A stretch of 64,000 nt of DNA, taken from assembly GCA_963664325.2 (NCBI GenBank), contig CAXXDQ010000008.1, positions 192,001 through 256,000 of the forward strand. Direction: 5' to 3'. Origin of the DNA: Desulfomonilia bacterium (GTDB lineage Bacteria; Desulfobacterota; Desulfomonilia; UBA1062). A model generated the notes under the pieces. That model saw only the letters and a program-made list of their open reading frames with translations. It searched no databases and had not been told where the DNA came from. Made by a program: the position numbers and the translations under genes. Of the stretch, positions 1 to 64,000 are shown one piece after another. Numbering within the stretch: the stretch's first letter is position 1; every line of letters begins with the position of its first letter.

Positions 1-2306
1 TCATCGTCAAAGCCGATGCCGTTCAGGATCACGAACCCGCCGCCGTTCAGCGGATCGCCTGCCATGAAAGATTCGGCCAGGTAGTCGAGGGCTGTTCCGT
101 TGATCACGACCCTGGGCTTGCCGACGGCGTTGATAAGTGGACGGCCCGCCGCATTGCCCATGATGTAGGCGGCTCCGCCCTTTGCGCCGTACATGAATGT
201 CTGGCCGACATCACCATAGACCACAAGCTTGCCTTCTTTCATTATCTGGCAGAGCTGGTCCTGGGCGTTGCCATGCACATGGATTTCCATCCCGTCGATG
301 CCGGAAGCCAGATAGTCGCCCGATGAGCCGTAGACGTCTATCCGGACATCTTTTGTAGCCGGGCCGAGTCCGCAGCCTGTGAACCTCTGTCCCCGGTATT
401 TATATACGATGAAGCGCTTCCAGCCGAGTTTGTTGGCCCTGGCGATCATGACGGCATCGCAGTTATCGCCTTCGGGTTCAAATTGTTCGGCATTGATTAC
501 CAGCGTTTTTTCCATTTTACCCGGTGCCCTGAGCTTCTCTCGGGTGGAGAAATCAACCAGGGTGAATGCCGAGGCGGGTTTTTCATTGATCTTTCGCGTT
601 GATGAAAAAATTTCATCCAGGTTTATTTTGATCACATGCTGCACCGAGCTTCTTTTAATGGCCCCGGTGTTGTAGCGGATATCATTCAAAAGAGTCAGGG
701 CCGAGATTGCCGTCTGCTTGAACCCGTCATCCGTTAACGCCATGCCTTTGATGGTCTCCACGGCATACATCAGGCTGTTGGCATCGAATCCAGGAATGCC
801 GTCCCTTATGTACTCGAATATCTTCCGTGCGGCGATTGCACCGTCCTTTTCGGCAGACAGGGCTTTCAGCTGTTTTTCAATTTTCCTGCATTCGCCTGTT
901 TCTTCAATCTTCAAAGAGATGTCGCAAGCCGTTTTGTCCTTAGGGATGATGATTTCCTTGCCGAACTTGTCGGTGCAGACTAACCTTTTATTTTCCGACC
1001 CGTCGTCCGCGTCCTTGAGGCTGAATATAAACGAACCGCCGTCCGTATAGCTGCCGCCCCTCGCGTTCCAGTACTTGTCCGCAATCGGCTTGAAGCGGGG
1101 GTCTTCCCTTTCAAGGGAAATCAGTGTCGCATCGATGGCCTGTTTTTCCGAACAGATGAGGCCGATCTGCACCTCTCCATCCTGCAGCGCGAAAACCTGC
1201 GGACGGAGCATGGCAGTATCGGTAATGCCGATGAGCTGGAACTGCCTGTTCCTCACGTCATTCCTGGCGATGATAAAGAACCACGGACCGTCGGGCGATG
1301 CATTGACGTGATGCGTCTGTATGGCCTTGTAGAGTTCCTGTTTATCCGGGGGCAGCATGTCGAAATCCATCTCGGAAGTTGGGGCCATGGCCTCGATCAG
1401 GTATTCGAGAGGGTACTTGTACACGCGGCTCCACAGGTCGAGGAGCAGCGCCGCTTCCTCGGTGTCCGTCAGGAACAGCGGAAAATAGTTTCTCTGCTTG
1501 AGGTATTCATAAACCGACTGGTAGTTTGCGAAGTCCCCGTTATGCACCAGGGCTTCGTTAAGCGCGCTGAACGGATGGCAGCCGCCAGGATGCCATACGC
1601 GGCCCCGTGTCGGGTAGCGCTGGTGGGCAAGCCAGGCATGGGCTTTGAAGTCATCCAGTTTGTAATACCTGACGACGCTCTCGGCATAGCCGACTATTTT
1701 CAGGATCATCATGTTCCTGCCGTGGGACATTACAAATGCCTTTTTCTCGCCGAGAGAGGCGTAGTACCTGGTGTTTATCCTGAAGCTGTTCTGATAGACG
1801 AATTCGTCTTCGGCATCGCGCCTGTCGAGAGATTTAAAGCCGTTGTCCTTGATGTATTTGTCCAGCACGTCATCTTTGACGCGGACGAAATAGCGCATTA
1901 TATCAGGCGGCCTCACTTCCAGGCCTATGCTTTTATGGTCCTTGAGCGTGTCAAGCTTTTGAGCCTTGTCTATTTTGAAAAACGGCTTGATGAAGTCGTT
2001 TTCAATCTCCTGGGCGACGCTGCTGTCCAGCAGGGCGATATGCAGCATGTAGTCGTCATCCAGGACCTGCCTGGATACGCCCAGGGCCTTGGGTACAAAG
2101 CCTACGGCGCCTATGCCGCCGCCTTTTCCGTTGCCCCTGTTGTGCATCTGCACGGACGGTTCGAAGATGTTTTTCCCGGTGACGGGAATGGAGCTGATGA
2201 ATCCCGTGACACCGCATCCGCCTTCTTCTTCGGTATTCGGGGCGAGTTTCGGAACTTCCCTGCAAATCCCTGTTCGCGACTGTAATATTTTTTCTGCGTT
2301 ATCCAT
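1..2306 (-). CDS. Glutamate synthase subunit: class II (Ntn) glutamine amidotransferase fused to GXGXG domain; runs off left edge
   Basis: Absent from the ORF track because it is edge-truncated. Manual translation from ATG at 2306 (GGAG RBS about 10 nt upstream) gives MDNAEKILQSR...EEEGGCGVTGF...MHNRGNGKGGG. The same frame at the left edge gives GXGXG-type GGGFVILNGIGFDD. The full frame was not checked codon by codon. Confidence 0.85.
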   Translation of the reverse strand, partial: MDNAEKILQSRTGICREVPKLAPNTEEEGGCGVTGFISSIPVTGKNIFEPSVQMHNRGNGKGGGIGAVGFVPKALGVSRQVLDDDYMLHIALLDSSVAQEIENDFIKPFFKIDKAQKLDTLKDHKSIGLEVRPPDIMRYFVRVKDDVLDKYIKDNGFKSLDRRDAEDEFVYQNSFRINTRYYASLGEKKAFVMSHGRNMMILKIVGYAESVVRYYKLDDFKAHAWLAHQRYPTRGRVWHPGGCHPFSALNEALVHNGDFANYQSVYEYLKQRNYFPLFLTDTEEAALLLDLWSRVYKYPLEYLIEAMAPTSEMDFDMLPPDKQELYKAIQTHHVNASPDGPWFFIIARNDVRNRQFQLIGITDTAMLRPQVFALQDGEVQIGLICSEKQAIDATLISLEREDPRFKPIADKYWNARGGSYTDGGSFIFSLKDADDGSENKRLVCTDKFGKEIIIPKDKTACDISLKIEETGECRKIEKQLKALSAEKDGAIAARKIFEYIRDGIPGFDANSLMYAVETIKGMALTDDGFKQTAISALTLLNDIRYNTGAIKRSSVQHVIKINLDEIFSSTRKINEKPASAFTLVDFSTREKLRAPGKMEKTLVINAEQFEPEGDNCDAVMIARANKLGWKRFIVYKYRGQRFTGCGLGPATKDVRIDVYGSSGDYLASGIDGMEIHVHGNAQDQLCQIMKEGKLVVYGDVGQTFMYGAKGGAAYIMGNAAGRPLINAVGKPRVVINGTALDYLAESFMAGDPLNGGGFVILNGIGFDD

Positions 2307-2323
2307 TATATGCATACTCCACT

Positions 2324-3805
2324 TTATTTGCTGTAGTCCAGATGCTCGAGCAGGTCGGTGCGGCCGACCAGTTCGCCGACGCTCTTCATGCCGAATCCCC
2401 TGAGGATGTCGACGAGCTGTTCGTTCCAGGCGTTGTACATGTTGGTAAGGCGCTGTGTCGCCCATTCCTCGTCGAAGAGATCTGCCAGTTCGGAATCCGT
2501 AGAGGCTATGCCACGGGCGCAGCCGCGTCCCGATTCGCAGTTGCCGCAGCGCACGCATTCGAGGGAAACCAGTTCCGCCGTGCCGATGACAGCGCCGTCA
2601 GCCCCAAGGCAGATGGCCTTGGCCAGGTCGTGGGCCGTCCTTATGCCGCCCGAGGCGATCAGCGTCATTGCATCCCTGGCGCCTTCATCCTTCAGGAAAT
2701 TATGGACCTTTGTAATGGCGTACTCGATGGGCATGGCTATATTCTTTTTTGCAATGTCCGGGGCCGCGCCGGTGCCGCCGTACCCGCCGTCGATGTGAAT
2801 GATGTGGGCTCCGGCATAGTATGAGCCGACCGCAACCATGTCCACATCGTTAGGCGTCGAAACCTTGACCGAAACAAGGGCATTCGGGTTCATCTCCTTG
2901 ATCCAGTCGATGTGCTTCTTGTGGTCTTCGATTGAATATACGGAATGGAAGGGGAAAGGCGAGAACAGTGATGTGCCCTGGACGGCCTCACGCATTCTGG
3001 CCACGCTGGCCGTATTCTTTTCTCCGAGCAGATGTCCGCCGAGGCCGGGCTTCGCACCCTGTGCATATTTGAACTCGATAATCTTTACGCGTTGGATCGT
3101 CTCCTCTCGCACGCCGAACAACCCGGTCGCAACCTGGGTGATCACATGGTCGTCATAAGGGTGAAGTATTTCCGGATAGCCTCCTTCGCCTGTACAGGTA
3201 AAGGTGTTCCAGATGGTTGCGTTTCTCGCCTTCGATACCATTGTGGGGAGGCTTACGGAGCCGAACGACATCCCGCCTCCGTAAACGGGAGTTGAGATGA
3301 CTATATCGGCCCTGCCGTCGTTTCTGCGGTTCAGCTTTATGGCCGTTGATATCTCATGCCTGTCAACATCAGGGGGGTCGGAGGGGAATTTGAGGCGCAA
3401 CTTGTCAAAGCCGCCTCCCGAATTTCCCACATTGTATTCAAGGTCATTGCGGTCGGGGGGATAGCCGGTTTCGGCCATAATCCATGTCGCGGTGATTATA
3501 TCCGCTGTCCAGCGGTAGTCTCCGAGTGTTTCATACATGGGATTCAGTGAGAGGCTCAAAGCCTTGCGCGGACATTTTGCTATGCAGCAGAATTTCCTTT
3601 CCTGGCATTCGAAGCCGATACACCTGTAGTCAATCGGGGGCTTTACCTTGTTGTGGCCTTCGATCCTTTCATGGACGCCGAAAGGACAGGTATTGGCGCA
3701 TGTACCGCAGTTGATGCAGGCGTCGGACCTAGTGACCTTATACTTGGGGACATGGTGTTTGAACCTTGAAGGAGTTTCCTTGATTCTGACAGTCGATGGT
3801 TTCAT
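2324..3805 (-). CDS. Glutamate synthase FMN-binding subunit (archaeal GltB2 type) with N-terminal ferredoxin domain
   Basis: CINCGTCANTCP; GGMSFGS; TGEGG; QVATGLFGV; EFKYAQGAKPGLGGHL; VSVKV; IDGGYGGTGAAP; ASGGIR; C-terminal CVRCGNCESGRGC. Confidence 0.92.
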   Translation of the reverse strand: MKPSTVRIKETPSRFKHHVPKYKVTRSDACINCGTCANTCPFGVHERIEGHNKVKPPIDYRCIGFECQERKFCCIAKCPRKALSLSLNPMYETLGDYRWTADIITATWIMAETGYPPDRNDLEYNVGNSGGGFDKLRLKFPSDPPDVDRHEISTAIKLNRRNDGRADIVISTPVYGGGMSFGSVSLPTMVSKARNATIWNTFTCTGEGGYPEILHPYDDHVITQVATGLFGVREETIQRVKIIEFKYAQGAKPGLGGHLLGEKNTASVARMREAVQGTSLFSPFPFHSVYSIEDHKKHIDWIKEMNPNALVSVKVSTPNDVDMVAVGSYYAGAHIIHIDGGYGGTGAAPDIAKKNIAMPIEYAITKVHNFLKDEGARDAMTLIASGGIRTAHDLAKAICLGADGAVIGTAELVSLECVRCGNCESGRGCARGIASTDSELADLFDEEWATQRLTNMYNAWNEQLVDILRGFGMKSVGELVGRTDLLEHLDYSK

Positions 3806-5211
3806 AAGTTCACCGCTTCTTTTTTCTTGAACAGTTTCCCGAAGGTTTCATTGTCGATATCTTCGAAGAATATGGCCCTGCCGGTCTCGCCTCTGAGACG
3901 GCGGGCCTCCCTGATACCCATGGCGCCCATCATCTCGAGAATCTGCGAATGCCAGGCGCCCATAAGATTGACGATTCTCTGTTTTATAACCCTGGCAGAG
4001 ACCTTGTGCAGTCCGGCCGGAAGAACGAGAGGCTTTTCTGAATCCTCATACAGCCTTGCGCCCAGGGCGATGAAGAGGGGAATGTTTATCGCCGTCAGGT
4101 CAGTGCCGCAGATCATGGCCTTTGGCACATGTTCCGCCATGCCTATTCCGCCTGAGGCCATAATGCTTATCTCATCGCGGATTTTCTCTTCCACCAGCCT
4201 TAAGTGAACTGCGCGTATGATATCCTTTATCAGCCGGGGTTTCGAACCCGGTGCGGGATGAACCTCCCTGCCGCGATAGTCCGCAACAATATGGATAATT
4301 TCGGCACCGATATGCGCAAGGCCGGATACGACCGCTTCAACATTATCGGATGCCGGTACGCGGATAATTGTAAGGGCATTGCAGATTTTCCTGATCTTGT
4401 CTTTGACTGATGTAAAACCGGAAAGCATTTTTTCGGTATAGTCTATTTCAACGATCCTCGCTTTTTTCAGGATGGCCTTGTTCGCTTCGATTTGGCCGGC
4501 GGATACAAGCGGGATGATGTTATCGGCATATTTATCGAATTCATCCGTGATATCTTCTGCCGGCATGATGATGCAGGTTCCTATTTCCGAAGCTGCCTTG
4601 ACTATTGAAAGCTTTACGTGGGGATGAAGGTTTTCCGGCAATATGTCAAACACGATCGGGATCGGCAGCGCCAGGGTATCATGAATTTTTGAAAGCAGCC
4701 TTCCTTTGCCGTCAAAGCTGAGATGGTTGAGCTTCCTGCCCAGTTCAACTGCTGTGCTGATATATTCGCGCCCGTGTATGCCGTCCCTTGTGGGCCGTAC
4801 GATCTCGGACATGTCCGTCCACATGCTGTCGAAGCCCTCTCCGGTGAACGGCCCGCGGTAACCTGCACCGGTGACCGGGACCTTGCCATCCTCGGCCTGC
4901 TTCCAGAGGGTTATGAACATATCCGGCTTCCAGAAAGCACCCCCGGTTTTATGATAATCATCCTGTATGGATTTTACCAGTGCGCCGCGCGGGCACTCCT
5001 GGATGCATCTGAAACAGTTTCTGCATACGGAGGTGTGCGGGTCCGCCATTTGACGGGGGTCGTCTTTGCGGCGCTTGTGCGCTTCGTAGATGCACACCTT
5101 GGTGCACTTTCCGCAGTTGATGCAGTTCTCGCCGCGGGTTATGTTGAACTTGAACATATACTCAAGCTCAAGAGGGGTTGCTTTGGTATGAATGTGATAC
5201 TTTTTTGGCAT
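3802..5211 (-). CDS. Glutamate synthase-related protein, 2x[4Fe-4S] plus divergent FMN barrel
   Basis: CINCGKCTKVC, CRNCFRCIQECP, GAGYRGPFTGEGFDSMWTDMSEIVRPTRDG, ASGGI, LRGETGR; 4-nt overlap with the next gene. Confidence 0.8.
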   Translation of the reverse strand: MPKKYHIHTKATPLELEYMFKFNITRGENCINCGKCTKVCIYEAHKRRKDDPRQMADPHTSVCRNCFRCIQECPRGALVKSIQDDYHKTGGAFWKPDMFITLWKQAEDGKVPVTGAGYRGPFTGEGFDSMWTDMSEIVRPTRDGIHGREYISTAVELGRKLNHLSFDGKGRLLSKIHDTLALPIPIVFDILPENLHPHVKLSIVKAASEIGTCIIMPAEDITDEFDKYADNIIPLVSAGQIEANKAILKKARIVEIDYTEKMLSGFTSVKDKIRKICNALTIIRVPASDNVEAVVSGLAHIGAEIIHIVADYRGREVHPAPGSKPRLIKDIIRAVHLRLVEEKIRDEISIMASGGIGMAEHVPKAMICGTDLTAINIPLFIALGARLYEDSEKPLVLPAGLHKVSARVIKQRIVNLMGAWHSQILEMMGAMGIREARRLRGETGRAIFFEDIDNETFGKLFKKKEAVNL

Positions 5212-5375
5212 GATCGTTATCCTTTAATAATAGTGGTGAGTGGCGAAGGATGAGTTAAAAACCGATATGGGACAGGATTGTTATAGAAATCCATCAATAA
5301 GGCATCATATTTTTTCGCGTTTTCTATTTTCATTTAACCCGCCGTATTTGCCTCACTGCCCGATACCAGTCTGAA

Positions 5376-7223
5376 TCAACTGTTCCTTTCCACCATATCC
5401 CAGTAATCCGTGCTTTCGTCGACTTTTTTAAGGAACCCGGCTATCTGTTCTTCGGGCCTGCCGAATTTAAATTCAATGCGCTTTTCAAGCGCTTCCCATA
5501 GTGCCATCAACTCGAGATTGGTCTGGCAGATATCTTCACATGCCTTGCATTTCATGCACATGAATGCCTTGGCGGCCTCTTCCGGAGTAACTTCTTTCCC
5601 GTCAGAGAGCTTCATGGCCAGTGCAATTTTACCTTTTGCAGTGAGGGCTTCGTCCCTGGTGACCAGGTATGCCGGGCATACGGCGATGCAGTTTCCGCAC
5701 TTTGCGCAGGCATGAGTGCTGAGCTCGAGATCAAGTTTGTCAACTTTCATGTTTCTGCCAAAAATCATTATGATGGCCTTGCCGATAATCGGCGAGAAAA
5801 TGGACAGAAGGCTCATGGATATGTTGAAGAACACAGGGTGGAAGAGGCCGGAGGTGATTAAATTTGAATCGATGCTGAAGAATTTGCCCGGATTCAGGAT
5901 ATTCTCGGGGTCGACCCTGTGCTTATATTCCCTCAGGTCGGACTGTTCCTGCCTGCTGAAGAGATAATTGATGAAAGAGGCATTCCAGAGTCCCAGTCCG
6001 TAAGGACGGGCTCCCAGACTTACGGCGGCCTTAGTCAGCAGTGAAACAAGAGGCATGCTGATGAAATATTTCTTGCTTCTTGAATCGCACAGGAATGTGG
6101 ACATGATCAGGGCGGAATGCTTGTCGATGATGTATGAGTCGATGCAGACCTCAACCCCGAAATCGTTGCCGAGCTTTTTCGCTTTCATGGTGAATGCCGC
6201 TGCAGACTTTATCGGCATGATGATTTCGCTGGCGAGTATGGTGGGTCCGAGGCGTTTTGTCTTCATTCCGAACAGGCGTTCATTCCACAGGTAGTTGGCC
6301 ACATAGCTGGGAGCCTCTTCGATACTGGCATTTAATGCCATGAATTTGGAAAAGACCTCGTCGTCCTCGGCGCTTCCGAATTCTATCAGGACGCCCGCCG
6401 TCTTCCTGAAAATGACTGCGTGCACCATCTCATTTATATCGCCAAGGTGGTTTTCATCAACGAAGCGAATAACGTTGGGATTCAAATTCTGAGACTCCAT
6501 GGTGTTTATGAATTCCCTGATAAACGTGAAAGCGTCCTTATCGCCTTTGAAATAGAGAAGGTGGGGATATGTCGCCTGGGGGACGTCACGCAGTTTGATT
6601 GTTGCCTCTGCAATGATGCCGAATTCTCCCTCCGTGGATATGAAATACTTGAAATCTTTGTCGGCAGGGGTCAGCTTTAAAATTTCTCCTTTGCCGGTAA
6701 TTACGGTCATGGACACTATTTGCTTTGATATATGGCCGTACCTGAAGCTGTTGATGCCGTACCCTCCCGTTGATATCCATCCTGCAACCGTAGAGAATTT
6801 GCTCGAAGGGTATGACATCAGACAAAGGCCTTCCTTTTTTGCGGCGATATCGATATCGCTCCATCTGGCGCCGGCTTCGACGGTTACAGTCTTGTCTTTC
6901 GTGTTGAGTTCCAGGATTTTTCTGAAGGGGGAAAGGTCAACAACTATACCTGCTTTTGTCGGGATAACGCCGCCGAATCCCCAGGATGCAGCACCTCTGG
7001 CTATTACAGGAATTTTTTTGTCATTTGCGAATCTGAGGACCTTCTGGATCTCTTCCTGAGTTTTGGGCTGTACGACAAAAGTGGGCATTGTCTTGAAAAA
7101 TGATTTTATCATGATAGGGGGTACATCGCCGATATCATGACTGTACATCTCCAATTCTTCAGCTTTGTCTAATACCCTGATATCGCTTTCAATCCGTCTG
7201 AATTCTTCTGCCAATGTCTTCAT
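5376..7223 (-). CDS. FAD-binding (PCMH/GlcD-like) oxidoreductase with C-terminal 2x[4Fe-4S] domain
   Basis: VVQPKT..E, ARGAASWGFGG, VTVEAGA, STVAGWISTGG, TEGEFGII, DPENILNPGK; CAKCGNCIAVCP and CMKCKACEDIC. Confidence 0.85.
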   Translation of the reverse strand: MKTLAEEFRRIESDIRVLDKAEELEMYSHDIGDVPPIMIKSFFKTMPTFVVQPKTQEEIQKVLRFANDKKIPVIARGAASWGFGGVIPTKAGIVVDLSPFRKILELNTKDKTVTVEAGARWSDIDIAAKKEGLCLMSYPSSKFSTVAGWISTGGYGINSFRYGHISKQIVSMTVITGKGEILKLTPADKDFKYFISTEGEFGIIAEATIKLRDVPQATYPHLLYFKGDKDAFTFIREFINTMESQNLNPNVIRFVDENHLGDINEMVHAVIFRKTAGVLIEFGSAEDDEVFSKFMALNASIEEAPSYVANYLWNERLFGMKTKRLGPTILASEIIMPIKSAAAFTMKAKKLGNDFGVEVCIDSYIIDKHSALIMSTFLCDSRSKKYFISMPLVSLLTKAAVSLGARPYGLGLWNASFINYLFSRQEQSDLREYKHRVDPENILNPGKFFSIDSNLITSGLFHPVFFNISMSLLSIFSPIIGKAIIMIFGRNMKVDKLDLELSTHACAKCGNCIAVCPAYLVTRDEALTAKGKIALAMKLSDGKEVTPEEAAKAFMCMKCKACEDICQTNLELMALWEALEKRIEFKFGRPEEQIAGFLKKVDESTDYWDMVERNS

Positions 7224-7314
7224 AATTTTCAGTTCTCTTTCAATCGCTTTGGTTTCATGGCTATAATACCATTTGTTTTAATATTCTATATAAGCAAAAC
7301 ATTCAATTTTATTG

Positions 7315-7330
7315 AGCAAGATATATGCCA
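7315..7330 (-). promoter_or_regulatory. Sigma-54 (-24/-12) promoter for the glutamate synthase operon
   Basis: Minus strand TGGCATATATCTTGCT = GG-N10-GC, about 90 nt upstream of the ATG at 7223. Confidence 0.75.
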
Positions 7331-7459
7331 GAGAAGATTACTAATATATAACGGCATCCTGTTATATGTATGCCTTTGGATCAGGGCTGCAATATGAAGT
7401 CAAGCCCGTATTCAATGCAGGTTTAAGATCTGAAATACATAAATGAACCATCATAATTA

Positions 7460-7497
7460 ATGAAACAATATTGTGGTAAAGTACAATAATGTTTCAT
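7460..7497. promoter_or_regulatory. Inverted-repeat operator/enhancer (putative activator site)
   Basis: ATGAAACAATATTGT-N8-ACAATAATGTTTCAT (15-bp arms, 1 mismatch), about 130 bp upstream of the sigma-54 promoter; half-site recurs at 16162. Confidence 0.6.
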
Positions 7498-7679
7498 AGC
7501 TTTCCGCTTGTATGACAGTTAAGAATAATCAGAAGAACAGCTGCCATATAATTATATAATAAACCGCTTCAGGCATTCAGCAAACATTTTAATCTTGCCG
7601 CCTGCCGCCAAACACATCTGATGGGCTTTATGGTATATTTATTGTATTATAATTATCAATTAATGCAAGAGGTGGACAG

Positions 7680-10271
7680 ATGGGACTGTCGGCAAGGGTT
7701 ACTACCGGTATTGAGGGGCTCGATAATATAATCGACGGCCTCAGGATGGGAGACAATGTCGTCTGGCAGATTGAAGACATAAACAATTACAAAAAACTTG
7801 CGGAAGCTTTTGTAAAAAGTGCCATAAATGAAAAAAGACATGTCGTTTACATGAGATTCGGCCATCACGATCCTTTGTTTACATCAGGCGACGGGTTGAA
7901 AATCTATACGCTGAATCCGGACATAGGTTTTGAAGGGTTCTCATCAGAAGTACATAAAATAATAACAAAAGAGGGCCGGGACGTCTTTTACGTTTTCGAC
8001 AGCCTCTCCGATCTGCTGTCTTCTTGGGCGACTGATCTGATGATTGGCAATTTCTTTTTTATAACATGCCCCTATCTCTTTGATCTGAATACTGTCGCCT
8101 ATTTTGCACTTCTGCAAAACCGCCATTCGCACCACACGATTGCCAGAATAAGAGAGACCACGCAGCTCCTCATGGATGTGCACAGCACCGGAAAGGATTT
8201 GTATGTGCACCCCTTGAAGGTATGGAAAAGGTATTCGCCGACCATGTTCCTGCCTCATATGAAGGACGGGGATGCATTTGTTCCGATTACAAGAAGCCTT
8301 GACGCCTCCCGCCTGCTGTCACAGATATCCCGGAGATGGGATGAATCCACAAGAAGACAGCTCGATTACTGGGACAGGCTTTTCCTTCAGGCGGAAGAGA
8401 TGCAGACAAGGGATGTCAGCCCCGATGAAAAGAAAGAGATGATAGACCAGTTGTGCAGGATCATGCTGGTAAGGGAACCCCAAATGCTTGGCCTCGCCAG
8501 GGATCATTTCACGCTCGAGGACCTGCTGCAGATTAAAACCAGATTGATCGGAACTGGATATATCGGCGGCAAAACAGTGGGGATGCTGCTTGCAAGAAAG
8601 ATCCTCACGACAGATACCAGGATCGGGTTTGAACAGTATTTTGAACCACATGACTCCTTTTTTATAGGCTCGGATGTCTTTTATACCTATATTGTTCAGA
8701 ACGGCTGGTGGAAGCTGAGGATGAAGCAGAAGACAAAGGAGGGCTATCTAAAGGTCGCAAGAGAACTGAAGAATAAAATGGCTAAGGGCGTTTTCCCGGA
8801 CGAAGTCAAGGAGCAATTCTTACAGGTAATCGAATATTTCGGGCAGTCTCCCATAATAATCAGGTCTTCTTCCCTGCTCGAGGATTCCTTCGGCCATGCA
8901 TTTGCAGGGAAGTACGAAAGCTTTTTCTGCGCAAATCAGGGTACGCCCGAGGAGAGGTATGTCCAGTTCGAAGAAACGGTCAGAAAGGTTTACGCATCAA
9001 CGATGAATGAGGATGCGCTTATTTACAGGAGACAGCGCGGCCTGGAGGATCATGACGAGCAGATGGCGTTACTTGTGCAGCGTGTTTCCGGGGCTCACAG
9101 GAAAGATTACTTCTTCCCGGACCTTGCCGGCGTGGGTATGTCCTATAATACATTTGTCTGGAACAAGGGGATGAATCCCGCTGCCGGCATGCTGAGGCTG
9201 GTCCTCGGGCTCGGTACGCGCGCAGTAAACCGCATCGAAAATGACTATCCGAGAATGGTGGCCCTTGATGAACCCTTGCTGAGACCTCATGCGGGGATGA
9301 AGGATTTGAGAACCTACTCGCAGAGGAATGTCGATCTGATCAATATAAGGGAAAATGCATTTCAGACGGTAACGCTCATAAAGATGTTTGAGGAAAAGGT
9401 TGACATCCCGTTTGAAAAAATTGCCGCTCCTGATTATGAGATGACGGAAATACTGAGGAAGACAAGAGGAGAGGATATTGAGTCCTGGCTCCTGACTTTT
9501 GATAACCTGTTCACTGATACATCTTTTGTCAAGGTAATGCACGGCCTGTTGAAGAACCTTGAGAAGGCATACAGCTATCCTCTGGAGATCGAGTTTACGG
9601 TAAATTTCAATGAAGTGGGCGATTTCAGGATCAACCTGCTCCAGTGCAGGCCGCTGCAGGTCATAGGCATTGAAAAAAATATAAAGTTTCCAGAGAGGAT
9701 AAGTTCAGAAAAAGTAATTTTCAGTATGAACGGAAACTTTATGGGCGGCAGTATCGTTCAGCCGGTAAACAGGGTGATTTTCATACAGCCTGAGGCCTAC
9801 AGCGCCCTTCATCAGCATGAAAAATACGAGGTGGCGAGGATTATAGGCGATCTGAACAGAACGATAGAAAACAGGGATGACATGCCCACAATGCTTCTGG
9901 GTCCGGGCAGATGGGGCACAACAACACCGGCCCTCGGTATCCCGGTCCATTTCTCCGAGATAAACAACATGGCTGTTCTTGGTGAGATTGCCCATCTTGA
10001 CGGCAATCTCATGCCCGAACTTTCTTACGGAACGCATTTTTTTCAGGACCTTGTTGAGAACAGGATATTCTATGTGGCGATCTTCCCCTGGGAGGAAGAT
10101 GTTATTTTCAACAGCAAGAGGCTTTTAAAGGGCAGGAGCATCTTGAGCAGGATTCTGCCGGATGCGAAAAAATATAAAGATGTAATAAAGGTCTTTGAGA
10201 CAGCTGGTTCCGGACTTAATGTGGTCTCGGATGTGGTAACACAAAGGATCATGTGTTTCTTCAGAAGCTGA
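7680..10271 (+). CDS. PEP/pyruvate-binding (PPDK_N/ATP-grasp) domain protein with N-terminal KaiC/RecA-like domain
   Basis: IGGKTVG, IIRSSSLLEDSFGHAFAGKYES, LGLGTRAV, EIEF..LLQCRP, GPGRWG; N-terminus VTTGIEGLDNIIDGLRMGD and VFDSLS. Confidence 0.8.
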   Translation: MGLSARVTTGIEGLDNIIDGLRMGDNVVWQIEDINNYKKLAEAFVKSAINEKRHVVYMRFGHHDPLFTSGDGLKIYTLNPDIGFEGFSSEVHKIITKEGRDVFYVFDSLSDLLSSWATDLMIGNFFFITCPYLFDLNTVAYFALLQNRHSHHTIARIRETTQLLMDVHSTGKDLYVHPLKVWKRYSPTMFLPHMKDGDAFVPITRSLDASRLLSQISRRWDESTRRQLDYWDRLFLQAEEMQTRDVSPDEKKEMIDQLCRIMLVREPQMLGLARDHFTLEDLLQIKTRLIGTGYIGGKTVGMLLARKILTTDTRIGFEQYFEPHDSFFIGSDVFYTYIVQNGWWKLRMKQKTKEGYLKVARELKNKMAKGVFPDEVKEQFLQVIEYFGQSPIIIRSSSLLEDSFGHAFAGKYESFFCANQGTPEERYVQFEETVRKVYASTMNEDALIYRRQRGLEDHDEQMALLVQRVSGAHRKDYFFPDLAGVGMSYNTFVWNKGMNPAAGMLRLVLGLGTRAVNRIENDYPRMVALDEPLLRPHAGMKDLRTYSQRNVDLINIRENAFQTVTLIKMFEEKVDIPFEKIAAPDYEMTEILRKTRGEDIESWLLTFDNLFTDTSFVKVMHGLLKNLEKAYSYPLEIEFTVNFNEVGDFRINLLQCRPLQVIGIEKNIKFPERISSEKVIFSMNGNFMGGSIVQPVNRVIFIQPEAYSALHQHEKYEVARIIGDLNRTIENRDDMPTMLLGPGRWGTTTPALGIPVHFSEINNMAVLGEIAHLDGNLMPELSYGTHFFQDLVENRIFYVAIFPWEEDVIFNSKRLLKGRSILSRILPDAKKYKDVIKVFETAGSGLNVVSDVVTQRIMCFFRS

Positions 10272-10393
10272 GTTGTCCTCAGGTTGAATATTTACGCATT
10301 TAATGAGCGTGCACCGGATCCATGTTGTCCATGTTGACAGGGGCAAGCCCCTTTTTCTTAGTAGGGATGTTCCAAGTTTGTATAACTGATATA

Positions 10394-10421
10394 TTGACAG
10401 TGAATTCTTAATAATTATTAT
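10394..10421 (+). promoter_or_regulatory. Possible sigma-70 promoter
   Basis: TTGACA-N16-TATTAT about 60 nt upstream of the ATG at 10483; AT-rich context makes chance matches likely. Confidence 0.35.
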
Positions 10422-10482
10422 TAATAAATTACGGCATATTATGACAATATAACATAATACAAACCAATCTTCGGGGGCAATT

Positions 10483-11304
10483 ATGAAAAAATTAGCGTGT
10501 CTGGCGGTTATCGGTATCTTATTCTGCATCACATGTGCCTCTATTGCATGGTCTCTCACTCTGACTGGTAAAATCTTGGATGTCGAATCAGGGAATGCAA
10601 TACCCAACGCAACGGTTGATCTGTGGGATTATTCCTTACAGCCGAAACAATCGTTTACGAGCACTGCGGACGGATCATACCTGTTCAGCGGGCTCATATA
10701 CGGAGGGCATTATCATCTGATCGGTTCCTGCACGGGTTATATCGATACGAGTTCTAGTACATTGAACCCTTATGACAACATAAACGATCTCATCCTTGAT
10801 CTTGTGCAAACGGCGCGGTTGTCTGACCTGTTGCCGAGCATTGATACAGCAGCAGGATATGTTTTCGGCCATATCAATGCAGTGAACGCCATGGATACGG
10901 GCGTTGAAGGTGTTACCATAACCGTTACGGACACCGAAGGCCAATCCATCACAGATGCGATGGTCGTCTATCTCGATGAAAACCATATCCCATCGGGAAA
11001 AAACTATACTTCCTCAAGCGGCTTCTTTGTCATTTACATACCCGCCGATGAACTTGGCACCCATACCAATTTGCCGGTAGGGTACCCGACCACATTCAAG
11101 GATATTAACATCGCAGGCCAGCGCGATGGCTGGGTCATAGCGTCGGGACCATGGACGCGGGTATTCCGCTTCAGCAGCACGGAACGGAATATTGTGACTA
11201 TGTACGACACAACGGGGGAAGCTCTAAGTAGTGGTGACTCAAGTTCCAGTGATGAAAGCGGAAGTGGTGGAGGAGGCGGCTGTTTTATATCCACGGCTCT
11301 TTAA
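10483..11304 (+). CDS. Exported protein with carboxypeptidase-regulatory-like beta-sandwich domains and a C-terminal Gly-rich Cys (CFI-box-like) tail
   Basis: Signal peptide; LTGKILD...IPNATV...TADGSYLF; ends SSSSDESGSGGGGGCFISTAL*. Confidence 0.7.
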   Translation: MKKLACLAVIGILFCITCASIAWSLTLTGKILDVESGNAIPNATVDLWDYSLQPKQSFTSTADGSYLFSGLIYGGHYHLIGSCTGYIDTSSSTLNPYDNINDLILDLVQTARLSDLLPSIDTAAGYVFGHINAVNAMDTGVEGVTITVTDTEGQSITDAMVVYLDENHIPSGKNYTSSSGFFVIYIPADELGTHTNLPVGYPTTFKDINIAGQRDGWVIASGPWTRVFRFSSTERNIVTMYDTTGEALSSGDSSSSDESGSGGGGGCFISTAL

Positions 11305-11445
11305 GTATAGTCTCACGCGGCTGACAAGAAGATAATTCCGTTTTTTGCGAAGGCATGGGAAAATATTCCATGCCTTCTGCCTGTCCTGGTTAACACTGAC
11401 TCATGAAGAATCAGGTCAGAGATCTCTGTGTTATGGTTTTATAAA

Positions 11446-12438
11446 TCAAAAAACACCGGCAGCCTTTTTCAATTCAACCAGCAGGTTGTCCTCAACATCT
11501 ATCATGCCGGATTCAAGACGCTGCCTGGCAAGGGCGCTTTCCTTTTCACCGGGAAGGAATATCTCGTCAATACCTGGAAGCCTTTTTGATGACTTCACCT
11601 TCAGTATGATTTCTGAAACGTTTTTCTTGAACCGGTCCTCTCCGTTCAGGAGTTCAGGGTCCACGGCCAGGAGGAGATGGCCCCAGTTGCCTTTGCTGTT
11701 TCCTATACCGCAGAATGCCGCCCCTGTAAGCGGGCCAGCAAGTATCTCTGTAATAAGCGCAAGTCCCGAGCCCTTGTAGCTCCGGTCAAAGGAGCGGATT
11801 GCCCCTGCAATTGCCTTTTTGGGGTCCGTTGTCGGTTCGCCATCGGCATCGTAGGCGATATCGTCTGGAATGCTCCTGCCTGCGGTTACCGCTTCGACAA
11901 GCCCGAAAAATGAGGTCGCGGCAGTTGACATGTCCAGGACAATGGGGTCAGGTTCGGCGGGAATCGCGACTGCTATCGGATTTGTGCCGAACACAGGCTC
12001 ATACGAGCCGTAAGCCGCCACCCTTTCTGGTGACCTGCTGAATACAAAACCGACAAATCCCTTAAGTGCAAGGCGGGATGCATAATAGCCGATAGCCCCG
12101 GAAGATGTGCTTGTGTTGAATGTGCCTGCAATGGCCAATCCGGATTTCCCGGCTTTTTCCATTACACAGCCGAGGGCTTTTTCCATCACGATCATTGCAT
12201 GGTTCTGATTGCCGTTGATCTGCGCCGAAACGGGGGACTCCTTTTCGATTGTTATCCCACCGGCATTCATATTTTTCGGTATCCCCTTGTCGATGAGCTT
12301 GACCACACCCTGATTGTTGTCTCTCATCTGTGCGTACAGCAGGACATCCCTGATGATCTTAACCTCGTCATCATTGTAGCCGTACTTTCTGATGGCAGCT
12401 TCTGTAATATTCACAAGTTCTGCAATCGATATTTTCAT
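11446..12438 (-). CDS. Ldh_2-family (type 2 malate/L-lactate/sulfolactate dehydrogenase-like) oxidoreductase
   Basis: FGTNPIAVAIP, LDMSTA, DGEPTTDP, YKGSGLA..EIL, LPGE. Confidence 0.85.
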   Translation of the reverse strand: MKISIAELVNITEAAIRKYGYNDDEVKIIRDVLLYAQMRDNNQGVVKLIDKGIPKNMNAGGITIEKESPVSAQINGNQNHAMIVMEKALGCVMEKAGKSGLAIAGTFNTSTSSGAIGYYASRLALKGFVGFVFSRSPERVAAYGSYEPVFGTNPIAVAIPAEPDPIVLDMSTAATSFFGLVEAVTAGRSIPDDIAYDADGEPTTDPKKAIAGAIRSFDRSYKGSGLALITEILAGPLTGAAFCGIGNSKGNWGHLLLAVDPELLNGEDRFKKNVSEIILKVKSSKRLPGIDEIFLPGEKESALARQRLESGMIDVEDNLLVELKKAAGVF

Positions 12439-12480
12439 GATTCATTCCCCCGTATATAATCTTGCTTCAATCCTGGCATT

Positions 12481-14148
12481 TCATTTGTAGCTGTCTTTAT
12501 GCACATCCTTGACAGCACGTCCGGAAGGGTCGATCATCTTGGCAAAGGCTTCATCCCACTTGATAGCCGTCGGCGTGGAGCAGGCGACCGAGGGTCCTTC
12601 GGGAACGCAGCGGGCCGAGCTGTCCAGCGGGAAGAATTCCTGAAAAATGGCGCGGTAATAATAAGCCTCTTTCGTAACCGGAGTATTTATCGGAAAGCGG
12701 TAACGGGCGTTTTCCATCTGGGTGTCGCTGACCGCATTCGCCGCAACCTCGCGCAAAGTGTCTATCCATCTGTAGCCGACCCCGTCGGAAAACTGCTCCT
12801 TCTGCCTCCAGGCTACTTCAGGGGGCAGATAATCCTCAAACGCCTTCCTGAGGATATGCTTTTCAATCCTGCCGTCTTTGCACATCTTGTCCTCCGGGTT
12901 GAGCCGCATAGCCACATCCATGAATTCCTTGTCCAGGAACGGAACGCGCCCTTCAACTCCCCAGGCGGCCAGGGATTTGTTGGCTCTCAGGCAGTCGTAT
13001 TTGCTAAGCATGGACAGCTTTCTTACCGTCTCCTCGTGAAATTCTTTAGAATCCGGGGCCTTGTGGAAATAAAGGTATCCGCCGAAAATTTCATCGGCGC
13101 CTTCTCCCGACAGAACCATCTTGACGCCCATTGACTTGATCTTTCTGGACATAAGATACATTGGCGTTGAAGCCCTTATAGTCGTCACATCATAGGTTTC
13201 TATGTGATAGATTACATCACGTATTGCATCCAGGCCTTCCTGAACGGTAAAGGTGAAATTGTGGTGGATTGAACCTATATGCTCAGCCACTTTCTGTGCT
13301 GCCGCAAGGTCTGGAGAGCCTTCCAGTCCTATGGCAAATGAATGCAACTGCGGCCACCAAGCATCCTTGAGACCCCCGGTTTCAACCCTTTTTGCGGAAT
13401 ATTTTTTCGCGACAGCCGAAACTATCGAACTGTCGAGGCCTCCTGAAAGCAGGACTCCGTAAGGGACATCTGACATCAACTGGCGCTCTACCGCTTCCTC
13501 CAGGGCCCTGTGAAGGTCTTTGATGCTGGTCTTGTTGTTCTTCACATTGCCGTATTCCATCCAGTCCCTTTTGTACCATTCAACCGGAGCTCCATCCCTG
13601 CTGAAAAGGTAATGGCCCGGAGGAAACTCCTCAACCGTGTTGCAAACGCCCATAAGGGCCTTCATTTCAGAGGAGACGAAGAAATTGCCATGATCGTCGC
13701 GGCCGGTGTAAAGAGGGATTATTCCTATATGGTCGCGGCCGATCATATATAAGTCATTTTCGCTGTCATAAAGGACAAACGCGAAGATGCCGTTCAAATC
13801 CTCCAGGAAATCGAAACCCTTCTGTCTGTAAAGCGCCAGGATGATCTCGCAGTCGGATTCTGTCAGGAAATTGTATGGTTCCTTAAGCGTCTTTTTAAGG
13901 TCCTTGTGGTTGTAGATCTCACCATTTACAGCTAGGGCAAGCTTCCCATCGTCTGAATAAAGCGGCTGGGCGCCTTTGTTTACATCGACGATTGAAAGCC
14001 TTTCATGAGCGAGTATTGCTTTTTCGCTCACATATATGCCGCTCCAGTCAGGGCCGCGGTGGCGCATTTTTCGGCTCATCTCAAGGGCCTTCACCCTGAG
14101 CTCCTTTGCATCCGTCTTGATGTCTAAAATTCCCAGTATCGAGCACAT
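12481..14148 (-). CDS. asnB: Asparagine synthase B (glutamine-hydrolysing)
   Basis: MCSILG Ntn Cys, RHRGPDWSG, HERLSIVD, NGEIYNH, LLSGGLDSS, SGEGADEIFGGY, RVPFLD, KEQFSDGVG. Confidence 0.96.
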   Translation of the reverse strand: MCSILGILDIKTDAKELRVKALEMSRKMRHRGPDWSGIYVSEKAILAHERLSIVDVNKGAQPLYSDDGKLALAVNGEIYNHKDLKKTLKEPYNFLTESDCEIILALYRQKGFDFLEDLNGIFAFVLYDSENDLYMIGRDHIGIIPLYTGRDDHGNFFVSSEMKALMGVCNTVEEFPPGHYLFSRDGAPVEWYKRDWMEYGNVKNNKTSIKDLHRALEEAVERQLMSDVPYGVLLSGGLDSSIVSAVAKKYSAKRVETGGLKDAWWPQLHSFAIGLEGSPDLAAAQKVAEHIGSIHHNFTFTVQEGLDAIRDVIYHIETYDVTTIRASTPMYLMSRKIKSMGVKMVLSGEGADEIFGGYLYFHKAPDSKEFHEETVRKLSMLSKYDCLRANKSLAAWGVEGRVPFLDKEFMDVAMRLNPEDKMCKDGRIEKHILRKAFEDYLPPEVAWRQKEQFSDGVGYRWIDTLREVAANAVSDTQMENARYRFPINTPVTKEAYYYRAIFQEFFPLDSSARCVPEGPSVACSTPTAIKWDEAFAKMIDPSGRAVKDVHKDSYK

Positions 14149-14248
14149 TTGGTTACTCCTTCAGTTTGTGTTGAGCTGACAAGCCGTCAAGCGTAATCAT
14201 GATATTTTTTCGGCTTCATGGCTTGTCTCCGCTCATAAGCCCTCTCTT

Positions 14249-14641
<393 letters not shown>

Positions 14642-14791
14642 TTACCGGCACATGTGACAGAGTATGTCTGCGGGCTTTTTCTTCGCCCCAGGCTATATAA
14701 ACAAAACGAAATGCTCGGGATACTATTTCCTCCATTCCATTACTGCATCTCCCTGAATACCAAATAGAATTATTTTTTATTTGCATATCAT

Positions 14792-16021
14792 TTAACTGCT
14801 GTAAGCGGTTTCACTGTGTTCGCTCAAATCCATGCCCATTACCTCGGATTCTGGTGTGAGCCTCAGGCCAATGAATTTATCGATTATCTTCAGAAGCAGC
14901 CAGCTTGCTATGAACACGAATGCCCCTACTGCTGCAACCGCCAGTGCCTGAACACCGAGAAGCGAAAGGTTGCCGTTTATGAGGCCGTCTGCACCGGCAG
15001 GATTTATGGCTTTTGATGCGAAGATTCCCACACATATGCTGCCGATAACCCCGCCGAACCCGTGTATGCCGACTACATCGAGACTGTCGTCATACCCGAG
15101 CCTGGATTTTACGGACACCGCTGCATAGCATGCACCGCCAGCCAGAAGGCCGATTATCACAGCCGAATTCGGACCTACAAAACCTGATGCCGGAGTGATG
15201 GTAGCAAGGCCTGCCACAGCACCTGAGGCTGCGCCGAGCGTTGTCGGTTTGCCTCGGTGAAGCCATTCAACAGCAACCCACATTGCCATTCCGGCCATCC
15301 CTCCCAGGTGTGTAGCAATATAGGCATTTCCAGCTACAGCATTGGCCGCCAGGGCGCTGCCGCCGTTGAAACCGAACCAGCCGAACCAGAGCAGGCCTGT
15401 ACCGATAAGGGTCATGGGCAGATTATGGGGAATGAACTTTTCATGGCCGTAACCCTTCCTTACACCTGTAACGACTGCAGCTGCAAGGGCGGCTGCACCG
15501 CAGGATAGATGGACTACAAGCCCGCCGGCGAAATCCAGCACACCCATATTTTTCAGCCACCCTCCTGCACCCCATACCCAATGGCATACCGGATTATACA
15601 CTAAAACAGCCCAGAGAATGCTGAAAAGAAGGAATGGACCGAACCTTATTCTTTCAGCAAATGTACCGGTTATGAGTGCAGGGGTAATTACCGCGAACAT
15701 GCACTGGAAGATCATAAATACATTGTGTGGAATCGTGGCTGCATAATCAGGATTTGGTGCCGATGATACACCGCGGAGGCCGATCCATGAGAAGTTTCCG
15801 ATAAAACCAGCGATATCAGGTCCGAATGAAAGGGAATATCCCAGATAAACCCATTCCAATGTTATCAGTGAAATCATTATAAAGCTCTGCATGATTGTGC
15901 CAAGGACGTTCTTGCCTCTCACCATGCCAGCGTAGAATATTGCAAGACCCGGCACCATGAGCATAACCAGGGCGGATGACAAGAGGACAAAAGCCGTGTC
16001 GGCTGACTGAATATGTTCCAT
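14792..16021 (-). CDS. amtB: Ammonium transporter
   Basis: FQCMFAVITPAL, HWVWG.GGWL, DFAGGLVVH, LWFGWFGFNGGS, DDSLDVVGIHG; start at 16021 after GGAGGT. Confidence 0.96.
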   Translation of the reverse strand: MEHIQSADTAFVLLSSALVMLMVPGLAIFYAGMVRGKNVLGTIMQSFIMISLITLEWVYLGYSLSFGPDIAGFIGNFSWIGLRGVSSAPNPDYAATIPHNVFMIFQCMFAVITPALITGTFAERIRFGPFLLFSILWAVLVYNPVCHWVWGAGGWLKNMGVLDFAGGLVVHLSCGAAALAAAVVTGVRKGYGHEKFIPHNLPMTLIGTGLLWFGWFGFNGGSALAANAVAGNAYIATHLGGMAGMAMWVAVEWLHRGKPTTLGAASGAVAGLATITPASGFVGPNSAVIIGLLAGGACYAAVSVKSRLGYDDSLDVVGIHGFGGVIGSICVGIFASKAINPAGADGLINGNLSLLGVQALAVAAVGAFVFIASWLLLKIIDKFIGLRLTPESEVMGMDLSEHSETAYSS

Positions 16022-16054
16022 GTAAAAACACCTCCGGAGGGTTTTATATGGTAA

Positions 16055-16070
16055 AGCAACTGGAATGCCA
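16055..16070 (-). promoter_or_regulatory. Sigma-54 promoter for amtB-glnK-asnB
   Basis: Minus strand TGGCATTCCAGTTGCT = GG-N10-GC, about 34 nt upstream of the amtB start. Confidence 0.75.
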
Positions 16071-16136
16071 GATATGCATGATTCATAACCACAGGTTAAT
16101 AAAACATTTTTTTGGCAAAAAACTTTAAGGAATGGC

Positions 16137-16221
16137 ACATATTTGTATATTTTCAAGATGCTGAAACAATAATGTGAATTAAATAATAAAAGATTGATTA
16201 AATTTGCAAAATATTGTTTGA
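16137..16221. promoter_or_regulatory. Cluster of putative activator sites between divergent sigma-54 promoters
   Basis: TGAAACAATAATGTG at 16162-16176 (14/15 match to 7461-7475); ACATATTTGT at 16137-16146; a weaker reverse copy at 16206-16221. Confidence 0.55.
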
Positions 16222-16287
16222 CTGAAATACGTTTAAATACCCATTAATTTCATCGGCATATTTTTGCAACCTTTTATTATATGCCAT

Positions 16288-16303
16288 TGGCACAGGGATT
16301 GCT
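16288..16303 (+). promoter_or_regulatory. Sigma-54 promoter for the archaeal-type asparagine synthetase
   Basis: TGGCACAGGGATTGCT matches the TGGCAC-N5-TTGC consensus. Confidence 0.8.
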
Positions 16304-16385
16304 TTTCTATTGTATGAAATCAGGTTGAGATAACTGAACTTAAAAAGCAGACCGCAATTGCGGCTGAAAAAAACAGGAGGATTTT

Positions 16386-17610
16386 ATGACTTTTATCGGC
16401 GAAGATCTGTTCCATTTCCAGGCGTCACTTATTCAGCAGGGCTCTTCTTTTGAAGAGTTCATAAGAGAAAACTACATCAACAAGTGGGTCGGCGATGCGT
16501 TATATGCCGCTATGAATGTGCGCACCACTATGGTGACCGCTGTTCATAATTTCCTGGAAAATGAAGGCCTCCTGAATCTTGAAAGGGTTCAGATGAGCCC
16601 GATTACAGACCCTCTTGCCCATGATGTTGAGCATGTGCCCGTAATCCATTACAAGGGTATGCCATACGTGACAACGCATTCGATGATTTACCATAAGTTC
16701 ATGGCATGTTTTAACCCCAGGTTCAAAGGAATATTTGTTGATTCTCCGAATGTCAGGCTTGAAATAGAAAGTCCGCAGAGAAAACAGCGCGGAAAATATC
16801 TGATAGATTTTTCACAGGTAGACATTGAAGTCAAACGTGGACAGGGCCATCGACTTCGAAACATACAAAAATGAGCCTGAAAAAGTTAAGGTATTACTCC
16901 GTGAGGATCTGGAAAAAGCGTATGATTTTTTTGAAAGGATGCTTATTCATGCTGTCAAGGCGGTAATTGAAAAGAATGAAGATGATCTGAAGGCATTGGA
17001 TGTTACAATTGATGTACCGACCCAACCGTTTCCAAAACTCAGGAACGACGAGATTATGAAGAAGTACGGCAAGGCAGGAGCAGAGACAGGTGCAGGAGAG
17101 GATGCCGGTTCACAGTTCTTCTGGATAATAGGCCTTATGCGCGAAAACTATGACCTTATTTACCCGTACATTCACAAGGACGGCAGCAAAACCCCGATTT
17201 CATCATTCAGCTCTGATATGATTTACAATTACGATATCTGCGTAAGGGCGAAAAGCCGGTCTACAGGGAAATATATGCCTGCCCTTGAGATTCTCTCCGG
17301 TGCGGTCCGCGAATGGCTTTACGAGCCTATTGTTGAGAGACTCATTGACAACAAGGTAATAGTGGAAAGGCCGGTGTTCAAGGACGGCAATATAACCAAT
17401 ATAGATATACTTGACGGGTACGGGCCTTTCCTTGCAACCGTCAACATGAAGGACGCTTCCGGCAAGCCCTATTTCCCTGATACCTTCGGTGGCGGATTGG
17501 GGGTTGAGCGTCTCCTCTATGGACTCCTCAGGGGCAGCAAGATCGAGAAGATCGACGACGTTACGTTCTTTGGCAAAAACCCGGATTCCTTCCCGATATT
17601 CCTTTTCTAG
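16386..17610 (+). CDS. Archaeal-type ammonia-dependent asparagine synthetase (AsnRS-catalytic-core paralog, AS-AR); +1 frameshift near 16839
   Basis: SPITDPL, THSMIYHK, SPNVRLE, FSQVDIEV, then EILSGAVREWLYE and GGGLGVERL; no anticodon-binding domain. Removing one G in CGTGGAC joins the two ORFs. Confidence 0.78.
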
Positions 17611-17617
17611 CATAAAA

Positions 17618-17655
17618 GGCAGGAGGAGGCAGATGCCTCTTCCTGTGCCTGTTTA
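17618..17655 (+). terminator. Probable intrinsic terminator
   Basis: CAGGAGGAGGC-AGAT-GCCTCTTCCTG hairpin just after the stop, with a short T tract. Confidence 0.5.
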
Positions 17656-17914
17656 ATAGCCCTTGCCGGTAAATAATGGCATCGGTAATATATATTCCTT
17701 GGGATTTCCATGATGGTTATATCAATAACGATATAGAATTCCCTCTCGAATAAGCGCCGGCTGTCACAGTTTATGCAATATTGTGTTGGGAATTATCTGC
17801 ATTGAAACCCCTTCGACATGCTGGTTTTCCGGTATTATAATTTCTGCAGCTTGTGAGTGATTTTCTGCTGTGGTAAAAAAGCATTGTAACAGCATGATTT
17901 GATGGTGAGGTTTA

Positions 17915-19034
17915 ATGAAAGGCGGTTTCGGATTATATCTTATAGTTGTTTTCATCGCCGTTTTATCCGGTTGTGCCGGAAGTAAAGGTAATGATGGCGA
18001 TATACATTCTCCGTCAGACGCAGAAACGGACAAAGCACGACTAGCGGAAGTTACGGTGAACATTCCGGAATTTCCTTTCCATGAGAATGAGACGGTTGCG
18101 GTAGATAAGGATATTATAGAAAACGCTGGCACAGCAGTTTACCCATGAGGAAGGGGAGGGTAAAACGGATGCGGAATTCTTTCTCGGCTATCTTCCTTTA
18201 AAAACAGCCGACTTGCTCTGTTCCGGCAATATTAAACATTATGAAACCAGCAGGCTGCTCGGAAACCTTTATATCTCGGGATATTTCGGCGGAATCTGGC
18301 TGAGGGACGCCATGGGCGGGAATGCCGTGAACTCGCGATCATTTTTGAACGATATAATGCCGGGCGATTTGAAGGCCGCAGCCGTTTCGGGTGATAATTC
18401 CATGGTATTCAGCATACTTGTGACAATGGCCGGCTCGAAAGTTAAAAGATCGGATTCAAACGATTTAATTGCCCTTGCCGCATGCCGTCTTTCCATGCCT
18501 TCATTCCTGCTCATATACGGATACAACTGGGGTTACTTCGATTACATCCTCAAGAATCCGCCTGAAGGCGCCGGCGGCATCGAACAGCCATGCAACTGCA
18601 GCAGGATGCTTGACTGCAGTGTTCCCGGGCTTGCTATCGAAACCCTTGATAAATACAAAAGTTCACGTGATATTCTGGAGCATCCTGAAAATGCCAAAGG
18701 CCTTTCGGTGCTGAGATGGTATGAGATGAAGGCGCTGAGCGGTATATGGGCAGAAGGGGCTGTCAGCACAGGATCCGGTGTATGGAAAAATATAATGAAC
18801 GAGAATATGGATAAAGAAACATACCTGCTGCTGCTCGACCTTTCAGCCCGGTTCATGCTTGTCGCCGAGATGAGCATCTTGCCTGCAATGAAGGGTTATG
18901 CAGAAAGCGATACCGATGCGTGCCGGTGCGGACTTCTGCAGCAGGCGGCAATGATTGTATGGGCCGGCAGCTATTTCATGGGCCTGAGTTCTGATTCACC
19001 TGCCGGGATATTTCCCTCAATAAACAGATCGTGA
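17915..19034 (+). CDS. Hypothetical lipoprotein; +1 frameshift near 18140
   Basis: Lipobox LSGC; the downstream frame is open from 18141 (ACC CAT GAG GAA...) into the 18213 ORF; extra T in GTTT. Confidence 0.6.
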
Positions 19035-19948
19035 GAAAGATTATTAAGACGGCGGCGTATTTGATTCTGGCGGCAATAGTGCTGCTTGCTGCCGATATCG
19101 CCGTCTGCTTTGTCTATCCCGACGTGTCCGTCTTAAAAAAGGAAAATCCTAAAAAGACCTCATTCATGAAATACCGGGAAAAGCAGTGGGCGGAGAAAGG
19201 CCTTGACAAGAGTGTAACTCAGAAGTGGGCGAGCTTTAACAGGATATCCCCGTATATGGTAAAGGCGGTTATCATAGCTGAGGATGATAAATTCTGGCGC
19301 CATGAAGGCTTTGATTTTGTCGCGATGCAGAAGGCCATTGAAAAGGATATTAAAAAGAAAAAGTTCAAGGTCGGCGGCTCGACAATCAGCCAGCAGCTTG
19401 CAAAAAACCTTTATTTAACTCCTGATAAGAATCCAGTCCGCAAAATAAAGGAAGCCATCTACACATGGCGGCTTGAGAGGAATCTTTCGAAGAAGAGGAT
19501 AATGGAACTCTATCTGAATGTCGCAGAATGGGGTGATGCACTCTTCGGGATAGAGGCGGCGGCCAGAAGATATTACGGGAAATCTGCCATATCCCTTGAG
19601 CCGGCAGAAGCTGCCAGGCTTGCGACCGTGCTTACCAACCCCATAAGGTTCAATCCTGTAGGGAATTCAAAATATGTAAGGAGCCGATCGGCATTAATTT
19701 ACGGGATCATGGTACGCCGGGGTATTGTGATTGAAGAATATGTTGAGGTGATGAATGAACCTCAGGAAGAGTCTGAAAAAGAGATAGGTCAGGAACCCGA
19801 ACCTGATGGTTCTCCTGCCGATACATCAGGCCCTGATGTTCCTGACACGGTTGACAAGGAAATACCACCGGTCCCGGAAATGGAATCGCCCGCTGTTCAT
19901 GAAGATGGAGTCGGAAATGATAAGGAATTAAATAAAGGGCCATCTTGA
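19031..19948 (+). CDS. mtgA: Monofunctional peptidoglycan transglycosylase with acidic C-terminal tail
   Basis: AEDDKFWRHEGFD, GGSTISQQLAKNL, RKIKEA, ELYLNVAEWG. Confidence 0.92.
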   Translation: MRKIIKTAAYLILAAIVLLAADIAVCFVYPDVSVLKKENPKKTSFMKYREKQWAEKGLDKSVTQKWASFNRISPYMVKAVIIAEDDKFWRHEGFDFVAMQKAIEKDIKKKKFKVGGSTISQQLAKNLYLTPDKNPVRKIKEAIYTWRLERNLSKKRIMELYLNVAEWGDALFGIEAAARRYYGKSAISLEPAEAARLATVLTNPIRFNPVGNSKYVRSRSALIYGIMVRRGIVIEEYVEVMNEPQEESEKEIGQEPEPDGSPADTSGPDVPDTVDKEIPPVPEMESPAVHEDGVGNDKELNKGPS

Positions 19949-19992
19949 CTATTGAATTCGGGATAATAATTTTCCATTATACACAGGAGGTT

Positions 19993-22344
19993 ATGAAAAA
20001 ATTCAGGACATTATTTCTCATACTGTTTGTACTGATTTTATCCTTGCAGCTGGCATCCTGTATAAATAGTAATGATAAAACACCCGCTGCACTTCAGGGT
20101 GCGATAAACCTCAACAACCATGACTTTGCCGGCCAGAACCTTGCAGCTTTTATGGCCGGCGGTTTTGTTATTATATGTGTTTATAACCTGATTCTGTTCA
20201 TGATACGCCGGAAAGACGGGACATTTCTTTATTTTTCTCTGCTGAGCATTACCGGTGCTGTCTGGATATTAATTTCACGGCAATACTTTATTCCTTTGCT
20301 GTTTCCCTCTCTGACCGGGGAAATAATTACAAAAATCGAATATATCAATCTTGTTATTGCCCTGATCGTATACGGCAAATTCATACAATCGCAGTTCAAG
20401 GATGAATTCAACAGGTATCCCGTAATAATAATGGAGGTCTTCGGCGCAGGTCTTGCCGTTGCTATACTTTTTACCCGGAGCTATCAATATATCAATGCCG
20501 TTAAGGTATACGGTCTGGCTGCGCTGATCTTTTTTGCCTATATGCTTTCGATAATGGCCGGAGCGCTTAAAAAGAAGAGAAGTGATTCTGTACCCATTCT
20601 TATATTAAGTGTCATCCTTCTTATTACCATCTTGAACGACATTGCAAAAAGAAACGGGATAATAATAATCAATGAGTACGTGTCTCCATACGGGCTTTTC
20701 ATGTTCATACTTATTGAGGCCCTTATTATTTCAAAACGTTTTATACGTTACCTGAGGGAAGAGGAAGGTCTTACCAGGGGTATTCAATCTTTGACGGCCG
20801 GACTTGAAGAAACAGAAAACCACCTGGATACGGTTTTTAATTCAATGTCATCCATGCTTGTCTCATCTGACAGCGAGGGAAGAATAGTCAGATCGAACCT
20901 TGCCGCACAAAACCGCTTCTCAATCCTGCCCGGCAATAAGATTCCTCAGATCATATGGGATTTAAAACCTTTTTCCAAAAAGCTTAAGACCGATATAAGG
21001 GAAGCCTTTCAGTCTCATACCTCGTTTGAAGCCAGGGGGGAGCACCTTAAGGAAAATGAAGGCGGGTATTACAATATATTTATAAACCCTTTCATAAATG
21101 AAAAGGCAGGCGGAGCGCTTCTGAGAATTGATGACATTACCGAACTTGAAAAGAAGGGTGAACAGCTGAAACACGCCGAACGGATGGAAGCGATTGGCAC
21201 ACTGGCCGGGGGTCTTACCCATGATTTTAACAATATACTCACCGGGATAACAGGTACAAGCTCACTCGTAGGTCATTACAAATTGAAGGACAAGAAATAC
21301 AAGTCCAAAACCCTTGAGAGGCTCGTTCTTATCGAACAGGCGGTCGGAAAGGCCGTTGTCCTGGTTAACCGGATTATGGCCCTGGCAAAAAGACAGGATT
21401 TCAACTGTACCGGCGTTGATCTTAACCAGGTAATAAATAATGTGACAAAGCTCTGCAGGAATACCTTTGATAAAGGCATCAATATTATTACAGAGACTTA
21501 CCCTGAAGAGGCCTATATTTATGCCGACCCGACACAAATCGAACAGGTGATGATCAATCTTTGTGTAAATGCCCATCATGCCATGACTATCATGAGGAAG
21601 AACGGCGAAAAATGGGGAGGTGTTCTGAAGATAGTGACAGTCAGAGTCGAGCCCGATTCCGATATTCTCGCCCCATATCCCATGCTTTCAGGGAGTCAAT
21701 GCTGGGCTGTGGATGTCATTGATACCGGGGTTGGAATCGATGATGATGCGATGAAAAGGATATTTGAACCTTTCTTCACGACAAAGGAAACAGGAACGGG
21801 CCTTGGTCTGGTTATGGTCTCAAACATAATACAGCAGCATGGCGGGGTCATTGAAGTGAAGTCCGGAAAAGAAACCGGGACGGTTTTCAGGATAATTCTC
21901 CCCCTCTATCATCCGCAGCATGTTGAACAGACCCCGGATTCGGTTCAGGAACAGATACCAAAAGGAGAAGGCCTGATACTGCTGGCCGAAGATGATGACA
22001 TCTTGAAGAAGAGCACGAGGGATATCCTTGGCTTATGGGGATATGAAGTGGCTGTTGCCGATGACGGGGTGGAAGCGCTTAAATTTTTCAGAAAGCGGTA
22101 TAAAAATATCAGAGGCGTGATCATGAACCTTTCATTGCCCCGCATATCAGGCAACGAGCTCTATATCGAAATGAAAGAGATAGATGCAGGAGTGAAGGTG
22201 ATTGCTGTATCAGGCATAAGGCCCGAACCGGGAATGATCGATAAATTAAGAGAAGACGGCAACGGCTTTATTGAACTGCCTTATTCCATGATGGAGCTGC
22301 TCAAAAAGTGCATCGAGGTTTTTCCAACAAGGGGCGGTGCATGA
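19993..22344 (+). CDS. 7TM-DISM membrane hybrid histidine kinase (PAS, HisKA, HATPase, degenerate receiver)
   Basis: About 7 TM segments; GGLTHDFNNIL; NLCVNA; DTGVG; FFTTK.GTGLGL; receiver LAEDD..VIMNLSLP; start at 19993 after AGGAGG. Confidence 0.88.
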   Translation: MKKFRTLFLILFVLILSLQLASCINSNDKTPAALQGAINLNNHDFAGQNLAAFMAGGFVIICVYNLILFMIRRKDGTFLYFSLLSITGAVWILISRQYFIPLLFPSLTGEIITKIEYINLVIALIVYGKFIQSQFKDEFNRYPVIIMEVFGAGLAVAILFTRSYQYINAVKVYGLAALIFFAYMLSIMAGALKKKRSDSVPILILSVILLITILNDIAKRNGIIIINEYVSPYGLFMFILIEALIISKRFIRYLREEEGLTRGIQSLTAGLEETENHLDTVFNSMSSMLVSSDSEGRIVRSNLAAQNRFSILPGNKIPQIIWDLKPFSKKLKTDIREAFQSHTSFEARGEHLKENEGGYYNIFINPFINEKAGGALLRIDDITELEKKGEQLKHAERMEAIGTLAGGLTHDFNNILTGITGTSSLVGHYKLKDKKYKSKTLERLVLIEQAVGKAVVLVNRIMALAKRQDFNCTGVDLNQVINNVTKLCRNTFDKGINIITETYPEEAYIYADPTQIEQVMINLCVNAHHAMTIMRKNGEKWGGVLKIVTVRVEPDSDILAPYPMLSGSQCWAVDVIDTGVGIDDDAMKRIFEPFFTTKETGTGLGLVMVSNIIQQHGGVIEVKSGKETGTVFRIILPLYHPQHVEQTPDSVQEQIPKGEGLILLAEDDDILKKSTRDILGLWGYEVAVADDGVEALKFFRKRYKNIRGVIMNLSLPRISGNELYIEMKEIDAGVKVIAVSGIRPEPGMIDKLREDGNGFIELPYSMMELLKKCIEVFPTRGGA

Positions 22345-24716
22345 AGAAGTCAGGAATGAGGCTGCATATACTTTTTCTTGTGTTCATAATTTTTCTCCAG
22401 TTTTCGGCATACGGCAGCCTTGATGGCCGCGAAAAGCCAAAGGCTTTGAACGGAACGGATAAGGCAACAGAATCGGTAAACATTGACAGCCAGGAAATCA
22501 CAGAAAGAAGCCAGGAAATAAAAACTAGTCTCGAGATGATGCTCATTGGATGCTTTCTGGTTATGGGTATCTATAATCTCATATTGTTCTTTTTCTTCAG
22601 GAAAGAGGCGCCGTATGCGAATTTAGGGGCTCTCTGCATTCTTGCATGTGTATGGACGGCAGCAGCTTCCAGGATGTATATCATGCCCTTTTTATCAGGT
22701 TCTGATTCTGAATTGCTGAAAAAAGTTGAATTTATCGCGTATGCCCTTTGTATACCATTATATGTAACTTATGTAAGGAGTCTGTTCGCTGAAGATTTTA
22801 AAATGGCAGTCATCAAGGTAATATGGGCGGCCGGGATCATATCGTGTGCGCTGTTGCTTTTTACCCCGTATCTTGAAAACATTCGCATACTGAAATTTTA
22901 TGACCTGCTGAGCTTTGCCATATGTATTTATACTTTCATCATGCTTGTCGGCACTTCAATGAAAAAACGCAACGGATCATATGTAATGCTTGCAGGAACG
23001 GTTGTCGTCAGTTTCGGGGTATTCGGCGACATACTTTCCAGGCAGGGTGTTATTTCGACCGGAGGCATGGGTTCATATGGACTCATGATATTTCTTTTGT
23101 TGCAGATATACATTATTTCTTCCAGATTTATAAACTCATACAGAAAAGAAGTTACATCAAGACATTCCCTGATGCGAAAATCCTTTGAACTGGAAAAATC
23201 CAAAAACCTTCTGAAATGCATTTTAGATTCCCTGTCGTCACCGCTTATAAGCGTTGATGATAACATTATCATCAGTGAAATAAACGTACTTGCGCGCAAA
23301 TGCCTGCCGGAGGAGAAAGTTGAAATCGCAGGCAAAAGACTCTGGGAAATAATTCCTGTGAGGGAAGAATACAAAGGGACTCTTGAAGAGGTCATAAAAA
23401 CCTCAAATCCGGCAAATATAAGCAGCAAGCGGGTTATAAAAGACGACAAAAGGCTTTTTAATATCAGCATCAGTCCTCGTTGTTGATTCAAGCTGTACGG
23501 GCGCCGTAATACTCGCGGATGACGTGACCGAGATAAACAGGAAAGAGGAGCAGATCAAGCAGTCACAGAAAATGGAAACCATAGGTATAATTGCAGGTGG
23601 CCTGGTACATGATTTCAATAATGCACTGGGCGGCATTCTCAGCACAGCAACACTGATGAAACATTGCATTACCGAAGGCATAGAAAGCGGCAGGGTCTCG
23701 GAAAGAATTTCAATGATTGAAACGGCTGCGAAAAATGCCGCCGGGCTTGTCGGGAGGTTTCTTAACCTGACAAAAAAACATGATGTCGTTTATGTACCGG
23801 TCGATCTTAACAACACAGTTCAGCATGTAGCCAAGATATGCAGGGATACTTTCGATAAAACCATTGAGATTCATACGGGATATCTTCTGGAGGAGGCCTT
23901 CATCCTGGCTGATGAATTACAGATCGAACATCTGCTCCTTAACCTTTGTATTAACGCATCCCAGGCAATGACAATGATGAGGGAAGGGAGGAAAATCCCG
24001 GAGGGGTGCTTGATATATCAATGGGAAGCATCGATGCCGCCGATGATCTTTTCAGAAGGCATAAAGAGATCAAACCCCAGGACTTCTGGACTGTCAGCGT
24101 ATCCGACACCGGAGTTGGAATGGACAGTGACACGCTTTCAAAGATATTCGAGCCTTTTTTCTCAACAAAGGGGACAGGTACCGGGCTCGGGCTGATGATG
24201 GCAGAGAGCATTGTAAAACAGCATGAGGGTTTCATTGATGTCAGGTCAATAAAAGGCAAGGGCTCCTTGTTCATGGTATGCTTCAAAAAATACACAGGCG
24301 CCGTTTCCGAACCCGTCCTTGCAAAGACTTCGGTAAAGCACAAGGCAGAGGGAGAAGGAATAATCCTGCTTGCAGAGGATGATGAGATTATCCGCGAGAT
24401 GGCCAAAGAGCATCTTGAAGAAAACGGTTATAAGGTTATTGAGGCGAAAAACGGTGAAGAGGCCCTGAGTATATTCAGGCAAAAATATTCCGAGATAAGC
24501 GGCGTTTTCATGGACACCGCCATGCCGGTCATGTCAGGAAGAGATGCCTTTCTAGCCATGAAAGAAATCGATCCCGAAGTAAAGGTACTTTTAACTTCAG
24601 GCTTCGCGCATGACCCGGCGGTAAAGGACGCCATATCCCAGGGTGTCAACGCATTTCTCAACAAACCTTATTCAATGCCGGCATTGCTGGCTAAGATAAG
24701 AGAGGTTTTCGACTGA
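22341..24716 (+). CDS. Second 7TM-DISM hybrid histidine kinase; frameshifts near 23478 (+1) and 23988 (-1)
   Basis: ORFs 22308-23486, 23524-24195 and 24006-24716 tile the paralogous architecture: GGLVHDFNN, DTGVG, GTGLGL, receiver VFMDTAMP..FLNKPY; ATGA overlap with the upstream kinase. Confidence 0.82.
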
Positions 24717-24831
24717 CCGAATCCTACAGCTGCAGCATGCTGCACCGAAAATCCTAGCAAGGATATCCAAAACATCCATATCTGTTAACGCACAATATTC
24801 CGGGACCGGTCCCTCCTGAAAAAAATCACAG

Positions 24832-24860
24832 GGAACTTTTTTCTCTCCTGCGGTGTCTCA
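24832..24860 (+). promoter_or_regulatory. ECF (RpoE/AlgU-type) promoter
   Basis: GGAACTT-N16-GTCTCA about 25 nt upstream of the VIT gene; an ECF sigma gene lies directly downstream of that gene. Confidence 0.65.
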
Positions 24861-24884
24861 GTACGAAAAATAATTTTCCGGAGG

Positions 24885-27224
24885 ATGAAAATGGAATTTC
24901 TCAGATTTTTTACAGCAATACTGGTTATGGTTTCGGGACTTTTTTTTTCTGGGAAGGCGGATGCTCAACAGGAAGATGGCGGGGATAGGACGCTCTCGCC
25001 ATATTTTTTTGTTAAAAGCGATGATTCAGGACTTGACCAGATGCCCCTCAAATCGACATCGGCCGATGTAAGCATCTCGGGTGTGATTGCAGATGTAAAG
25101 GTTACGCAGGTTTATAAAAATGCAGGTAAAAAGCCTCTCGAGGCCATATATGTATTTCCTGCGTCAACAAGGGCCGCAGTTTACGGGATGAAGATGATCA
25201 TCGGGAAACGCATTATCGAGGCAAAGATCAAAAAGCGCGATGATGCGAGGCAGGAATATGAGCAGGCGAGAAACCAGGGCAGGAGCGCGTCTCTTCTTGA
25301 ACAGCAGCGTCCCAATGTGTTCCAGATGAATGTAGCAAACATCATGCCCGGTGACGAAATCAGGGTTGAGCTTAAATATACCGAGCTTATCATTCCTTCA
25401 GACAAGGTCTACGAGTTTGTCTACCCTGCTGTAGTCGGACCCAGGTATTCCAACCAGGCTGAAGGCAGTGCGCCCCTTTCAGAAAAATGGTCTCAGAATC
25501 CCTATCTGAAACAGGGAAACTTACCGTCATACGCGTTTGGAATGAATGTGAAGCTACTGGCAGGCCTTCCGATAAGCCAGATAACATGCCCGACACACAA
25601 AGTGAAGATCTCGTTCAGTTCAAAGACGAATGCGCTGATAAATCTTGATAAGTCGGAAACATACGGCGGAAATAAGGACTACATACTCCGCTACCGCCTT
25701 GACGGAGATATTATAAAATCAGGGCTGATGCTTTCGGAGGGCAGTAACGAAAACTTTTTCCTGCTCATGATGCAGCCGCCTAAGAGGGTAACCAATGCCG
25801 ACATCCCGGGCCGGGAATATATTTTTATCGTCGATGTATCGGGCTCGATGCATGGTTTTCCGCTTGATATATCTAAAGAACTCATGAGAAATCTCATCGG
25901 CAATTTAAGGCCTACAGACAAGTTCAATGTCATGCTGTTTTCAGGCGGCTCAACCGTAATGGCAGATGAATCTCTAAGTGCTACGCCTCAAAATATTGCC
26001 CGGGCAATCAACATGATCGACAGCCAGCAGGGCGGCGGCGGCACCGAACTCCTTCCTGCTCTTAAACGTGCGCTGTCATTGAATAAGGCAAAGGGTGTTT
26101 CGCGCACGGTGGTCATTGCCACGGACGGCTATGTAACGGTTGAGGAGGAGGCGTTCGAGCTTATCCGCAACAATCTGGATGATGCGAACATGTTCGCCTT
26201 CGGGATAGGCTCGAGCGTCAACCGCCACCTTATTGAAGGCATTGCGCATGTTGGCATGGGCGAGCCTTTCATAGTCGAAAAACCCGGGGATGCCGCAGCC
26301 AAGGCCGGGAGCCTGAGAAAGATGATAGTCTCTCCTGTACTTACGCAGATAAAAGTTAAATATGACGGTTTTGATGTCTATGATGTTGAGCCGCCCAGCA
26401 TACCCGATGTGCTTTCAGAAAGGCCGGTTATAATATTCGGTAAATGGCGCGGCCGGCCCTGGGGGTCAGTCACCCTGAGCGGTGTTACGGGAAACGGGAG
26501 ATATGCGGATACGATAGATGTGTCACTAACAGTGCCCGACAAAACCGAGGCCTTGAAATATCTCTGGGCCAGGCAGCGCATAACGCTCCTCTCGGACTAC
26601 AACAAGCTGCGCTCTGACGATAAACGGATCAGGGAAGTTACCGACCTGGGGCTTACATACAATCTGCTGACCGCTTACACATCATTCGTGGCCGTCGATA
26701 CCGAAATCAGAAATAGAAACGGCAAAACTTCAGCCGTAAAGCAGCCTCTCCCACTGCCTGAGGGTGTCTCCGATTATGCCGTGGGAGGATGTTTCCCAAA
26801 GGGCCTTAATGCAGTGTCGGCAGAAGCATTGAAATTGCAGGCGGCACCGTCAGTGTTTTACAGGGGCGGCAAGGACAAGCAACAGGATTCGTCAATGAAA
26901 GAAGAGAAAGGTGGATCCGCCTGCAGCCTTAATGCTCAAGTGATAAGGGTATCAGGGAAGCTTTCCGGTCTCGCTGTTGCAAACACGGCCAATGCCCGTA
27001 TAAAGGGACTTGAAACATGCATAACAGGCAATGGTTATGCGGGGAAAATTACTGTTAAGCTGAAGATCAATGCGGACGGAACCGTCAGGGATGTGGACCT
27101 GAAATCGTCAAAGGCTCTGAGTGAAGCTGTCAGGAACTGCCTGATTCAGGGAATAAAGCAGTGGATATTCCTCAAGTCTTCAGGCCGGACTGAAGCTGAA
27201 TTTATAATCGGAAAATCGAAATAG
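24885..27224 (+). CDS. Exported VIT + vWA protein with C-terminal TonB-C/AgmX-like domain
   Basis: Signal peptide; VIT (ADVKVTQVY.N..LEAIYVFP); MIDAS DVSGSM, GGGTEL, ATDG; TSFVAVD; C-terminal GKITVKLKINADGTV..CL...IKQWIF. Confidence 0.85.
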   Translation: MKMEFLRFFTAILVMVSGLFFSGKADAQQEDGGDRTLSPYFFVKSDDSGLDQMPLKSTSADVSISGVIADVKVTQVYKNAGKKPLEAIYVFPASTRAAVYGMKMIIGKRIIEAKIKKRDDARQEYEQARNQGRSASLLEQQRPNVFQMNVANIMPGDEIRVELKYTELIIPSDKVYEFVYPAVVGPRYSNQAEGSAPLSEKWSQNPYLKQGNLPSYAFGMNVKLLAGLPISQITCPTHKVKISFSSKTNALINLDKSETYGGNKDYILRYRLDGDIIKSGLMLSEGSNENFFLLMMQPPKRVTNADIPGREYIFIVDVSGSMHGFPLDISKELMRNLIGNLRPTDKFNVMLFSGGSTVMADESLSATPQNIARAINMIDSQQGGGGTELLPALKRALSLNKAKGVSRTVVIATDGYVTVEEEAFELIRNNLDDANMFAFGIGSSVNRHLIEGIAHVGMGEPFIVEKPGDAAAKAGSLRKMIVSPVLTQIKVKYDGFDVYDVEPPSIPDVLSERPVIIFGKWRGRPWGSVTLSGVTGNGRYADTIDVSLTVPDKTEALKYLWARQRITLLSDYNKLRSDDKRIREVTDLGLTYNLLTAYTSFVAVDTEIRNRNGKTSAVKQPLPLPEGVSDYAVGGCFPKGLNAVSAEALKLQAAPSVFYRGGKDKQQDSSMKEEKGGSACSLNAQVIRVSGKLSGLAVANTANARIKGLETCITGNGYAGKITVKLKINADGTVRDVDLKSSKALSEAVRNCLIQGIKQWIFLKSSGRTEAEFIIGKSK

Positions 27225-27436
27225 GATACAGGGATAAGGCAGGATTTTCCCCTTGGGCCGGAATGAGAAAAAAAGAAAGAAATGAATCAAAAATTGAATT
27301 GTCATCACCATCATTCCGGACCCCATAAAGAAACGGAAAATCCTGCCATCATTCTGGCTCCTGACTCCTGTCTCCATTACTCTCATATTTTAAATTTCTC
27401 CTTGACTTTATGCCCAAAGTCTATTGTCCATAGGGT

Positions 27437-28093
27437 GTGGGTATATTCGTTAGAAAACCGGAAAAGGATCATAACCGGCCCGGAACAGGGTTGCCGCTCA
27501 ATGTTGAAGATGAAGATGCAATATTCATCATCCGCTGCCTTGCAGGCAATGCAGAGGCCTTCGGTGTTATCGTCAAAAGGCATCAGGACAGGATGCTTAA
27601 CATGGCCTACAGGATAACGTCCGATTACCAGGAAGCCCTCGATGTTGTTCAGGACTCATTTCTGACGGCATACAAAAACCTGGCAAAGTTCAAGGGCGAG
27701 TCGCTTTTTTCCACATGGCTTGCCAGTATTGTCATTAACCATTCCAGAAACAGGGTGAGAAAAACGGGACGGCTTAAAAGGCATGAATGCACTTCCATCG
27801 ATGCACCGGTGTTGAACGACAGGGGGGCGATAGCACTTGAACCGGCAGACAGGGGGCCGACTCCTCTGGACAGTCTCATAAAGGGCGATCTCGATGAGAA
27901 AGTCCAGGAATGCATAAGCGCCCTTGACGGGGACCAGAGGGTGGTACTCGTATTAAGGGAGGTTGAAGAATACTCCTACGATGAAATAGGCGGCATGCTC
28001 GGCCTGCCGGATGGCACTGTCAGGTCAAGGCTTTTCAGGGCAAGAGCGCTTTTGAAAGAGTGCCTTAAAAAGTTTATGGGTGAAATCATATGA
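27437..28093 (+). CDS. ECF sigma-70 factor (start uncertain)
   Basis: ALDVVQDSF, FSTWLASI..N, LREVEEYSYDEI, GTVRSRLFRAR. Confidence 0.92.
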   Translation: MGIFVRKPEKDHNRPGTGLPLNVEDEDAIFIIRCLAGNAEAFGVIVKRHQDRMLNMAYRITSDYQEALDVVQDSFLTAYKNLAKFKGESLFSTWLASIVINHSRNRVRKTGRLKRHECTSIDAPVLNDRGAIALEPADRGPTPLDSLIKGDLDEKVQECISALDGDQRVVLVLREVEEYSYDEIGGMLGLPDGTVRSRLFRARALLKECLKKFMGEII

Positions 28094-29148
28094 ACTGCGA
28101 AAACATAAAAGAGCTTCTGAATGCATATATTGATAATCTCCTCAGTGAGAAAGAGAGAGAAATAGTTCAGGCCCATATTGCATCGTGTCCCTCGTGCAGA
28201 AAGGAGCTCGGCGAGCTCACCCAAGCCGTTAATCTGGTCCGTCGACTTGACAGGGTTGTGCCGCCTCCATGGTTTTCGGAGCAGGTAATGAAAAATATAA
28301 GAAAAGAGAAAAAGGAGAAGGGCGTTATCAACCGCCTTTTCTATCCGCTGCATATAAAATTGCCTGTACAGGCATTTGCAACCATTATCATAGCAGTGTT
28401 TGCCGTCTATATCTACAGGGCGACAAGTCCTGAAATGAAACCTTTGATTCAATCCCAGCCGGTTCTCAAAGAATCCAGAGAAGTCATGGTACAGGGTTCT
28501 GGTGATAGGCAAGTCAGGCCGATGCCCCTGGAGGCCGGTAAAATCAGCAATAAACCTGAAAGATTAACCTCGGAGAAGGCGCTTGTTCAAAAGAATGAAT
28601 TGCCGCAGGTCAAGCAGGCGGAAAAGCCTGCTGCAGCACCTGTGCCCGGATCAAAGGACACTCTTGCAGTAGAGAAAAAACAGGTCGCCCCTTCTGTAAA
28701 GATAAAGGAAAAAAATGAGATCATGCATGATCAGGAAACATTAAGTCTTGAAGCAATGGGGAAGACAAAAGGGGAAACCGCTGGAGAGCCTGATGAATCA
28801 CTGGCCCGGGAAGAAATGAAAGAGGCCGGAGCACCTGAGATGCAGGTGAAGGCGGCTCCTTCGCCCGTAATGATAGATGTGTCTGTCACTGTTGCAGACG
28901 GTGACAAGGCGATCAAAGACATATCTTTCATGCTCGGTGCCATGAAAGCGCGTGTAATAGGTAAGTATTCTACAGGAACCGATACGGCTATCCTTGCAGA
29001 AACGAGAGGGGCTGACGCAAAGAAGGTCTTCGAGAAGCTCAGGCAATCTGGTGAGGTAAGCATAATAACGAGGAATCCTGATGTATCGGGAGAAAAAGTT
29101 GTAATGAGAATCAAGGTTGTCGGCAGGCAGCCGCAGGTCAATCCCTAA
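28090..29148 (+). CDS. Zinc-binding (zf-HC2/ZAS) transmembrane anti-sigma factor
   Basis: MNC...HIASCPSC, single TM, long periplasmic region; ATGA overlap with the sigma gene. Confidence 0.88.
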   Translation: MNCENIKELLNAYIDNLLSEKEREIVQAHIASCPSCRKELGELTQAVNLVRRLDRVVPPPWFSEQVMKNIRKEKKEKGVINRLFYPLHIKLPVQAFATIIIAVFAVYIYRATSPEMKPLIQSQPVLKESREVMVQGSGDRQVRPMPLEAGKISNKPERLTSEKALVQKNELPQVKQAEKPAAAPVPGSKDTLAVEKKQVAPSVKIKEKNEIMHDQETLSLEAMGKTKGETAGEPDESLAREEMKEAGAPEMQVKAAPSPVMIDVSVTVADGDKAIKDISFMLGAMKARVIGKYSTGTDTAILAETRGADAKKVFEKLRQSGEVSIITRNPDVSGEKVVMRIKVVGRQPQVNP

Positions 29149-29160
29149 CAGGAAACAAAG

Positions 29161-29800
29161 ATGTTTATCCTGGCAGGCGTCTTTGCAACATCCTTTGTCA
29201 TTGCACTTTCCGGCGCACTTATGCCCGGACCGCTCTTTGCCGTTACCGTTACGTCAAGTGCAAAAAGGGGTGTTATGGCCGGGCCCGTACTCATCCTCGG
29301 GCATGCAATCCTTGAGTTCGTCATGATGCTGGCCCTCCTTTACGGCCTTGCACCGCTGCTGAAAAAAGATGCTGTCTTTGCCGGCATAGCACTCTCGGGT
29401 GCAGCCGTACTCCTGTGGATGGGCTACGGTATGATAAGATCCGCTGCCGGGCCTCAGCGTCAACTGGGATGAGCTGCGCACCGGTGAGCAGGGGAGTCTT
29501 GTTCTGCAAGGCATTGTGATGAGCATGTCCAATCCGTACTGGGCGATATGGTGGGCCACGATCGGGCTCGGGTATATCCTTTACTGCAGAACGCTCGGGC
29601 TCCCCGGGATAGCTGTTTTCTTTGCAGGTCATATAATGGGCGACCTCGTATGGTACTCGCTCGTGGCATTCATCGTTGCGAAAGGCAGGCATCTGCTTAC
29701 TGCAGGCGTGTACCGGCGTCTGATAGGAGCCTGTGCCGCTTTTATTGTTTGTTTTGCATTCTATTTTTTATATTCCGGGATAAAGAGGCTGGTGGGATAG
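29161..29800 (+). CDS. LysE-family exporter; +1 frameshift near 29440-29452
   Basis: SGALMPGP..GHAILE in the first frame; SNPYWAIWWATIG..GHIMGD in the second. Confidence 0.8.
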
Positions 29801-29927
29801 GATATAAAACTGCATTTTGAAGTATGGTTCATGACAAATTTAACGGGCCGTTTAAAATATATTATCAGGATTTTATCTGGTTTTGTTTGTTTGAAGCCTT
29901 ATTATTATAAAAAAGGAGGAGACATTT

Positions 29928-30395
29928 ATGGAAGACAAGAGACTGAAAGATTATTTGGATATAGCCATTCAAAGGGAAATAGAGGCATTTGAATTCTATT
30001 CTGAACTCGCTAAAAAAGTTGTTGATCTCCAGGCCAGAGATGCACTGGCACTTCTGGCCGGCGAGGAGAAAAAGCACAGGGCCTTTCTGGAAGATTACCT
30101 TAACGGCAGGGTTGCTGCCGGAAGCCTGAGGATGAGCCACGCTGTGGATTACAGGATTGCAGAATATATGGAAAAACCTTCGACAGGTTCTGAAATTAAA
30201 AGCAGCGATGCATATCTGCTGGCAGCGCACAGGGAAAAGGCGTCACATGACTTTTACAAGGCCTTGGCCGACATTCATCCGGACGGACCCGTGAAAGACA
30301 TGCTTCTCCTGATGGCCTCGGAAGAGATGAAGCACAAAGAAAAGGTGGAATACCTCTATTCCAACACTGCTTTTCCGCAAACCGACGGCGGATGA
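29928..30395 (+). CDS. Ferritin-like/rubrerythrin-family di-iron protein
   Basis: REIEAFEFY..EEKKH and REKASHDFY..EEMKH. Confidence 0.88.
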   Translation: MEDKRLKDYLDIAIQREIEAFEFYSELAKKVVDLQARDALALLAGEEKKHRAFLEDYLNGRVAAGSLRMSHAVDYRIAEYMEKPSTGSEIKSSDAYLLAAHREKASHDFYKALADIHPDGPVKDMLLLMASEEMKHKEKVEYLYSNTAFPQTDGG

Positions 30396-30926
30396 TCTCA
30401 GTTTGTTCCATTTGGAAAGCTCATACGAAAGATAAAAGAAGTACATGTGAATGGCGACAAGTGAACTCCGGAAAAGTTGCGTTTTTATAGAATGTACCTG
30501 TATCGATTTTCTTCGGGTATGGGTAAAGTGAAAAGTATGTGATTTAAGATTATTTCAAAGTAAATGAATCCATGGTATATGAGGTTTATAAATAAGCCTG
30601 TTATCTAAAATACTGGTATCCCGGGAGACATATAAATTCTCAGAGTATGTCCGGTCTGACCTTCAGCCTGCCCGATATTATTTGGATATAATAAAAGATA
30701 TTATAATCAACATATTGTGACTCTTTCCTCCGTTTTTTATAAGACAGGCATTTAACAATCTGTTATACTTTGATAAGCTGTAATCCCAAATATGGATGCT
30801 TGGCCGTTACTGGGAAAATGGCTTAAAATACCAACGTCTTGCAAAGGAGTATGATTACGGCTTCTTTAGCTGTATTTGAAAGTATATGAAGTGTACTCCG
30901 GTGTGGATTGGGTCAGGGAGATTGCA

Positions 30927-32549
30927 ATGCCAAAGTGTGTGGCGCTAGTTTCGCTCTTCAACTATGACAATTACGGCCTCAGGTTGTTGATGGCCAAGCT
31001 CGAGAGTAAAGACATACCGGTTACCTTCATTGCCTTCAAACGTCTGACTCAAAAGAGCACCAAAACACTGAAGAACGATCTTACCGAGGCATATGACTGC
31101 CAGAGTGAAGTCCAGGAGAATGAGTTTGAACTTCTTATGTCCGAACTGATGCAGCTCAAACCGGCATTGATCGGAATCAGCCTTCAATCCGCACATGTAC
31201 ATCTGGCCAAACGCATCACCGCTATGATCAAAGAAAAACTGGCAGTACCTGTAATATGGGGCGGGGCGCATCCCACTATCGATCCAGAGGGTTGCCTTGA
31301 GCATGCGGATATGGTGTGCCTGGGTGAAGGAATAGAGGCGCTCCCCGAACTTGCCGGGCGGATACTGAAAAATGAACCCTATAATGACACTGCCAATATC
31401 TGGCTTCGGAACGGAGAGGGGATCATCCGTAATCCGATGCGCGATCCGCTTGAAAATCTCGATGACATGCCATTGCCCGCATATGGTCAAAAAAACAAGA
31501 TATACATCGATGAAGGCAGGCTGCAGCAGGGAAACAGCATCGATTACATCGGATTCGGCCTGCTGGAGGATCCTTACCGCACCATTCACCAGACCATGAC
31601 CGCACTGGGGTGTCCCATGCAATGTTCTTTCTGCATCCACGGACTCAGGCTGGAAAAATACAGGCGCCGAAGCGTTGATAACGTTATCCGGGAGCTTAAA
31701 GAGGTCAAGCAGAATAATCCCTATCTGAAAATGATCTTTTTCTGGGACAATGTCTTCCATGTAGATAAAAAGTGGTGTCTGGAGTTTGCTGAGCGTTACA
31801 AAGCAGAGATTGACTTGCCGTTCTATGCCTATACGCATCCTCTTGCGGCCGACAGGGAGGTTTTTACCTCATTACGCAAAGCCGGATGGGTTTTTACCGT
31901 CATGGGTTTTCAGAGCGGGTGTGAGCAAACCCGCCGGGATGTCTACAACCGCCGCGAAACAAATGCCCAGATAATATCCTCCGCCCGAGAGCTTAACAGG
32001 TTGCGCGATATTCCATATCATGGAAAATCATATTTCAAGATATATTATGACGTGATTATAAACAATCCGCTTGAAGGTGAGGAGTCCTTTGCGGAAAGTC
32101 TGGAACTTATGCTGGCGCTTCCCAAGGGTTTCGTACTCAACGCCTTCCATCTCACATTCTTTCCAAACTATCTTATCACAAAGGATTTTTTGTCCCGCGG
32201 ACTCATCAGCGGTCAGGATATAGAAGGGGCTACTGATTCATCCAAGAGTCTGGATTGGATCGTAACCTTCAACAAGGACGTGCAGGATGGCCCCATGCAG
32301 CTTCATATGTATCATTATCTTCTCTTCTCACTTGCGCAGTTCAGGATATTCCCGAACTCTCTGATAAGGCTTATTGCAAGACGAAAATGGTTCTATAACC
32401 ATATGATGCGTCTATATCAGCTGTGCAGCATCGTCCGTCTGGTCGATCTTGCAATATGGCCGCAGAACTATCAATGGGCATGGGAAGTCCTGACTATTTT
32501 GCCGGTTTCTTTACGAATAAGGAGGCGCTGTCTTGTACGACTCTCATGA
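30927..32549 (+). CDS. Cobalamin-binding-domain radical SAM enzyme
   Basis: LIGISL, IWGGAHPT, GEG (B12 domain); GCPMQCSFC; RSVDNVIREL; MGFQSG; start at 30927 after GGGAG. Confidence 0.88.
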   Translation: MPKCVALVSLFNYDNYGLRLLMAKLESKDIPVTFIAFKRLTQKSTKTLKNDLTEAYDCQSEVQENEFELLMSELMQLKPALIGISLQSAHVHLAKRITAMIKEKLAVPVIWGGAHPTIDPEGCLEHADMVCLGEGIEALPELAGRILKNEPYNDTANIWLRNGEGIIRNPMRDPLENLDDMPLPAYGQKNKIYIDEGRLQQGNSIDYIGFGLLEDPYRTIHQTMTALGCPMQCSFCIHGLRLEKYRRRSVDNVIRELKEVKQNNPYLKMIFFWDNVFHVDKKWCLEFAERYKAEIDLPFYAYTHPLAADREVFTSLRKAGWVFTVMGFQSGCEQTRRDVYNRRETNAQIISSARELNRLRDIPYHGKSYFKIYYDVIINNPLEGEESFAESLELMLALPKGFVLNAFHLTFFPNYLITKDFLSRGLISGQDIEGATDSSKSLDWIVTFNKDVQDGPMQLHMYHYLLFSLAQFRIFPNSLIRLIARRKWFYNHMMRLYQLCSIVRLVDLAIWPQNYQWAWEVLTILPVSLRIRRRCLVRLS

Positions 32550-33660
32550 AAACATTCTTAAAGCGAACATTCCCCCGGGTAAAGCAGAAACAGGGCCTTC
32601 CTGTTCCGACGGCTTTAAAGTAATCGAACAGCGTCAATTCGGTGCAATGAGGATGGAGGTTTTAAAAGGTGCCCTGTCGAACCCTACAGGCTCAAGACTG
32701 CCGGACATGAGCAGGGCCATTCAGACACTCAAGTTCATGCACTTCGTTTTAGCGGAAAAATGGTGTGTGCCCGGTACATCCGATCCCTCAACGATCATGG
32801 AAGGGCTTAAGCGCATGGGCCTTACTCTTGATGCTATCGGGACGGAATCTCTTGAGAACTATATTGACGGTGTAGGCTATTTCGAGCCGGAAGTCGATAC
32901 GGATGAACAACAACACCATGTCAACATATGGTTTAATAATATGCTGACGACAACCATTAGGCTGCGCCCGTTAATTCTACCGGCCGATGCTGAACGGCAT
33001 AAGGGAAACGCCCTTGCCATACTCGAGAATATCCGTGGCAGCCTGTGCCTGTCGGGACCCTTTGCGGGAAACCTCAGAAATCTTAAAGACGATCAGGCAA
33101 AATATCTCCTGAACTGCGTACTTAACGGGCAGGTGGTGGAACTAACCAGTCTGGCTACTATTTTTGCAGCAGCAAGGGCCTGGCGCGACAAACTCCTAAA
33201 TCCGGCTGACGAATCCCATGCAAGGGAGAGCTGCCACAGGACAAAACAGCTCCTTTCGGGATATTTTAAATCAAGCTGGTCTTTCTATCTGCTTCAATAT
33301 GTGTTTGCACTGGTTGCAATCGAGACTTACCGTCTGGGAGGGAAAGTCTGTATAGGACCAATCGATAACAGCCAGATGGATATGTATATAGCAGCCCTGG
33401 GGAACGATTTTATTCCCAGACCCGACATCAACCTGCACAGTATCCTTGATGATCCCGATCATCAGCCCCTCGTCCTGGCCAAAGGACCGATGAACAGTTC
33501 CCTGCTCGAATTCATTCGTATCGATGACCGTGTCGTTGACATTAAATCCCGGCCTGATCCGGGCACAATGGCCGTTTTATGTTTTCCTGTTCACGCCCGG
33601 GCTCTGGCCAATGCCATATATTGTCTGGACCGTATGGAGCACGCTCTGAAAAACAGCTGA
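32533..33660 (+). CDS. Hypothetical protein overlapping the radical SAM gene
   Basis: 375-aa ORF, GGAGG RBS before TTG, 17-nt overlap; no family recognised. Confidence 0.7.
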   Translation: MYDSHENILKANIPPGKAETGPSCSDGFKVIEQRQFGAMRMEVLKGALSNPTGSRLPDMSRAIQTLKFMHFVLAEKWCVPGTSDPSTIMEGLKRMGLTLDAIGTESLENYIDGVGYFEPEVDTDEQQHHVNIWFNNMLTTTIRLRPLILPADAERHKGNALAILENIRGSLCLSGPFAGNLRNLKDDQAKYLLNCVLNGQVVELTSLATIFAAARAWRDKLLNPADESHARESCHRTKQLLSGYFKSSWSFYLLQYVFALVAIETYRLGGKVCIGPIDNSQMDMYIAALGNDFIPRPDINLHSILDDPDHQPLVLAKGPMNSSLLEFIRIDDRVVDIKSRPDPGTMAVLCFPVHARALANAIYCLDRMEHALKNS

Positions 33661-33778
33661 CCTCGAAAGATTGCAGTCATCATCAGTCAGGTTTAAGAGG
33701 TGATAACAGATTGTTCGTTATTAAATATGCCTTAAACTAAATACGGATATTCATTTTTGATAAGAGCTGTAATTACTA

Positions 33779-35062
33779 TTAGAATACGGTAAAATAGCCT
33801 TTATTCGCCGTCTTTAAGTCGTTCCAGAGTGCGTCTGTCTTTGATTCTTCAGGGCCGAGAGGATGGATAAGCATGGCCTGCTTGATAAGGTTTTCATTTT
33901 TTGCAAGATGACCTTCTATTGTCAGGCGTTCATAGTTTTTGATTGTGCTGATAAGGCCGATGGTCGGTTTTGCGGCCTTGCCGAGCGGGATGGCGACCGG
34001 GCCTGATGAAGTCAGTTTTGCAGGGATTTCCATTATATAATCATCAGGGAAATCTTCGATCGTGCCGTTATTGCGCGTATTGATTATATGTGTACGGCCG
34101 TCGTTCGTGACGATGCTCCTGATAAGTTCCGTTGCCACTGTCGAATACATGAAGCCGCCGCGCTTTGACAGCTCTTCAGGCGGTTTGGTTCGTCCGGGCT
34201 GTGAATAGAGCACGAGCAGTTCTTCTTCTATTTTGAGTATCTGTTGCCCCCTGGTGCCTTTTGATGACCTGTCCTTAATCTGGCTTTTGAGCATCTGTGA
34301 GGTGTTGTAGTAATAACGCAGATAGGGGTTGGGCAGCATCTTTAGCATGGGGATGAAATTTTCGCCGTATTCAAGGTCAGGTATGTTCTTCATGTTCACT
34401 CGGATGTTTTCCATAACCTCTTTGGTCCTGTCCTTACCGGAAACGAAAATCCTGTCCACCCAGGCTAGGTGATTAAGGCCATAATAGCGCAGAAGCAGTT
34501 CGTTTTCCGGGCAATTCAGCGCTATGCACGCCTGCAATATAAATTCGACAGGACAATTGCACAGACCGACACATTTCTCATAGCCAAGGAAATTGACAAT
34601 AAACTCGGTCATCATGCCCGAGGGATTGGTAAAATTAATAATCCAGGCATTGTTCGAGAGTTTTCTGGCAAGGTCTGTATATTTTTCCATTACTGGCATT
34701 GCCCTGAGCCCGTTGGCCATACCCCCCATGCCGGTTGTTTCCTGACCCGGAAGCCCGTATTCAAGAGGGATCTTTTCGTCATTTATGCGTCCCTGCATGC
34801 AGCCTGCACGGAACTGGTTGATTACGAAGTCGGCGCCCGTAACCGCTTCTTCTGCATTGTATGTTGATGAAAAGCGCGCCGTGCTTCCCGCAGCCTTCAG
34901 AATCCTTGAGGAAAATTCAGAAAGGATCTCGAACTTGTGCGCGCTTTCGGGAATATCCAGAAGACATATTTCGGTTACATCTGCCACTTCGGTAATCTTG
35001 ATCAGGCCTTCAATAAGCTCCGGCGTATATGTGCTGCCGCCGCCGATTATACATACCTTCAT
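33779..35062 (-). CDS. GH4 glycoside hydrolase (6-phospho-beta-glucosidase type, NAD+/metal dependent)
   Basis: IIGGGSTYTP, GQETTGMGG, NFTNP, GLCN, GLNH, RGG..YS. Confidence 0.92.
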   Translation of the reverse strand: MKVCIIGGGSTYTPELIEGLIKITEVADVTEICLLDIPESAHKFEILSEFSSRILKAAGSTARFSSTYNAEEAVTGADFVINQFRAGCMQGRINDEKIPLEYGLPGQETTGMGGMANGLRAMPVMEKYTDLARKLSNNAWIINFTNPSGMMTEFIVNFLGYEKCVGLCNCPVEFILQACIALNCPENELLLRYYGLNHLAWVDRIFVSGKDRTKEVMENIRVNMKNIPDLEYGENFIPMLKMLPNPYLRYYYNTSQMLKSQIKDRSSKGTRGQQILKIEEELLVLYSQPGRTKPPEELSKRGGFMYSTVATELIRSIVTNDGRTHIINTRNNGTIEDFPDDYIMEIPAKLTSSGPVAIPLGKAAKPTIGLISTIKNYERLTIEGHLAKNENLIKQAMLIHPLGPEESKTDALWNDLKTANKGYFTVF

Positions 35063-36039
35063 GAGCTTTCCTTTTTAATGTATGTCTTTATCATGCGGTC
35101 GCTGATTTTCCTGGTCAGTATATGGCCGCTCTTTTCATATGCGTGGAACACGGCGCCCAGGACCGGGTCCCATTCTGGGACGACTATCTTAATTCTGTTT
35201 TTGTACTTCTGGTTAAGGCAAAGTTCGAGCATGTTCATAAAGGGCTGGTACTTCTGCTTGAAAACCGAACCGTCGAGCACAAGCTTGAAATTTTCGCCGG
35301 GCTTGAACAGGCCTCGGTGAAATTCATCAACTATGTGCAGGGTTTCCCTGACCAGCATCCATGTAATTTCGAGCGCCACACCGTCGCCCATGCGCGCCGC
35401 CTCGAAAAATATCTCGACCACCTTCTGTATGTTTTCCGGGAACAGAGGGACATTCTTTATGTCTTCAACCTCTTTTAAACAGAAAGCCCCGGTGATAAGC
35501 CTGCTGATAACGGTCGGACAGGCCCTGCCGTCCTCACCACGGATTGCGGCACGGCATACGAACATGGCGATGTTTACTGCGCCCAATGTGTCGCCGGTAT
35601 GGAATGAAAGCCCCCCGATGCGCTTCAGATCGCCTTTTGCATTCATTGCAAAATTGGTATTCGATGTGCCGTTGGTTACCAGCATGCCCACACCGTCGAT
35701 CGTACCGCTCTTGAGAGCTATATATCCGTCATTTTCAAAATCGAACGGGATGTTCGGAGTGACTTTCTTGTATACCTTGCGCAGCAGCTTGAAATCATCT
35801 GCGGTATCTGCGCCCGCGGCCCCGTAATAGATATATTTAATCTGCTCAAGTTTAATTCCAGCAGCATTCAGAACCTTGCCGATCCCTTCGGTAATTGCAG
35901 CCCCGGCGCCGTCTGGACCAAGGTTTTCATGGCTAGCGCCCACATCATAGACCGTAGCAACGATATTGCCTTCAGTGTCGGCAAGGGCGTATTGAGTTTT
36001 CGTATTCCCGATGTCCACTCCGAGAAGATACTGTTTCAT
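35059..36039 (-). CDS. BadF/BadG/BcrA/BcrD-type sugar kinase (GlcNAc-kinase-like)
   Basis: LGVDIGNTKT, GAAGAD, END, GTSNTN, GG..GD. Confidence 0.85.
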   Translation of the reverse strand: MKQYLLGVDIGNTKTQYALADTEGNIVATVYDVGASHENLGPDGAGAAITEGIGKVLNAAGIKLEQIKYIYYGAAGADTADDFKLLRKVYKKVTPNIPFDFENDGYIALKSGTIDGVGMLVTNGTSNTNFAMNAKGDLKRIGGLSFHTGDTLGAVNIAMFVCRAAIRGEDGRACPTVISRLITGAFCLKEVEDIKNVPLFPENIQKVVEIFFEAARMGDGVALEITWMLVRETLHIVDEFHRGLFKPGENFKLVLDGSVFKQKYQPFMNMLELCLNQKYKNRIKIVVPEWDPVLGAVFHAYEKSGHILTRKISDRMIKTYIKKESS

Positions 36040-37056
36040 TTAATCTCCATCCTGAAGATTTATTGCCCGGCCTGTCTCTGATGATTTGTAGCCGGCATCA
36101 ACTATGTTCATGATGGTTGTGCCTTCTGAGAGTCCGGGGAAAGGCGTTTTGCGGTTTCTTATGCAATCGATGAAATGTGTCATCTGGGTCGTGTAAATAC
36201 TCTGATCGCAATGCTCCAGCCTCGGCGGAAGCTCGGGTTTGAATTCGCCGAAAAGGAAGCCGTTTCTGAACTTGAGCTCGGTGGGGAACAGGCTCGCATA
36301 ACCCTCGCTGCCGTAAAGCCTTGTACCGGCTTCAGGCCCGTCCATATGAGGCTGCCACCAGCCGCTTTCGATGATTGATGTCACGCCGTTATCCCAGGTG
36401 ATCATCAGTATGCCGGTATCATCCACGTCGTAGTCTCCAAGATAAGTCCCTATTTTTGCATAGACCTGAACAGGCTTCGGGTCACCGAGTATATAACGGA
36501 CAGTGTCGATTGCATGAACGCCCATGTCGGCCAGCGCTCCTCCGCCAGCCAGTTTTTTCTGGCTGAACCAGCCGGCAGGGCCCCAGTTGACATGGATGCC
36601 GTAGCCTTTTGTCTTGAATATTTTGCCGATTTTGCCTGACTGGACTATATCCTTTATGTAGTTGACCTCAAGGTCGAAGCGCCACATATGGCCTACCATG
36701 ACAAGCTTTTTTGTCTTCTTTGAAACCTTTACTACTTCTTCCGCTTCGATAGTGTTGATTGCCAGAGGCTTTTCTACAAACACATCCTTGCCGTTTTTCA
36801 GACATTCAAGCGTGAAGGGTGCATGGAACCTGTTCGGGGTGGCTATCACAACGGCGTCGATGACGCTGCTTTTTGCTATTTTCATGGCATCATCGGTGAT
36901 ATCCTTTATCCCGTAAGTACCGGCAAACGCCTTTGCATTATCAAGGGGCAGGGCGCAGACAGACGCAAGCTCGACACCGGCGATCGCTTTAAGCCCGCGT
37001 GCATGGTAATGTGAAATAAAACCCGCTCCGATAAAACCCACTTTTATTCTTTTCAT
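36040..37056 (-). CDS. Gfo/Idh/MocA NAD(P)-dependent dehydrogenase
   Basis: GFIGAGFI, IATPNRFH, VEKP, GGGALADMGVHAID. Confidence 0.92.
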   Translation of the reverse strand: MKRIKVGFIGAGFISHYHARGLKAIAGVELASVCALPLDNAKAFAGTYGIKDITDDAMKIAKSSVIDAVVIATPNRFHAPFTLECLKNGKDVFVEKPLAINTIEAEEVVKVSKKTKKLVMVGHMWRFDLEVNYIKDIVQSGKIGKIFKTKGYGIHVNWGPAGWFSQKKLAGGGALADMGVHAIDTVRYILGDPKPVQVYAKIGTYLGDYDVDDTGILMITWDNGVTSIIESGWWQPHMDGPEAGTRLYGSEGYASLFPTELKFRNGFLFGEFKPELPPRLEHCDQSIYTTQMTHFIDCIRNRKTPFPGLSEGTTIMNIVDAGYKSSETGRAINLQDGD

Positions 37057-37068
37057 ATCCGGCCTGCC

Positions 37069-38358
37069 TTAAGGTAGCGTTATGGCTGCATATTCATCCG
37101 CTGCCATCTGCACTTTATTTATTGCCGCTGCAATATCATCCATATCGGTCCCGGGTCCCATCAGTATCTTGTGATGGAAGGTAACGGCCGTCTCATTGAA
37201 AAGCTTTTCACAGACAGGAAGGCTGAATCTTGACGGATCTATGGCTTTCCAGTGCCTCTCGCTGATTTTATAGCGCCTCTTGGTATGAGGCCTGTAGAGC
37301 GTGCAGTCGTTGAGCGGCTGATAGCAGTCATCCACAACGCAGCCGAGTTCGCCCATCAGCGCCCAGCGGAATTTTTCCAGAGACAGGCCGTTAAATGCAT
37401 TCCTGTCATAGGTGAAGCCGAAATTGAAATAGGACTGCAGATCTATGCGGTCATCGCGCTTCTGGGGGACAATGCCGGGGATGTCTTTAAGCAGCGTGAT
37501 GAGATATTTATAGTTTTCATCGCGCCTTCTCGTCTGAGCCGGGAGCCTTTTAAGCTGGCATAAGAGGACTGCGGCCTGGAAATCGCTCAGGCGGTAGTTA
37601 CCCGATTGTATGAAGTCGCCCTCAAGCGTGTAGGTACCCGAACCCTTGTCGTCTATCGTGTGGGTCCCTTCGGGCCTTCTGCCGCAATTGCGCAGTGCAT
37701 CGAGCTTTGCCCAGAGCATGTCGTCATCTGTAGTCAGCGCACCGCCTTCGCCGGCCGTCATGACCTTGCTGAGCTGCATGCTGAAGCTGCCTATGTCTCC
37801 TATTGTTCCGGCTTTTTTGCCGCGCCAGACAGAACCGTGCTGATGCGCGCAGTCTTCGATAACTCTCAAACCGTGCTTTTTTGCTATCGCCATGATGGCG
37901 TCCATGTCAGCCATGCACCCGTAAAGATGAACCGGCATGATGGCCTTTGTGCGCTTGTTGATTGCAGCCTCGGCAGCTTTGGGGTTTATGCACCAAGAAT
38001 CGGGCTCCACATCGACCAGTATGGGGACTGCATTGACATCAAGGACAGCCGCGGCCGTTGCCTGCCAGGTCAGGCCGGGCACGATCACCTCGTCCCCGAA
38101 ACCGATATCGCATGCTTCCAGCGCCAGCTGCAGGGTAATGGTGCCGTTGGCTATAGCCAGTGCATACTTGCTGCCGTTGAACCGGGCAAATTCCTCGATG
38201 AAAGCCCTTTCCTTGGGGCCCATGTAGGACCAGACGCCGCTCTCAAGTACTTCGATAAGGCCTTTTTTTTCATCTTCGTCCCATACCGGCCAGTCCGGCC
38301 ATGGCTTCTTTTGAACATCCCGAACCGGAGCTCCTCCGTTGACTGCAAGTATACCCAT
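37069..38358 (-). CDS. DegT/DnrJ/EryC1/StrS PLP aminotransferase, BtrR/StsC/RifK-like
   Basis: WPDWP, VPGLTWQATAAAVLDVNA, VHLYG, EDCAHQHG, SFSMQLSKVMTAGEGG, IQSGNYRLSDFQAA, LYRPHTKRRY. Confidence 0.9.
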   Translation of the reverse strand: MGILAVNGGAPVRDVQKKPWPDWPVWDEDEKKGLIEVLESGVWSYMGPKERAFIEEFARFNGSKYALAIANGTITLQLALEACDIGFGDEVIVPGLTWQATAAAVLDVNAVPILVDVEPDSWCINPKAAEAAINKRTKAIMPVHLYGCMADMDAIMAIAKKHGLRVIEDCAHQHGSVWRGKKAGTIGDIGSFSMQLSKVMTAGEGGALTTDDDMLWAKLDALRNCGRRPEGTHTIDDKGSGTYTLEGDFIQSGNYRLSDFQAAVLLCQLKRLPAQTRRRDENYKYLITLLKDIPGIVPQKRDDRIDLQSYFNFGFTYDRNAFNGLSLEKFRWALMGELGCVVDDCYQPLNDCTLYRPHTKRRYKISERHWKAIDPSRFSLPVCEKLFNETAVTFHHKILMGPGTDMDDIAAAINKVQMAADEYAAITLP

Positions 38359-38483
38359 GTTTCATGCCCCCTGATATGCTTATTATATATTGAATACTGG
38401 AATTCTCAGAATATTACCGATGAGGATTAAAAGTCAATATTTGCATGAAAGAAAAGAAATCGAAAATATTTGATGAATCAAAA

Positions 38484-38514
38484 GAAAAAAGGCGGCATCC
38501 AGCCGCCTTTTTTC
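38484..38514. terminator. Bidirectional intrinsic terminator
   Basis: GAAAAAAGGCGGC-ATCCA-GCCGCCTTTTTTC perfect stem, 20 nt after the stop at 38535 on the minus strand. Confidence 0.85.
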
Positions 38515-38534
38515 AAGGCAGTCATTCTGCGATT

Positions 38535-40262
38535 CTATTTGTTGTTTGCTTTTCCGAATAAGATCAACGCCTCATCACAAATCGTTTTTGCCGCGTCAGG
38601 TCCTAAAGAATTTTCCTCACCGTATGGAGCGTGGGTGTAACCGTATGTATATGGTTCAATTTCATTCCATTCGGTCTTGGGAATGAGATATCCCAGATGG
38701 TCGTTCCCGAGATTCATCATCATGTTTACCTTGCCCTGCATCATCGGACGCAACGGCGTTTCAACCGGGCTTGATATGTCCGGCAGCAGGACCTTGTTGA
38801 ACAAACCATCGCTTTTTTTCTTTTTACCGTTATAATCCCTGTTTTCAGGTACGCCTATCGGTCCGGTTGCAATTTCGGGATACAGCTCGCCAGGAATAGT
38901 AAGAAGCCAGAGGTCTCCTATCGTTATAAGGTCCATTTCAGTCCATGTCTTGCTTGACCCGTCATCGGCAGTGTGGCCTTCCCTTTTCATGATACCTACA
39001 TTTCTGGCCAGCAGGAATTTCTGATTTTGAAACCCTATGTCGAATCTTTCAGTTACCACATTTATGGCCGGGTCCGCATTGAGTTCCATGTTCCCGTACT
39101 TGACTTCATCTATGATGATATCCGCGACTGCGTTTCCAAGCGCCCACGCCTTTTCAAAATTTTCAGGGCTGTCTATTGTCGCTTCCTCTTGGGATTTCGA
39201 ACCGTAATACAGTGTCCCGTCATAAAGGACACCCGTGGTTATATCAATTTCCTCAAATTGATTTTTTTCCCTGTTGAAAAAAAGCTCCGGTTCATATTCA
39301 GGCACGGTTATAACACCGACGTTACCGGTCAGATAGACGGTGTTACCGCCAAGCCTCTCATGCAGGGCATCACGTAGATAGCCTACAAAATCGGCCGAGA
39401 TCATCTGGTTTATTCTCCATATTGTCTCCACATGGTTGTCCCAGTTCACGATACTCCCGATAACGCTCTTGCCGTCCTTTGTCTTGAAGACCGCAAACCT
39501 GATGCCGTTGTCCATTATGTACGGAGGGCGCAAACGCGTTACCCCAAGTTCATTTGGCTGCTGGAGCTGATCTATGCCGGCGGTGTCCTGATCACTTAAA
39601 ATATCGACCTTTGACGGGTCAGGCAAGTCGAGCCTGTCTTTGTCCATTACCTGGCCTATGTACATGTCTGCAGGCGCCAGATTTTTTGACGCCTCCCTTA
39701 CAGACTGAATTGCCGCAGCCCTGAGGATATTCGAGAATATATCCACAGAACTTTCCATTATCCTGAAATGCAGAATGTCGTTGAGCCAGTCACCGATGAA
39801 GGACCACATCCCGGAGTTGTCAGGTACCTGATGGTTGTGCACGGAATGGACCATCAGATTGTCAATACCCAGAGACTGCACTGCATTCCGGATATATTCT
39901 GTGTCTTCATACCTTAAGCTGAATGCATCCAAAGAAATGATCGCCAGACGTTTTTCCCCGTTATCTATCACAATTGCATTCGCATAAATCGAATCGTGAA
40001 TTCCTGAAACAGGACGGACAATAGAAAATCCGGCCATCCAATAGCCTTTTACATTGTCATTGACGGTCAGTATCGGAACCTGCCCGAAACCCGCCCTGAG
40101 ACCGGTGTAAGTGTCCTCAGATGAAGGGTAGGGGTTGTCGTTCGTTTTTGGCTGGTATTGAGTTTGAGGCTGGTCATCGCTGCCGGAACTGCTGCAGCCG
40201 GTGCCCGCCAACATGGCAAATGAAAGTAAAATAAGAAGCAGAAAATAATATGGTCTGATCAT
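38535..40262 (-). CDS. Lipoprotein, neutral/alkaline ceramidase-like metalloamidase
   Basis: Lipobox GTGC; GIHDSIYANAIVI, HSVHNHQVPD, NWDNHVE, ISADF, IPGELYPE, YGEENSLG. Confidence 0.7.
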   Translation of the reverse strand: MIRPYYFLLLILLSFAMLAGTGCSSSGSDDQPQTQYQPKTNDNPYPSSEDTYTGLRAGFGQVPILTVNDNVKGYWMAGFSIVRPVSGIHDSIYANAIVIDNGEKRLAIISLDAFSLRYEDTEYIRNAVQSLGIDNLMVHSVHNHQVPDNSGMWSFIGDWLNDILHFRIMESSVDIFSNILRAAAIQSVREASKNLAPADMYIGQVMDKDRLDLPDPSKVDILSDQDTAGIDQLQQPNELGVTRLRPPYIMDNGIRFAVFKTKDGKSVIGSIVNWDNHVETIWRINQMISADFVGYLRDALHERLGGNTVYLTGNVGVITVPEYEPELFFNREKNQFEEIDITTGVLYDGTLYYGSKSQEEATIDSPENFEKAWALGNAVADIIIDEVKYGNMELNADPAINVVTERFDIGFQNQKFLLARNVGIMKREGHTADDGSSKTWTEMDLITIGDLWLLTIPGELYPEIATGPIGVPENRDYNGKKKKSDGLFNKVLLPDISSPVETPLRPMMQGKVNMMMNLGNDHLGYLIPKTEWNEIEPYTYGYTHAPYGEENSLGPDAAKTICDEALILFGKANNK

Positions 40263-40302
40263 ATCGTTCCTCCCTGAAGCCTTTCACAATATTGCTAAAT
40301 TT

Positions 40303-42000
40303 TTATAGTATCACTTGAATTTCAGCCCCTGCTGTTGCATCTTTTAAGACAATCCAGGTAATTTTACCGTCAACGTAATAACCGCACGGCAGGGCGGCAA
40401 GCTCCTCCATACTTGAAACTTTTGCAAACTCTATACCAGAACCGGACTGTACTATCTGCGGAACAGGTTCGCCATAAACCCTGAATAAAAGAGAACGTTT
40501 AGTTGGTGTTGATTTTAAAGTCAGTGAGTTTTTATTTTTTACATAAGAAATTAGCGAACCTTTTTCCATTTCCTCATAAAGGCCGAACTTTTTTTCACCT
40601 TTTTCCGGATATACGAGGATGGTCGTAAAATCTTTTGAAAGTGCGGTTCCATATCCAGTGGCATCATTTGTCACGTTCATGGGTATGATCGCCCCTTTTC
40701 GGATGAAGACGGGGAATTCCGAAAGAGGGAAGTTTATTTTTCTGATGCCTGCAGAGTATTCTTTTGATTCATCCCATAAATAAATCCAGGTTCCAAACGG
40801 GAAAACAACGGTTCTGTCGTTGCCGGTTTCATAGAAGGGAGCCACCAGGATATCATCCCCGAGAAGGTAGGTGTAAATACCGGCCTGGGGCCTCATCGTG
40901 GGTTTGTCCAGTTCGTATGAGTATGCGGCCTGGCTGTAGATGTAGGGGATGAGTTCATGATGGAGAAATACGTATTTTCTGTATATATCAAGGGTTTCAT
41001 CATCAAACATCCAGGGCCTGTGTTCGCCGTTTCCGCCGTTTTCCATAATCGGGCACAGGGCTCCGAGTTGCGCCCAGCGGATGAAAACATCCTTGTAATT
41101 GTTTCCGTCATACCTGAACCCGCCGATGTCCGATCCATAACTGACGAAATTAAACTGGGCCGAACTGAACATGTTGTTGAGAGCATGCTTAAGGCCGCCC
41201 CAGTCATTGTCGTTGTCGCCGACCCATCCTGCGAAGTTGATGTCCCGGCTTGTATACACGAGAGGAAGTCCTATTTTCAGGACCTGGTCATCGACAGGCC
41301 GGGCCATGATCACCCTGTCTTTGCCAAGCCTGGCCCGCGTGTAATCGAAGAAATCACGATAGCACTGGTCACGGTATTCGGCCCATGTGATATATTTGCC
41401 TCCGAAACCTATGGCCGGCAGCAACAGCATCACAAATGGGTCAGTCCCGTCGACCTTCCAGCAGTCGATGCCCATATCCAGTATATTGTCCATCTGACCG
41501 TGCCACCAATTGAGGGCATCGGGATTTGTATAATCGAGAAGGGCGCCTTTGCCGCCCCACCAGGGAACGGTTTTTCCGCTGCTTAAAAAGTAGCCGTTAT
41601 CCTTGCCTTCCTGAAAATTGGAGGCCGTGTCGTTCACAATGCTTGTAGCCCACATGATTACTCTTATGCCCATGCTGTGGAAGAGCTGAACGTAATCCCT
41701 GAGGTCGGGATAAAGGGCCGGATCGGGTATGAATGTATTTGAATCCGTAGCCCAGGGGCGGTCGATAATGGTCGCCCCGACAGGGATGCCGTGGTCAAGG
41801 AAGCCGTTGATATTATTCAGTGTTGATTCCTGTGTCCCGCTGTTTTCCCACACCCAGTGAGTATGCACCCAGACCGGCCAGGCCGGCGGTTCGAGGCTCG
41901 GGTCTTTTTTGTGATCGCAGTTAGAAAACCCTGAAAGTGAGAGGAATACAAAAAATGTTAAAACAGCCGTCACCAGTCTGGTTGTGTTTCTGCTTTTCAT
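40303..42000 (-). CDS. Exported GH31 alpha-glycosidase
   Basis: Signal peptide; IDRPW, DYTNP.A..WW, WKVDGTD nucleophile, WVGDND, GSDIGGF, RWAQLGA. Confidence 0.88.
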   Translation of the reverse strand: MKSRNTTRLVTAVLTFFVFLSLSGFSNCDHKKDPSLEPPAWPVWVHTHWVWENSGTQESTLNNINGFLDHGIPVGATIIDRPWATDSNTFIPDPALYPDLRDYVQLFHSMGIRVIMWATSIVNDTASNFQEGKDNGYFLSSGKTVPWWGGKGALLDYTNPDALNWWHGQMDNILDMGIDCWKVDGTDPFVMLLLPAIGFGGKYITWAEYRDQCYRDFFDYTRARLGKDRVIMARPVDDQVLKIGLPLVYTSRDINFAGWVGDNDNDWGGLKHALNNMFSSAQFNFVSYGSDIGGFRYDGNNYKDVFIRWAQLGALCPIMENGGNGEHRPWMFDDETLDIYRKYVFLHHELIPYIYSQAAYSYELDKPTMRPQAGIYTYLLGDDILVAPFYETGNDRTVVFPFGTWIYLWDESKEYSAGIRKINFPLSEFPVFIRKGAIIPMNVTNDATGYGTALSKDFTTILVYPEKGEKKFGLYEEMEKGSLISYVKNKNSLTLKSTPTKRSLLFRVYGEPVPQIVQSGSGIEFAKVSSMEELAALPCGYYVDGKITWIVLKDATAGAEIQVIL

Positions 42001-42132
42001 AATTGAGCCCCCTCATATTAAATGCATCTGAACCGGATTGCTTATTAAACAACAAACGCTTCTATTTAGTCCACATTATCAGTATTTATGCCTCTCTGTC
42101 AATGGTTGACTCAATTTCAAAGCAAGAGTTGA

Positions 42133-42582
42133 TTATGCCTTCGGAAGAGGAATTATATGATAAGTGCATGTGGATTCCGCTACGGTTTTTCCTGCTTCGT
42201 CAACAGCATTCATATCCAGTATCCAGTCGCCTTTCCCCCTTTCGATAATGGGTGCGATCATTTCGTCCGCCTTTTCCTTTGTTAAATTGAGCTCGCAATG
42301 GATGTCCGTCGATGCAGGTTTGAGAAAACGGATGCCCATCGCCTTGTTTATGGGAATGAAACTTTCCACGCCGTAAGAGGCGAGAAACAGGGCCGCGCCT
42401 GCGACTTCCATGAGCATGAAGTATGTGCCGGCATACACGATTCCCACATGGTTCATGTGCAGGGGGGTTACAGGAACAGTCAAGCGGACATGGCCTTGTT
42501 CAAAGATATCGACTTTAAGGCCGCTGAGCTTGACCCAGGGAATAGTCTCTGTCAGGGCTGCCTTCAGTTCATCATTATTCAT
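42133..42582 (-). CDS. PaaI/hot-dog-fold thioesterase
   Basis: NHVGIVYAG..F..ME..G, IRFLKPA; start at 42582 after AGGAG. Confidence 0.82.
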   Translation of the reverse strand: MNNDELKAALTETIPWVKLSGLKVDIFEQGHVRLTVPVTPLHMNHVGIVYAGTYFMLMEVAGAALFLASYGVESFIPINKAMGIRFLKPASTDIHCELNLTKEKADEMIAPIIERGKGDWILDMNAVDEAGKTVAESTCTYHIIPLPKA

Positions 42583-42690
42583 TTTTAATCTCCTTGATAT
42601 TATTCCATCATGCGTTATTGACATATTATTGTTTCCAATTAATTTAACAATAGCTATAATTTGATAATTCTAACTATGAGGTGGGGAGTT

Positions 42691-44259
42691 ATGAGACAAC
42701 AAAGAAATATTATTTTTGCAGTTATGATCTTGTCCCTGGTTTTTCTTTCCGGATGTTCGAGTTCGGGTGGCGGAGACGATTCACCTGCATCTGCTGAAGC
42801 AATGACAACTGAAGGAACTTTCCTTGCGGGTGCCGCTATAAAGGTGCTTGTCCCTAAGGACAATCCCGATTGGTATCAGGAAGTCTGCCTCGGCGGGTTT
42901 GGAATACTGGGTGTGAGAAATTGGGGCAAACTTATTATTGCACGGGCAAAGGGTGTACACGATGCACCGTATGCCAGGGCCATGGTGGTGGAACAGGGCG
43001 GCAGCAAGATAGCCTTTCTGGTGATTGACGCGGCCATGATAAGCAATAACGTGATTCGTGATATAACCGATGGGGCAGCTGCAAGGACTGATATCCCTTC
43101 GAAGAACATCCTCGTTGCAGTAACCCATTCACATTCGTCTCTCGACCTGCTGGGTTATATGGGAGGCGTATCTCCGGAATACAGGAAGTTCCTGGTCGAC
43201 GCTTCGATCCAGACGGTGGTGGACGCAAACGATGACAAGACCCCTTCCAGGCTGCTGGTTTCACAGACCCAGTACCAGCCATCGGTCATAAGGAAAGAAA
43301 ACGGCGAGAATGCAAAGAAAAACGGTGCAGACCTGAAATGGGTCTACAACCGCAGGGGCTGGACTACGCTAAACGAAGAGGATGCGGACAAGGAAAGGTC
43401 AGAAGGTTTCAAGCCGAACTTTACGCATCCGGATGTGGATTTTACGATCAACGTTCTTGAGGCTGTCGACATTGAAACAGGCCAGCCGAAGGGCGTGATG
43501 ATAAACTATGCCTGCCATCCTGTCATCGTGACCGACGATTCGAGCGATATTTCCAGGGATTTCTGTGGCTACCTTGTCGATTACGTTCAGAAACGGATCC
43601 ATGCCCCGGCAATATTCATTCAGGGAACCCAGGGCGATGTAAACCCGGGGGACTGGGAAGATTTCGACGCCAATAAGGAAAACTGCTACGGTTTTGCAAG
43701 GCAGTTAGGCGAAGATGTTGCGAAACAGGCCCTTCAGGCCATGACTGAGGAGCAGGTTCCAATAGGAAACGGGATTCATTTTGAAAGGAGTTCTGTACCT
43801 GTTTCGATCGACAACCCTCTGTTCCTTCTCCTTCTTTACATTCAGCGTTCGTTGATAGACATGTCATTCACTGGCAAAAACCAGGCCGAGGCCCTTGTAA
43901 CTTACATCAGGCTCGGAAAGGAACTGCAAATCGCGGCGTATCCCGGCGAAGCGGTTACACACATGGGTCTTGGCATAATGGAAGGGGACCATGTGGGAAA
44001 GGACGGCTCTCCCATAAAGCCGATTGAAGGGGCCAAACAGGTCATGAAGGCACCTTTTAAAATGGTAACCGCCCTGACCGGTGACGCTCTGCTTTATCTT
44101 GTGCCATCCGCCGAATGGGAAAATTCCCCGGACCCGATGCCCGGAGTATTTGGCACCCCTTACGAGGAGCAGATGAGCATGTCGTTAAACGGCGTATTCG
44201 CAGATGACCTCCGCAATACCGTCAACAGTATGATAAAGGCGGATACAGGAATACAGTAG
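42691..44259 (+). CDS. Lipoprotein, neutral/alkaline ceramidase-like metalloamidase
   Basis: Lipobox LSGC; GVHDAPYARA, VTHSHS, NYACHP, ISRDF, QGTQGDVNP, YPGE, PYEE. Confidence 0.78.
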   Translation: MRQQRNIIFAVMILSLVFLSGCSSSGGGDDSPASAEAMTTEGTFLAGAAIKVLVPKDNPDWYQEVCLGGFGILGVRNWGKLIIARAKGVHDAPYARAMVVEQGGSKIAFLVIDAAMISNNVIRDITDGAAARTDIPSKNILVAVTHSHSSLDLLGYMGGVSPEYRKFLVDASIQTVVDANDDKTPSRLLVSQTQYQPSVIRKENGENAKKNGADLKWVYNRRGWTTLNEEDADKERSEGFKPNFTHPDVDFTINVLEAVDIETGQPKGVMINYACHPVIVTDDSSDISRDFCGYLVDYVQKRIHAPAIFIQGTQGDVNPGDWEDFDANKENCYGFARQLGEDVAKQALQAMTEEQVPIGNGIHFERSSVPVSIDNPLFLLLLYIQRSLIDMSFTGKNQAEALVTYIRLGKELQIAAYPGEAVTHMGLGIMEGDHVGKDGSPIKPIEGAKQVMKAPFKMVTALTGDALLYLVPSAEWENSPDPMPGVFGTPYEEQMSMSLNGVFADDLRNTVNSMIKADTGIQ

Positions 44260-44275
44260 AAAAAAATCAACCAGG

Positions 44276-44320
44276 TCTAGCCCTGTTGCTGATATATATA
44301 ATTGTTGCGACAGGGCTGGA
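44276..44320. terminator. Hairpin between convergent genes
   Basis: TCTAGCCCTGTTGC...GCGACAGGGCTGGA stem with G-U pairs. Confidence 0.45.
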
Positions 44321-44368
44321 CAATGACCACCATTTTATAACAGCTATGGTTTCAAAGCAGAAGAATCG

Positions 44369-44890
44369 TTAAAGCGATAATGTCAGCACCAGGTTATCAC
44401 CCTTTACAATAACGTTCTTTAAAACCATCCTGGCCATATTTTGCCTGTAATCGTCAGGATTGAGCGTATACAGCGGGGTGTCGCCTAACATGCCGTTGAC
44501 TATCATTGATATAAAACCCATAAGCTTGTCCTTGCCTGTGAACCCGCCTGCATTGTCCATGGTTATATCGGTAAGTTCAAAATTGCTCATGTAAAAGGAT
44601 TTATTCTCCGGTTTGTAGACAGGTTTGCATTTAAAGCTAACATTTCCGCTGATCCCTGTTAAAAGCAGGTTTGCAGAATATTGCAGGGCCAGTCCGATGC
44701 TGTCGTCCTTGAAAAACACACGTGGTGAATAAAGCCTGATATTTACAAGAGCGGCATTCTTTTCAATCGGGAATTTCTTATCCGCCATTTTCTGGATATC
44801 CGCCTTCGATATGCTGATTTCCCTGTCAAGGCCTTTGCATCCGAGAAAGGCCAGCAGCACCAGCATTATAACCGGCATCATCTGTTTCAT
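44369..44890 (-). CDS. DUF1439/YceB-like lipoprotein
   Basis: Lipobox FLGC; IS..DIQ....KFP.EK; P.YTL. Confidence 0.6.
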   Translation of the reverse strand: MKQMMPVIMLVLLAFLGCKGLDREISISKADIQKMADKKFPIEKNAALVNIRLYSPRVFFKDDSIGLALQYSANLLLTGISGNVSFKCKPVYKPENKSFYMSNFELTDITMDNAGGFTGKDKLMGFISMIVNGMLGDTPLYTLNPDDYRQNMARMVLKNVIVKGDNLVLTLSL

Positions 44891-44913
44891 TTCAGTTCAT
44901 CGTCATCAGCACT

Positions 44914-45501
44914 TTATCTTTGGGATTTGCCCTGGCGGCTGAAATCGCTCAATTCGGAAGCAAGCCTGTCAATCTTGCTGCCGTAGGCAGGGTCTTTGGC
45001 CCATTTCCCCGAAAGCTGGAATACATATACGGCACTCCCTTTTTTGACATTGTTAAACCTCGGATCGACAATTTTGTTCTTAGGGGGATCGGTTGTGGCG
45101 TATGCCTTGAGATGCTGTATGTGAGCCCTGACGCCGATGCGCATGTCCTCGAAGGATTCTCCCGTGGTCTTTGAATTGAAAACGCCGAGCCCGCAAAAAT
45201 TATTCTGTTCCGGCAGGGCGGTTCCGCCGAATGAAAGGAAACCTGTCTCAATGCACATCTGTGCAAAAGCCACATCCTGATTGATGTTTTCCGCGCGGGC
45301 CTCTTCCAGGTAGATAAGCGCGATCTCATAGGCCAGATTCCTGTCGACACGGCTGTTTTTCATAATGAGGAATTGTGACATGTCATCAGCCTGCGCCGTG
45401 CCCGGGCCTTCTATCCTGTGCGTGGCGTGTGAACAGGCAGCGAGAATGGTAAAACAGACAACAAGCATGAAATTCAATGGATTGAAATTTTGATTTTTCA
45501 T
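44914..45501 (-). CDS. Glucosaminidase-domain (GH73-like) lipoprotein
   Basis: LAAC; AFAQMCIETG, QNNFCGLG, GVRAHIQHLKAYA, WAKDPAYG. Confidence 0.85.
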   Translation of the reverse strand: MKNQNFNPLNFMLVVCFTILAACSHATHRIEGPGTAQADDMSQFLIMKNSRVDRNLAYEIALIYLEEARAENINQDVAFAQMCIETGFLSFGGTALPEQNNFCGLGVFNSKTTGESFEDMRIGVRAHIQHLKAYATTDPPKNKIVDPRFNNVKKGSAVYVFQLSGKWAKDPAYGSKIDRLASELSDFSRQGKSQR

Positions 45502-45806
45502 AAATTCAATATCGGACGGATATTTAAAAAAATCCAGTCTAAGATTTAAGTTATAAAAAAATTTTATCTGATATTTGCAGCGATGGAATCCAAGGTCCTC
45601 TGGTATGCCGCAATCATGTTTGGATCAATCTGAATTTAATGAATGCAGGTGTTCATCAAATTCTAATAAAGCTGCTGCGGGACTAAATGGCGGTTGTAAT
45701 TAATTGTGATGTCTCAATATTTTATACAAACATCCCAAAAGTATAAAACCTTGCCGTTCACATCGCAGCATAAAAACAGGGCAACACCCAGTAATTGATG
45801 AACTTT

Positions 45807-46631
45807 TCACTTCCTGGCCCATACCTGGGTTTGCACCGCCTGGGCCACAACGGTAATGTCATCGGTTCCAATGCGCTCGAGTTCTCTGGCAAGCCCGTTC
45901 ATTTCCTGCTGTGTTATGATCTTTGTTTTAACGAGAACAGGGGCGAGTTCATACAGAGTATATTCCCAGTAGCGCTTGGGCTCTCCGGTGCTGTATCTGG
46001 GCTGATATGAGTTTACATGGGGTTCTGAATACCCCGTGACCTTGAACATCTCCGGCAGGTGATAACCGGTCCTGTAATCGGCCCTGCGGTTTTTGCCCAG
46101 CGCCTGCAGCAGCGAAACCATTTTTTCATATTCTTTTGTGAACGGGTCGCTGTATATGCTCGCCATGTCTATATCCTCACAAACGAGTACGCCACCGGGC
46201 TTCACGAGCGCGCTCATTTCTCCAAGCGCCTTTTCGGGGTGCTGAAGATGAGACAAAACCGACCTGCAATACACCATATCAAAAAATTCATGCTTGAGGC
46301 CCGGCGAATAGACATCCGCTTCGACAAACCGGATATTATCCAGCCCCTGGTTGAGGGCCTCTTGACAGGCGACAAGAAGCTGTTCCTGTATCAGATCGGC
46401 CCCGATCGCCATACCCTGAGGTCCGATACGCCTGGCGATAAAGCGTGTTACAATGCCGGGTCCGCAGCCGAAATCGACAACTTTCATACCTGGTTCAAGG
46501 CCGATTTCTGTAAGCAGGCGTTCCGTGCCGGCCCCATATACTTCATGCAGAAGTTTCAGCCGCTTCTCGCCCGCACGTCCTGTTTCAAGGACATAGAATT
46601 CATCTTTGTTTTCTGTTTTATTATCTTCCAT
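45807..46631 (-). CDS. Class I SAM-dependent methyltransferase
   Basis: VVDFGCGPG, FDMVYCRSVLSHL, VKPGG. Confidence 0.9.
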   Translation of the reverse strand: MEDNKTENKDEFYVLETGRAGEKRLKLLHEVYGAGTERLLTEIGLEPGMKVVDFGCGPGIVTRFIARRIGPQGMAIGADLIQEQLLVACQEALNQGLDNIRFVEADVYSPGLKHEFFDMVYCRSVLSHLQHPEKALGEMSALVKPGGVLVCEDIDMASIYSDPFTKEYEKMVSLLQALGKNRRADYRTGYHLPEMFKVTGYSEPHVNSYQPRYSTGEPKRYWEYTLYELAPVLVKTKIITQQEMNGLARELERIGTDDITVVAQAVQTQVWARK

Positions 46632-46729
46632 AACGTCTCCTCGCTACTGGCGGTTTCGCCTTACTTTCATCCCCCTTGCTACTGAAAACGGTAAAAAACA
46701 GGTTTAAACCCGCCAGTCCTTGCGGCTTG

Positions 46730-47000
46730 ACGCATATCAGCCGGAATCCGGCTATGATCATGCAGCAGGATGCATAGATGAGGGATGCTCCAGTGACAGG
46801 CTCTGGGATGATGACAAACTTGGCGACGGGTTTGTGAACAAAGCCGAGAAGCACCGTCACAGATAAACTGGAAAATAGAACGAGCATAACAGGGAATATT
46901 AAAGCAACAGTATAAAGCGATATATGCGAAGTCCCATAAAGAAGGGCTATAAAGACAGGAAAAATCTGGTCGGCTTTTATGCTTGGACTAAATTCCCGGC
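46730..47000 (-). pseudogene. Probable internally deleted remnant of an NCS2 (xanthine/uracil) permease
   Basis: ALLYGTSH..LIFPV resembles TM1 (LLGLQH); KFVIIPEPVTGASLIY...MIIAGFRLI resembles the IP.PV.G segment. Recognised from memory; boundaries approximate. Confidence 0.45.
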
Positions 47001-47227
47001 CTCTATTTTCACTCATATAATTTGCAATGATCGGCATCTGTAAAAAAATAAATAAAACAGGATCGAAAAACGAGATTTCCGGAGGTTTGAAAACGGATTT
47101 GTAAAGTGCAGAGAAGGCGCCAAAATATATGCCCGAGTTTTCTTATTGAACCCCCAGTAGACTGTGTGTACACTGAGAATTACAGTTCAAGCTCATTGCA
47201 TCGAATACAATTCACGGGAGGACACAT

Positions 47228-48760
47228 ATGAAAGCCATAATAATCGGGTCCGGGCTTTCAGGGTTAACGGCGGGCGCATACCTTGCGAAACTGGGCTGTG
47301 AAGTGACCGTTCTTGAGCAGAACTCAGATATAGGCGGCGTAACAGCGGGTATATCGCGGGACGGATTCTCATGGGATCTGGGTCAGCTCATAATGGAGGG
47401 CTTCGGACCAGGAGAGCAGGCCGGATATATACTCGAGGACCTGGGCATCATGGACGAGGTGATAACACGGCGCAGCGACCGCACCTATATATTCCCTGAT
47501 ATCACCATACGCAGGCCCGATGAATACGGCGGTCCATGGTGGCGCAAGGAGTTCTTCAAATCACGCTTCCCCGGAGAACAAAAAGGCATCGAAAGGTATT
47601 ACCGGATGTATGTAAGGTTCATGGAATTAATAACACTGGCACGTAGGGCCGAACGAGCTGAGGGGGCGGCATCGGTTTTGCTTAAGATCCGCCTATACGC
47701 CAAGCTTCTGCCTTTTCTGCCGCAAATAAGATGGAGCGCCAGGAAGATGGTCGGTAAGCTCTTCAGGGACGAGACGCTGCAGGCCGTTTTCATATCGATA
47801 CTTGCGGACTTCGTAGTGAAGCCGTCCCAGTTCCCCGGAATAGGGATTGCGGCGGTCAACCCCGAGCCTGCTTTTGACAGCCGCGTGCCTCTTACGGTTT
47901 CAAGCACAGGGCTTCAGCCCAGTTACCGCTGTATCGAGGGCGGTATACGACCTCTGGTTGATGCCCTTGCACGGAAGATAAGACGCCACGGCGGAAAAAT
48001 TCAAACCGGCGTCGAGGTTCAGAAGATAATGCACAAAGACGGTATGGTGCAAGGAGTTGTCTCCTCAAATGATAACGTTTATGAGGCGGATATAGTTGTT
48101 GCCAGCGGCGGAGCCCGGGAGCTCTTCTATGACCTCCTGGGACGTGAGTATCTCCCGGAAAAATTCATACACCGCATCGAGACCATGAAGTTCATGGAAT
48201 CAATCCTCATGGTCCACCTCGGAATCGACTTCGACCCCCGTCCCTGGCAGAAGGACGCCGTGTGCTACTACTACCTTACCAGGGATATCGAACATGCCGT
48301 GGACAACGTCCAATCGGGAAAGTATCACGAGGGAAAGGACGGATTTCTTATCTTCGTACCCACTTATTACACGCCGGACATGGCCCCGGCAGGACACCAT
48401 GCCGTGACAGTGTACACCATTGCGCCCAACAACCTGTCCGGGGCGGCATGGGAGGACAGGAAGGAGGAGATGGCCGACAAGCTCCTGGAGCTTGCCGAGG
48501 GGATAATCCCGGGCCTTCGCGCACATGCGAGCGTTAAGATTATCCTTACACCTGATGACTGGAAAAGGATTACGCACCTGAAGCACCATGCCTTCGGAGG
48601 CTGCGCACCGGTGATGGGTACCAAGGGCGCCCCTCACCGAACTCCGGTCAGGGGATTGTACTTTGTCGGTGCACAGAGCGAGAGCGGCGCGGGCATAAAC
48701 AACATCCTGGAAGGTACGTGGAGGGCGGTGAGGATGGTTAGGAAGGATTTCCGCCTGTAG
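47228..48760 (+). CDS. Phytoene desaturase/retinol saturase-family FAD oxidoreductase
   Basis: IIGSGLSGL..E...GG; GG...L..AL; ILTPDDW; TPVRGLYFVG. Confidence 0.85.
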   Translation: MKAIIIGSGLSGLTAGAYLAKLGCEVTVLEQNSDIGGVTAGISRDGFSWDLGQLIMEGFGPGEQAGYILEDLGIMDEVITRRSDRTYIFPDITIRRPDEYGGPWWRKEFFKSRFPGEQKGIERYYRMYVRFMELITLARRAERAEGAASVLLKIRLYAKLLPFLPQIRWSARKMVGKLFRDETLQAVFISILADFVVKPSQFPGIGIAAVNPEPAFDSRVPLTVSSTGLQPSYRCIEGGIRPLVDALARKIRRHGGKIQTGVEVQKIMHKDGMVQGVVSSNDNVYEADIVVASGGARELFYDLLGREYLPEKFIHRIETMKFMESILMVHLGIDFDPRPWQKDAVCYYYLTRDIEHAVDNVQSGKYHEGKDGFLIFVPTYYTPDMAPAGHHAVTVYTIAPNNLSGAAWEDRKEEMADKLLELAEGIIPGLRAHASVKIILTPDDWKRITHLKHHAFGGCAPVMGTKGAPHRTPVRGLYFVGAQSESGAGINNILEGTWRAVRMVRKDFRL

Positions 48761-48997
48761 GGTTGTCCTCCTGACCGTGTTGCGGCAGAGGCTTTTTATC
48801 GAAACCCATCAGACGGCGCGATTCGAACCCGTACATAAATCAGCAGTCGAATTGCCTTAAGGAACATCAGGCCTGTTGATTCGTACCTCTTTATGGTGCA
48901 CCGAATCGTTCCTCACTTGACAGAAGCGTTTTAATGAGAGACCTTTTGTCTTGCGCAGTTCATTCAGCCAGTTTTCATGAATTTAACGGAGGTTGAA

Positions 48998-50677
48998 ATG
49001 AGAAACGTCAGAGTTATTTTTCTTGTCTTCTTTATAGTCATAATGTCTCAGGTATGCCTTTTTGCCGGAACCTCTCCGGAAAACGGCAATGTGCCCGGCA
49101 CGCCTCCGGTTGAAACAGGCACAACTGTTCAGGGAGATACTGCCGGCCAGTCCGATCCTGCGATCGCCGTGACCCAGTTGGGTAAAGTAAAGGGAAAACT
49201 CTGCGGCGATGTCGTATGCTGGCTGGGGATCAGATATGCTGAGCCGCCTGTCGCTAAGCTCCGCTTCAAGGCGCCGGTCCCGGTAAAGTCCTGGGAGGGT
49301 GTTTATGATGCGACTAAATTCGGGTTCGCCGCACCGCAGCCGCCACCTTCACCGATCGAGTTCACTGGAAAGGGCGAGAAGAAGTCCGAGGACTGCCTGT
49401 TCCTGAACATATGGGCGAAAAAAAGCGCTTCGAAACGACCTGTCATGGTGTGGTATCACGGAGGCGCGTACATGTCTGGCGAAGGTTCGCTCGGTCTCTA
49501 TAACGGCGGACGGCTGGCCAAGGAGGGTGATGTTGTTGTCGTGACAGTGAACTACAGGCTGGGCGCGCTGGGATTCCTGTATTTTTCCGATATGGCGAAA
49601 GCAGCCGGTCTTGCCGGTGATTTTATCGATAATCCCGGAATGCGCGATCAGATTGAGGCGCTCAAATGGATTCATGACAACATCTCCTCGTTCGGCGGAG
49701 ACCCGGGCAATGTGACGATTTTCGGGGAATCTGCGGGAGGTTCCACCATATTCTCACTCTTATGCGCCCCAGCGGCCAAAGGTCTTTTCCACCGGGCCAT
49801 CGCCGAGAGCGGGGCGCCTTCCTGCATATACGGCCGTGAGACCGGAACATTTTATGCGGCCAAATTCCTTGAGTTCCTCGGGATGAAGCCGGAGGAAGTC
49901 GGCAAGCTCAGGGATATGCCTGTAGACCGGTTCGTCAGTGCTACTGAAAAGATCATGGACTGGAACGCGATAAACAGACCCGGGTCAATTTCATTCGGGC
50001 CGACTACCGGGACCGAGACCATGCCGCTCGAACTGTTGAGCGCAGCAGCCACAGGGGCCACCGCCGAAGTCCCCCTGATCATAGGGACCAACCACGACGA
50101 GGCGACGCTGTTTGAAGGGGATGATCCGCCCATCGTTCCCACCACGCCTTTGCTCATCAACAGGATGCTGGATCTTACAAACGCCGATAAGAAGGAACGC
50201 ATCCTTGTAGCATATCCGGGATTTCCATCGAAGGGCAGCGTCATTGAAGCGGCTACGGACGCAATCTTTCTTCAGCCGTCCATCCAGTTCGCCGAAGCCT
50301 ACAGCCGGCATGCGCCGACATGGTTCTACCGTTTCGATTATACCACCCCGCTGCCCCGCCTGCTGGGATTCGATGCAACTCACGGAAGCGAAATAGTTCA
50401 CGTGTTCCACACCTACAATACAATGGCCGGTACTCTCCTGACTTTATGTGCATGTCCGGGAAAAAGGCGGAGCGTAGGAAAAGAGATGCAATCGGGATGG
50501 GTTAATTTTGCAACTTACGGCGATCCCAACGGCTCGGGCCAGGGCGATAAGCTGTGGCCTGCTTATGACACCATACACAGGACGACCCGCATATTCGGAA
50601 CGAAAAATATATCAACCATTGACGATCCCGATAAAGAACGCCGCGAGGCATGGCAGGGGATAATTCTGTATAAATAA
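48998..50677 (+). CDS. Exported type-B carboxylesterase/lipase
   Basis: Signal peptide; SEDCLFLNIW, HGGAY, NYRLG, FGGDP.NVTIFGESAG, HGSE. Confidence 0.93.
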   Translation: MRNVRVIFLVFFIVIMSQVCLFAGTSPENGNVPGTPPVETGTTVQGDTAGQSDPAIAVTQLGKVKGKLCGDVVCWLGIRYAEPPVAKLRFKAPVPVKSWEGVYDATKFGFAAPQPPPSPIEFTGKGEKKSEDCLFLNIWAKKSASKRPVMVWYHGGAYMSGEGSLGLYNGGRLAKEGDVVVVTVNYRLGALGFLYFSDMAKAAGLAGDFIDNPGMRDQIEALKWIHDNISSFGGDPGNVTIFGESAGGSTIFSLLCAPAAKGLFHRAIAESGAPSCIYGRETGTFYAAKFLEFLGMKPEEVGKLRDMPVDRFVSATEKIMDWNAINRPGSISFGPTTGTETMPLELLSAAATGATAEVPLIIGTNHDEATLFEGDDPPIVPTTPLLINRMLDLTNADKKERILVAYPGFPSKGSVIEAATDAIFLQPSIQFAEAYSRHAPTWFYRFDYTTPLPRLLGFDATHGSEIVHVFHTYNTMAGTLLTLCACPGKRRSVGKEMQSGWVNFATYGDPNGSGQGDKLWPAYDTIHRTTRIFGTKNISTIDDPDKERREAWQGIILYK

Positions 50678-50825
50678 TACACCAGTATGGCTGGATGCAC
50701 CCAAGCTTCAGCCTTATTTGCACGCATGTATGGATCGGGAATGAAAAGGCGCCCGTCTGATTTCAGGAAAGATGCTTGAATTAACGACACGCAATGCTTG
50801 AAAGATCAGGCTGAGGGGAGGCGAT

Positions 50826-51995
50826 ATGAAAGATGTCAGGTCATCCGTAACGGTGATTGTCTATTTTATTGCCCTTGCGGGCTTTGTTCTGATCGCGTCC
50901 TATGTAATGTCTAATATATGGGAAAACCAGCCAAAGATATCGATTAATGAAAAGAATATGTCGATCGTCCCCGGCATGACGATCATGGATTTCGGGAAGG
51001 CAAACAATCTTGATGATAAAATCTTGAAGGAACTTTTCGATCTCAAAAACAAATCGGAGCTTGAAACGAGCCTGGATAAATTCGGAACAGAAGAGAGGAT
51101 AAGAGAGCTTGTAAAAAGCCGCGCCGCACTTGCTGAAGAGCATGCTTCAAAAAACTGGGTGAAAATCAGGATAAAGTTCGCGTTCTGGTTAATCTTTCTC
51201 GTAGCCGTATTTCTGTATGCAGAAAAACACAGGATGAATGATCGTATGAGAAAAGTCCTGCTGCTTGCCTCATTGATTATATTCGGCGTTATCCTTGGGT
51301 CTGATCCGGCTCCAATGGGTACGATAAAAGATGCATTCTTTCTGTTAGCCAAAAAGCATGTGATATTTCCACCCCGTATGATAGCGCTGGCCCTTTTCCT
51401 TATAATCGTGCTTATTGCCAACAAATACATCTGTGCATGGGGCTGTCAGGCAGGGACATTGCAGGATCTTGTTTTCAGGATCAATCAGGATGCAAAAGGC
51501 AAAACCGTTCTAGGTAATCAGATCCGCATTCCCTTCGTTGTTTCAAACAGCGTCCGGGCTGTTTTTCTTGCAGCCTTCATTCTTGCAGCCTTTGTATGGG
51601 GAAAGGATATAATAAAACCGATAGATCCTTTCAGCGTATATAATCCTGTTTCCATAGGCATCGCCGGGGGAGTTTTCATAGCAGCGCTTCTTATATCGAG
51701 CCTGTTCGTTTACAGGCCCTGGTGCCATTTGTTCTGTCCGTTCGGGTTACTTGGATGGATTCTCGAAAAGGCGAGCATTTTCAAAATAAGCGTTAATTAC
51801 GATACATGCATAGCCTGCGAAAAATGCGCCAGGTCATGCCCTTCGACCGTCATGAACGCCATATTGAAGAGGGAGCAAAAAACCATTCCAGACTGTTTCG
51901 CCTGCTATTCATGCAGAGACGCCTGCCCCACAAAATCTATAATCTTCGGCAAGCGCAAGCGCCGTCTTCCTCCCGAAGGACATTTTAAAAAATGA
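50826..51995 (+). CDS. Membrane 4Fe-4S binding protein (NapH/MauN-like)
   Basis: TM helices; CAWGCQAG, WCHLFCPFG, CIACEKCARSCP, CFACYSCRDACP. Confidence 0.85.
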   Translation: MKDVRSSVTVIVYFIALAGFVLIASYVMSNIWENQPKISINEKNMSIVPGMTIMDFGKANNLDDKILKELFDLKNKSELETSLDKFGTEERIRELVKSRAALAEEHASKNWVKIRIKFAFWLIFLVAVFLYAEKHRMNDRMRKVLLLASLIIFGVILGSDPAPMGTIKDAFFLLAKKHVIFPPRMIALALFLIIVLIANKYICAWGCQAGTLQDLVFRINQDAKGKTVLGNQIRIPFVVSNSVRAVFLAAFILAAFVWGKDIIKPIDPFSVYNPVSIGIAGGVFIAALLISSLFVYRPWCHLFCPFGLLGWILEKASIFKISVNYDTCIACEKCARSCPSTVMNAILKREQKTIPDCFACYSCRDACPTKSIIFGKRKRRLPPEGHFKK

Positions 51996-52414
51996 AAGCG
52001 GCTTCGAATAACGTGACGGCTGCTTGAACATATAAAATTATTGTTTTTAACCCGGTGGCATCCGGTTTTAAACCTTGAAAAAAACCGAACGGCCCGGCCA
52101 GGTTGATATTGTCTGGCTAGCATGGGAAACTGCTCACCGGATGACCCGTATATTCGGAACGAATTAAAGAACAACCATTGAAAATCCTGATGATATACGC
52201 AGTGAGGTGTGGGAAGGGGTGATGCTGTATAAATAAAATATTGAAGACCTGGCATGCTGAAACGATATCACATTCACACGATTTTCATCTCAGGCATGCC
52301 CAGGAAGGTTTTTGGCAACAAGCCTTGATTGAAGGCAAACAGCCAGATTGCTCACTATAAGGGCCTGACGTTTCAGGTTCCTAATATCTGATAACCTATG
52401 CCGCGATCAGCTCC

Positions 52415-53512
52415 TTAATTATAAATACACAACTGCTCGTCTAAACACACCGCCTTGGCCTCCGGGTATCTCGGATCATTAGAACGCATCGGCCAGAATG
52501 CGCAGTTCGAACAAGCAATTGCCGGATTGACAGCTGATCCATCACTCCAGTTTCCCATAAAGGTCTGTTCAGGGGTATTACCATACCAGTACCTGCGATC
52601 TGTGCCATAGAAGGTGTCATTAGCAATGGCTACGCACCATTTATATGACCCGTAATAATCAAGGGCATTGATCTTATCTCTGCTGCCGCCGCCGGCAACC
52701 CATCGATGAACCGCTTTCAGGTCATTCGAATCAGGTGTCCCATTATAATCGGAATAAAGGCCTATCCATTGTCTTCTTGATTCCGGGATTTGAGTTATTT
52801 GGCTCCAATATCTGGAAGATGTATTCCATGTGGTATTCAATTTGGCATCTTCCTCAGCCATAATCATGAGAATGTTAGTATCGCTGGGAATATTATTGGC
52901 GTCATTCATAGGCGTCACTTCTTCTCCGAATATATCTCCTCCATTGTTAGCCTCTATTGCCATGACAAACTGGGGCTGAGGTACATAGTCGGCTGGATAA
53001 TTTGCCGCAGCAATATTGATGGCCGTAACTCCGCCGACGGACCAGCCTATAAGACCGAACTTGAGTGTCCCATCCGGATTGGTGGCAGGCTGGATGCATG
53101 TGCTGTCAGCTTTAATGTGATTTAAACCATCATTGATGTTTTTGGCTGCATTAGACTCAAAATTTGAAGGCAGAACCCCCAGAATTTCGTAATTGCAATA
53201 GATCACTATATATCCTTTCTTTACGATATGGACCACCAGAGCCTCGTTGGCTGACAGTCCGTTATCAGCTTCATATCCATGCAGATACGCTATTACCGGA
53301 AGGCTGGACGGCAGGGCGCCGCCGGCAGGCTGATATATATAGCTATTGCCGGCATTTGTACTGGGGTAAGGAATTCTGGTGTAGGAAGAATAGAGGTAAT
53401 CGCTGCCGCCAGGGCCGCTTGAAGGCTGCTCTGGCGGTTTAATACAGGAAGCGCAAACAAAGGACAATGCCAAAAGAAAACAAACGATAGTGATGTTCCG
53501 TGATCTTTTCAT
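52415..53512 (-). CDS. Alpha/beta-hydrolase lipoprotein
   Basis: Lipobox CASC; YLHG; GWSVGG; start at 53512 after GAGG. Confidence 0.8.
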   Translation of the reverse strand: MKRSRNITIVCFLLALSFVCASCIKPPEQPSSGPGGSDYLYSSYTRIPYPSTNAGNSYIYQPAGGALPSSLPVIAYLHGYEADNGLSANEALVVHIVKKGYIVIYCNYEILGVLPSNFESNAAKNINDGLNHIKADSTCIQPATNPDGTLKFGLIGWSVGGVTAINIAAANYPADYVPQPQFVMAIEANNGGDIFGEEVTPMNDANNIPSDTNILMIMAEEDAKLNTTWNTSSRYWSQITQIPESRRQWIGLYSDYNGTPDSNDLKAVHRWVAGGGSRDKINALDYYGSYKWCVAIANDTFYGTDRRYWYGNTPEQTFMGNWSDGSAVNPAIACSNCAFWPMRSNDPRYPEAKAVCLDEQLCIYN

Positions 53513-53835
53513 ACATAACCTCCTCATGGAATTGTATTGCATATTTTGCAGCATTCAGTTCAGCAACCATGCTGCATGATGATGTTATATCTCATAAATA
53601 AATAGATGCCAAGTGTATTTCAGCAACATGATACGGGATTTGATTTTTCCGGAACTTGCCCGGAATGCATGATTGGAAAAACACTCACTCTAAATTAAGA
53701 TATTTCAAAACAGGTTAATAACTATTATCAAATATTTGCGTATGCCGACATAAATAGTATGCTGACAGCATACGGACAACATGACGCATCAAGGTCAGCC
53801 AATAAATTATCATCAATTCAGACATGGAGAACTCT

Positions 53836-54945
53836 ATGAATAAACTGCTATGGACCGTAACACTTTCCTTGATATTATTTTTGCAGGCTTGCAGCAATAG
53901 CAGCAGTAACAACTCCGGCAGTATTGAAGCGGTTTTCAGTGATGTCCCTTTCCAGACGGAAAAGTATCTGAGAATCGGATACACGCTGAAGACCTGGGAG
54001 TATGAGAAAGAAGGACTGGAGCTCCAGAAAATTACGGTGTTCGACTGCTATTCCAAAGAACCTCTGTTTGTAATCGAGAAGGCTGACCTGCCCCTGATTT
54101 ATAAGGACCCTCTGCCCGCAAACCCGTTTGTTACATTCGATAAGCTGACGGGCTATTACCTCTCGATCCAGCTGCCGATCCCGCTGGGGCAGACACCGCC
54201 CCGGGAAGTAATACACTCGTTTACCTTCAAAAATACGGAGAACGGGGAAGAGCTCTCAATCTGGGGCGGCTCATTCAAACCCCGGCTTGATGAAACGCCG
54301 CTGGTGATTGCTTCTCCCATTAAAGGGAACAGGCTCATATTCGAAAACCAGTCCAAGCTTGGCTATCATTTCAACAACATGGTATTTCTTGAAGGCGGAA
54401 TTTTCACATCGGAGCGGTTTGCTTTCGACTCGATACAGATGAATGACGAATTCACCAATGATTGTGAAGGCGATCCTGCCGTAAACACGAGCTATTTCAA
54501 CTACGACACGCCTCTTTTGGCGGTTGCCGGCGGAACGGTCGTTTTCGTGCAGGACGGGCTCCCTGAAAACCATGGCGATTTAAAGGATGTTGTCCTTCAC
54601 TCCCTGCTTGATTATGGCGGGAACTTTGTGGTGCTGGATATAGGCGGAGGCCATTATGCATTTTACTGCCACTGCATTCCGGGCTCGATAAAGGTGAACG
54701 CGGGCGATACGGTATATGAAGGCGATGAGATTGCAAGACTCGGAAATTCCGGAAATTCAACAGGGCCGCATCTGCACTTCCAGATAACCGACGGGCCGGA
54801 TGTATTCCTAAGCCACGGCGTTCCATTCGTGCTCAAGGAATATACAAAGATCGGGGATGTAACCGGCGGCGTGCCATCTTTCCAGACCCCGGAACGTATA
54901 GCCAATTCGATGATGGAGGAATTTACGGTTTTCAATGTGGAATAA
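53836..54945 (+). CDS. M23 metallopeptidase lipoprotein
   Basis: Lipobox LQAC; FAFD, AVAGGTV, GNFVVL, Y.H, GNSGNSTGPHLHF. Confidence 0.88.
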   Translation: MNKLLWTVTLSLILFLQACSNSSSNNSGSIEAVFSDVPFQTEKYLRIGYTLKTWEYEKEGLELQKITVFDCYSKEPLFVIEKADLPLIYKDPLPANPFVTFDKLTGYYLSIQLPIPLGQTPPREVIHSFTFKNTENGEELSIWGGSFKPRLDETPLVIASPIKGNRLIFENQSKLGYHFNNMVFLEGGIFTSERFAFDSIQMNDEFTNDCEGDPAVNTSYFNYDTPLLAVAGGTVVFVQDGLPENHGDLKDVVLHSLLDYGGNFVVLDIGGGHYAFYCHCIPGSIKVNAGDTVYEGDEIARLGNSGNSTGPHLHFQITDGPDVFLSHGVPFVLKEYTKIGDVTGGVPSFQTPERIANSMMEEFTVFNVE

Positions 54946-55088
54946 CGAAGAAGAGCACAAATGAGTCAGGAACAAGACCAGGGATGTTGATAACCAAGAA
55001 CTCAAAATAACAAATTATATGGTTGCCAGCATCCCGGACAGGTATACAAATTTATTAACCCGTCAGCTTATCGGCTGATCAGCATGTT

Positions 55089-56027
55089 TCATTCCCCGCC
55101 GCCTGGAATCTTTAATGTGCGGTTGAAGAATCCCAGCACCCGTCTTTCCGCCTCACTGCGGCACTGGTTCCACTCTTCGACATGCTCTGTGCACGGTGCA
55201 ATCCACATCTCCTTAGGCTCTTTTGCCGCAGCGAACAAACGCTGCCCGTGGGACAGTTCGACATATTTATCGCCTTTGCAATGCATGATGAACAACGGGC
55301 GTGGAGAAATTTTGCCGATATGATCGATCGCCGAGCATCGATAAAAGCTGGTCCCGGCCCTCAACCCCGCGATCCATACCACCAAGGGTATCAGAGGATA
55401 GCGGGGGATGTGGTAATCGCGGCGGGCCACATCGGCGATCTCATCCTCGATGCCGGCAAACGCACTGTTGAATACGCCTGCATTAATGCGCTTGTCTTCA
55501 GCCATAGCCAGGATGGAGCTCGCCGACCCCATTGAAAAGCCAAGCACTCCTATGGCCTTCTGTCCTTTCATATTTGCTGCAAAATCCACAGCACCGATAA
55601 TGTCGTTCTTTTCAAGGCAGCCCATTGTCGCGAAGTGCTCTCCTGTCTCGCCTTCTCCGGGATTGCCGAGGTTGCGCCGAAGGTTGAATGCTATGACGTT
55701 GTACCCGGCCTTATGTAAAACGGGCGAATATTTCATTCCCTCATGCAGCGTGGCTCCGTGGCCATGTACCAGGATGATGACCTTGCGGGAATTGTCCGCA
55801 GGCATATACCATCCGTTCAAGGTAAGCCCGTCCGAGGTAGGAAATGTAATGTTCTCAAAGGCAAGCCCCCAGACTGAAGGGTCTCCATTTTTTACATAGA
55901 TGGGGTCCCATGCGACTTCAGGAAAAAGTATTGCCGAAGAAAAATACCATGCAGCCCCAAAAGCTGATGCCATCACAATCACGACGGCTGCAAGAATTCC
56001 TGCCCATATCTTCTTTTGCTTTGTCAT
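55089..56027 (-). CDS. Membrane-anchored alpha/beta hydrolase
   Basis: N-terminal TM; DGLTLNGWY, HG, GFSMG, D and H triad candidates. Confidence 0.88.
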   Translation of the reverse strand: MTKQKKIWAGILAAVVIVMASAFGAAWYFSSAILFPEVAWDPIYVKNGDPSVWGLAFENITFPTSDGLTLNGWYMPADNSRKVIILVHGHGATLHEGMKYSPVLHKAGYNVIAFNLRRNLGNPGEGETGEHFATMGCLEKNDIIGAVDFAANMKGQKAIGVLGFSMGSASSILAMAEDKRINAGVFNSAFAGIEDEIADVARRDYHIPRYPLIPLVVWIAGLRAGTSFYRCSAIDHIGKISPRPLFIMHCKGDKYVELSHGQRLFAAAKEPKEMWIAPCTEHVEEWNQCRSEAERRVLGFFNRTLKIPGGGE

Positions 56028-56399
56028 TTCATTCTCCTTTCATTGAAAAAATCACATCACGGTCCGGTATGGTTCCGGCGTTACATTCATCAGAAGCATA
56101 AAAATTATTTTAATCGAACTGTTGACAAATGTCCCTCTCGATTTTCGTTTTGTTTGAATAAACTCCGGCTATGTCACAGGCACGCATATTATGTCTGGGC
56201 CTGCAGTTCAGGTTTATGCGGCGACTCATCCGGTAAGTGCAAAGAGTCGAGAGATTAGACGGTTTTATTCCGATTTATATTCAAGATGATGTTTCTTCGT
56301 CTGCGGCTTGAGGAGCGAAGCAGGATGCTCGTGATCCCAATTTCGAGCCGCATTCCGACACAGAGGACAACGACAGCGCTTGAATAGGAATCGGAATAT

Positions 56400-58508
56400 C
56401 TATGAGGCGGTTATTGACATCGTATATTCGCTGTCGTCAGATGGTGACGGCGTGATCGCCAGATAATATGTGCCGGTAATGCTTTCCCAGTCAAGAAATC
56501 CCTGTCCTACAGCGATGGGCGCCTTCAGAGTCGAATCAAAGAGGACTAGCGTATACTGCGGGTCAGTCCCCGATGTCGTTACGCTGATATCCTGTCCGGG
56601 GGTAGTGATCGCCAGTTTATACCAGTCTGTCTGATGAAAATTGACGCTGCCGATTATAACGTCTCCTATGTTTATGTCAGGGACGAGGTCAATGTCGTAG
56701 CCTGAATAGCCGCCCATGGTCACTCTTTCACCGCCCGTTACCGGCTCGACCCTCACGCAACTGTCGCCGCGGTTGTTTATGCCCGAGACATACGCGAGAT
56801 CATCACCGGTAGAATCAGGCGTAAGAACGTTCTGCACCCCGTATTTGCCGCCCAGGAGAAAACCGTCCTTTGTCGAGAATGACAGTGAGGCCTCACCCCA
56901 TCCTATGTCGTTGAAGCCGAAGTTATCGATGATGTAGGTCTTTCCGAGCCTTGCCGTCCATGCGGGGGTTATCGACGGCGTGACCTTCTGTCCCATTATG
57001 AAAAAGGCGTAGCCGCCGCAGGCGAGTTCCTCCATCTCGGAGCCGCTGCTGCCGACCTGTATGATTACGAAGAAGTTGTTTCCGCCCCAGGATATGTTCC
57101 TGAAAGCGTATTTTTGAGTGCAGCCGGAGCAGACATACATTGACCCGTCATAGCTGAGCGTAAGGTTTCTGGGCGAGGATGCATTGGCGTTAAGGCTCAG
57201 TGTGAGTGTGTCATCGCCGTTGTTAATGACCTTATGGTATTTGGCATTCCCCACGTATATGCCTGTGATCTGTGCGGCATCATGTATTGACTGGATGACG
57301 GGAAGTGCCGGCATGCTCTGATGAAGTCCGTATTTATCAATGAGCGCGTTCTTGAGGCATTCGCGGGCGATCGCGTATTTGATATTTCCGGCCGTATCCG
57401 AATTGCAGAGCACAACGACGCCCAGCTTTTTATCAGGCAGAAGCTCGATGACCGATTCAAAATTCGTCGTGCTGCCGTCCTTTATCCAGGCGCGCCCGGC
57501 ATAGCTCATTGCATAGTCGTTGGTTATGTCGAAACCGGGGCCGGGGTTGAAGTATGAAAAGATATCGAGCTGGGATTTTTCCTCATGGCCCATGAGGGCT
57601 ACGGTCGCGGGGGCGAGTATGCGTGTCCCGTTGGGATGAAGGCCGTCGCCCAGGAGCATCATGATGAACTGCGACATGTCGATAACCGTGCTGTATGCGC
57701 CGCCTGTCGCTGTCAGGTTAGCTTCCATCCCCGGCGCAGGCTGACCGTTCACATAACCCATTGCCGCGTTATCCGTTATCTTCCTGAAGGAGCTGTGATT
57801 CATGCCGAGCGGGGCGAGCAGGTTTTCCTGCATATAAGATGTGAATGTATCAGCGCCGCCTGTCCTGCGCACTATCTCGCCCGCGAGCACGAAGCCCGTG
57901 TTGCAGTATGATGCAATCTGGCCGGGCGCATAGTTGGGGTAGTCGTCCCTCAGGTATGAATAGAGCCAGTTGATATAAAGGCCGGTATCCCAGCCGTCCC
58001 ACATCTCCTCAACAAAGCCTGCATTCCAGATGTCTCCGGGGATGCCGGAGTGGTGGTTGAGAAGGCGCCTTGCGGTTATGCCCTGCATCTGGTTGGGAAA
58101 CCGAGAAGCCATATCGAATTCAGGCAGGTAGCCCGTTACGGGCGCATCAAGCTCCACCAGCCCCTGGTCGTAGAGATTGAGCAGGGACGCCGTGGTAAGC
58201 GTCTTTGAGACAGAGCCTATCATGAATACTGTATCGGCCGTAGCAGGCGTCTTCAGCTCCTTGTCGGCCCAGCCGAAGCCTTCGGACCAGATAATCCTGT
58301 CGTTGTCCACCAGCGCTATGCTCAGGCCGACGAGGTTATACTCCCTGATGGCGCTGTTTATGTATGCGGATGTGTTTTTAATTGTGGCCGTGTAATCCGC
58401 TCCCGTATTCGAGGATGAGGAAGAAGATGATGAACACCCGCCTGCAAAGAAAAGAACATATATGGATAAAAGCAGCATAAAAGATTTTTTATTTGATAAA
58501 TTCTTCAT
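56400..58508 (-). CDS. Serine hydrolase (beta-lactamase/AmpC-like fold) lipoprotein
   Basis: Lipobox AGGC followed by poly-Ser; GSVSK (SxxK), LLNHHSG, YCN, LGM. Confidence 0.88.
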   Translation of the reverse strand: MKNLSNKKSFMLLLSIYVLFFAGGCSSSSSSSSNTGADYTATIKNTSAYINSAIREYNLVGLSIALVDNDRIIWSEGFGWADKELKTPATADTVFMIGSVSKTLTTASLLNLYDQGLVELDAPVTGYLPEFDMASRFPNQMQGITARRLLNHHSGIPGDIWNAGFVEEMWDGWDTGLYINWLYSYLRDDYPNYAPGQIASYCNTGFVLAGEIVRRTGGADTFTSYMQENLLAPLGMNHSSFRKITDNAAMGYVNGQPAPGMEANLTATGGAYSTVIDMSQFIMMLLGDGLHPNGTRILAPATVALMGHEEKSQLDIFSYFNPGPGFDITNDYAMSYAGRAWIKDGSTTNFESVIELLPDKKLGVVVLCNSDTAGNIKYAIARECLKNALIDKYGLHQSMPALPVIQSIHDAAQITGIYVGNAKYHKVINNGDDTLTLSLNANASSPRNLTLSYDGSMYVCSGCTQKYAFRNISWGGNNFFVIIQVGSSGSEMEELACGGYAFFIMGQKVTPSITPAWTARLGKTYIIDNFGFNDIGWGEASLSFSTKDGFLLGGKYGVQNVLTPDSTGDDLAYVSGINNRGDSCVRVEPVTGGERVTMGGYSGYDIDLVPDINIGDVIIGSVNFHQTDWYKLAITTPGQDISVTTSGTDPQYTLVLFDSTLKAPIAVGQGFLDWESITGTYYLAITPSPSDDSEYTMSITAS

Positions 58509-58693
58509 GGCTTTCCTTTCGGGTATAAACTTTATACAGCCTGTTCATAATACATTTCGGCATTTTACCGGGAATGATTAAGATATTGCCTAAGGTAGCC
58601 AAATTATTTATAAAGTGCTGATGTATGGAAAACCTTGTTCATATCAGGAATGAAATAGGGTAAGGGTTGCTAATCAAATTTGAGGTAAATGAA

Positions 58694-59797
58694 ATGGTTG
58701 AAAATGCTGCAGAAAACAAATCGCACAAGAATTCTTTAAAGTATGCTGTCTGCTTTCTCGTACTGGTCGCTCTGGCGTGCTTCATTTACTGGTTCTTTTT
58801 TATAAAGGGGACTGTTTTTTCAGACGATGCCAGAATAGACGGAATTCTGGTCGACCTGTCGCCTCAGATTCCAGGAGTTTTAAAAACGGTTTCTGTACAG
58901 GAGGGGGATAAGGTTCAAAAGGGGCAGATGCTGTTTTCCCTGGACAGGGACCTGCTTCAGGCCTCTGTTGACAGGGCCCGGGCGGATCTGGCCTCCTCAA
59001 CGGACGCCGCCGATGTTTCAAGCGCTCAATACATAAAGGCAAAACACGGTCCTCTGGTCGAAGAGATCAGGATCGCCGAGACGGCCGTGAAGAATGCCTC
59101 AGTCCAGCTCAGCCTTGAGGAATCGAACTGGAAAAGGGTAAACTCCCTCTATGATGAAAAGCTGGTTTCGACAGCCGATCACGACAGGGTCAGGACTGCC
59201 CTTGAAACCGCAAGGCACAGATATGAGGATGCGACACAGAGGCTGGACTTTTTGAAAAAAGGGACCCGCAGTGAAGACATCACCGCTGCAAAATCGACAG
59301 AGGAAGCCAAAAGGGCCGAAATGGAATCGGCAAAGGCTCGTCTGGAACAGGCTGAAATCAACCTGGGATACTCCGACGTAAGCTCCCCGTTTTCAGGACT
59401 GGTCGTAAGAAAATGGAAGGACCCTGGTGACACCATCTCTGCCGGTACGCCGGTCCTTTCAATACTTGACCCGTCTTCTCTTTACATCAAGGCCAATATC
59501 GAAGAGAAGAACCTTTATAAAATCCGCATTGGAGACAAGGTCGACATAAAAATAGACGCCTTTCCCGGCGTGAGTCTGAAGGGGAAGGTGGAGAAGATAC
59601 TGCTGGCTACAAACTCCAAGTTCTCCCTTGTGCCGTCCGAAGGTGTATCCGGGACGTTCATAAAGGTCGCTCAAAGGTTACCGCTCAAGATAGCGTTTGA
59701 TTCGGTACCCGATCTGCCGCTCGGCCCCGGGCTCTCGGTCGAGGTCCGCATCCACTGCGGCAGTATTCCGGCATCGAATACCGAGCCTAAAAAGTAA
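58694..59797 (+). CDS. EmrA/HlyD-family efflux adaptor
   Basis: N-terminal TM, EGDKVQKGQ, SPFSG, FSLVPSE..GTFIKVAQRLP. Confidence 0.9.
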   Translation: MVENAAENKSHKNSLKYAVCFLVLVALACFIYWFFFIKGTVFSDDARIDGILVDLSPQIPGVLKTVSVQEGDKVQKGQMLFSLDRDLLQASVDRARADLASSTDAADVSSAQYIKAKHGPLVEEIRIAETAVKNASVQLSLEESNWKRVNSLYDEKLVSTADHDRVRTALETARHRYEDATQRLDFLKKGTRSEDITAAKSTEEAKRAEMESAKARLEQAEINLGYSDVSSPFSGLVVRKWKDPGDTISAGTPVLSILDPSSLYIKANIEEKNLYKIRIGDKVDIKIDAFPGVSLKGKVEKILLATNSKFSLVPSEGVSGTFIKVAQRLPLKIAFDSVPDLPLGPGLSVEVRIHCGSIPASNTEPKK

Positions 59798-61332
59798 TGA
59801 ATGGTTTAGTATCCGGGAAGTCCTACCGGTGGGTTGTCCTCGGTATAGTAATAATGGGGACATTCATGGCCATCCTGGATTCCAGCATTGTTAATGTCGC
59901 GCTTCCGCACATGATGAGCGCTTTCGGCGTCAATCGTGAACAGGTCCAGTGGGTATCCACATCTTACATGATTTCGCTTGCCGTCAGCATGACAACGGTA
60001 GGATGGACGGTCAGGCGGATCGGAAACAAGGTTTTCTACCTTGGCGCTCTTACCATATTCGTGTTCGGCTCAGCGGCCTGCGCTTTTGCGTGGAACTTTA
60101 ATTCCATGATCGTCTCCCGGGTAATACAGGCGGTCGGCGGCGGGGCGATTCAGCCGGTTGGAATGGCGATAATAGCAGAACTCTTCGAACCTCACGAGCG
60201 GGGCAAAGCGCTGGGCATATGGGGAACCGGCGTAATGCTGGGGCCTGCAATCGGTCCGACCCTGGGCGGGTATCTTTGCGACTGGTTCAACTGGCGTACG
60301 ATTTTCTCGATCAACCTGCCTTTCGGAATCATAACCGTAATGGCCGGGCTGATCATCTTTATAAATGACCATAAAAACAGAAAGGATGAAACACCTTTCG
60401 ATTTCAAGGGATTCCTTTTTCTGGCAATCGGGCTTATCGGCGCCCTGATCGCACTGGCAAACGGCGAAGAAAAGGGATGGACCTCGGATTATATTCTGAC
60501 CTGTTCTGCATTCGCCTTTGCCGGGATGACCCTTTTTATAGCAGCCGAGATGAACGCCTCCCATCCGATATTTGATCTGGGTCTTTTAAGGTACCGCAAT
60601 TATTCCCTGGCGCTGCTCCTTGGTATAACGCGTGCAGTGGGACTGTTCGGAGGGGTATTCCTTTTGCCCATATTTCTTGAGAATATAGCCGGGTACACTA
60701 CTATTCAAACAGGCCTTCTGATGATGCCCGGCGCCGTTGCCCTGGGCCTTGTAATGCCTTTCTTCGGGCATCTTTCCGACAGGTACGGACCGAGATGGCT
60801 TGTCACGATAGGCGTAATCGTAACGGGTGGCTCGCTCCTCTTCTACGGCAGGCTTGATCCCTCGATGACAAGATTCATGATAATTATGCCGCAGATCGTA
60901 AGGGCTCTGGGGCTCGGTCTCATGATGGCACCGCTCATGACTACGGCAATCAATTCGGTCCCCAAAAACCAGATAGCCACCGCATCGAGCTTTTTAAACA
61001 TCGCCCAGTCCGTGGGAGGGGCCTTCGGTATAGCCATACTCAATACATTCGTGACCAGGCTCATTCACTTTCACGCGGTACGCATCGGAGAGGCCGCCGG
61101 CACAATGCCGGAGATATATGCAAGGCTTTCCCAGAAAGCAGCTTCAGCCATCAGTCAGCAAGCCTCAGGTGTTGCTTCAAGCGGCAGCGCGCTTTCGAAT
61201 ATCAGCGGCCTTATATCGCTGAAAGCCAATGTTCTGGGCTTTGAAAACGGTTTTGTAATCGCCGGAATCATAGTGCTTGCCAGCATACCGCTCTCACTTG
61301 TGCTCAAAAACCAGAAGCCGAAAAAGAACTGA
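59797..61332 (+). CDS. EmrB/QacA DHA2 MFS efflux permease
   Basis: FMAILDSSIVNVALP, ERGKALG, GPAIGPTLGG, WRTIFSINLP. Confidence 0.92.
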   Translation: MNGLVSGKSYRWVVLGIVIMGTFMAILDSSIVNVALPHMMSAFGVNREQVQWVSTSYMISLAVSMTTVGWTVRRIGNKVFYLGALTIFVFGSAACAFAWNFNSMIVSRVIQAVGGGAIQPVGMAIIAELFEPHERGKALGIWGTGVMLGPAIGPTLGGYLCDWFNWRTIFSINLPFGIITVMAGLIIFINDHKNRKDETPFDFKGFLFLAIGLIGALIALANGEEKGWTSDYILTCSAFAFAGMTLFIAAEMNASHPIFDLGLLRYRNYSLALLLGITRAVGLFGGVFLLPIFLENIAGYTTIQTGLLMMPGAVALGLVMPFFGHLSDRYGPRWLVTIGVIVTGGSLLFYGRLDPSMTRFMIIMPQIVRALGLGLMMAPLMTTAINSVPKNQIATASSFLNIAQSVGGAFGIAILNTFVTRLIHFHAVRIGEAAGTMPEIYARLSQKAASAISQQASGVASSGSALSNISGLISLKANVLGFENGFVIAGIIVLASIPLSLVLKNQKPKKN

Positions 61333-61371
61333 TCTCGTCTGTTAAAGCAGATCGGCTTCTATCAGCAAATA

Positions 61372-62613
61372 CTAAGTCCTGCTTGTTTTTAAAGCGGATT
61401 TCTTGAGCGCCATATATCCCAGGGCGGCGGACAGTATGCACATAATCAGATAAAGCCCGAACGCGATGTTGTAATTCCCGGTCTTGTCAAATATGTAACC
61501 GGAAAGCGGCATGCCGAGGCCTGAGCCGAGCGTCTGGAAAATCGCCATAACACCGTAGATCGTCGAGAAATGCTTGAGTCCTGCGCATGAAGCCGTCATA
61601 AGAGGCGGCATCACGGTCTGGACGGCATTGCCGATGCCGTAGATAATGCCCCATATGATGGCGACCCAGACAAGTTTTGAACCGAACAGCAGCGCGATAC
61701 CGACGCCGAGTATTCCGCAGAAAATTACAAGACCTGCAGACAGGCCGCTCTTGTCGCTGATTTTACCGAGGCTGAGCTTTCCTACAACCGTCATGCCGAG
61801 ATACAGCGCCATTATGTTGGCCGCAAAAGTAGATGAATGGCCGACATCCGTAAGATAGGGTATCAGGTGCTGCTGGATGCCGACATTAAGGGTGTTGAGG
61901 AAAAAGATCATCAGCGCAAGAAGTATGAAAGAGAAGGTTTTTACGAACTGGCCAAGGGTAAGACCTTCGGCGGCTTCGGCTATATCCTGAGCCGTTTCAG
62001 GCGTACCGTCAGGGGTCTGGCCCATCTCTTCCGGAGTTTTCCGCATAATGAGCGTTGCTGTTGGGACTGAAATAAGGAATATCACCACTCCGAGAATTAT
62101 GGCCGTGTTTCTCCATCCGTAATTTATAATCAGCCAGTTGCCGATCGGATTTGAGATCATGCCGCCAATGCCGGTTGCGGAAAAGACAATTCCCATTGCA
62201 ATTCCTCGTTTTACCCTGAACCAGTTGTTTATCATGGTCGATACGGGAATTATATGGCTGCCGGCATGGCCTATGCCTATGAAAACCGCAAGGATGTAGA
62301 AGTTTGAAAGGGTATTGCACTTGGACAACAGCGAGAATGTTATTCCGAGCAGGGCCGTGCAGAAACCCATCACCACCCTGACATCGAAGCGCTCCATCAG
62401 CTTGCCTACGATTGGTGCGGCAAAGGTCATGGAAAGGGCGGCTATTGTAAAGTACAAAGAAAAATCGCCTCTCTTGAACCCGAGTTCTTCAACGACTGGC
62501 TTGAAAAAGATACCAAGTGCGTTGAAGGCAATGCCGATGCCTATGAAATTTAATATGAATCCGCCTGTTACTATCCACCAGCCGTAAAACTTTTTATCCT
62601 GAGAATCCTGCAT
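61372..62613 (-). CDS. MFS transporter (MCT/OFA-like)
   Basis: FYGWWIV, NWF..KRG.AMG, G.ISDK, GYIFDKTG.Y. Confidence 0.88.
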   Translation of the reverse strand: MQDSQDKKFYGWWIVTGGFILNFIGIGIAFNALGIFFKPVVEELGFKRGDFSLYFTIAALSMTFAAPIVGKLMERFDVRVVMGFCTALLGITFSLLSKCNTLSNFYILAVFIGIGHAGSHIIPVSTMINNWFRVKRGIAMGIVFSATGIGGMISNPIGNWLIINYGWRNTAIILGVVIFLISVPTATLIMRKTPEEMGQTPDGTPETAQDIAEAAEGLTLGQFVKTFSFILLALMIFFLNTLNVGIQQHLIPYLTDVGHSSTFAANIMALYLGMTVVGKLSLGKISDKSGLSAGLVIFCGILGVGIALLFGSKLVWVAIIWGIIYGIGNAVQTVMPPLMTASCAGLKHFSTIYGVMAIFQTLGSGLGMPLSGYIFDKTGNYNIAFGLYLIMCILSAALGYMALKKSALKTSRT

Positions 62614-62784
62614 GAAGCCTCCTTTGCCCAAAACAGTAGTTAGTGGTTGAATATAATTTATCTATATGTTTCCGTCGACAGGCCGATCCGGCTTTTCACC
62701 GGTTATTCAAACTGCTTCAGCATTTAAGAATGTAATAACAGAAACCGATTGTACAATAAAATATTTTTAAGGGAGAGATCATAT

Positions 62785-63918
62785 ATGAAAAAGTTATCGT
62801 TCGTTGTATCGGCTGTCTTCATGTTAATATTAATAATTGGATTTGCGCCGATTGCAAATGCATGCAGCGATATTTTTATCAACCACCCGAACGCCCATAT
62901 AGAGGCAAGATCCATGGACTTCGGCATGAACATCGCTATGGGCGACACATTCGGATTTATAGGGCAGAAGAATACGACGGATGTTATCATAGATGCAGAC
63001 AGGATTCCCGCAGGAAGTCTTACCAGCTGGACAAACAAATACGGATACTGGGGCAGGAATGCATTCAACACCCCCAAGATCGATGACGCCATGAACACTG
63101 AAGGGCTTTCTTTGTCGGGTCTCTATCTTGACCAGTATACGCAGTATGCGGCATACGACCCCAATGACAGGCGGCCTGTCATCGGAGTGTTCGATCTGCC
63201 CAACTTCATAATCAGCCAGGCGAAGAACGTGGACGAGGCTGTGGCCCTGACCAGAAGCAGGCAGATCGTCCAATCGGCTGTTGAGATCAAACCGGGGATA
63301 TTCCTGAGAAGCACGCCGCTTCACCTTGTTTTGAGGGATAAATCAGGAAAATCCGCAGTAGTGGAATTTGTAGGCGGCAAGACACTTATCTATGAAAATG
63401 CCGGGAACGTGATGACCAACAGCCCGACATATCCTCAGCAGCTTGAAATGGTCAGGAAATATGAAGACCTGAATGTTGACAAGGACAATTCTCTCACAGG
63501 GATGCCGGGCGGATTCGATTCGCCGGAGCGTTTTGCCCGCGGGTATATACTGACCAGGAATCTGCCCGTACCGGCATCCACACAGGAAGCTCTCTATCAG
63601 GCGGACTTTGTGATATCCTCGTGCTCGGTTCCCTATTTCGGCAGGCCCGGTTCGGGGTACAGAAGCAATACGATCTGGAAGGTCTTGAAGGACCTGGACA
63701 ACGGTGTCGTATATACCGACAATGCCGTATATTACCAGGGCGGAAGCAAGATAGCGCCGACCCATGTAGCCAACGGAGGATATTTTATCATCGATCTCAA
63801 AACCATTGATTTCACGAAGATACCTGTCGAATTTGCAGGATGGACCATTCAGCCCACGCCTAAGAAAAATATTGTAAAGATAATTAGGGCAAACGAGATC
63901 CCGGAGTTCGGCGAATAA
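62785..63918 (+). CDS. Exported linear amide C-N hydrolase (penicillin V acylase/choloylglycine hydrolase family)
   Basis: Signal peptide ending ANA|C-S-D; ARSMDF, MN.EGLS, VMTNSP, MPG...SPERF.R. Confidence 0.9.
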   Translation: MKKLSFVVSAVFMLILIIGFAPIANACSDIFINHPNAHIEARSMDFGMNIAMGDTFGFIGQKNTTDVIIDADRIPAGSLTSWTNKYGYWGRNAFNTPKIDDAMNTEGLSLSGLYLDQYTQYAAYDPNDRRPVIGVFDLPNFIISQAKNVDEAVALTRSRQIVQSAVEIKPGIFLRSTPLHLVLRDKSGKSAVVEFVGGKTLIYENAGNVMTNSPTYPQQLEMVRKYEDLNVDKDNSLTGMPGGFDSPERFARGYILTRNLPVPASTQEALYQADFVISSCSVPYFGRPGSGYRSNTIWKVLKDLDNGVVYTDNAVYYQGGSKIAPTHVANGGYFIIDLKTIDFTKIPVEFAGWTIQPTPKKNIVKIIRANEIPEFGE

Positions 63919-63948
63919 CAGTAATAAGAAAATGTCCGGTGGCAAGAT

Positions 63949-64000
63949 ATGATGAAAATGACGGATCTCGGTTTTGACAATTGGTTTGAAGCTCATGCTG
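63949..64000 (+). CDS. Start of next gene, possibly an RsgA-type GTPase (edge-truncated)
   Basis: MMKMTDLGFDNWFEAHA; only 17 codons are visible. Confidence 0.3.
   Translation, partial: MMKMTDLGFDNWFEAHA

Follow-up and report, generated by a model that had tools for sequence, protein, structure and literature searches.

Background

Glutamate synthases are described in several arrangements. GltB of Azospirillum brasilense (PDB 1ea0, 2vdc, 6s6s) carries glutaminase, central, FMN and GXGXG domains in that order and is joined by GltD, an adrenodoxin-reductase-type NADPH/FAD subunit. The ferredoxin-dependent enzyme of Synechocystis (PDB 1ofd, 1llw) has a GltB-type core without GltD: a single polypeptide that receives its electrons from soluble ferredoxin, contains just one [3Fe-4S] cluster and lacks both an FAD subunit and built-in ferredoxin domains. 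In the archaeal-type split enzyme the GltB domains are separate genes and the FMN subunit has a ferredoxin-like N-terminus; archaeal GltB-domain ORFs are noted in PMC8097209, and FGltS groups are named in PMC9012536. A putative F420-dependent form has an FrhB-like input module.

We analysed a 64,000-nucleotide stretch from a Desulfomonilia bacterium, referred to here as the window, at whose left end (positions 1-7330) lies a minus-strand operon of four genes, A, B, C and D, headed by a sigma-54-type promoter. We consider it likely (a probability of roughly 75 %) that the four products form one glutamine:2-oxoglutarate amidotransferase, that is, a glutamate synthase, under nitrogen control from this promoter. 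The features discussed below are as follows.

1-2315 (part inside the window), minus strand: gene D, 878 aa in full; 33-residue propeptide, Ntn (class II) glutaminase, helical insert of about 190 aa, GXGXG beta-helix
2324-3805, minus strand: gene C, 493 aa; ferredoxin-like N-terminus and intact FMN/2-oxoglutarate synthase barrel
3802-5211, minus strand: gene B, 469 aa; 2x[4Fe-4S] ferredoxin domain and dead Glu_synthase barrel
5376-7223, minus strand: gene A, 615 aa; PCMH-type FAD protein with 2x[4Fe-4S] (LDHD/LctD-like PCMH FAD domain and cap, residues 1-450; hydrophobic helical linker, about 455-490; HdrC/GlcF-like 2x[4Fe-4S] domain, about 500-570)
7315-7330, minus strand: sigma-54-type -24/-12 element, TGGCATATATCTTGCT, 107 nt before the start codon of gene A
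7465-7492, minus strand: palindromic ACA-W4-TGT pair, ACATTATTGT at 7492-7483 and ACAATATTGT at 7474-7465
7680-10271, plus strand: divergent PPDK_N (ATP-grasp) gene, 863 aa (PPDK_N 1.5e-49)

The predicted enzyme resembles GltB/GltD in its FMN/2-oxoglutarate barrel, propeptide-bearing Ntn glutaminase and GXGXG beta-helix, in an Fe-S cluster beside the FMN, in a second flavin (FAD) joined to the FMN via an Fe-S chain, and in its presumed role in the GS/GOGAT pathway. Unlike GltB, however, it is spread over three genes in a permuted order (B, dead barrel; C, FMN barrel; D, glutaminase, insert and GXGXG), its barrel cluster has four Cys in the split form, and in place of the central domain stands a dead, full-length FMN-subunit paralogue with its own ferredoxin domain. 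GltD is replaced by the PCMH-type FAD protein. With the F420-dependent form it shares the idea of swapped input modules. It departs from that form and from the archaeal-type genes in having the extra dead-barrel B and an input candidate that is GlcD/LDHD-like rather than FrhB or GltD. Whereas a split example that we recovered (L057) encodes GATase_2 (361 aa), a C-like protein (503 aa) and GXGXG (258 aa) separately, beside HdrC/HdrB-like genes, here glutaminase and GXGXG form one protein with a helical insert.

Results and discussion

The operon ends without gltD

Gene D starts at 2315 and its first 771 codons lie inside the window; the stop codon is 321 nt left of base 1 (L002:11679), and 16 nt past it begins a terminator-like hairpin whose stem spans 12 bp. 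Beyond the hairpin come an AMP-ligase gene and then a restriction-modification system. We inspected the sequence left of the window through the end of D and beyond and found no gltD in the operon; the GltD-type NAD(P)H/FAD input of a glutamate synthase is therefore missing at this locus, given the terminator after D. The best GltD-like gene elsewhere in the genome (a Fer4_20 protein) is paired with an NfnA-like gene. An earlier note on this DNA had described a four-gene, same-strand run behind one sigma-54 promoter and seen no gltD, and both observations hold in the extended sequence.

A predicted glutamate synthase core in B, C and D

The synthase chemistry would reside in C, which matches Glu_synthase (PF01645) at 3.6e-86 and the Synechocystis ferredoxin-dependent synthase domain at 1e-43. 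Residues 219-488 align with A. brasilense GltB 904-1170 (6e-51) with AQGAKPG and GGTGA-type motifs kept, and the barrel cluster motif CxxCxxCx5C aligns to the GltB Cys region. C is accordingly predicted to have the FMN barrel, with its motifs, and the synthase-domain Fe-S cluster of a glutamate synthase. Orthologues of C are 87-93 % identical.

B can be aligned with C over its full length (26 % identity, E 1e-32). Neither the QGAKPG and GGTGA motifs nor the Cys ligands of the barrel are retained, and the Glu_synthase match of B covers the last ~160 positions only (3.8e-6). Two CxxCxxCxxxC motifs are present, with no change at any of the eight ferredoxin Cys in 10/10 sequences. Judged by its sequence, B is an FMN-barrel paralogue that has degenerated catalytically, and we presume that it serves as electron wire and scaffold in a role like that of the GltB central domain.

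The glutaminase part of D is recognised weakly by GATase_6 (7.8e-6; 26.4 bits, below the 27-bit cut-off), and GXGXG (PF01493) is matched at 2.7e-15 (56.9 bits, cut-off 32.5), which gives D the C-terminal beta-helix of a glutamate synthase. The motif EEGGCGVTGF is kept in each of the 12 rows, split and A-less, of our alignment A2. Its CGV nucleophile motif comes after a 33-residue leader in these rows and also in 6/6 fused proteins (see below), consistent with the N-terminal Cys nucleophile of a class II glutaminase. The motifs RYPTRG, HNGDFANY and TDTE line up with GlmS, and we take their residues to have the GlmS roles. The seven best Foldseek hits of the D model are glutamate synthase entries (252-306 aligned columns); the AlphaFold model has low confidence across the glutaminase domain (pLDDT 25-50).

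A as a likely subunit, and a sister form without it

In a phylum sample of 401 genomes, A was matched in 19 at E<=1e-100, the window's own genome counted. The genes A-B-C(-D) are colinear on one strand at all eight other split-type hits and at two loci from named metagenome-assembled genomes (10/10), the L012 and L037 loci being cut by contig ends. Ten hits were distant; the six that we fetched are all single ORFs of 2,528-2,544 aa in the order A-B-C-D, and this fused form is represented by 775 protein clusters (E<=1e-20, length band 1,393-4,435 aa). Colinearity in 10/10 loci together with fusion in the same order in 6/6 argues that A is a true subunit. The fused form keeps the four cluster motifs of A and B and a 3-Cys barrel motif, Cx5Cx3C, and is without the ferredoxin domain of C. 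It would need internal cleavage before the glutaminase Cys, a need that is first pointed out here. The distribution of the operon family is patchy: none of the six same-family genomes had a match to A at E<=1e-100 or to C at E<=1e-30.

A complex prediction for A(440-615) with B scored 0.38 (best of three controls, 0.00), with at least 90 % of contacts shared between runs and a partner pLDDT of at least 67. The mark used is reached by 116/157 solved complexes and 2/215 mismatched pairs, and at scores of 0.60 or under by just 18 of the 157 solved complexes and both passing mismatches, so this prediction weakly suggests contact between A and B.

We also found B-C-D without A in 101/401 phylum genomes, and 10/10 fetched loci lack it. 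These clusters have the same gene order as the window operon, with B 37-48 %, C 61-70 % and D 56-63 % identical, and like it have GS or carA nearby in some loci. They differ in the missing A and in an MvhD-like (FlpD) gene, for a small [2Fe-2S] protein, upstream of B-C-D in 9/10. MTHFR and MetV-like genes occur in at least 6/10 and an HdrA-like gene in one (51 of 157 ORFs scanned). This A-less sister form, usually with an MvhD-like gene, is newly described here, and our literature searches found no study of such clusters. The earlier note's four-gene enzyme with a dedicated FAD/Fe-S partner thus stands as regards A, which is dedicated by synteny and by fusion, but overlooks that B belongs to a B-C-D core also found on its own.

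Since B-C-D occurs without A, A is not essential to the core chemistry. It is conceivable that B-C-D is a ferredoxin- or protein-donor-dependent synthase in which electrons enter at the ferredoxin-like domains, A being auxiliary, for example by admitting a second donor, by acting as redox sensor or regulator, or by taking up electrons as a sink. With just the small MvhD-like protein in nine of the ten A-less loci, the core can apparently be fed by protein-to-protein electron transfer, and the loss of canonical catalytic residues from A would fit such a role. We nevertheless regard an auxiliary A as unlikely. A is fused at the enzyme N-terminus in 775 clusters, and an FAD would be needless if all donors were one-electron donors. 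The 62-89 % identity of A among split-type orthologues means that it is strongly constrained for an accessory part. Furthermore, nine cap residues (W313, R316, K323, E333, D380, R382, Y408, W413 and N414) are invariant across the split and fused A families despite only 31-35 % identity between the two, which points to a conserved working site.

A has the fold of a D-2-hydroxyacid dehydrogenase and has lost its catalytic set

A matches FAD_binding_4 (PF01565; 3e-36), FAD-oxidase_C (5e-10) and Fer4_8 (6e-9) in Pfam and has NCBIfam matches as well. Its two CxxCxxCxxxC motifs (Cys506-516 and Cys556-566) account for eight cluster Cys that are invariant in 16/16 sequences. By PDB profile search the closest solved relatives are LctD of Ldh-EtfAB (7qh2_C, 3e-40), a glycolate oxidase / D-lactate dehydrogenase entry (1e-34) and mouse LDHD (2e-33); the cap domain alone matched no solved chain by sequence. 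The model of A (pLDDT 78) has mouse LDHD as its top Foldseek hit (E 1e-22, target-normalised TM 0.80), within a range of 0.78-0.81 for the FAD/cap fold of LctD (PDB 7qh2) and mammalian LDHD (PDB 8jdb-8jdy). A is thus predicted to have the PCMH-type FAD domain and cap fold of D-2-hydroxyacid dehydrogenases. Unlike LctD and LDHD, it continues into a C-terminal 2x[4Fe-4S] domain and is set within a predicted glutamate synthase.

The earlier note had proposed that A might oxidise a 2-hydroxy acid, with 2-hydroxyglutarate supplying both carbon skeleton and electrons. On this reading A would be a D-2-hydroxyacid dehydrogenase whose substrate, D-2-hydroxyglutarate, D-lactate or glycolate, directly fuels glutamate synthesis. 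The relatives and fold just described are those expected of such an enzyme, and the carboxylate-binding Arg of the LW..R motif is kept (R316 of A, invariant, corresponding to LctD R328), as is an acidic residue at the position of LctD D346 (invariant E333). By our own estimate from equilibrium constants, a lactate-type donor (~-190 mV) could drive the reaction (~-70 mV). The His/His/Glu metal site and the neighbouring catalytic His are, however, lost: LctD H377/H384/E422/H423 (mouse LDHD H398/H405/E442/H443) become Y/H, A/V, P and Y in 16/16 A-family sequences, with P407 and Y408 invariant where LctD and LDHD have Glu-His. According to PMC10589216, alanine mutants of the LDHD metal triad and catalytic His are inactive; LDHD requires these residues, and the LctD residues are assigned the same roles (PMC10589216 and PMC9232219). 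It would also be surprising for an organism's sole glutamate synthase to rely on a minor metabolite, and an NAD-dependent D-2-hydroxyacid dehydrogenase gene lies near only one of nine scanned loci (L035). A 2-hydroxy acid donor acting by the LDHD/LctD mechanism is not supported, and we consider the proposal quite improbable.

Nitrogen context and promoter

The locus holds the only PF01645 matches above cut-off (C and B) and the only PF01493 match in the genome, which is 95.6 % complete. It is likewise the sole glutamate synthase candidate in 5/5 other split-type and 4/5 fused-type genomes (10/11 overall). A GDH gene is present in the window's genome, so the operon is not the only route to glutamate. 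GS genes flank 5/9 scanned split loci and 4/6 fused loci, with glnA immediately preceding the fused gene in 4/6; fused ORFs often adjoin glnA and carAB. Genes for carA or carAB, amtB, PII, asnB, GDH and NrpR are also found near split or fused loci. In the window's own genome, glnA and GSIII are 17-21 kb to the left, and the window itself carries asnB and amtB at 12.5-16.2 kb.

The promoter motif TGGCAY-N5-TYGCW occurs 47-129 nt before gene A in 11/11 split loci, with a chance of ~0.002 per locus by our own estimate, and in 0/6 fused loci. In the 220 nt upstream of the element, the 11/11 loci contain 19 ACA-W4-TGT sites (0.2 expected from mononucleotide shuffles). We report these paired sites as a new observation and as candidate sites for an enhancer-binding protein. 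A NifA-like GAF/sigma-54 activator adjoins D in 6/9 scanned split loci (488.7 bits; cut-off 528.85). The genome of the window encodes a copy with 62 % identity about 20 kb (17-21 kb) to the left. The operon thus appears to combine a GG-N10-GC element kept in relatives with an enhancer-binding protein, as expected of sigma-54 control, which together with the domain matches of C and D supports the sigma-54-controlled, non-canonical multi-subunit glutamate synthase that had been suggested.

Homologues of the PPDK_N gene adjoin the operon in 5/9 related split loci scanned (L013, L034, L035, L036 and L039; two copies in L034), after D and on the same strand in four of the five. The gene is a frequent companion of the operon.

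That the complex is instead a paralogous amidotransferase/reductase with a different 2-oxo acid or an amine as its substrate, as in the GltB-like N-methylglutamate synthase, could be read from the very divergent glutaminase of D (GATase_6 only), the dead barrel of B and a subunit set unlike any characterised glutamate synthase, but is hardly credible given that this is the only Glu_synthase/GXGXG locus in 10/11 genomes checked, that glnA directly precedes the fused gene in 4/6 loci, that sigma-54, the NifA-like activator, amtB and PII are in its context, that C aligns to the synthase domain of GltB (6e-51) and that the scan of flanking ORFs turned up no genes of a methylamine pathway.

Conclusions

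Going by architecture alone, A would be the electron-input module of a glutamate synthase made of A, B, C and D. After removal of the 33-residue propeptide, the exposed N-terminal Cys of D would release ammonia from glutamine. The ammonia would pass to the FMN barrel of C, where 2-iminoglutarate would be formed and reduced, with the beta-helix of D and the dead barrel of B as scaffold, B standing in place of the GltB central domain. Electrons may run from the FAD of A through its two [4Fe-4S] clusters to the two clusters of B, then, in the split form only, to two clusters of C, and finally through the barrel cluster of C to FMN. As electrons would enter at the FAD of A and run to FMN, A would take the place of GltD.

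Our literature searches found no published study of the A-B-C-D operon type. We propose that A-B-C-D is a widespread, unstudied form of glutamate synthase in which GltD is replaced by an LDH-like FAD/Fe-S protein.

Architecture of the operon and its left flank

Four genes on the minus strand, separate here (the split form) and found in the same order within single ORFs of about 2,530 aa elsewhere (the fused form), occupy the left end of the window:

5376-7223, minus strand: gene A, 615 aa, with FAD_binding_4, FAD-oxidase_C and a dicluster ferredoxin domain
3802-5211, minus strand: gene B, 469 aa, with two CxxCxxCxxxC motifs and a partial, weak Glu_synthase match
2324-3805, minus strand: gene C, 493 aa, with a ferredoxin-like N-terminus and a Glu_synthase match at 3.6e-86
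start at 2315, minus strand: gene D (Ntn glutaminase and GXGXG), 878 aa in full, crossing the left edge of the window and ending 321 nt outside it

The start codon of D stands eight bases past the stop of C, genes C and B share a 4-nt overlap, and the 164-nt gap that separates A from B holds no terminator-like site. Starting 16 nt 3' of the D stop is a terminator-like hairpin (12-bp stem, T-rich tail), and beyond it are an AMP-ligase gene and then a restriction-modification system on the opposite strand. No gltD lies in the operon, in agreement with an earlier note that saw none. The AMP-ligase gene (L002:9903-11471 in the left-flank sequence, minus strand, 529-2,097 nt left of the window) encodes 522 aa without an AMP-binding_C match, and its counterpart in a related locus (L013) encodes 567 aa with AMP-binding_C; the gene next to the window may have been truncated by insertion of the adjoining restriction-modification gene pair.

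The sole glutamate synthase candidate of the genome

The only Glu_synthase matches above the family cut-off in this genome (95.6 % complete) are C and B, and the only GXGXG match is at this locus. The locus is likewise the sole source of these domains in all five other split-type genomes and in four of five fused-type genomes, with a second copy in G028. Besides this locus, the window's genome encodes a single GDH, two type I GS and one GSIII. Residues 904-1170 of A. brasilense GltB, its synthase domain, align with C at 6e-51, and where GltB has its cluster, C carries four Cys as CxxCxxCx5C. D aligns to the glutaminase domain of GlmS via RYPTRG, HNGDFANY and TDTEEAA, which we take to be catalytic motifs, and EEGGCGVTGF follows a leader of about 33 residues in all 12 D sequences aligned (alignment A2), drawn from split loci and from loci without A. 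The model of D is confident only from about residue 460 on, where a helical insert is followed by a beta-helix; its seven best Foldseek matches are glutamate synthases, a result that speaks for the C-terminal part only because the glutaminase domain was modelled poorly. The sole-locus result and the match of C to GltB support the earlier proposal of a non-canonical multi-subunit glutamate synthase. Judged from sequence, the operon is real, conserved, nitrogen-regulated and for such an enzyme.

B aligns with C end to end (26 % identity, E 1e-32) and is without QGAKPG, GGTGA and the barrel Cys, while its eight ferredoxin Cys are invariant in all ten sequences. By these residues B is a dead paralogue of C. 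A review of Fe-S flavoenzymes describes the central domain of GltB as a truncated barrel that may have arisen from the FMN domain (PMC8097209), and B would be a scaffold at the place of that domain as well as part of the electron wire.

A belongs to the enzyme

A protein cluster search returned hundreds of A homologues of about 614 aa at 67-89 % identity, with source names that include Desulfomonilia, Syntrophus, Smithellaceae, Chloroflexi and Opitutaceae. Among 401 genomes sampled from the phylum, 19 including the window's own match A at E<=1e-100, nine of them at 62-100 % identity and ten at 31-36 %, the latter inside open frames of 1,924-2,548 aa. We compared eight other close loci plus two from named metagenome-assembled genomes, and in all ten A, B and C (and D where the contig allows) lie on one strand in the same order. 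The six distant matches that were fetched are each one ORF of 2,528-2,544 aa with the segment order A-B-C-D, on which Pfam finds FAD_binding_4, FAD-oxidase_C, two ferredoxin domains, Glu_synthase and GXGXG. In four of the six, glnA lies directly 5' and carA/carB 3'. A database search restricted to the 1,393-4,435-aa band yielded 775 clusters of the fused form at E<=1e-20, under names such as 'glutamate synthase-related protein [Thermodesulfobacteriota]' and 'FAD-binding protein [Syntrophaceae]'. This colinearity and fusion confirm A as a dedicated partner of the glutamate synthase, and A is probably the electron entry of the enzyme.

The fused form keeps four CxxCxxCxxxC motifs (two from A, two from B) and a three-Cys barrel motif and is without the ferredoxin domain of split-form C, so that the minimal conserved path would run from FAD through the A clusters, the B clusters and the barrel cluster to FMN. 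Structure prediction of the complex, a check proposed earlier, weakly supports the pairing of A with B. The Fe-S part of A with B scored 0.38 (best of three controls, 0.00), runs agreeing in at least 90 % of contacts with partner pLDDT at least 67. Of 157 solved complexes, 116 pass the mark used, as do 2 of 215 mismatched pairs; in the range up to 0.60, however, just 18 of the 157 pass, along with both of those mismatches.

An Ntn glutaminase requires its nucleophile Cys at a free N-terminus. In all six fused proteins (L041-L046) the glutaminase opens with SDCGVAA(I/V)VSN near residue 1,665, in the middle of the chain, which predicts internal self-cleavage if the domain is active.

Promoter and activator

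The region 5' of A contains the following elements:

7330-7315, minus strand: sigma-54-type element TGGCATATATCTTGCT, 107 nt 5' of the A start codon
7474-7465, minus strand: ACA-W4-TGT palindrome
7492-7483, minus strand: ACA-W4-TGT palindrome

TGGCAY-N5-TYGCW is found 47-129 nt 5' of A in all 11 split loci and in none of the six fused loci. Pairs of ACA-W4-TGT palindromes occur 76-192 nt 5' of the sigma-54 element (the window and the relatives L012, L013 and L033-L040), with 19 sites across the 11 split loci compared to 0.2 expected from shuffles; these pairs are candidate sites for a NifA-like activator. The NifA-type upstream sequence TGT-N10-ACA was rejected (3 seen, 1.6 expected), the conserved site being ACA-W4-TGT. 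The activator, a GAF/sigma-54/HTH_8 protein, scores 488.7 bits on the NifA model, under the cut-off of 528.85, and adjoins D in six of nine scanned split relatives. The window genome's own copy, 62 % identical, is at C8:171036-172544 on the same contig, of which the window spans 192001-256000, just before glnA and the GSIII gene.

To the right of the operon we found:

7680-10271, plus strand: PPDK_N (ATP-grasp) protein of about 865 aa, the domain central and the N- and C-terminal parts without assignment
11446-12438, minus strand: Ldh_2-family dehydrogenase
12481-14148, minus strand: asparagine synthase B (asnB)
14792-16156, minus strand: ammonium transporter (amtB)
16825-17610, plus strand: short AsnA-like (tRNA-synt_2) protein

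The last four ORFs, with the activator, glnA and GSIII genes 17-21 kb to the left, make up a nitrogen-assimilation neighbourhood of about 45 kb. A PPDK_N-like gene is found with the operon both in the window and in five of nine scanned split relatives (L013:6977-9595; L034:2158-4773 and 12528-15116; L035:4715-7300; L036:3954-6557; L039:12852-15434), in four of them on the same strand as D and 12-159 nt past its end, and is absent from the six fused loci. An Atlas search with this protein returned 'PEP/pyruvate-binding domain' clusters only.

The active site of A and its donor

The nearest NCBIfam family to A is GlcD, at a score far under the family cut-off. By profile, its closest solved proteins are LctD of Ldh-EtfAB (3e-40), a glycolate oxidase / D-lactate dehydrogenase entry (1e-34) and mouse LDHD (2e-33). 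The model of A (pLDDT 78) superposes on LDHD with a target-normalised TM of 0.80 and about as well on alkyl-DHAP synthase, to which the sequence alignment covers the FAD domain only.

LctD is described as binding a metal on His377, His384 and Glu422, with His423 as the proposed base and the carboxylate on Arg328 (PMC9232219). The mouse LDHD equivalents are reported as His398, His405, Glu442, His443 and Arg347, and alanine mutants at each of the five as inactive (PMC10589216). At the metal and base positions A has Y364 (His in the fused form), A371 (Val), P407 and Y408, the last two invariant in all 16 A sequences; only the Arg is kept (R316), plus an acidic residue, E333, at LctD D346. With the metal ligands and catalytic His replaced, the canonical metal-assisted 2-hydroxyacid mechanism is not preserved in A, which argues against lactate, glycolate or 2-hydroxyglutarate as donor; the hydroxy-acid donor suggested earlier is not supported. 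Nine cap residues (W313, R316, K323, E333, D380, R382, Y408, W413 and N414) are invariant across split and fused families at 31-35 % identity, which argues that some defined site is conserved; the cap alone (residues 290-450) has no match among PDB sequences at E<=10. The stretch 465-495 of A is hydrophobic (19-residue Kyte-Doolittle mean 1.97). Residues 463-488 are modelled as one long helix, the fused forms have some charged residues in this stretch, and we do not claim a transmembrane segment.

We estimate the glutamate synthase half-reaction at about -70 mV from equilibrium constants, which makes many donors thermodynamically possible, and a FAD heading a one-electron chain argues for a two-electron donor. 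This analysis found no evidence naming the electron donor of A. Elsewhere in the genome there are two MvhD genes and six Fer4_20 matches; the best GltD-like one stands beside an NfnA-like gene and is hence NfnAB-like, and the remaining ones may be GltD-type partners in trans. About 60 kb right of the window (C8:314986-320334), Fer4_20 matches fall inside a 1,489-aa open frame and an MvhD gene is at C8:315942-316310, together an apparent HdrA/GltD-like fusion cluster.

A sister form without A

Searching the phylum sample with C gave three tiers: the nine A-B-C-D genomes at 87 % identity or above, 101 genomes at 62-71 %, and archaeal-type forms, more distant, at 36-44 %. The middle-tier type occurs in about a quarter of the sampled genomes. 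We fetched ten such loci (L047-L056, from G289, G039, G206, G338, G354, G267, G148, G330, G045 and G019), and in all ten, genes B, C and D (identities of 37-48 %, 61-70 % and 56-63 %) keep their order and A finds no match. Among the 51 of their 157 ORFs that were scanned, an MvhD-like (FlpD) gene stands upstream of B in nine of the ten loci; MTHFR and MetV-like genes occur in at least six, GS in two and an HdrA-like gene in one. B and C form a single ORF of about 1,000 aa in G045, and the C match of G330 lies within a 1,099-aa open frame. In a more distant locus (L057), GATase_2, barrel and GXGXG are separate genes adjoining HdrC/HdrB-like genes. One genome, G262 (contamination 6 %), holds a fused A-B-C-D gene (L043), an A-less C-type gene (66 % identity) and a 38 % type, with a second location at C176:1415-8356; these may be true paralogues or reflect a mixed bin.

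B-C-D, found with A or with other redox genes, is thus a modular core that pairs with various redox adaptors, of which A is one. The sister form fits an input role for A and, as far as gene content goes, shows that the B-C-D core can take protein-borne electrons. We hypothesize that B-C-D is a plug-in glutamate synthase wired in energy-limited anaerobes to dedicated redox modules, with a novel donor or bifurcation, a speculative reading to which we give roughly one chance in five. In the present operon that module would be A; in the sister form it would be MvhD, probably together with HdrA. Such wiring would avoid spending NADPH on a reduction step that is very exergonic. The remodelled LDHD-like site of A might oxidise an as yet unrecognised donor, be it a metabolite or a carrier protein in reduced form, for example ETF. 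Alternatively, the enzyme might act as the high-potential arm in flavin-based electron bifurcation, with reduced ferredoxin as a further product. Either option, if true, would couple nitrogen assimilation directly to catabolic electron flow.

Significance

When ammonium is low, ammonia enters biomass mainly through glutamate synthase. In the full-text literature within reach, mostly outside the subscription journals, no study turned up of a glutamate synthase that has a PCMH/GlcD-like subunit. Portions of a 2021 review on Fe-S flavoenzymes cover NADPH-, NADH- and ferredoxin-dependent glutamate synthases and archaeal domain ORFs and do not describe a PCMH-type subunit for this enzyme (PMC8097209); putative F420-dependent forms are named elsewhere (PMC9012536). 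Next to these, A-B-C-D would be a further class, set apart by another kind of flavoprotein input, a pseudo-enzyme subunit and as many as seven Fe-S clusters. The form is widespread, with hundreds of clusters for the split and 775 for the fused version, from sources including Syntrophaceae and Thermodesulfobacteriota. The 2,530-aa single chains are a natural construct for structural work, and the self-cleavage that they predict for the Ntn glutaminase would be unusual. Knowing the donor would make clear how the cost of nitrogen assimilation is met in syntrophs and other energy-limited anaerobes.

Follow-up and report, generated by a model that had tools for sequence, protein, structure and literature searches.

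A four-gene aminotransferase cassette of a Desulfomonilia bacterium with a possible role in amino-sugar glycoside catabolism

The window analyzed here is a stretch of 64,000 nucleotides from a Desulfomonilia bacterium, and the following features of it, which comprise a compact cassette of four genes, its borders and the genes upstream, were considered.

37069..38358, minus strand: AT, a cytoplasmic DegT-family PLP aminotransferase of 429 aa (Pfam, solved-structure relatives)
36040..37056, minus strand: DH, a Gfo/Idh/MocA NAD(P) oxidoreductase of 338 aa and the conserved partner of AT (Pfam)
35059..36039, minus strand: KIN, a BadF/BcrAD-type (ASKHA) sugar kinase of 326 aa (Pfam)
33779..35062, minus strand: GH4, a BglT-like, NAD-dependent family 4 glycosidase of 427 aa (Pfam, alignment to 1up4)
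38382..38437, minus strand: promoter-like hexamer pairs 5' of the AT start (consensus matches at 9-10 of 12 positions)
38484..38514, minus strand: terminator-like hairpin between the upstream lipoprotein genes and the four-gene unit (hairpin scan)
38535..40262, minus strand: CER1, an exported neutral-ceramidase-fold amidohydrolase-like protein with a lipoprotein-type signal (Pfam, AlphaFold)
40303..42000, minus strand: GH31 glycosidase with a signal peptide (Pfam PF01055, PF21365)
42133..42624, minus strand: DUF4442/YiiD_C thioesterase-like protein (Pfam)
42661..44259, plus strand: CER2, the other exported protein of ceramidase fold, transcribed divergently (43.5 bits to Pfam Ceramidase_alk, above the cut-off)

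The ORF list places all four genes of the cassette on the minus strand with gaps of 12, 0 and -4 nt in the order AT-DH-KIN-GH4, in agreement with the unit described in an earlier, sequence-only reading of this DNA. The strong upstream terminator by which that reading had considered the cassette insulated was also located, as a minus-strand hairpin (38514..38484) of 13 pairs, 7 of them G-C, with a T-run, which lies 20 nt past the stop of the upstream gene. The call of a promoter for AT is weak, because 16 promoter-like sites were observed in the scanned region in comparison to 14.4 expected. A Pfam search of the 44 window ORFs returned neither a DOI synthase nor a PTS component, and the sole glycosyltransferase-type match was a peptidoglycan transglycosylase (19031-19948) located 14 kb away, so the earlier statement that none of these three lies close by is correct. 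In addition, PTS EIIC had no match genome-wide (the genome is 95.6% complete), and no importer, regulator, YdjC or PIG-L gene adjoins the cassette in the window.

AT matched the Pfam family DegT_DnrJ_EryC1 (PF01041, E 1e-94) and has no signal peptide. Its top solved relatives are 2-deoxy-scyllo-inosose aminotransferases (5w70, 331 bits; 5w71, 296 bits; 2c7t, 296 bits), in comparison to 213 bits for AHBA synthase, at most 192 bits for nucleotide-sugar enzymes and 98 bits for NtdA. The lysine motif SMQLSKV of AT aligns with 5w70 and 2c7t in HMMER alignments, in which the motifs quoted by the sequence-only reading are also common to both sides, and these alignments together with the bit scores bear out the likeness to BtrR-type enzymes proposed there. 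A tree placed 39 members of the AT family in one clade with an SH-aLRT value of 100, apart from the seven other DegT paralogues of the genome; by this placement, and by scores of at most 192 bits, AT does not group with the NDP-sugar enzymes. A Chloroflexota member of the family likewise had 2-DOI aminotransferases as its top match. The BtrR-type likeness is a likeness of sequence alone and is no evidence for a cyclitol substrate. A further point of likeness is that the substrate of the 2-deoxy-scyllo-inosose aminotransferases is not nucleotide-linked. These enzymes reside in aminoglycoside biosynthetic clusters together with DOI synthase, whereas AT stands in catabolic operons and its family is a widespread clade in uncultured degraders; it abounds in Chloroflexota and MAGs labelled Planctomycetes, and 7680 of the 8000 candidates scored are relatives of AT.

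Known routes to kanosamine and inosamine are built around a dehydrogenase and a DegT aminotransferase, with or without a kinase, and with such a set present and AT being BtrR-like in sequence, the cassette might be taken to synthesize a kanosamine- or inosamine-type metabolite. We regard this as very improbable, since no cyclase, phosphatase, glycosyltransferase or exporter lies nearby in the window, the lone DHQ-synthase-family gene of the genome is on another contig, a GH4 hydrolase would have no role in such a synthesis, and the relatives of AT are found in LacI-controlled operons among importers, glycosidases and deacetylases. The suggestion of inosamine or kanosamine synthesis in the earlier reading is thus not supported. 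The cassette does resemble NtdC/NtdA (KabC/KabA) and RifL/RifK in combining a Gfo/Idh/MocA dehydrogenase with a DegT aminotransferase via a keto-sugar intermediate, but those routes are biosynthetic, employ a dedicated phosphatase and act at C3, whereas the direction proposed for the cassette is deamination. Membership in the kanosamine pathway (NtdABC/KabABC) was rejected, as the cassette is without a phosphatase and NtdA scored only 98 bits against AT. Still more remote, in our judgment, is the inactivation or consumption of aminoglycoside-type antibiotics, for which the resemblance of AT to aminoglycoside-pathway aminotransferases and the presence of a kinase could be cited; KIN is of the BadF sugar-kinase type, Pfam gave no APH-type phosphotransferase family, and an aminotransferase family as common as this one, occurring in nutrient-uptake operons, fits an abundant substrate.

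DH carries the N- and C-terminal GFO_IDH_MocA domains (PF01408, PF22725, PF02894). Its top NCBIfam match is the IolG model with 165 bits, and its assignment as myo-inositol 2-dehydrogenase IolG was rejected, this score being far under the equivalog cut-off of 355. A full iol operon with IolB-like, IolD and IolE genes and a true IolG, which scored 466 bits on the same model, lies on the same contig at a distance of about 65 kb. These observations bear on the explanation that the AT-DH pair deaminates an inosamine of the scyllo-inosamine type, or handles the cyclitol part of an inosamine/inositol glycoside, and delivers scyllo-inosose or myo-inositol to the iol pathway. The nearest solved and characterized relatives of AT are inosose aminotransferases, which act on cyclitols, and related clusters repeatedly contain PIG-L deacetylases, whose substrates include GlcNAc-inositol compounds. 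Nevertheless, DH is just 23% identical to the true IolG, no iol gene was present among the AT neighbors annotated by Pfam/NCBIfam, where hexosamine genes recur, and a conserved DH would be unnecessary because scyllo-inosose would enter IolE directly; we consider this explanation quite unlikely.

Unlikely as well, if of slightly better standing, is a catabolic role in which AT and DH would attack a 3-amino sugar at C3, reversing the logic of NtdC/NtdA or GnnA/GnnB on a substrate that is not nucleotide-linked. This 3-amino sugar would be kanosamine, or else 2,3-diamino-2,3-dideoxyglucose originating from lipid A or glycans. DH has sub-threshold matches to UDP-GlcNAc 3-dehydrogenase (140 bits) and levoglucosan 3-dehydrogenase (109 bits) and also matches the C3-oxidising DgpA, an equatorial amine between two hydroxyls would by general chemistry resemble scyllo-inosamine, and the related clusters hold several amidase types. 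However, every one of these DH matches is far under its cut-off, NtdA is distant from AT (98 bits), and the exo-glucosaminidase-like GH2, YdjC and PIG-L genes adjoining AT relatives indicate ordinary 2-amino sugars.

KIN matched BcrAD_BadFG (PF01869, E 3.6e-29), with the MurNAc/GlcNAc kinase 8zo3 (E 3e-13) and the hexokinase 2e2n as top solved relatives and a weak match to NagK_SO3507; its N-terminus reads GVDIGNTKT. GH4 contains Glyco_hydro_4 (PF02056) and its C-terminal partner 4C (PF11975) and aligns over its full length with the Thermotoga maritima 6-phospho-beta-glucosidase BglT (1up4). The scores against 6-phospho-beta-glucosidases were 387 (1up4), 311 and 310 bits, in comparison to 128-153 bits for 6-phospho-alpha-glucosidases and at most 57 bits for non-phospho alpha-glycosidases, by which GH4 falls with the phospho-beta branch and not with the alpha-glycosidase branches. 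The N-terminal nucleotide-binding glycine motif of GH4, IIGGGSTYTPEL, aligns with 1up4, and its GGGS portion is conserved between BglT (1up4/1up6/1up7) and GH4. BglT is known for glucoside phosphates, whereas the context of GH4 suggests a hexosamine glycoside. As to the source of a phosphorylated glycoside, the genome has no PTS EIIC, and the gene of the BadF-type KIN overlaps the GH4 gene.

The gene neighborhoods of AT relatives were informative. Among 80 genome loci with AT relatives, a BadF kinase was present in 37, GH4 in 31, the dehydrogenase in 31, a ceramidase-like gene in 25, YdjC in 19, a GPH symporter in 17, PIG-L in 14 and LacI in 13. When the count was limited to the 47 loci with a length of 12 kb or more, 42 had one or more of kinase, GH4 and dehydrogenase, 27 had at least two, and 31 had a sugar importer. 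The metagenomes gave 31 loci of 9 kb or more, and in these dehydrogenase, GH4 and kinase were each found in 15 and YdjC in 12. Because Chloroflexota contribute most of the comparison loci, these are not independent. The results showed that kinase, GH4 and dehydrogenase recur beside AT relatives, and the linkage is therefore conserved; the other neighbors in Chloroflexota, another phylum and metagenomes include sugar importers, LacI, YdjC/PIG-L sugar deacetylases and ceramidase-fold amidases. A minimal operon in one Chloroflexota locus (L016) consists of LacI, an ABC importer, DH, GH4, KIN and AT. DH is 47% identical to the dehydrogenase of the Chloroflexota clusters, while identity to the counterparts there is only 26% for KIN and 36% for GH4, for which reason orthology of the latter two is uncertain. 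In five genomes of that other phylum examined widely, close AT orthologues (59-64% identity) stand in the order GH2, AT, DH, with a cytoplasmic GH2 that bears an exo-beta-D-glucosaminidase Ig domain. The dehydrogenases that adjoin close AT orthologues are 51-58% identical to DH. In two loci (L102 and L106) no Gfo/Idh/MocA gene adjoins AT, and a nearby aldo-keto reductase has a Tat-type signal. Chloroflexota clusters also hold an alpha-galactosidase-like GH4 and a galactokinase-like gene, a hint that the substrate may be galacto-configured or mixed. In a sample of the window's phylum, AT, GH4, DH and KIN were each found in the identical 4 of 301 genomes, a profile that covers three genera with thresholds picked after the data were seen.

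The genome of the window carries two more amino-sugar loci with YdjC, PIG-L, a ceramidase-like gene, GPH importers and SIS deaminase-like genes, and a NagB-family gene is kept in all five of the other AT-bearing genomes searched. Since NagB-family and SIS deaminase-like genes exist, growth on glucosamine can be accounted for without a transaminase route.

The exported proteins encoded upstream may belong to the same process. CER1 matched Pfam Ceramidase_alk weakly (27 bits, under the cut-off of 32.1), and the sole significant fold matches of its AlphaFold model (pLDDT 76, pTM 0.82) were the neutral ceramidases 2zws, 2zxc and 4wgk (E 1e-21 to 3e-19, TM about 0.5), at 11-14% identity; neither CER protein had a sequence match to any solved chain. 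CER2 has the lipobox LSGC. Across 29 CER1 homologues the residues His, His, Asp, His, Asp, Glu and Tyr are invariant, and the conserved His/His/His/Glu/Tyr set would be compatible with a metal amidase site. Ceramidase-fold homologues in Chloroflexota and at a second locus of the window's genome are without signal peptides and lie inside sugar operons, which suggests amino-sugar glycosides, and not ceramide, as the compounds that are N-deacylated.

A close known parallel is the chb system. The pairing of YdjC/ChbG with the GH4 enzyme ChbF is the known chitobiose route according to PMC9402603. In Escherichia coli and Klebsiella this system comprises the PTS ChbBCA, the YdjC-family deacetylase ChbG and the GH4 phospho-beta-glucosidase ChbF, and it performs cytoplasmic GH4 cleavage of a phosphorylated, beta-linked amino-sugar disaccharide, as by analogy the cassette would; YdjC deacetylases also accompany GH4 in many clusters related to the cassette. 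The hallmarks PTS ChbBCA and YdjC ChbG are both absent from the window, with YdjC present at another locus of the genome. The cassette differs in that the adjoining BadF-type kinase would supply the phosphate in a genome with no PTS, and in having an aminotransferase and a dehydrogenase, both of which the chb system is without.

The order of the genes, their families, the conserved linkage, the common phyletic profile and the catabolic context are observed, and for the enzymatic steps and their direction we infer the following. The best explanation, to which we give a chance a little short of even, is that the cassette works in the cytoplasm to break down an amino-sugar (hexosamine) beta-glycoside taken up from outside. 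The likeliest substrate would be a di- or oligosaccharide that contains glucosamine and derives from cell-wall debris such as chitin or chitosan. KIN would phosphorylate the glycoside with ATP, standing in for the absent PTS, and GH4, judging from its likeness to BglT, would use the NAD-dependent oxidation and elimination chemistry of family 4 to split the 6-phospho-beta-glycoside into a free sugar and hexosamine 6-phosphate. AT, on grounds of context, may then transfer the ring amino group of the hexosamine, be it the free sugar, its phosphate or the intact glycoside, to a 2-oxo acid, with C2 favored over C3 as the position attacked, and DH would reduce the keto sugar left behind, giving a neutral hexose. 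Outside the cell, the polymer or glycoconjugate is probably trimmed by the exported GH31 and ceramidase-fold amidases. The sequence-only reading had offered that an amino-glycoside is phosphorylated with ATP, cleaved and then deaminated, which fits the context in several phyla and the phyletic profile, and detoxification, for which no support was found.

Chitin, chitosan and microbial cell-wall amino sugars are a major organic carbon and nitrogen pool in soils, sediments and digesters, and glucosamine-6-phosphate deaminase is the textbook exit from it. No description of amino-sugar breakdown by a transaminase plus a reductase was found in the literature searched. Taken jointly, the proposal would be an undescribed, widespread hexosamine route in which AT deaminates glucosamine or galactosamine, free or glycosidically bound, DH yields the neutral hexose, nitrogen is kept as glutamate or alanine and not as ammonia, beta-glucosaminides are cleaved by a PTS-independent kinase/GH4 pair, and the ceramidase-fold enzymes form a new class of amino-sugar N-deacylases; in this full form it is tentative and rather doubtful. 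If it were true of many uncultured degraders, models of carbon and nitrogen turnover built on genomes would overlook a route composed of the transaminase-reductase branch, the kinase-dependent GH4 and the ceramidase-fold deacylases, carried by the lineages seen here (Anaerolineae-type Chloroflexota, MAGs labelled Planctomycetes and the window's bacterium), and thousands of "scyllo-inosose aminotransferase" genes would carry annotations that wrongly point to antibiotic-type biosynthesis. Production of keto sugars and rare amino sugars is a further use to which the enzymes could be put.

The solved relatives of the GH31 glycosidase are all distant (at most 112 bits), and its subfamily is not clear. 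The DUF4442/YiiD_C thioesterase-like gene occupies an equivalent position in two of the related loci (L001 and L002).

The four genes under study lie on the minus strand and form a real, conserved cassette of known enzyme families, in an arrangement for which no description was found in the literature searched:

37069-38358, minus strand: DegT aminotransferase (AT), 429 aa; Pfam DegT_DnrJ_EryC1, E 1e-94
36040-37056, minus strand: Gfo/Idh/MocA dehydrogenase (DH), 338 aa; Pfam GFO_IDH_MocA, N- and C-terminal domains
35059-36039, minus strand: BadF-type kinase (KIN), 326 aa; Pfam BcrAD_BadFG, E 3.6e-29
33779-35062, minus strand: family 4 glycosidase (GH4), 427 aa; Pfam Glyco_hydro_4 plus 4C

The ORF listing gave the same gaps of 12, 0 and -4 nt between these co-directional genes as had been read from the sequence alone, and the terminator proposed upstream of the cassette was recovered as a minus-strand hairpin at 38514..38484 with 13 pairs (7 G-C) and a T-run, lying 20 nt past the stop of the upstream gene. 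Promoter-like hexamers follow the hairpin, and since they occur at chance frequency the weight is placed on the hairpin only. The sequence-only reading had also seen no DOI synthase, PTS or glycosyltransferase nearby; the Pfam search of the 44 window ORFs agreed, finding neither of the first two and, as the one match of glycosyltransferase type, a peptidoglycan transglycosylase 14 kb away. No signal peptide was found in AT, DH, KIN or GH4. Convergent with the GH4 gene is a plus-strand pair at 30876-33660, in which a B12-binding radical SAM protein of 557 aa overlaps a 375-aa ORF without a family match; the radical SAM protein gave distant matches to HpnJ and lipid-type radical SAM models, all far under cut-off.

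The solved chains nearest to AT were the L-glutamine:2-deoxy-scyllo-inosose (2-DOI) aminotransferases 5w70 (331 bits), 5w71 (296 bits) and 2c7t (296 bits), with lower scores for AHBA synthase (213 bits), nucleotide-sugar aminotransferases (at most 192 bits) and NtdA (98 bits), and a Chloroflexota member of the family likewise had the 2-DOI aminotransferases as its top match. The AT motifs quoted in the sequence-only reading are present in the alignments to solved enzymes, together with the lysine motif, and none of the NCBIfam equivalogs attains its cut-off for AT. GH4 aligned end to end with the T. maritima 6-phospho-beta-glucosidase 1up4 (387 bits) and far more weakly with 6-phospho-alpha-glucosidases (128-153 bits) and alpha-glycosidases (at most 57 bits), while KIN is distantly related to the MurNAc/GlcNAc kinase 8zo3 (E 3e-13) and to a hexokinase. 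No PTS EIIC was found in the genome that carries the window (GCA_963664325.2; 4.3 Mb, 95.6% complete), so that a phospho-glycosidase there would need a kinase.

The linkage of these genes is conserved. The AT family is huge: of 8000 candidates that were scored, at least 7680 proved to be relatives, and many of these are 61-65% identical and come from MAGs that carry the label Planctomycetes, Phycisphaerales or Sedimentisphaerales. For 80 genome loci with AT relatives, mostly from Chloroflexota at about 40% identity, the neighbouring ORFs were clustered and the clusters named by Pfam; because the compared loci are phylogenetically clumped, the following counts overstate independence.

Gene families beside AT relatives (number of the 80 loci)
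BadF-type kinase: 37
GH4: 31
Orthologous dehydrogenase (47-50% identical to the window DH): 31
Ceramidase-like protein: 25
YdjC deacetylase: 19
GPH symporter: 17
PIG-L deacetylase: 14
LacI regulator: 13
ABC sugar importer parts: 13-15

Where a locus spanned 12 kb or more (47 loci), one or more of kinase, GH4 and dehydrogenase turned up in 42, at least two in 27, all three in 11 and none in 5, and a sugar importer was present in 31. A minimal operon (locus L016) consists, in this order, of LacI, an ABC importer, DH, GH4, KIN and AT. The 31 metagenome contigs of at least 9 kb gave a similar list, with DH, GH4 and KIN in 15 each, YdjC in 12, GPH in 11 and PIG-L in 7. One comparison genome, G002, holds five paralogues of the AT family, 38-61% identical to the window AT, which indicates that the family has diversified inside a single degrader.

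The phyletic profile was determined in a sample of 301 genomes from the phylum of the window. AT (E<=1e-80), GH4 (E<=1e-70), DH (E<=1e-60) and KIN (E<=1e-20) were each found in the same 4 of the 301 genomes and nowhere else, at thresholds chosen once the scores were known and with three genera only represented. One of these is the window's own genome; the other three belong to two genera, and in them the genes are scattered over several small contigs and keep partial adjacency (KIN-AT; GH4..KIN-AT; KIN and GH4 behind a Gfo/Idh/MocA gene). Even so, such a shared profile would be expected of a functional unit that has been spread by transfer. A search for AT at E<=1e-140 found none in 301 genomes of the phylum of genome G001; this count is uninformative, as scoring covered no more than 5 candidates per genome.

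The closest AT orthologues pointed to a possible substrate. In another phylum, an AT 60-62% identical to that of the window was found in 6 of 167 genomes, and in the five viewed with wide flanks the gene order was GH2 (with an exo-beta-D-glucosaminidase Ig domain), AT and DH (51-54% identical), the sixth match lying at a contig end. A sodium-solute symporter lies near these genes in two of the five, and no signal peptide was found on the AT-linked GH2 proteins of that phylum. Other metagenome contigs carry, in order, GH2, AT and a symporter on L102; an ABC importer, two class-III aminotransferases, AT and DH on L105; and AT, YdjC, DH and a GH123-like gene on L107. The context of the closest orthologues thus points to glucosamine, and a 3-amino sugar as the substrate is considered unlikely. 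The two class-III aminotransferases of L105 (5348-7976), one glutamate-1-semialdehyde aminomutase-like and one acetylornithine aminotransferase-like, lie directly upstream of AT-DH and suggest a substrate with several amino groups. A divergent aldo-keto reductase adjoins close AT orthologues at L102:4153-5214 and on a further locus at L106:6760-7821; it was tried as a substitute for DH, carries a Tat-type (twin-arginine) signal peptide and was not counted as support.

A tree was built from 39 members of the AT family plus 7 DegT paralogues encoded in the own genome. In it, the AT family formed one clade (SH-aLRT 100); the window AT fell in the subclade of GH2-linked enzymes (98), and the sister subclade (99) was made up of the Chloroflexota enzymes with kinase and GH4 linkage. 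Two alternative modules for splitting glycosides, GH2 on the one hand and kinase plus GH4 on the other, thus occur together with one and the same AT-DH pair. Some Chloroflexota clusters (e.g., L056:6583-7920, L031:968-2065, L068:6200-6919 and L034:785-1765) encode an alpha-galactosidase-like GH4 and a galactokinase-like GHMP kinase, together with a nucleotidyltransferase for sugar 1-phosphates and an NAD epimerase, and these genes hint at a galacto-configured substrate or component of the substrate, at least in the Chloroflexota clade.

A catabolic role of the cassette fits every line of evidence. The sequence-only reading had offered two possibilities. The first was the catabolism or detoxification of an amino-glycoside, of which catabolism is in agreement with the linkage, the GH2-AT-DH orthologues, the phyletic profile and the PTS-free genome, and detoxification is unsupported; the second, the synthesis of an inosamine- or kanosamine-type metabolite, fails on gene context. 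The known system closest in logic is chb, in which, according to PMC9402603, the YdjC deacetylase ChbG yields monoacetylchitobiose-6-phosphate, which is then cut by the GH4 enzyme ChbF. In the cassette, KIN would phosphorylate the glycoside in place of the PTS of chb, and the AT-DH pair would be an extra step, in which AT may take off the ring amino group by transamination and DH may then reduce the keto sugar. Confidence in this detailed chemistry is low: we infer the position of the amine (C2 of glucosamine or galactosamine), the form on which AT would act (free sugar, phosphate or intact glycoside) and the identity of the resulting hexose. No publication on a transaminase route for glucosamine came up in the literature searched, nor any description of ring-amine transamination followed by keto-sugar reduction, nor anything usable on the gene neighbourhood of BglT; passages of PMC11300592 deal with a glucosamine kinase and passages of PMC9007349 with NagX, both different systems.

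Directly upstream of the cassette, at 38535-44259, lie genes for a GH31 protein, two ceramidase-fold proteins (CER1 and CER2) and a thioesterase-like protein. GH31, the thioesterase-like gene and CER1 are on the same strand as the cassette and upstream of the terminator, while CER2, a paralogue of CER1, is divergently transcribed. Signal peptides were predicted on GH31, CER1 and CER2, of lipoprotein type for the latter two, and no subfamily assignment was obtained for GH31. CER1 weakly matches the N-terminal part of neutral ceramidase in Pfam, and its sequence had no match among solved chains. Neutral ceramidases were the sole fold matches (E 1.5e-21 to 2.9e-19, TM about 0.5) of its AlphaFold model (pLDDT 76, pTM 0.82), and a number of His, Asp, Glu and Tyr positions do not vary across 29 homologues. 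The closest public relatives are two MAGs labelled uncultured Bacteriovoracaceae, with AT 86-88% identical; locus L001 has the order GH31, CER, CER, AT, DH, KIN and GH4, which L002 matches up to AT, where its contig stops. The exported ceramidase-fold putative amidases suggested the lipid A backbone as the substrate of a predator, which is regarded as no more than a remote variant since the homologues that recur in Chloroflexota, like a second homologue in the own genome, are cytoplasmic and encoded within sugar-import operons. Further along, at 44914-45501 (minus strand), a 195-aa glucosaminidase-domain protein matches the model of TftA, a cyanobacterial hormogonium protein, over its C-terminal portion (174 bits, below the cut-off of 500).

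The own genome has no PF01182 NagB, no NagA above cut-off and no canonical GlmS detected, the sole GlmS-like gene being a divergent ORF of some 1150 aa (contig C3, about 321000-325000; 199 bits, cut-off 418). Two further amino-sugar loci are present. The one at C4:811000-830000 (L100) encodes a PfkB kinase, a SIS protein, a class II ketose-bisphosphate aldolase, a Gfo/Idh/MocA protein, LacI, YdjC, a DegT paralogue that looks nucleotide-sugar-like in NCBIfam, a protein of alanine-racemase fold, two GPH importers and a hydrolase of creatininase fold. The other, at C3:925000-944000 (L101), encodes a PIG-L deacetylase, a long GPH transporter, a cytoplasmic ceramidase-like protein, a SIS protein and a HAD phosphatase, and adjoins a gene for a protein with a formylglycine-generating-enzyme-like domain. 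Replacement of NagB by AT-DH was dropped as a general explanation, given the SIS deaminase-like genes here and the presence of PF01182 in 5 of the 5 other AT-bearing genomes searched, where the pair adds to the classical deaminase and does not simply replace it.

About 65 kb from the cassette on the same contig, a canonical myo-inositol operon (C8:294000-300200, L182) encodes an IolB-like protein, IolD (926 bits), a tartrate-dehydrogenase-like protein, IolE (408 bits) and a true IolG (466 bits). As the substrate, an inosamine or inositol glycoside whose product feeds the iol pathway would be slightly less probable still than a 3-amino sugar; IolG is the top model of DH at 165 bits, under the cut-off of 355, and DH is only 23% identical to the true IolG. 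Genes resembling type II GAPDH and Pgk follow the iol genes.
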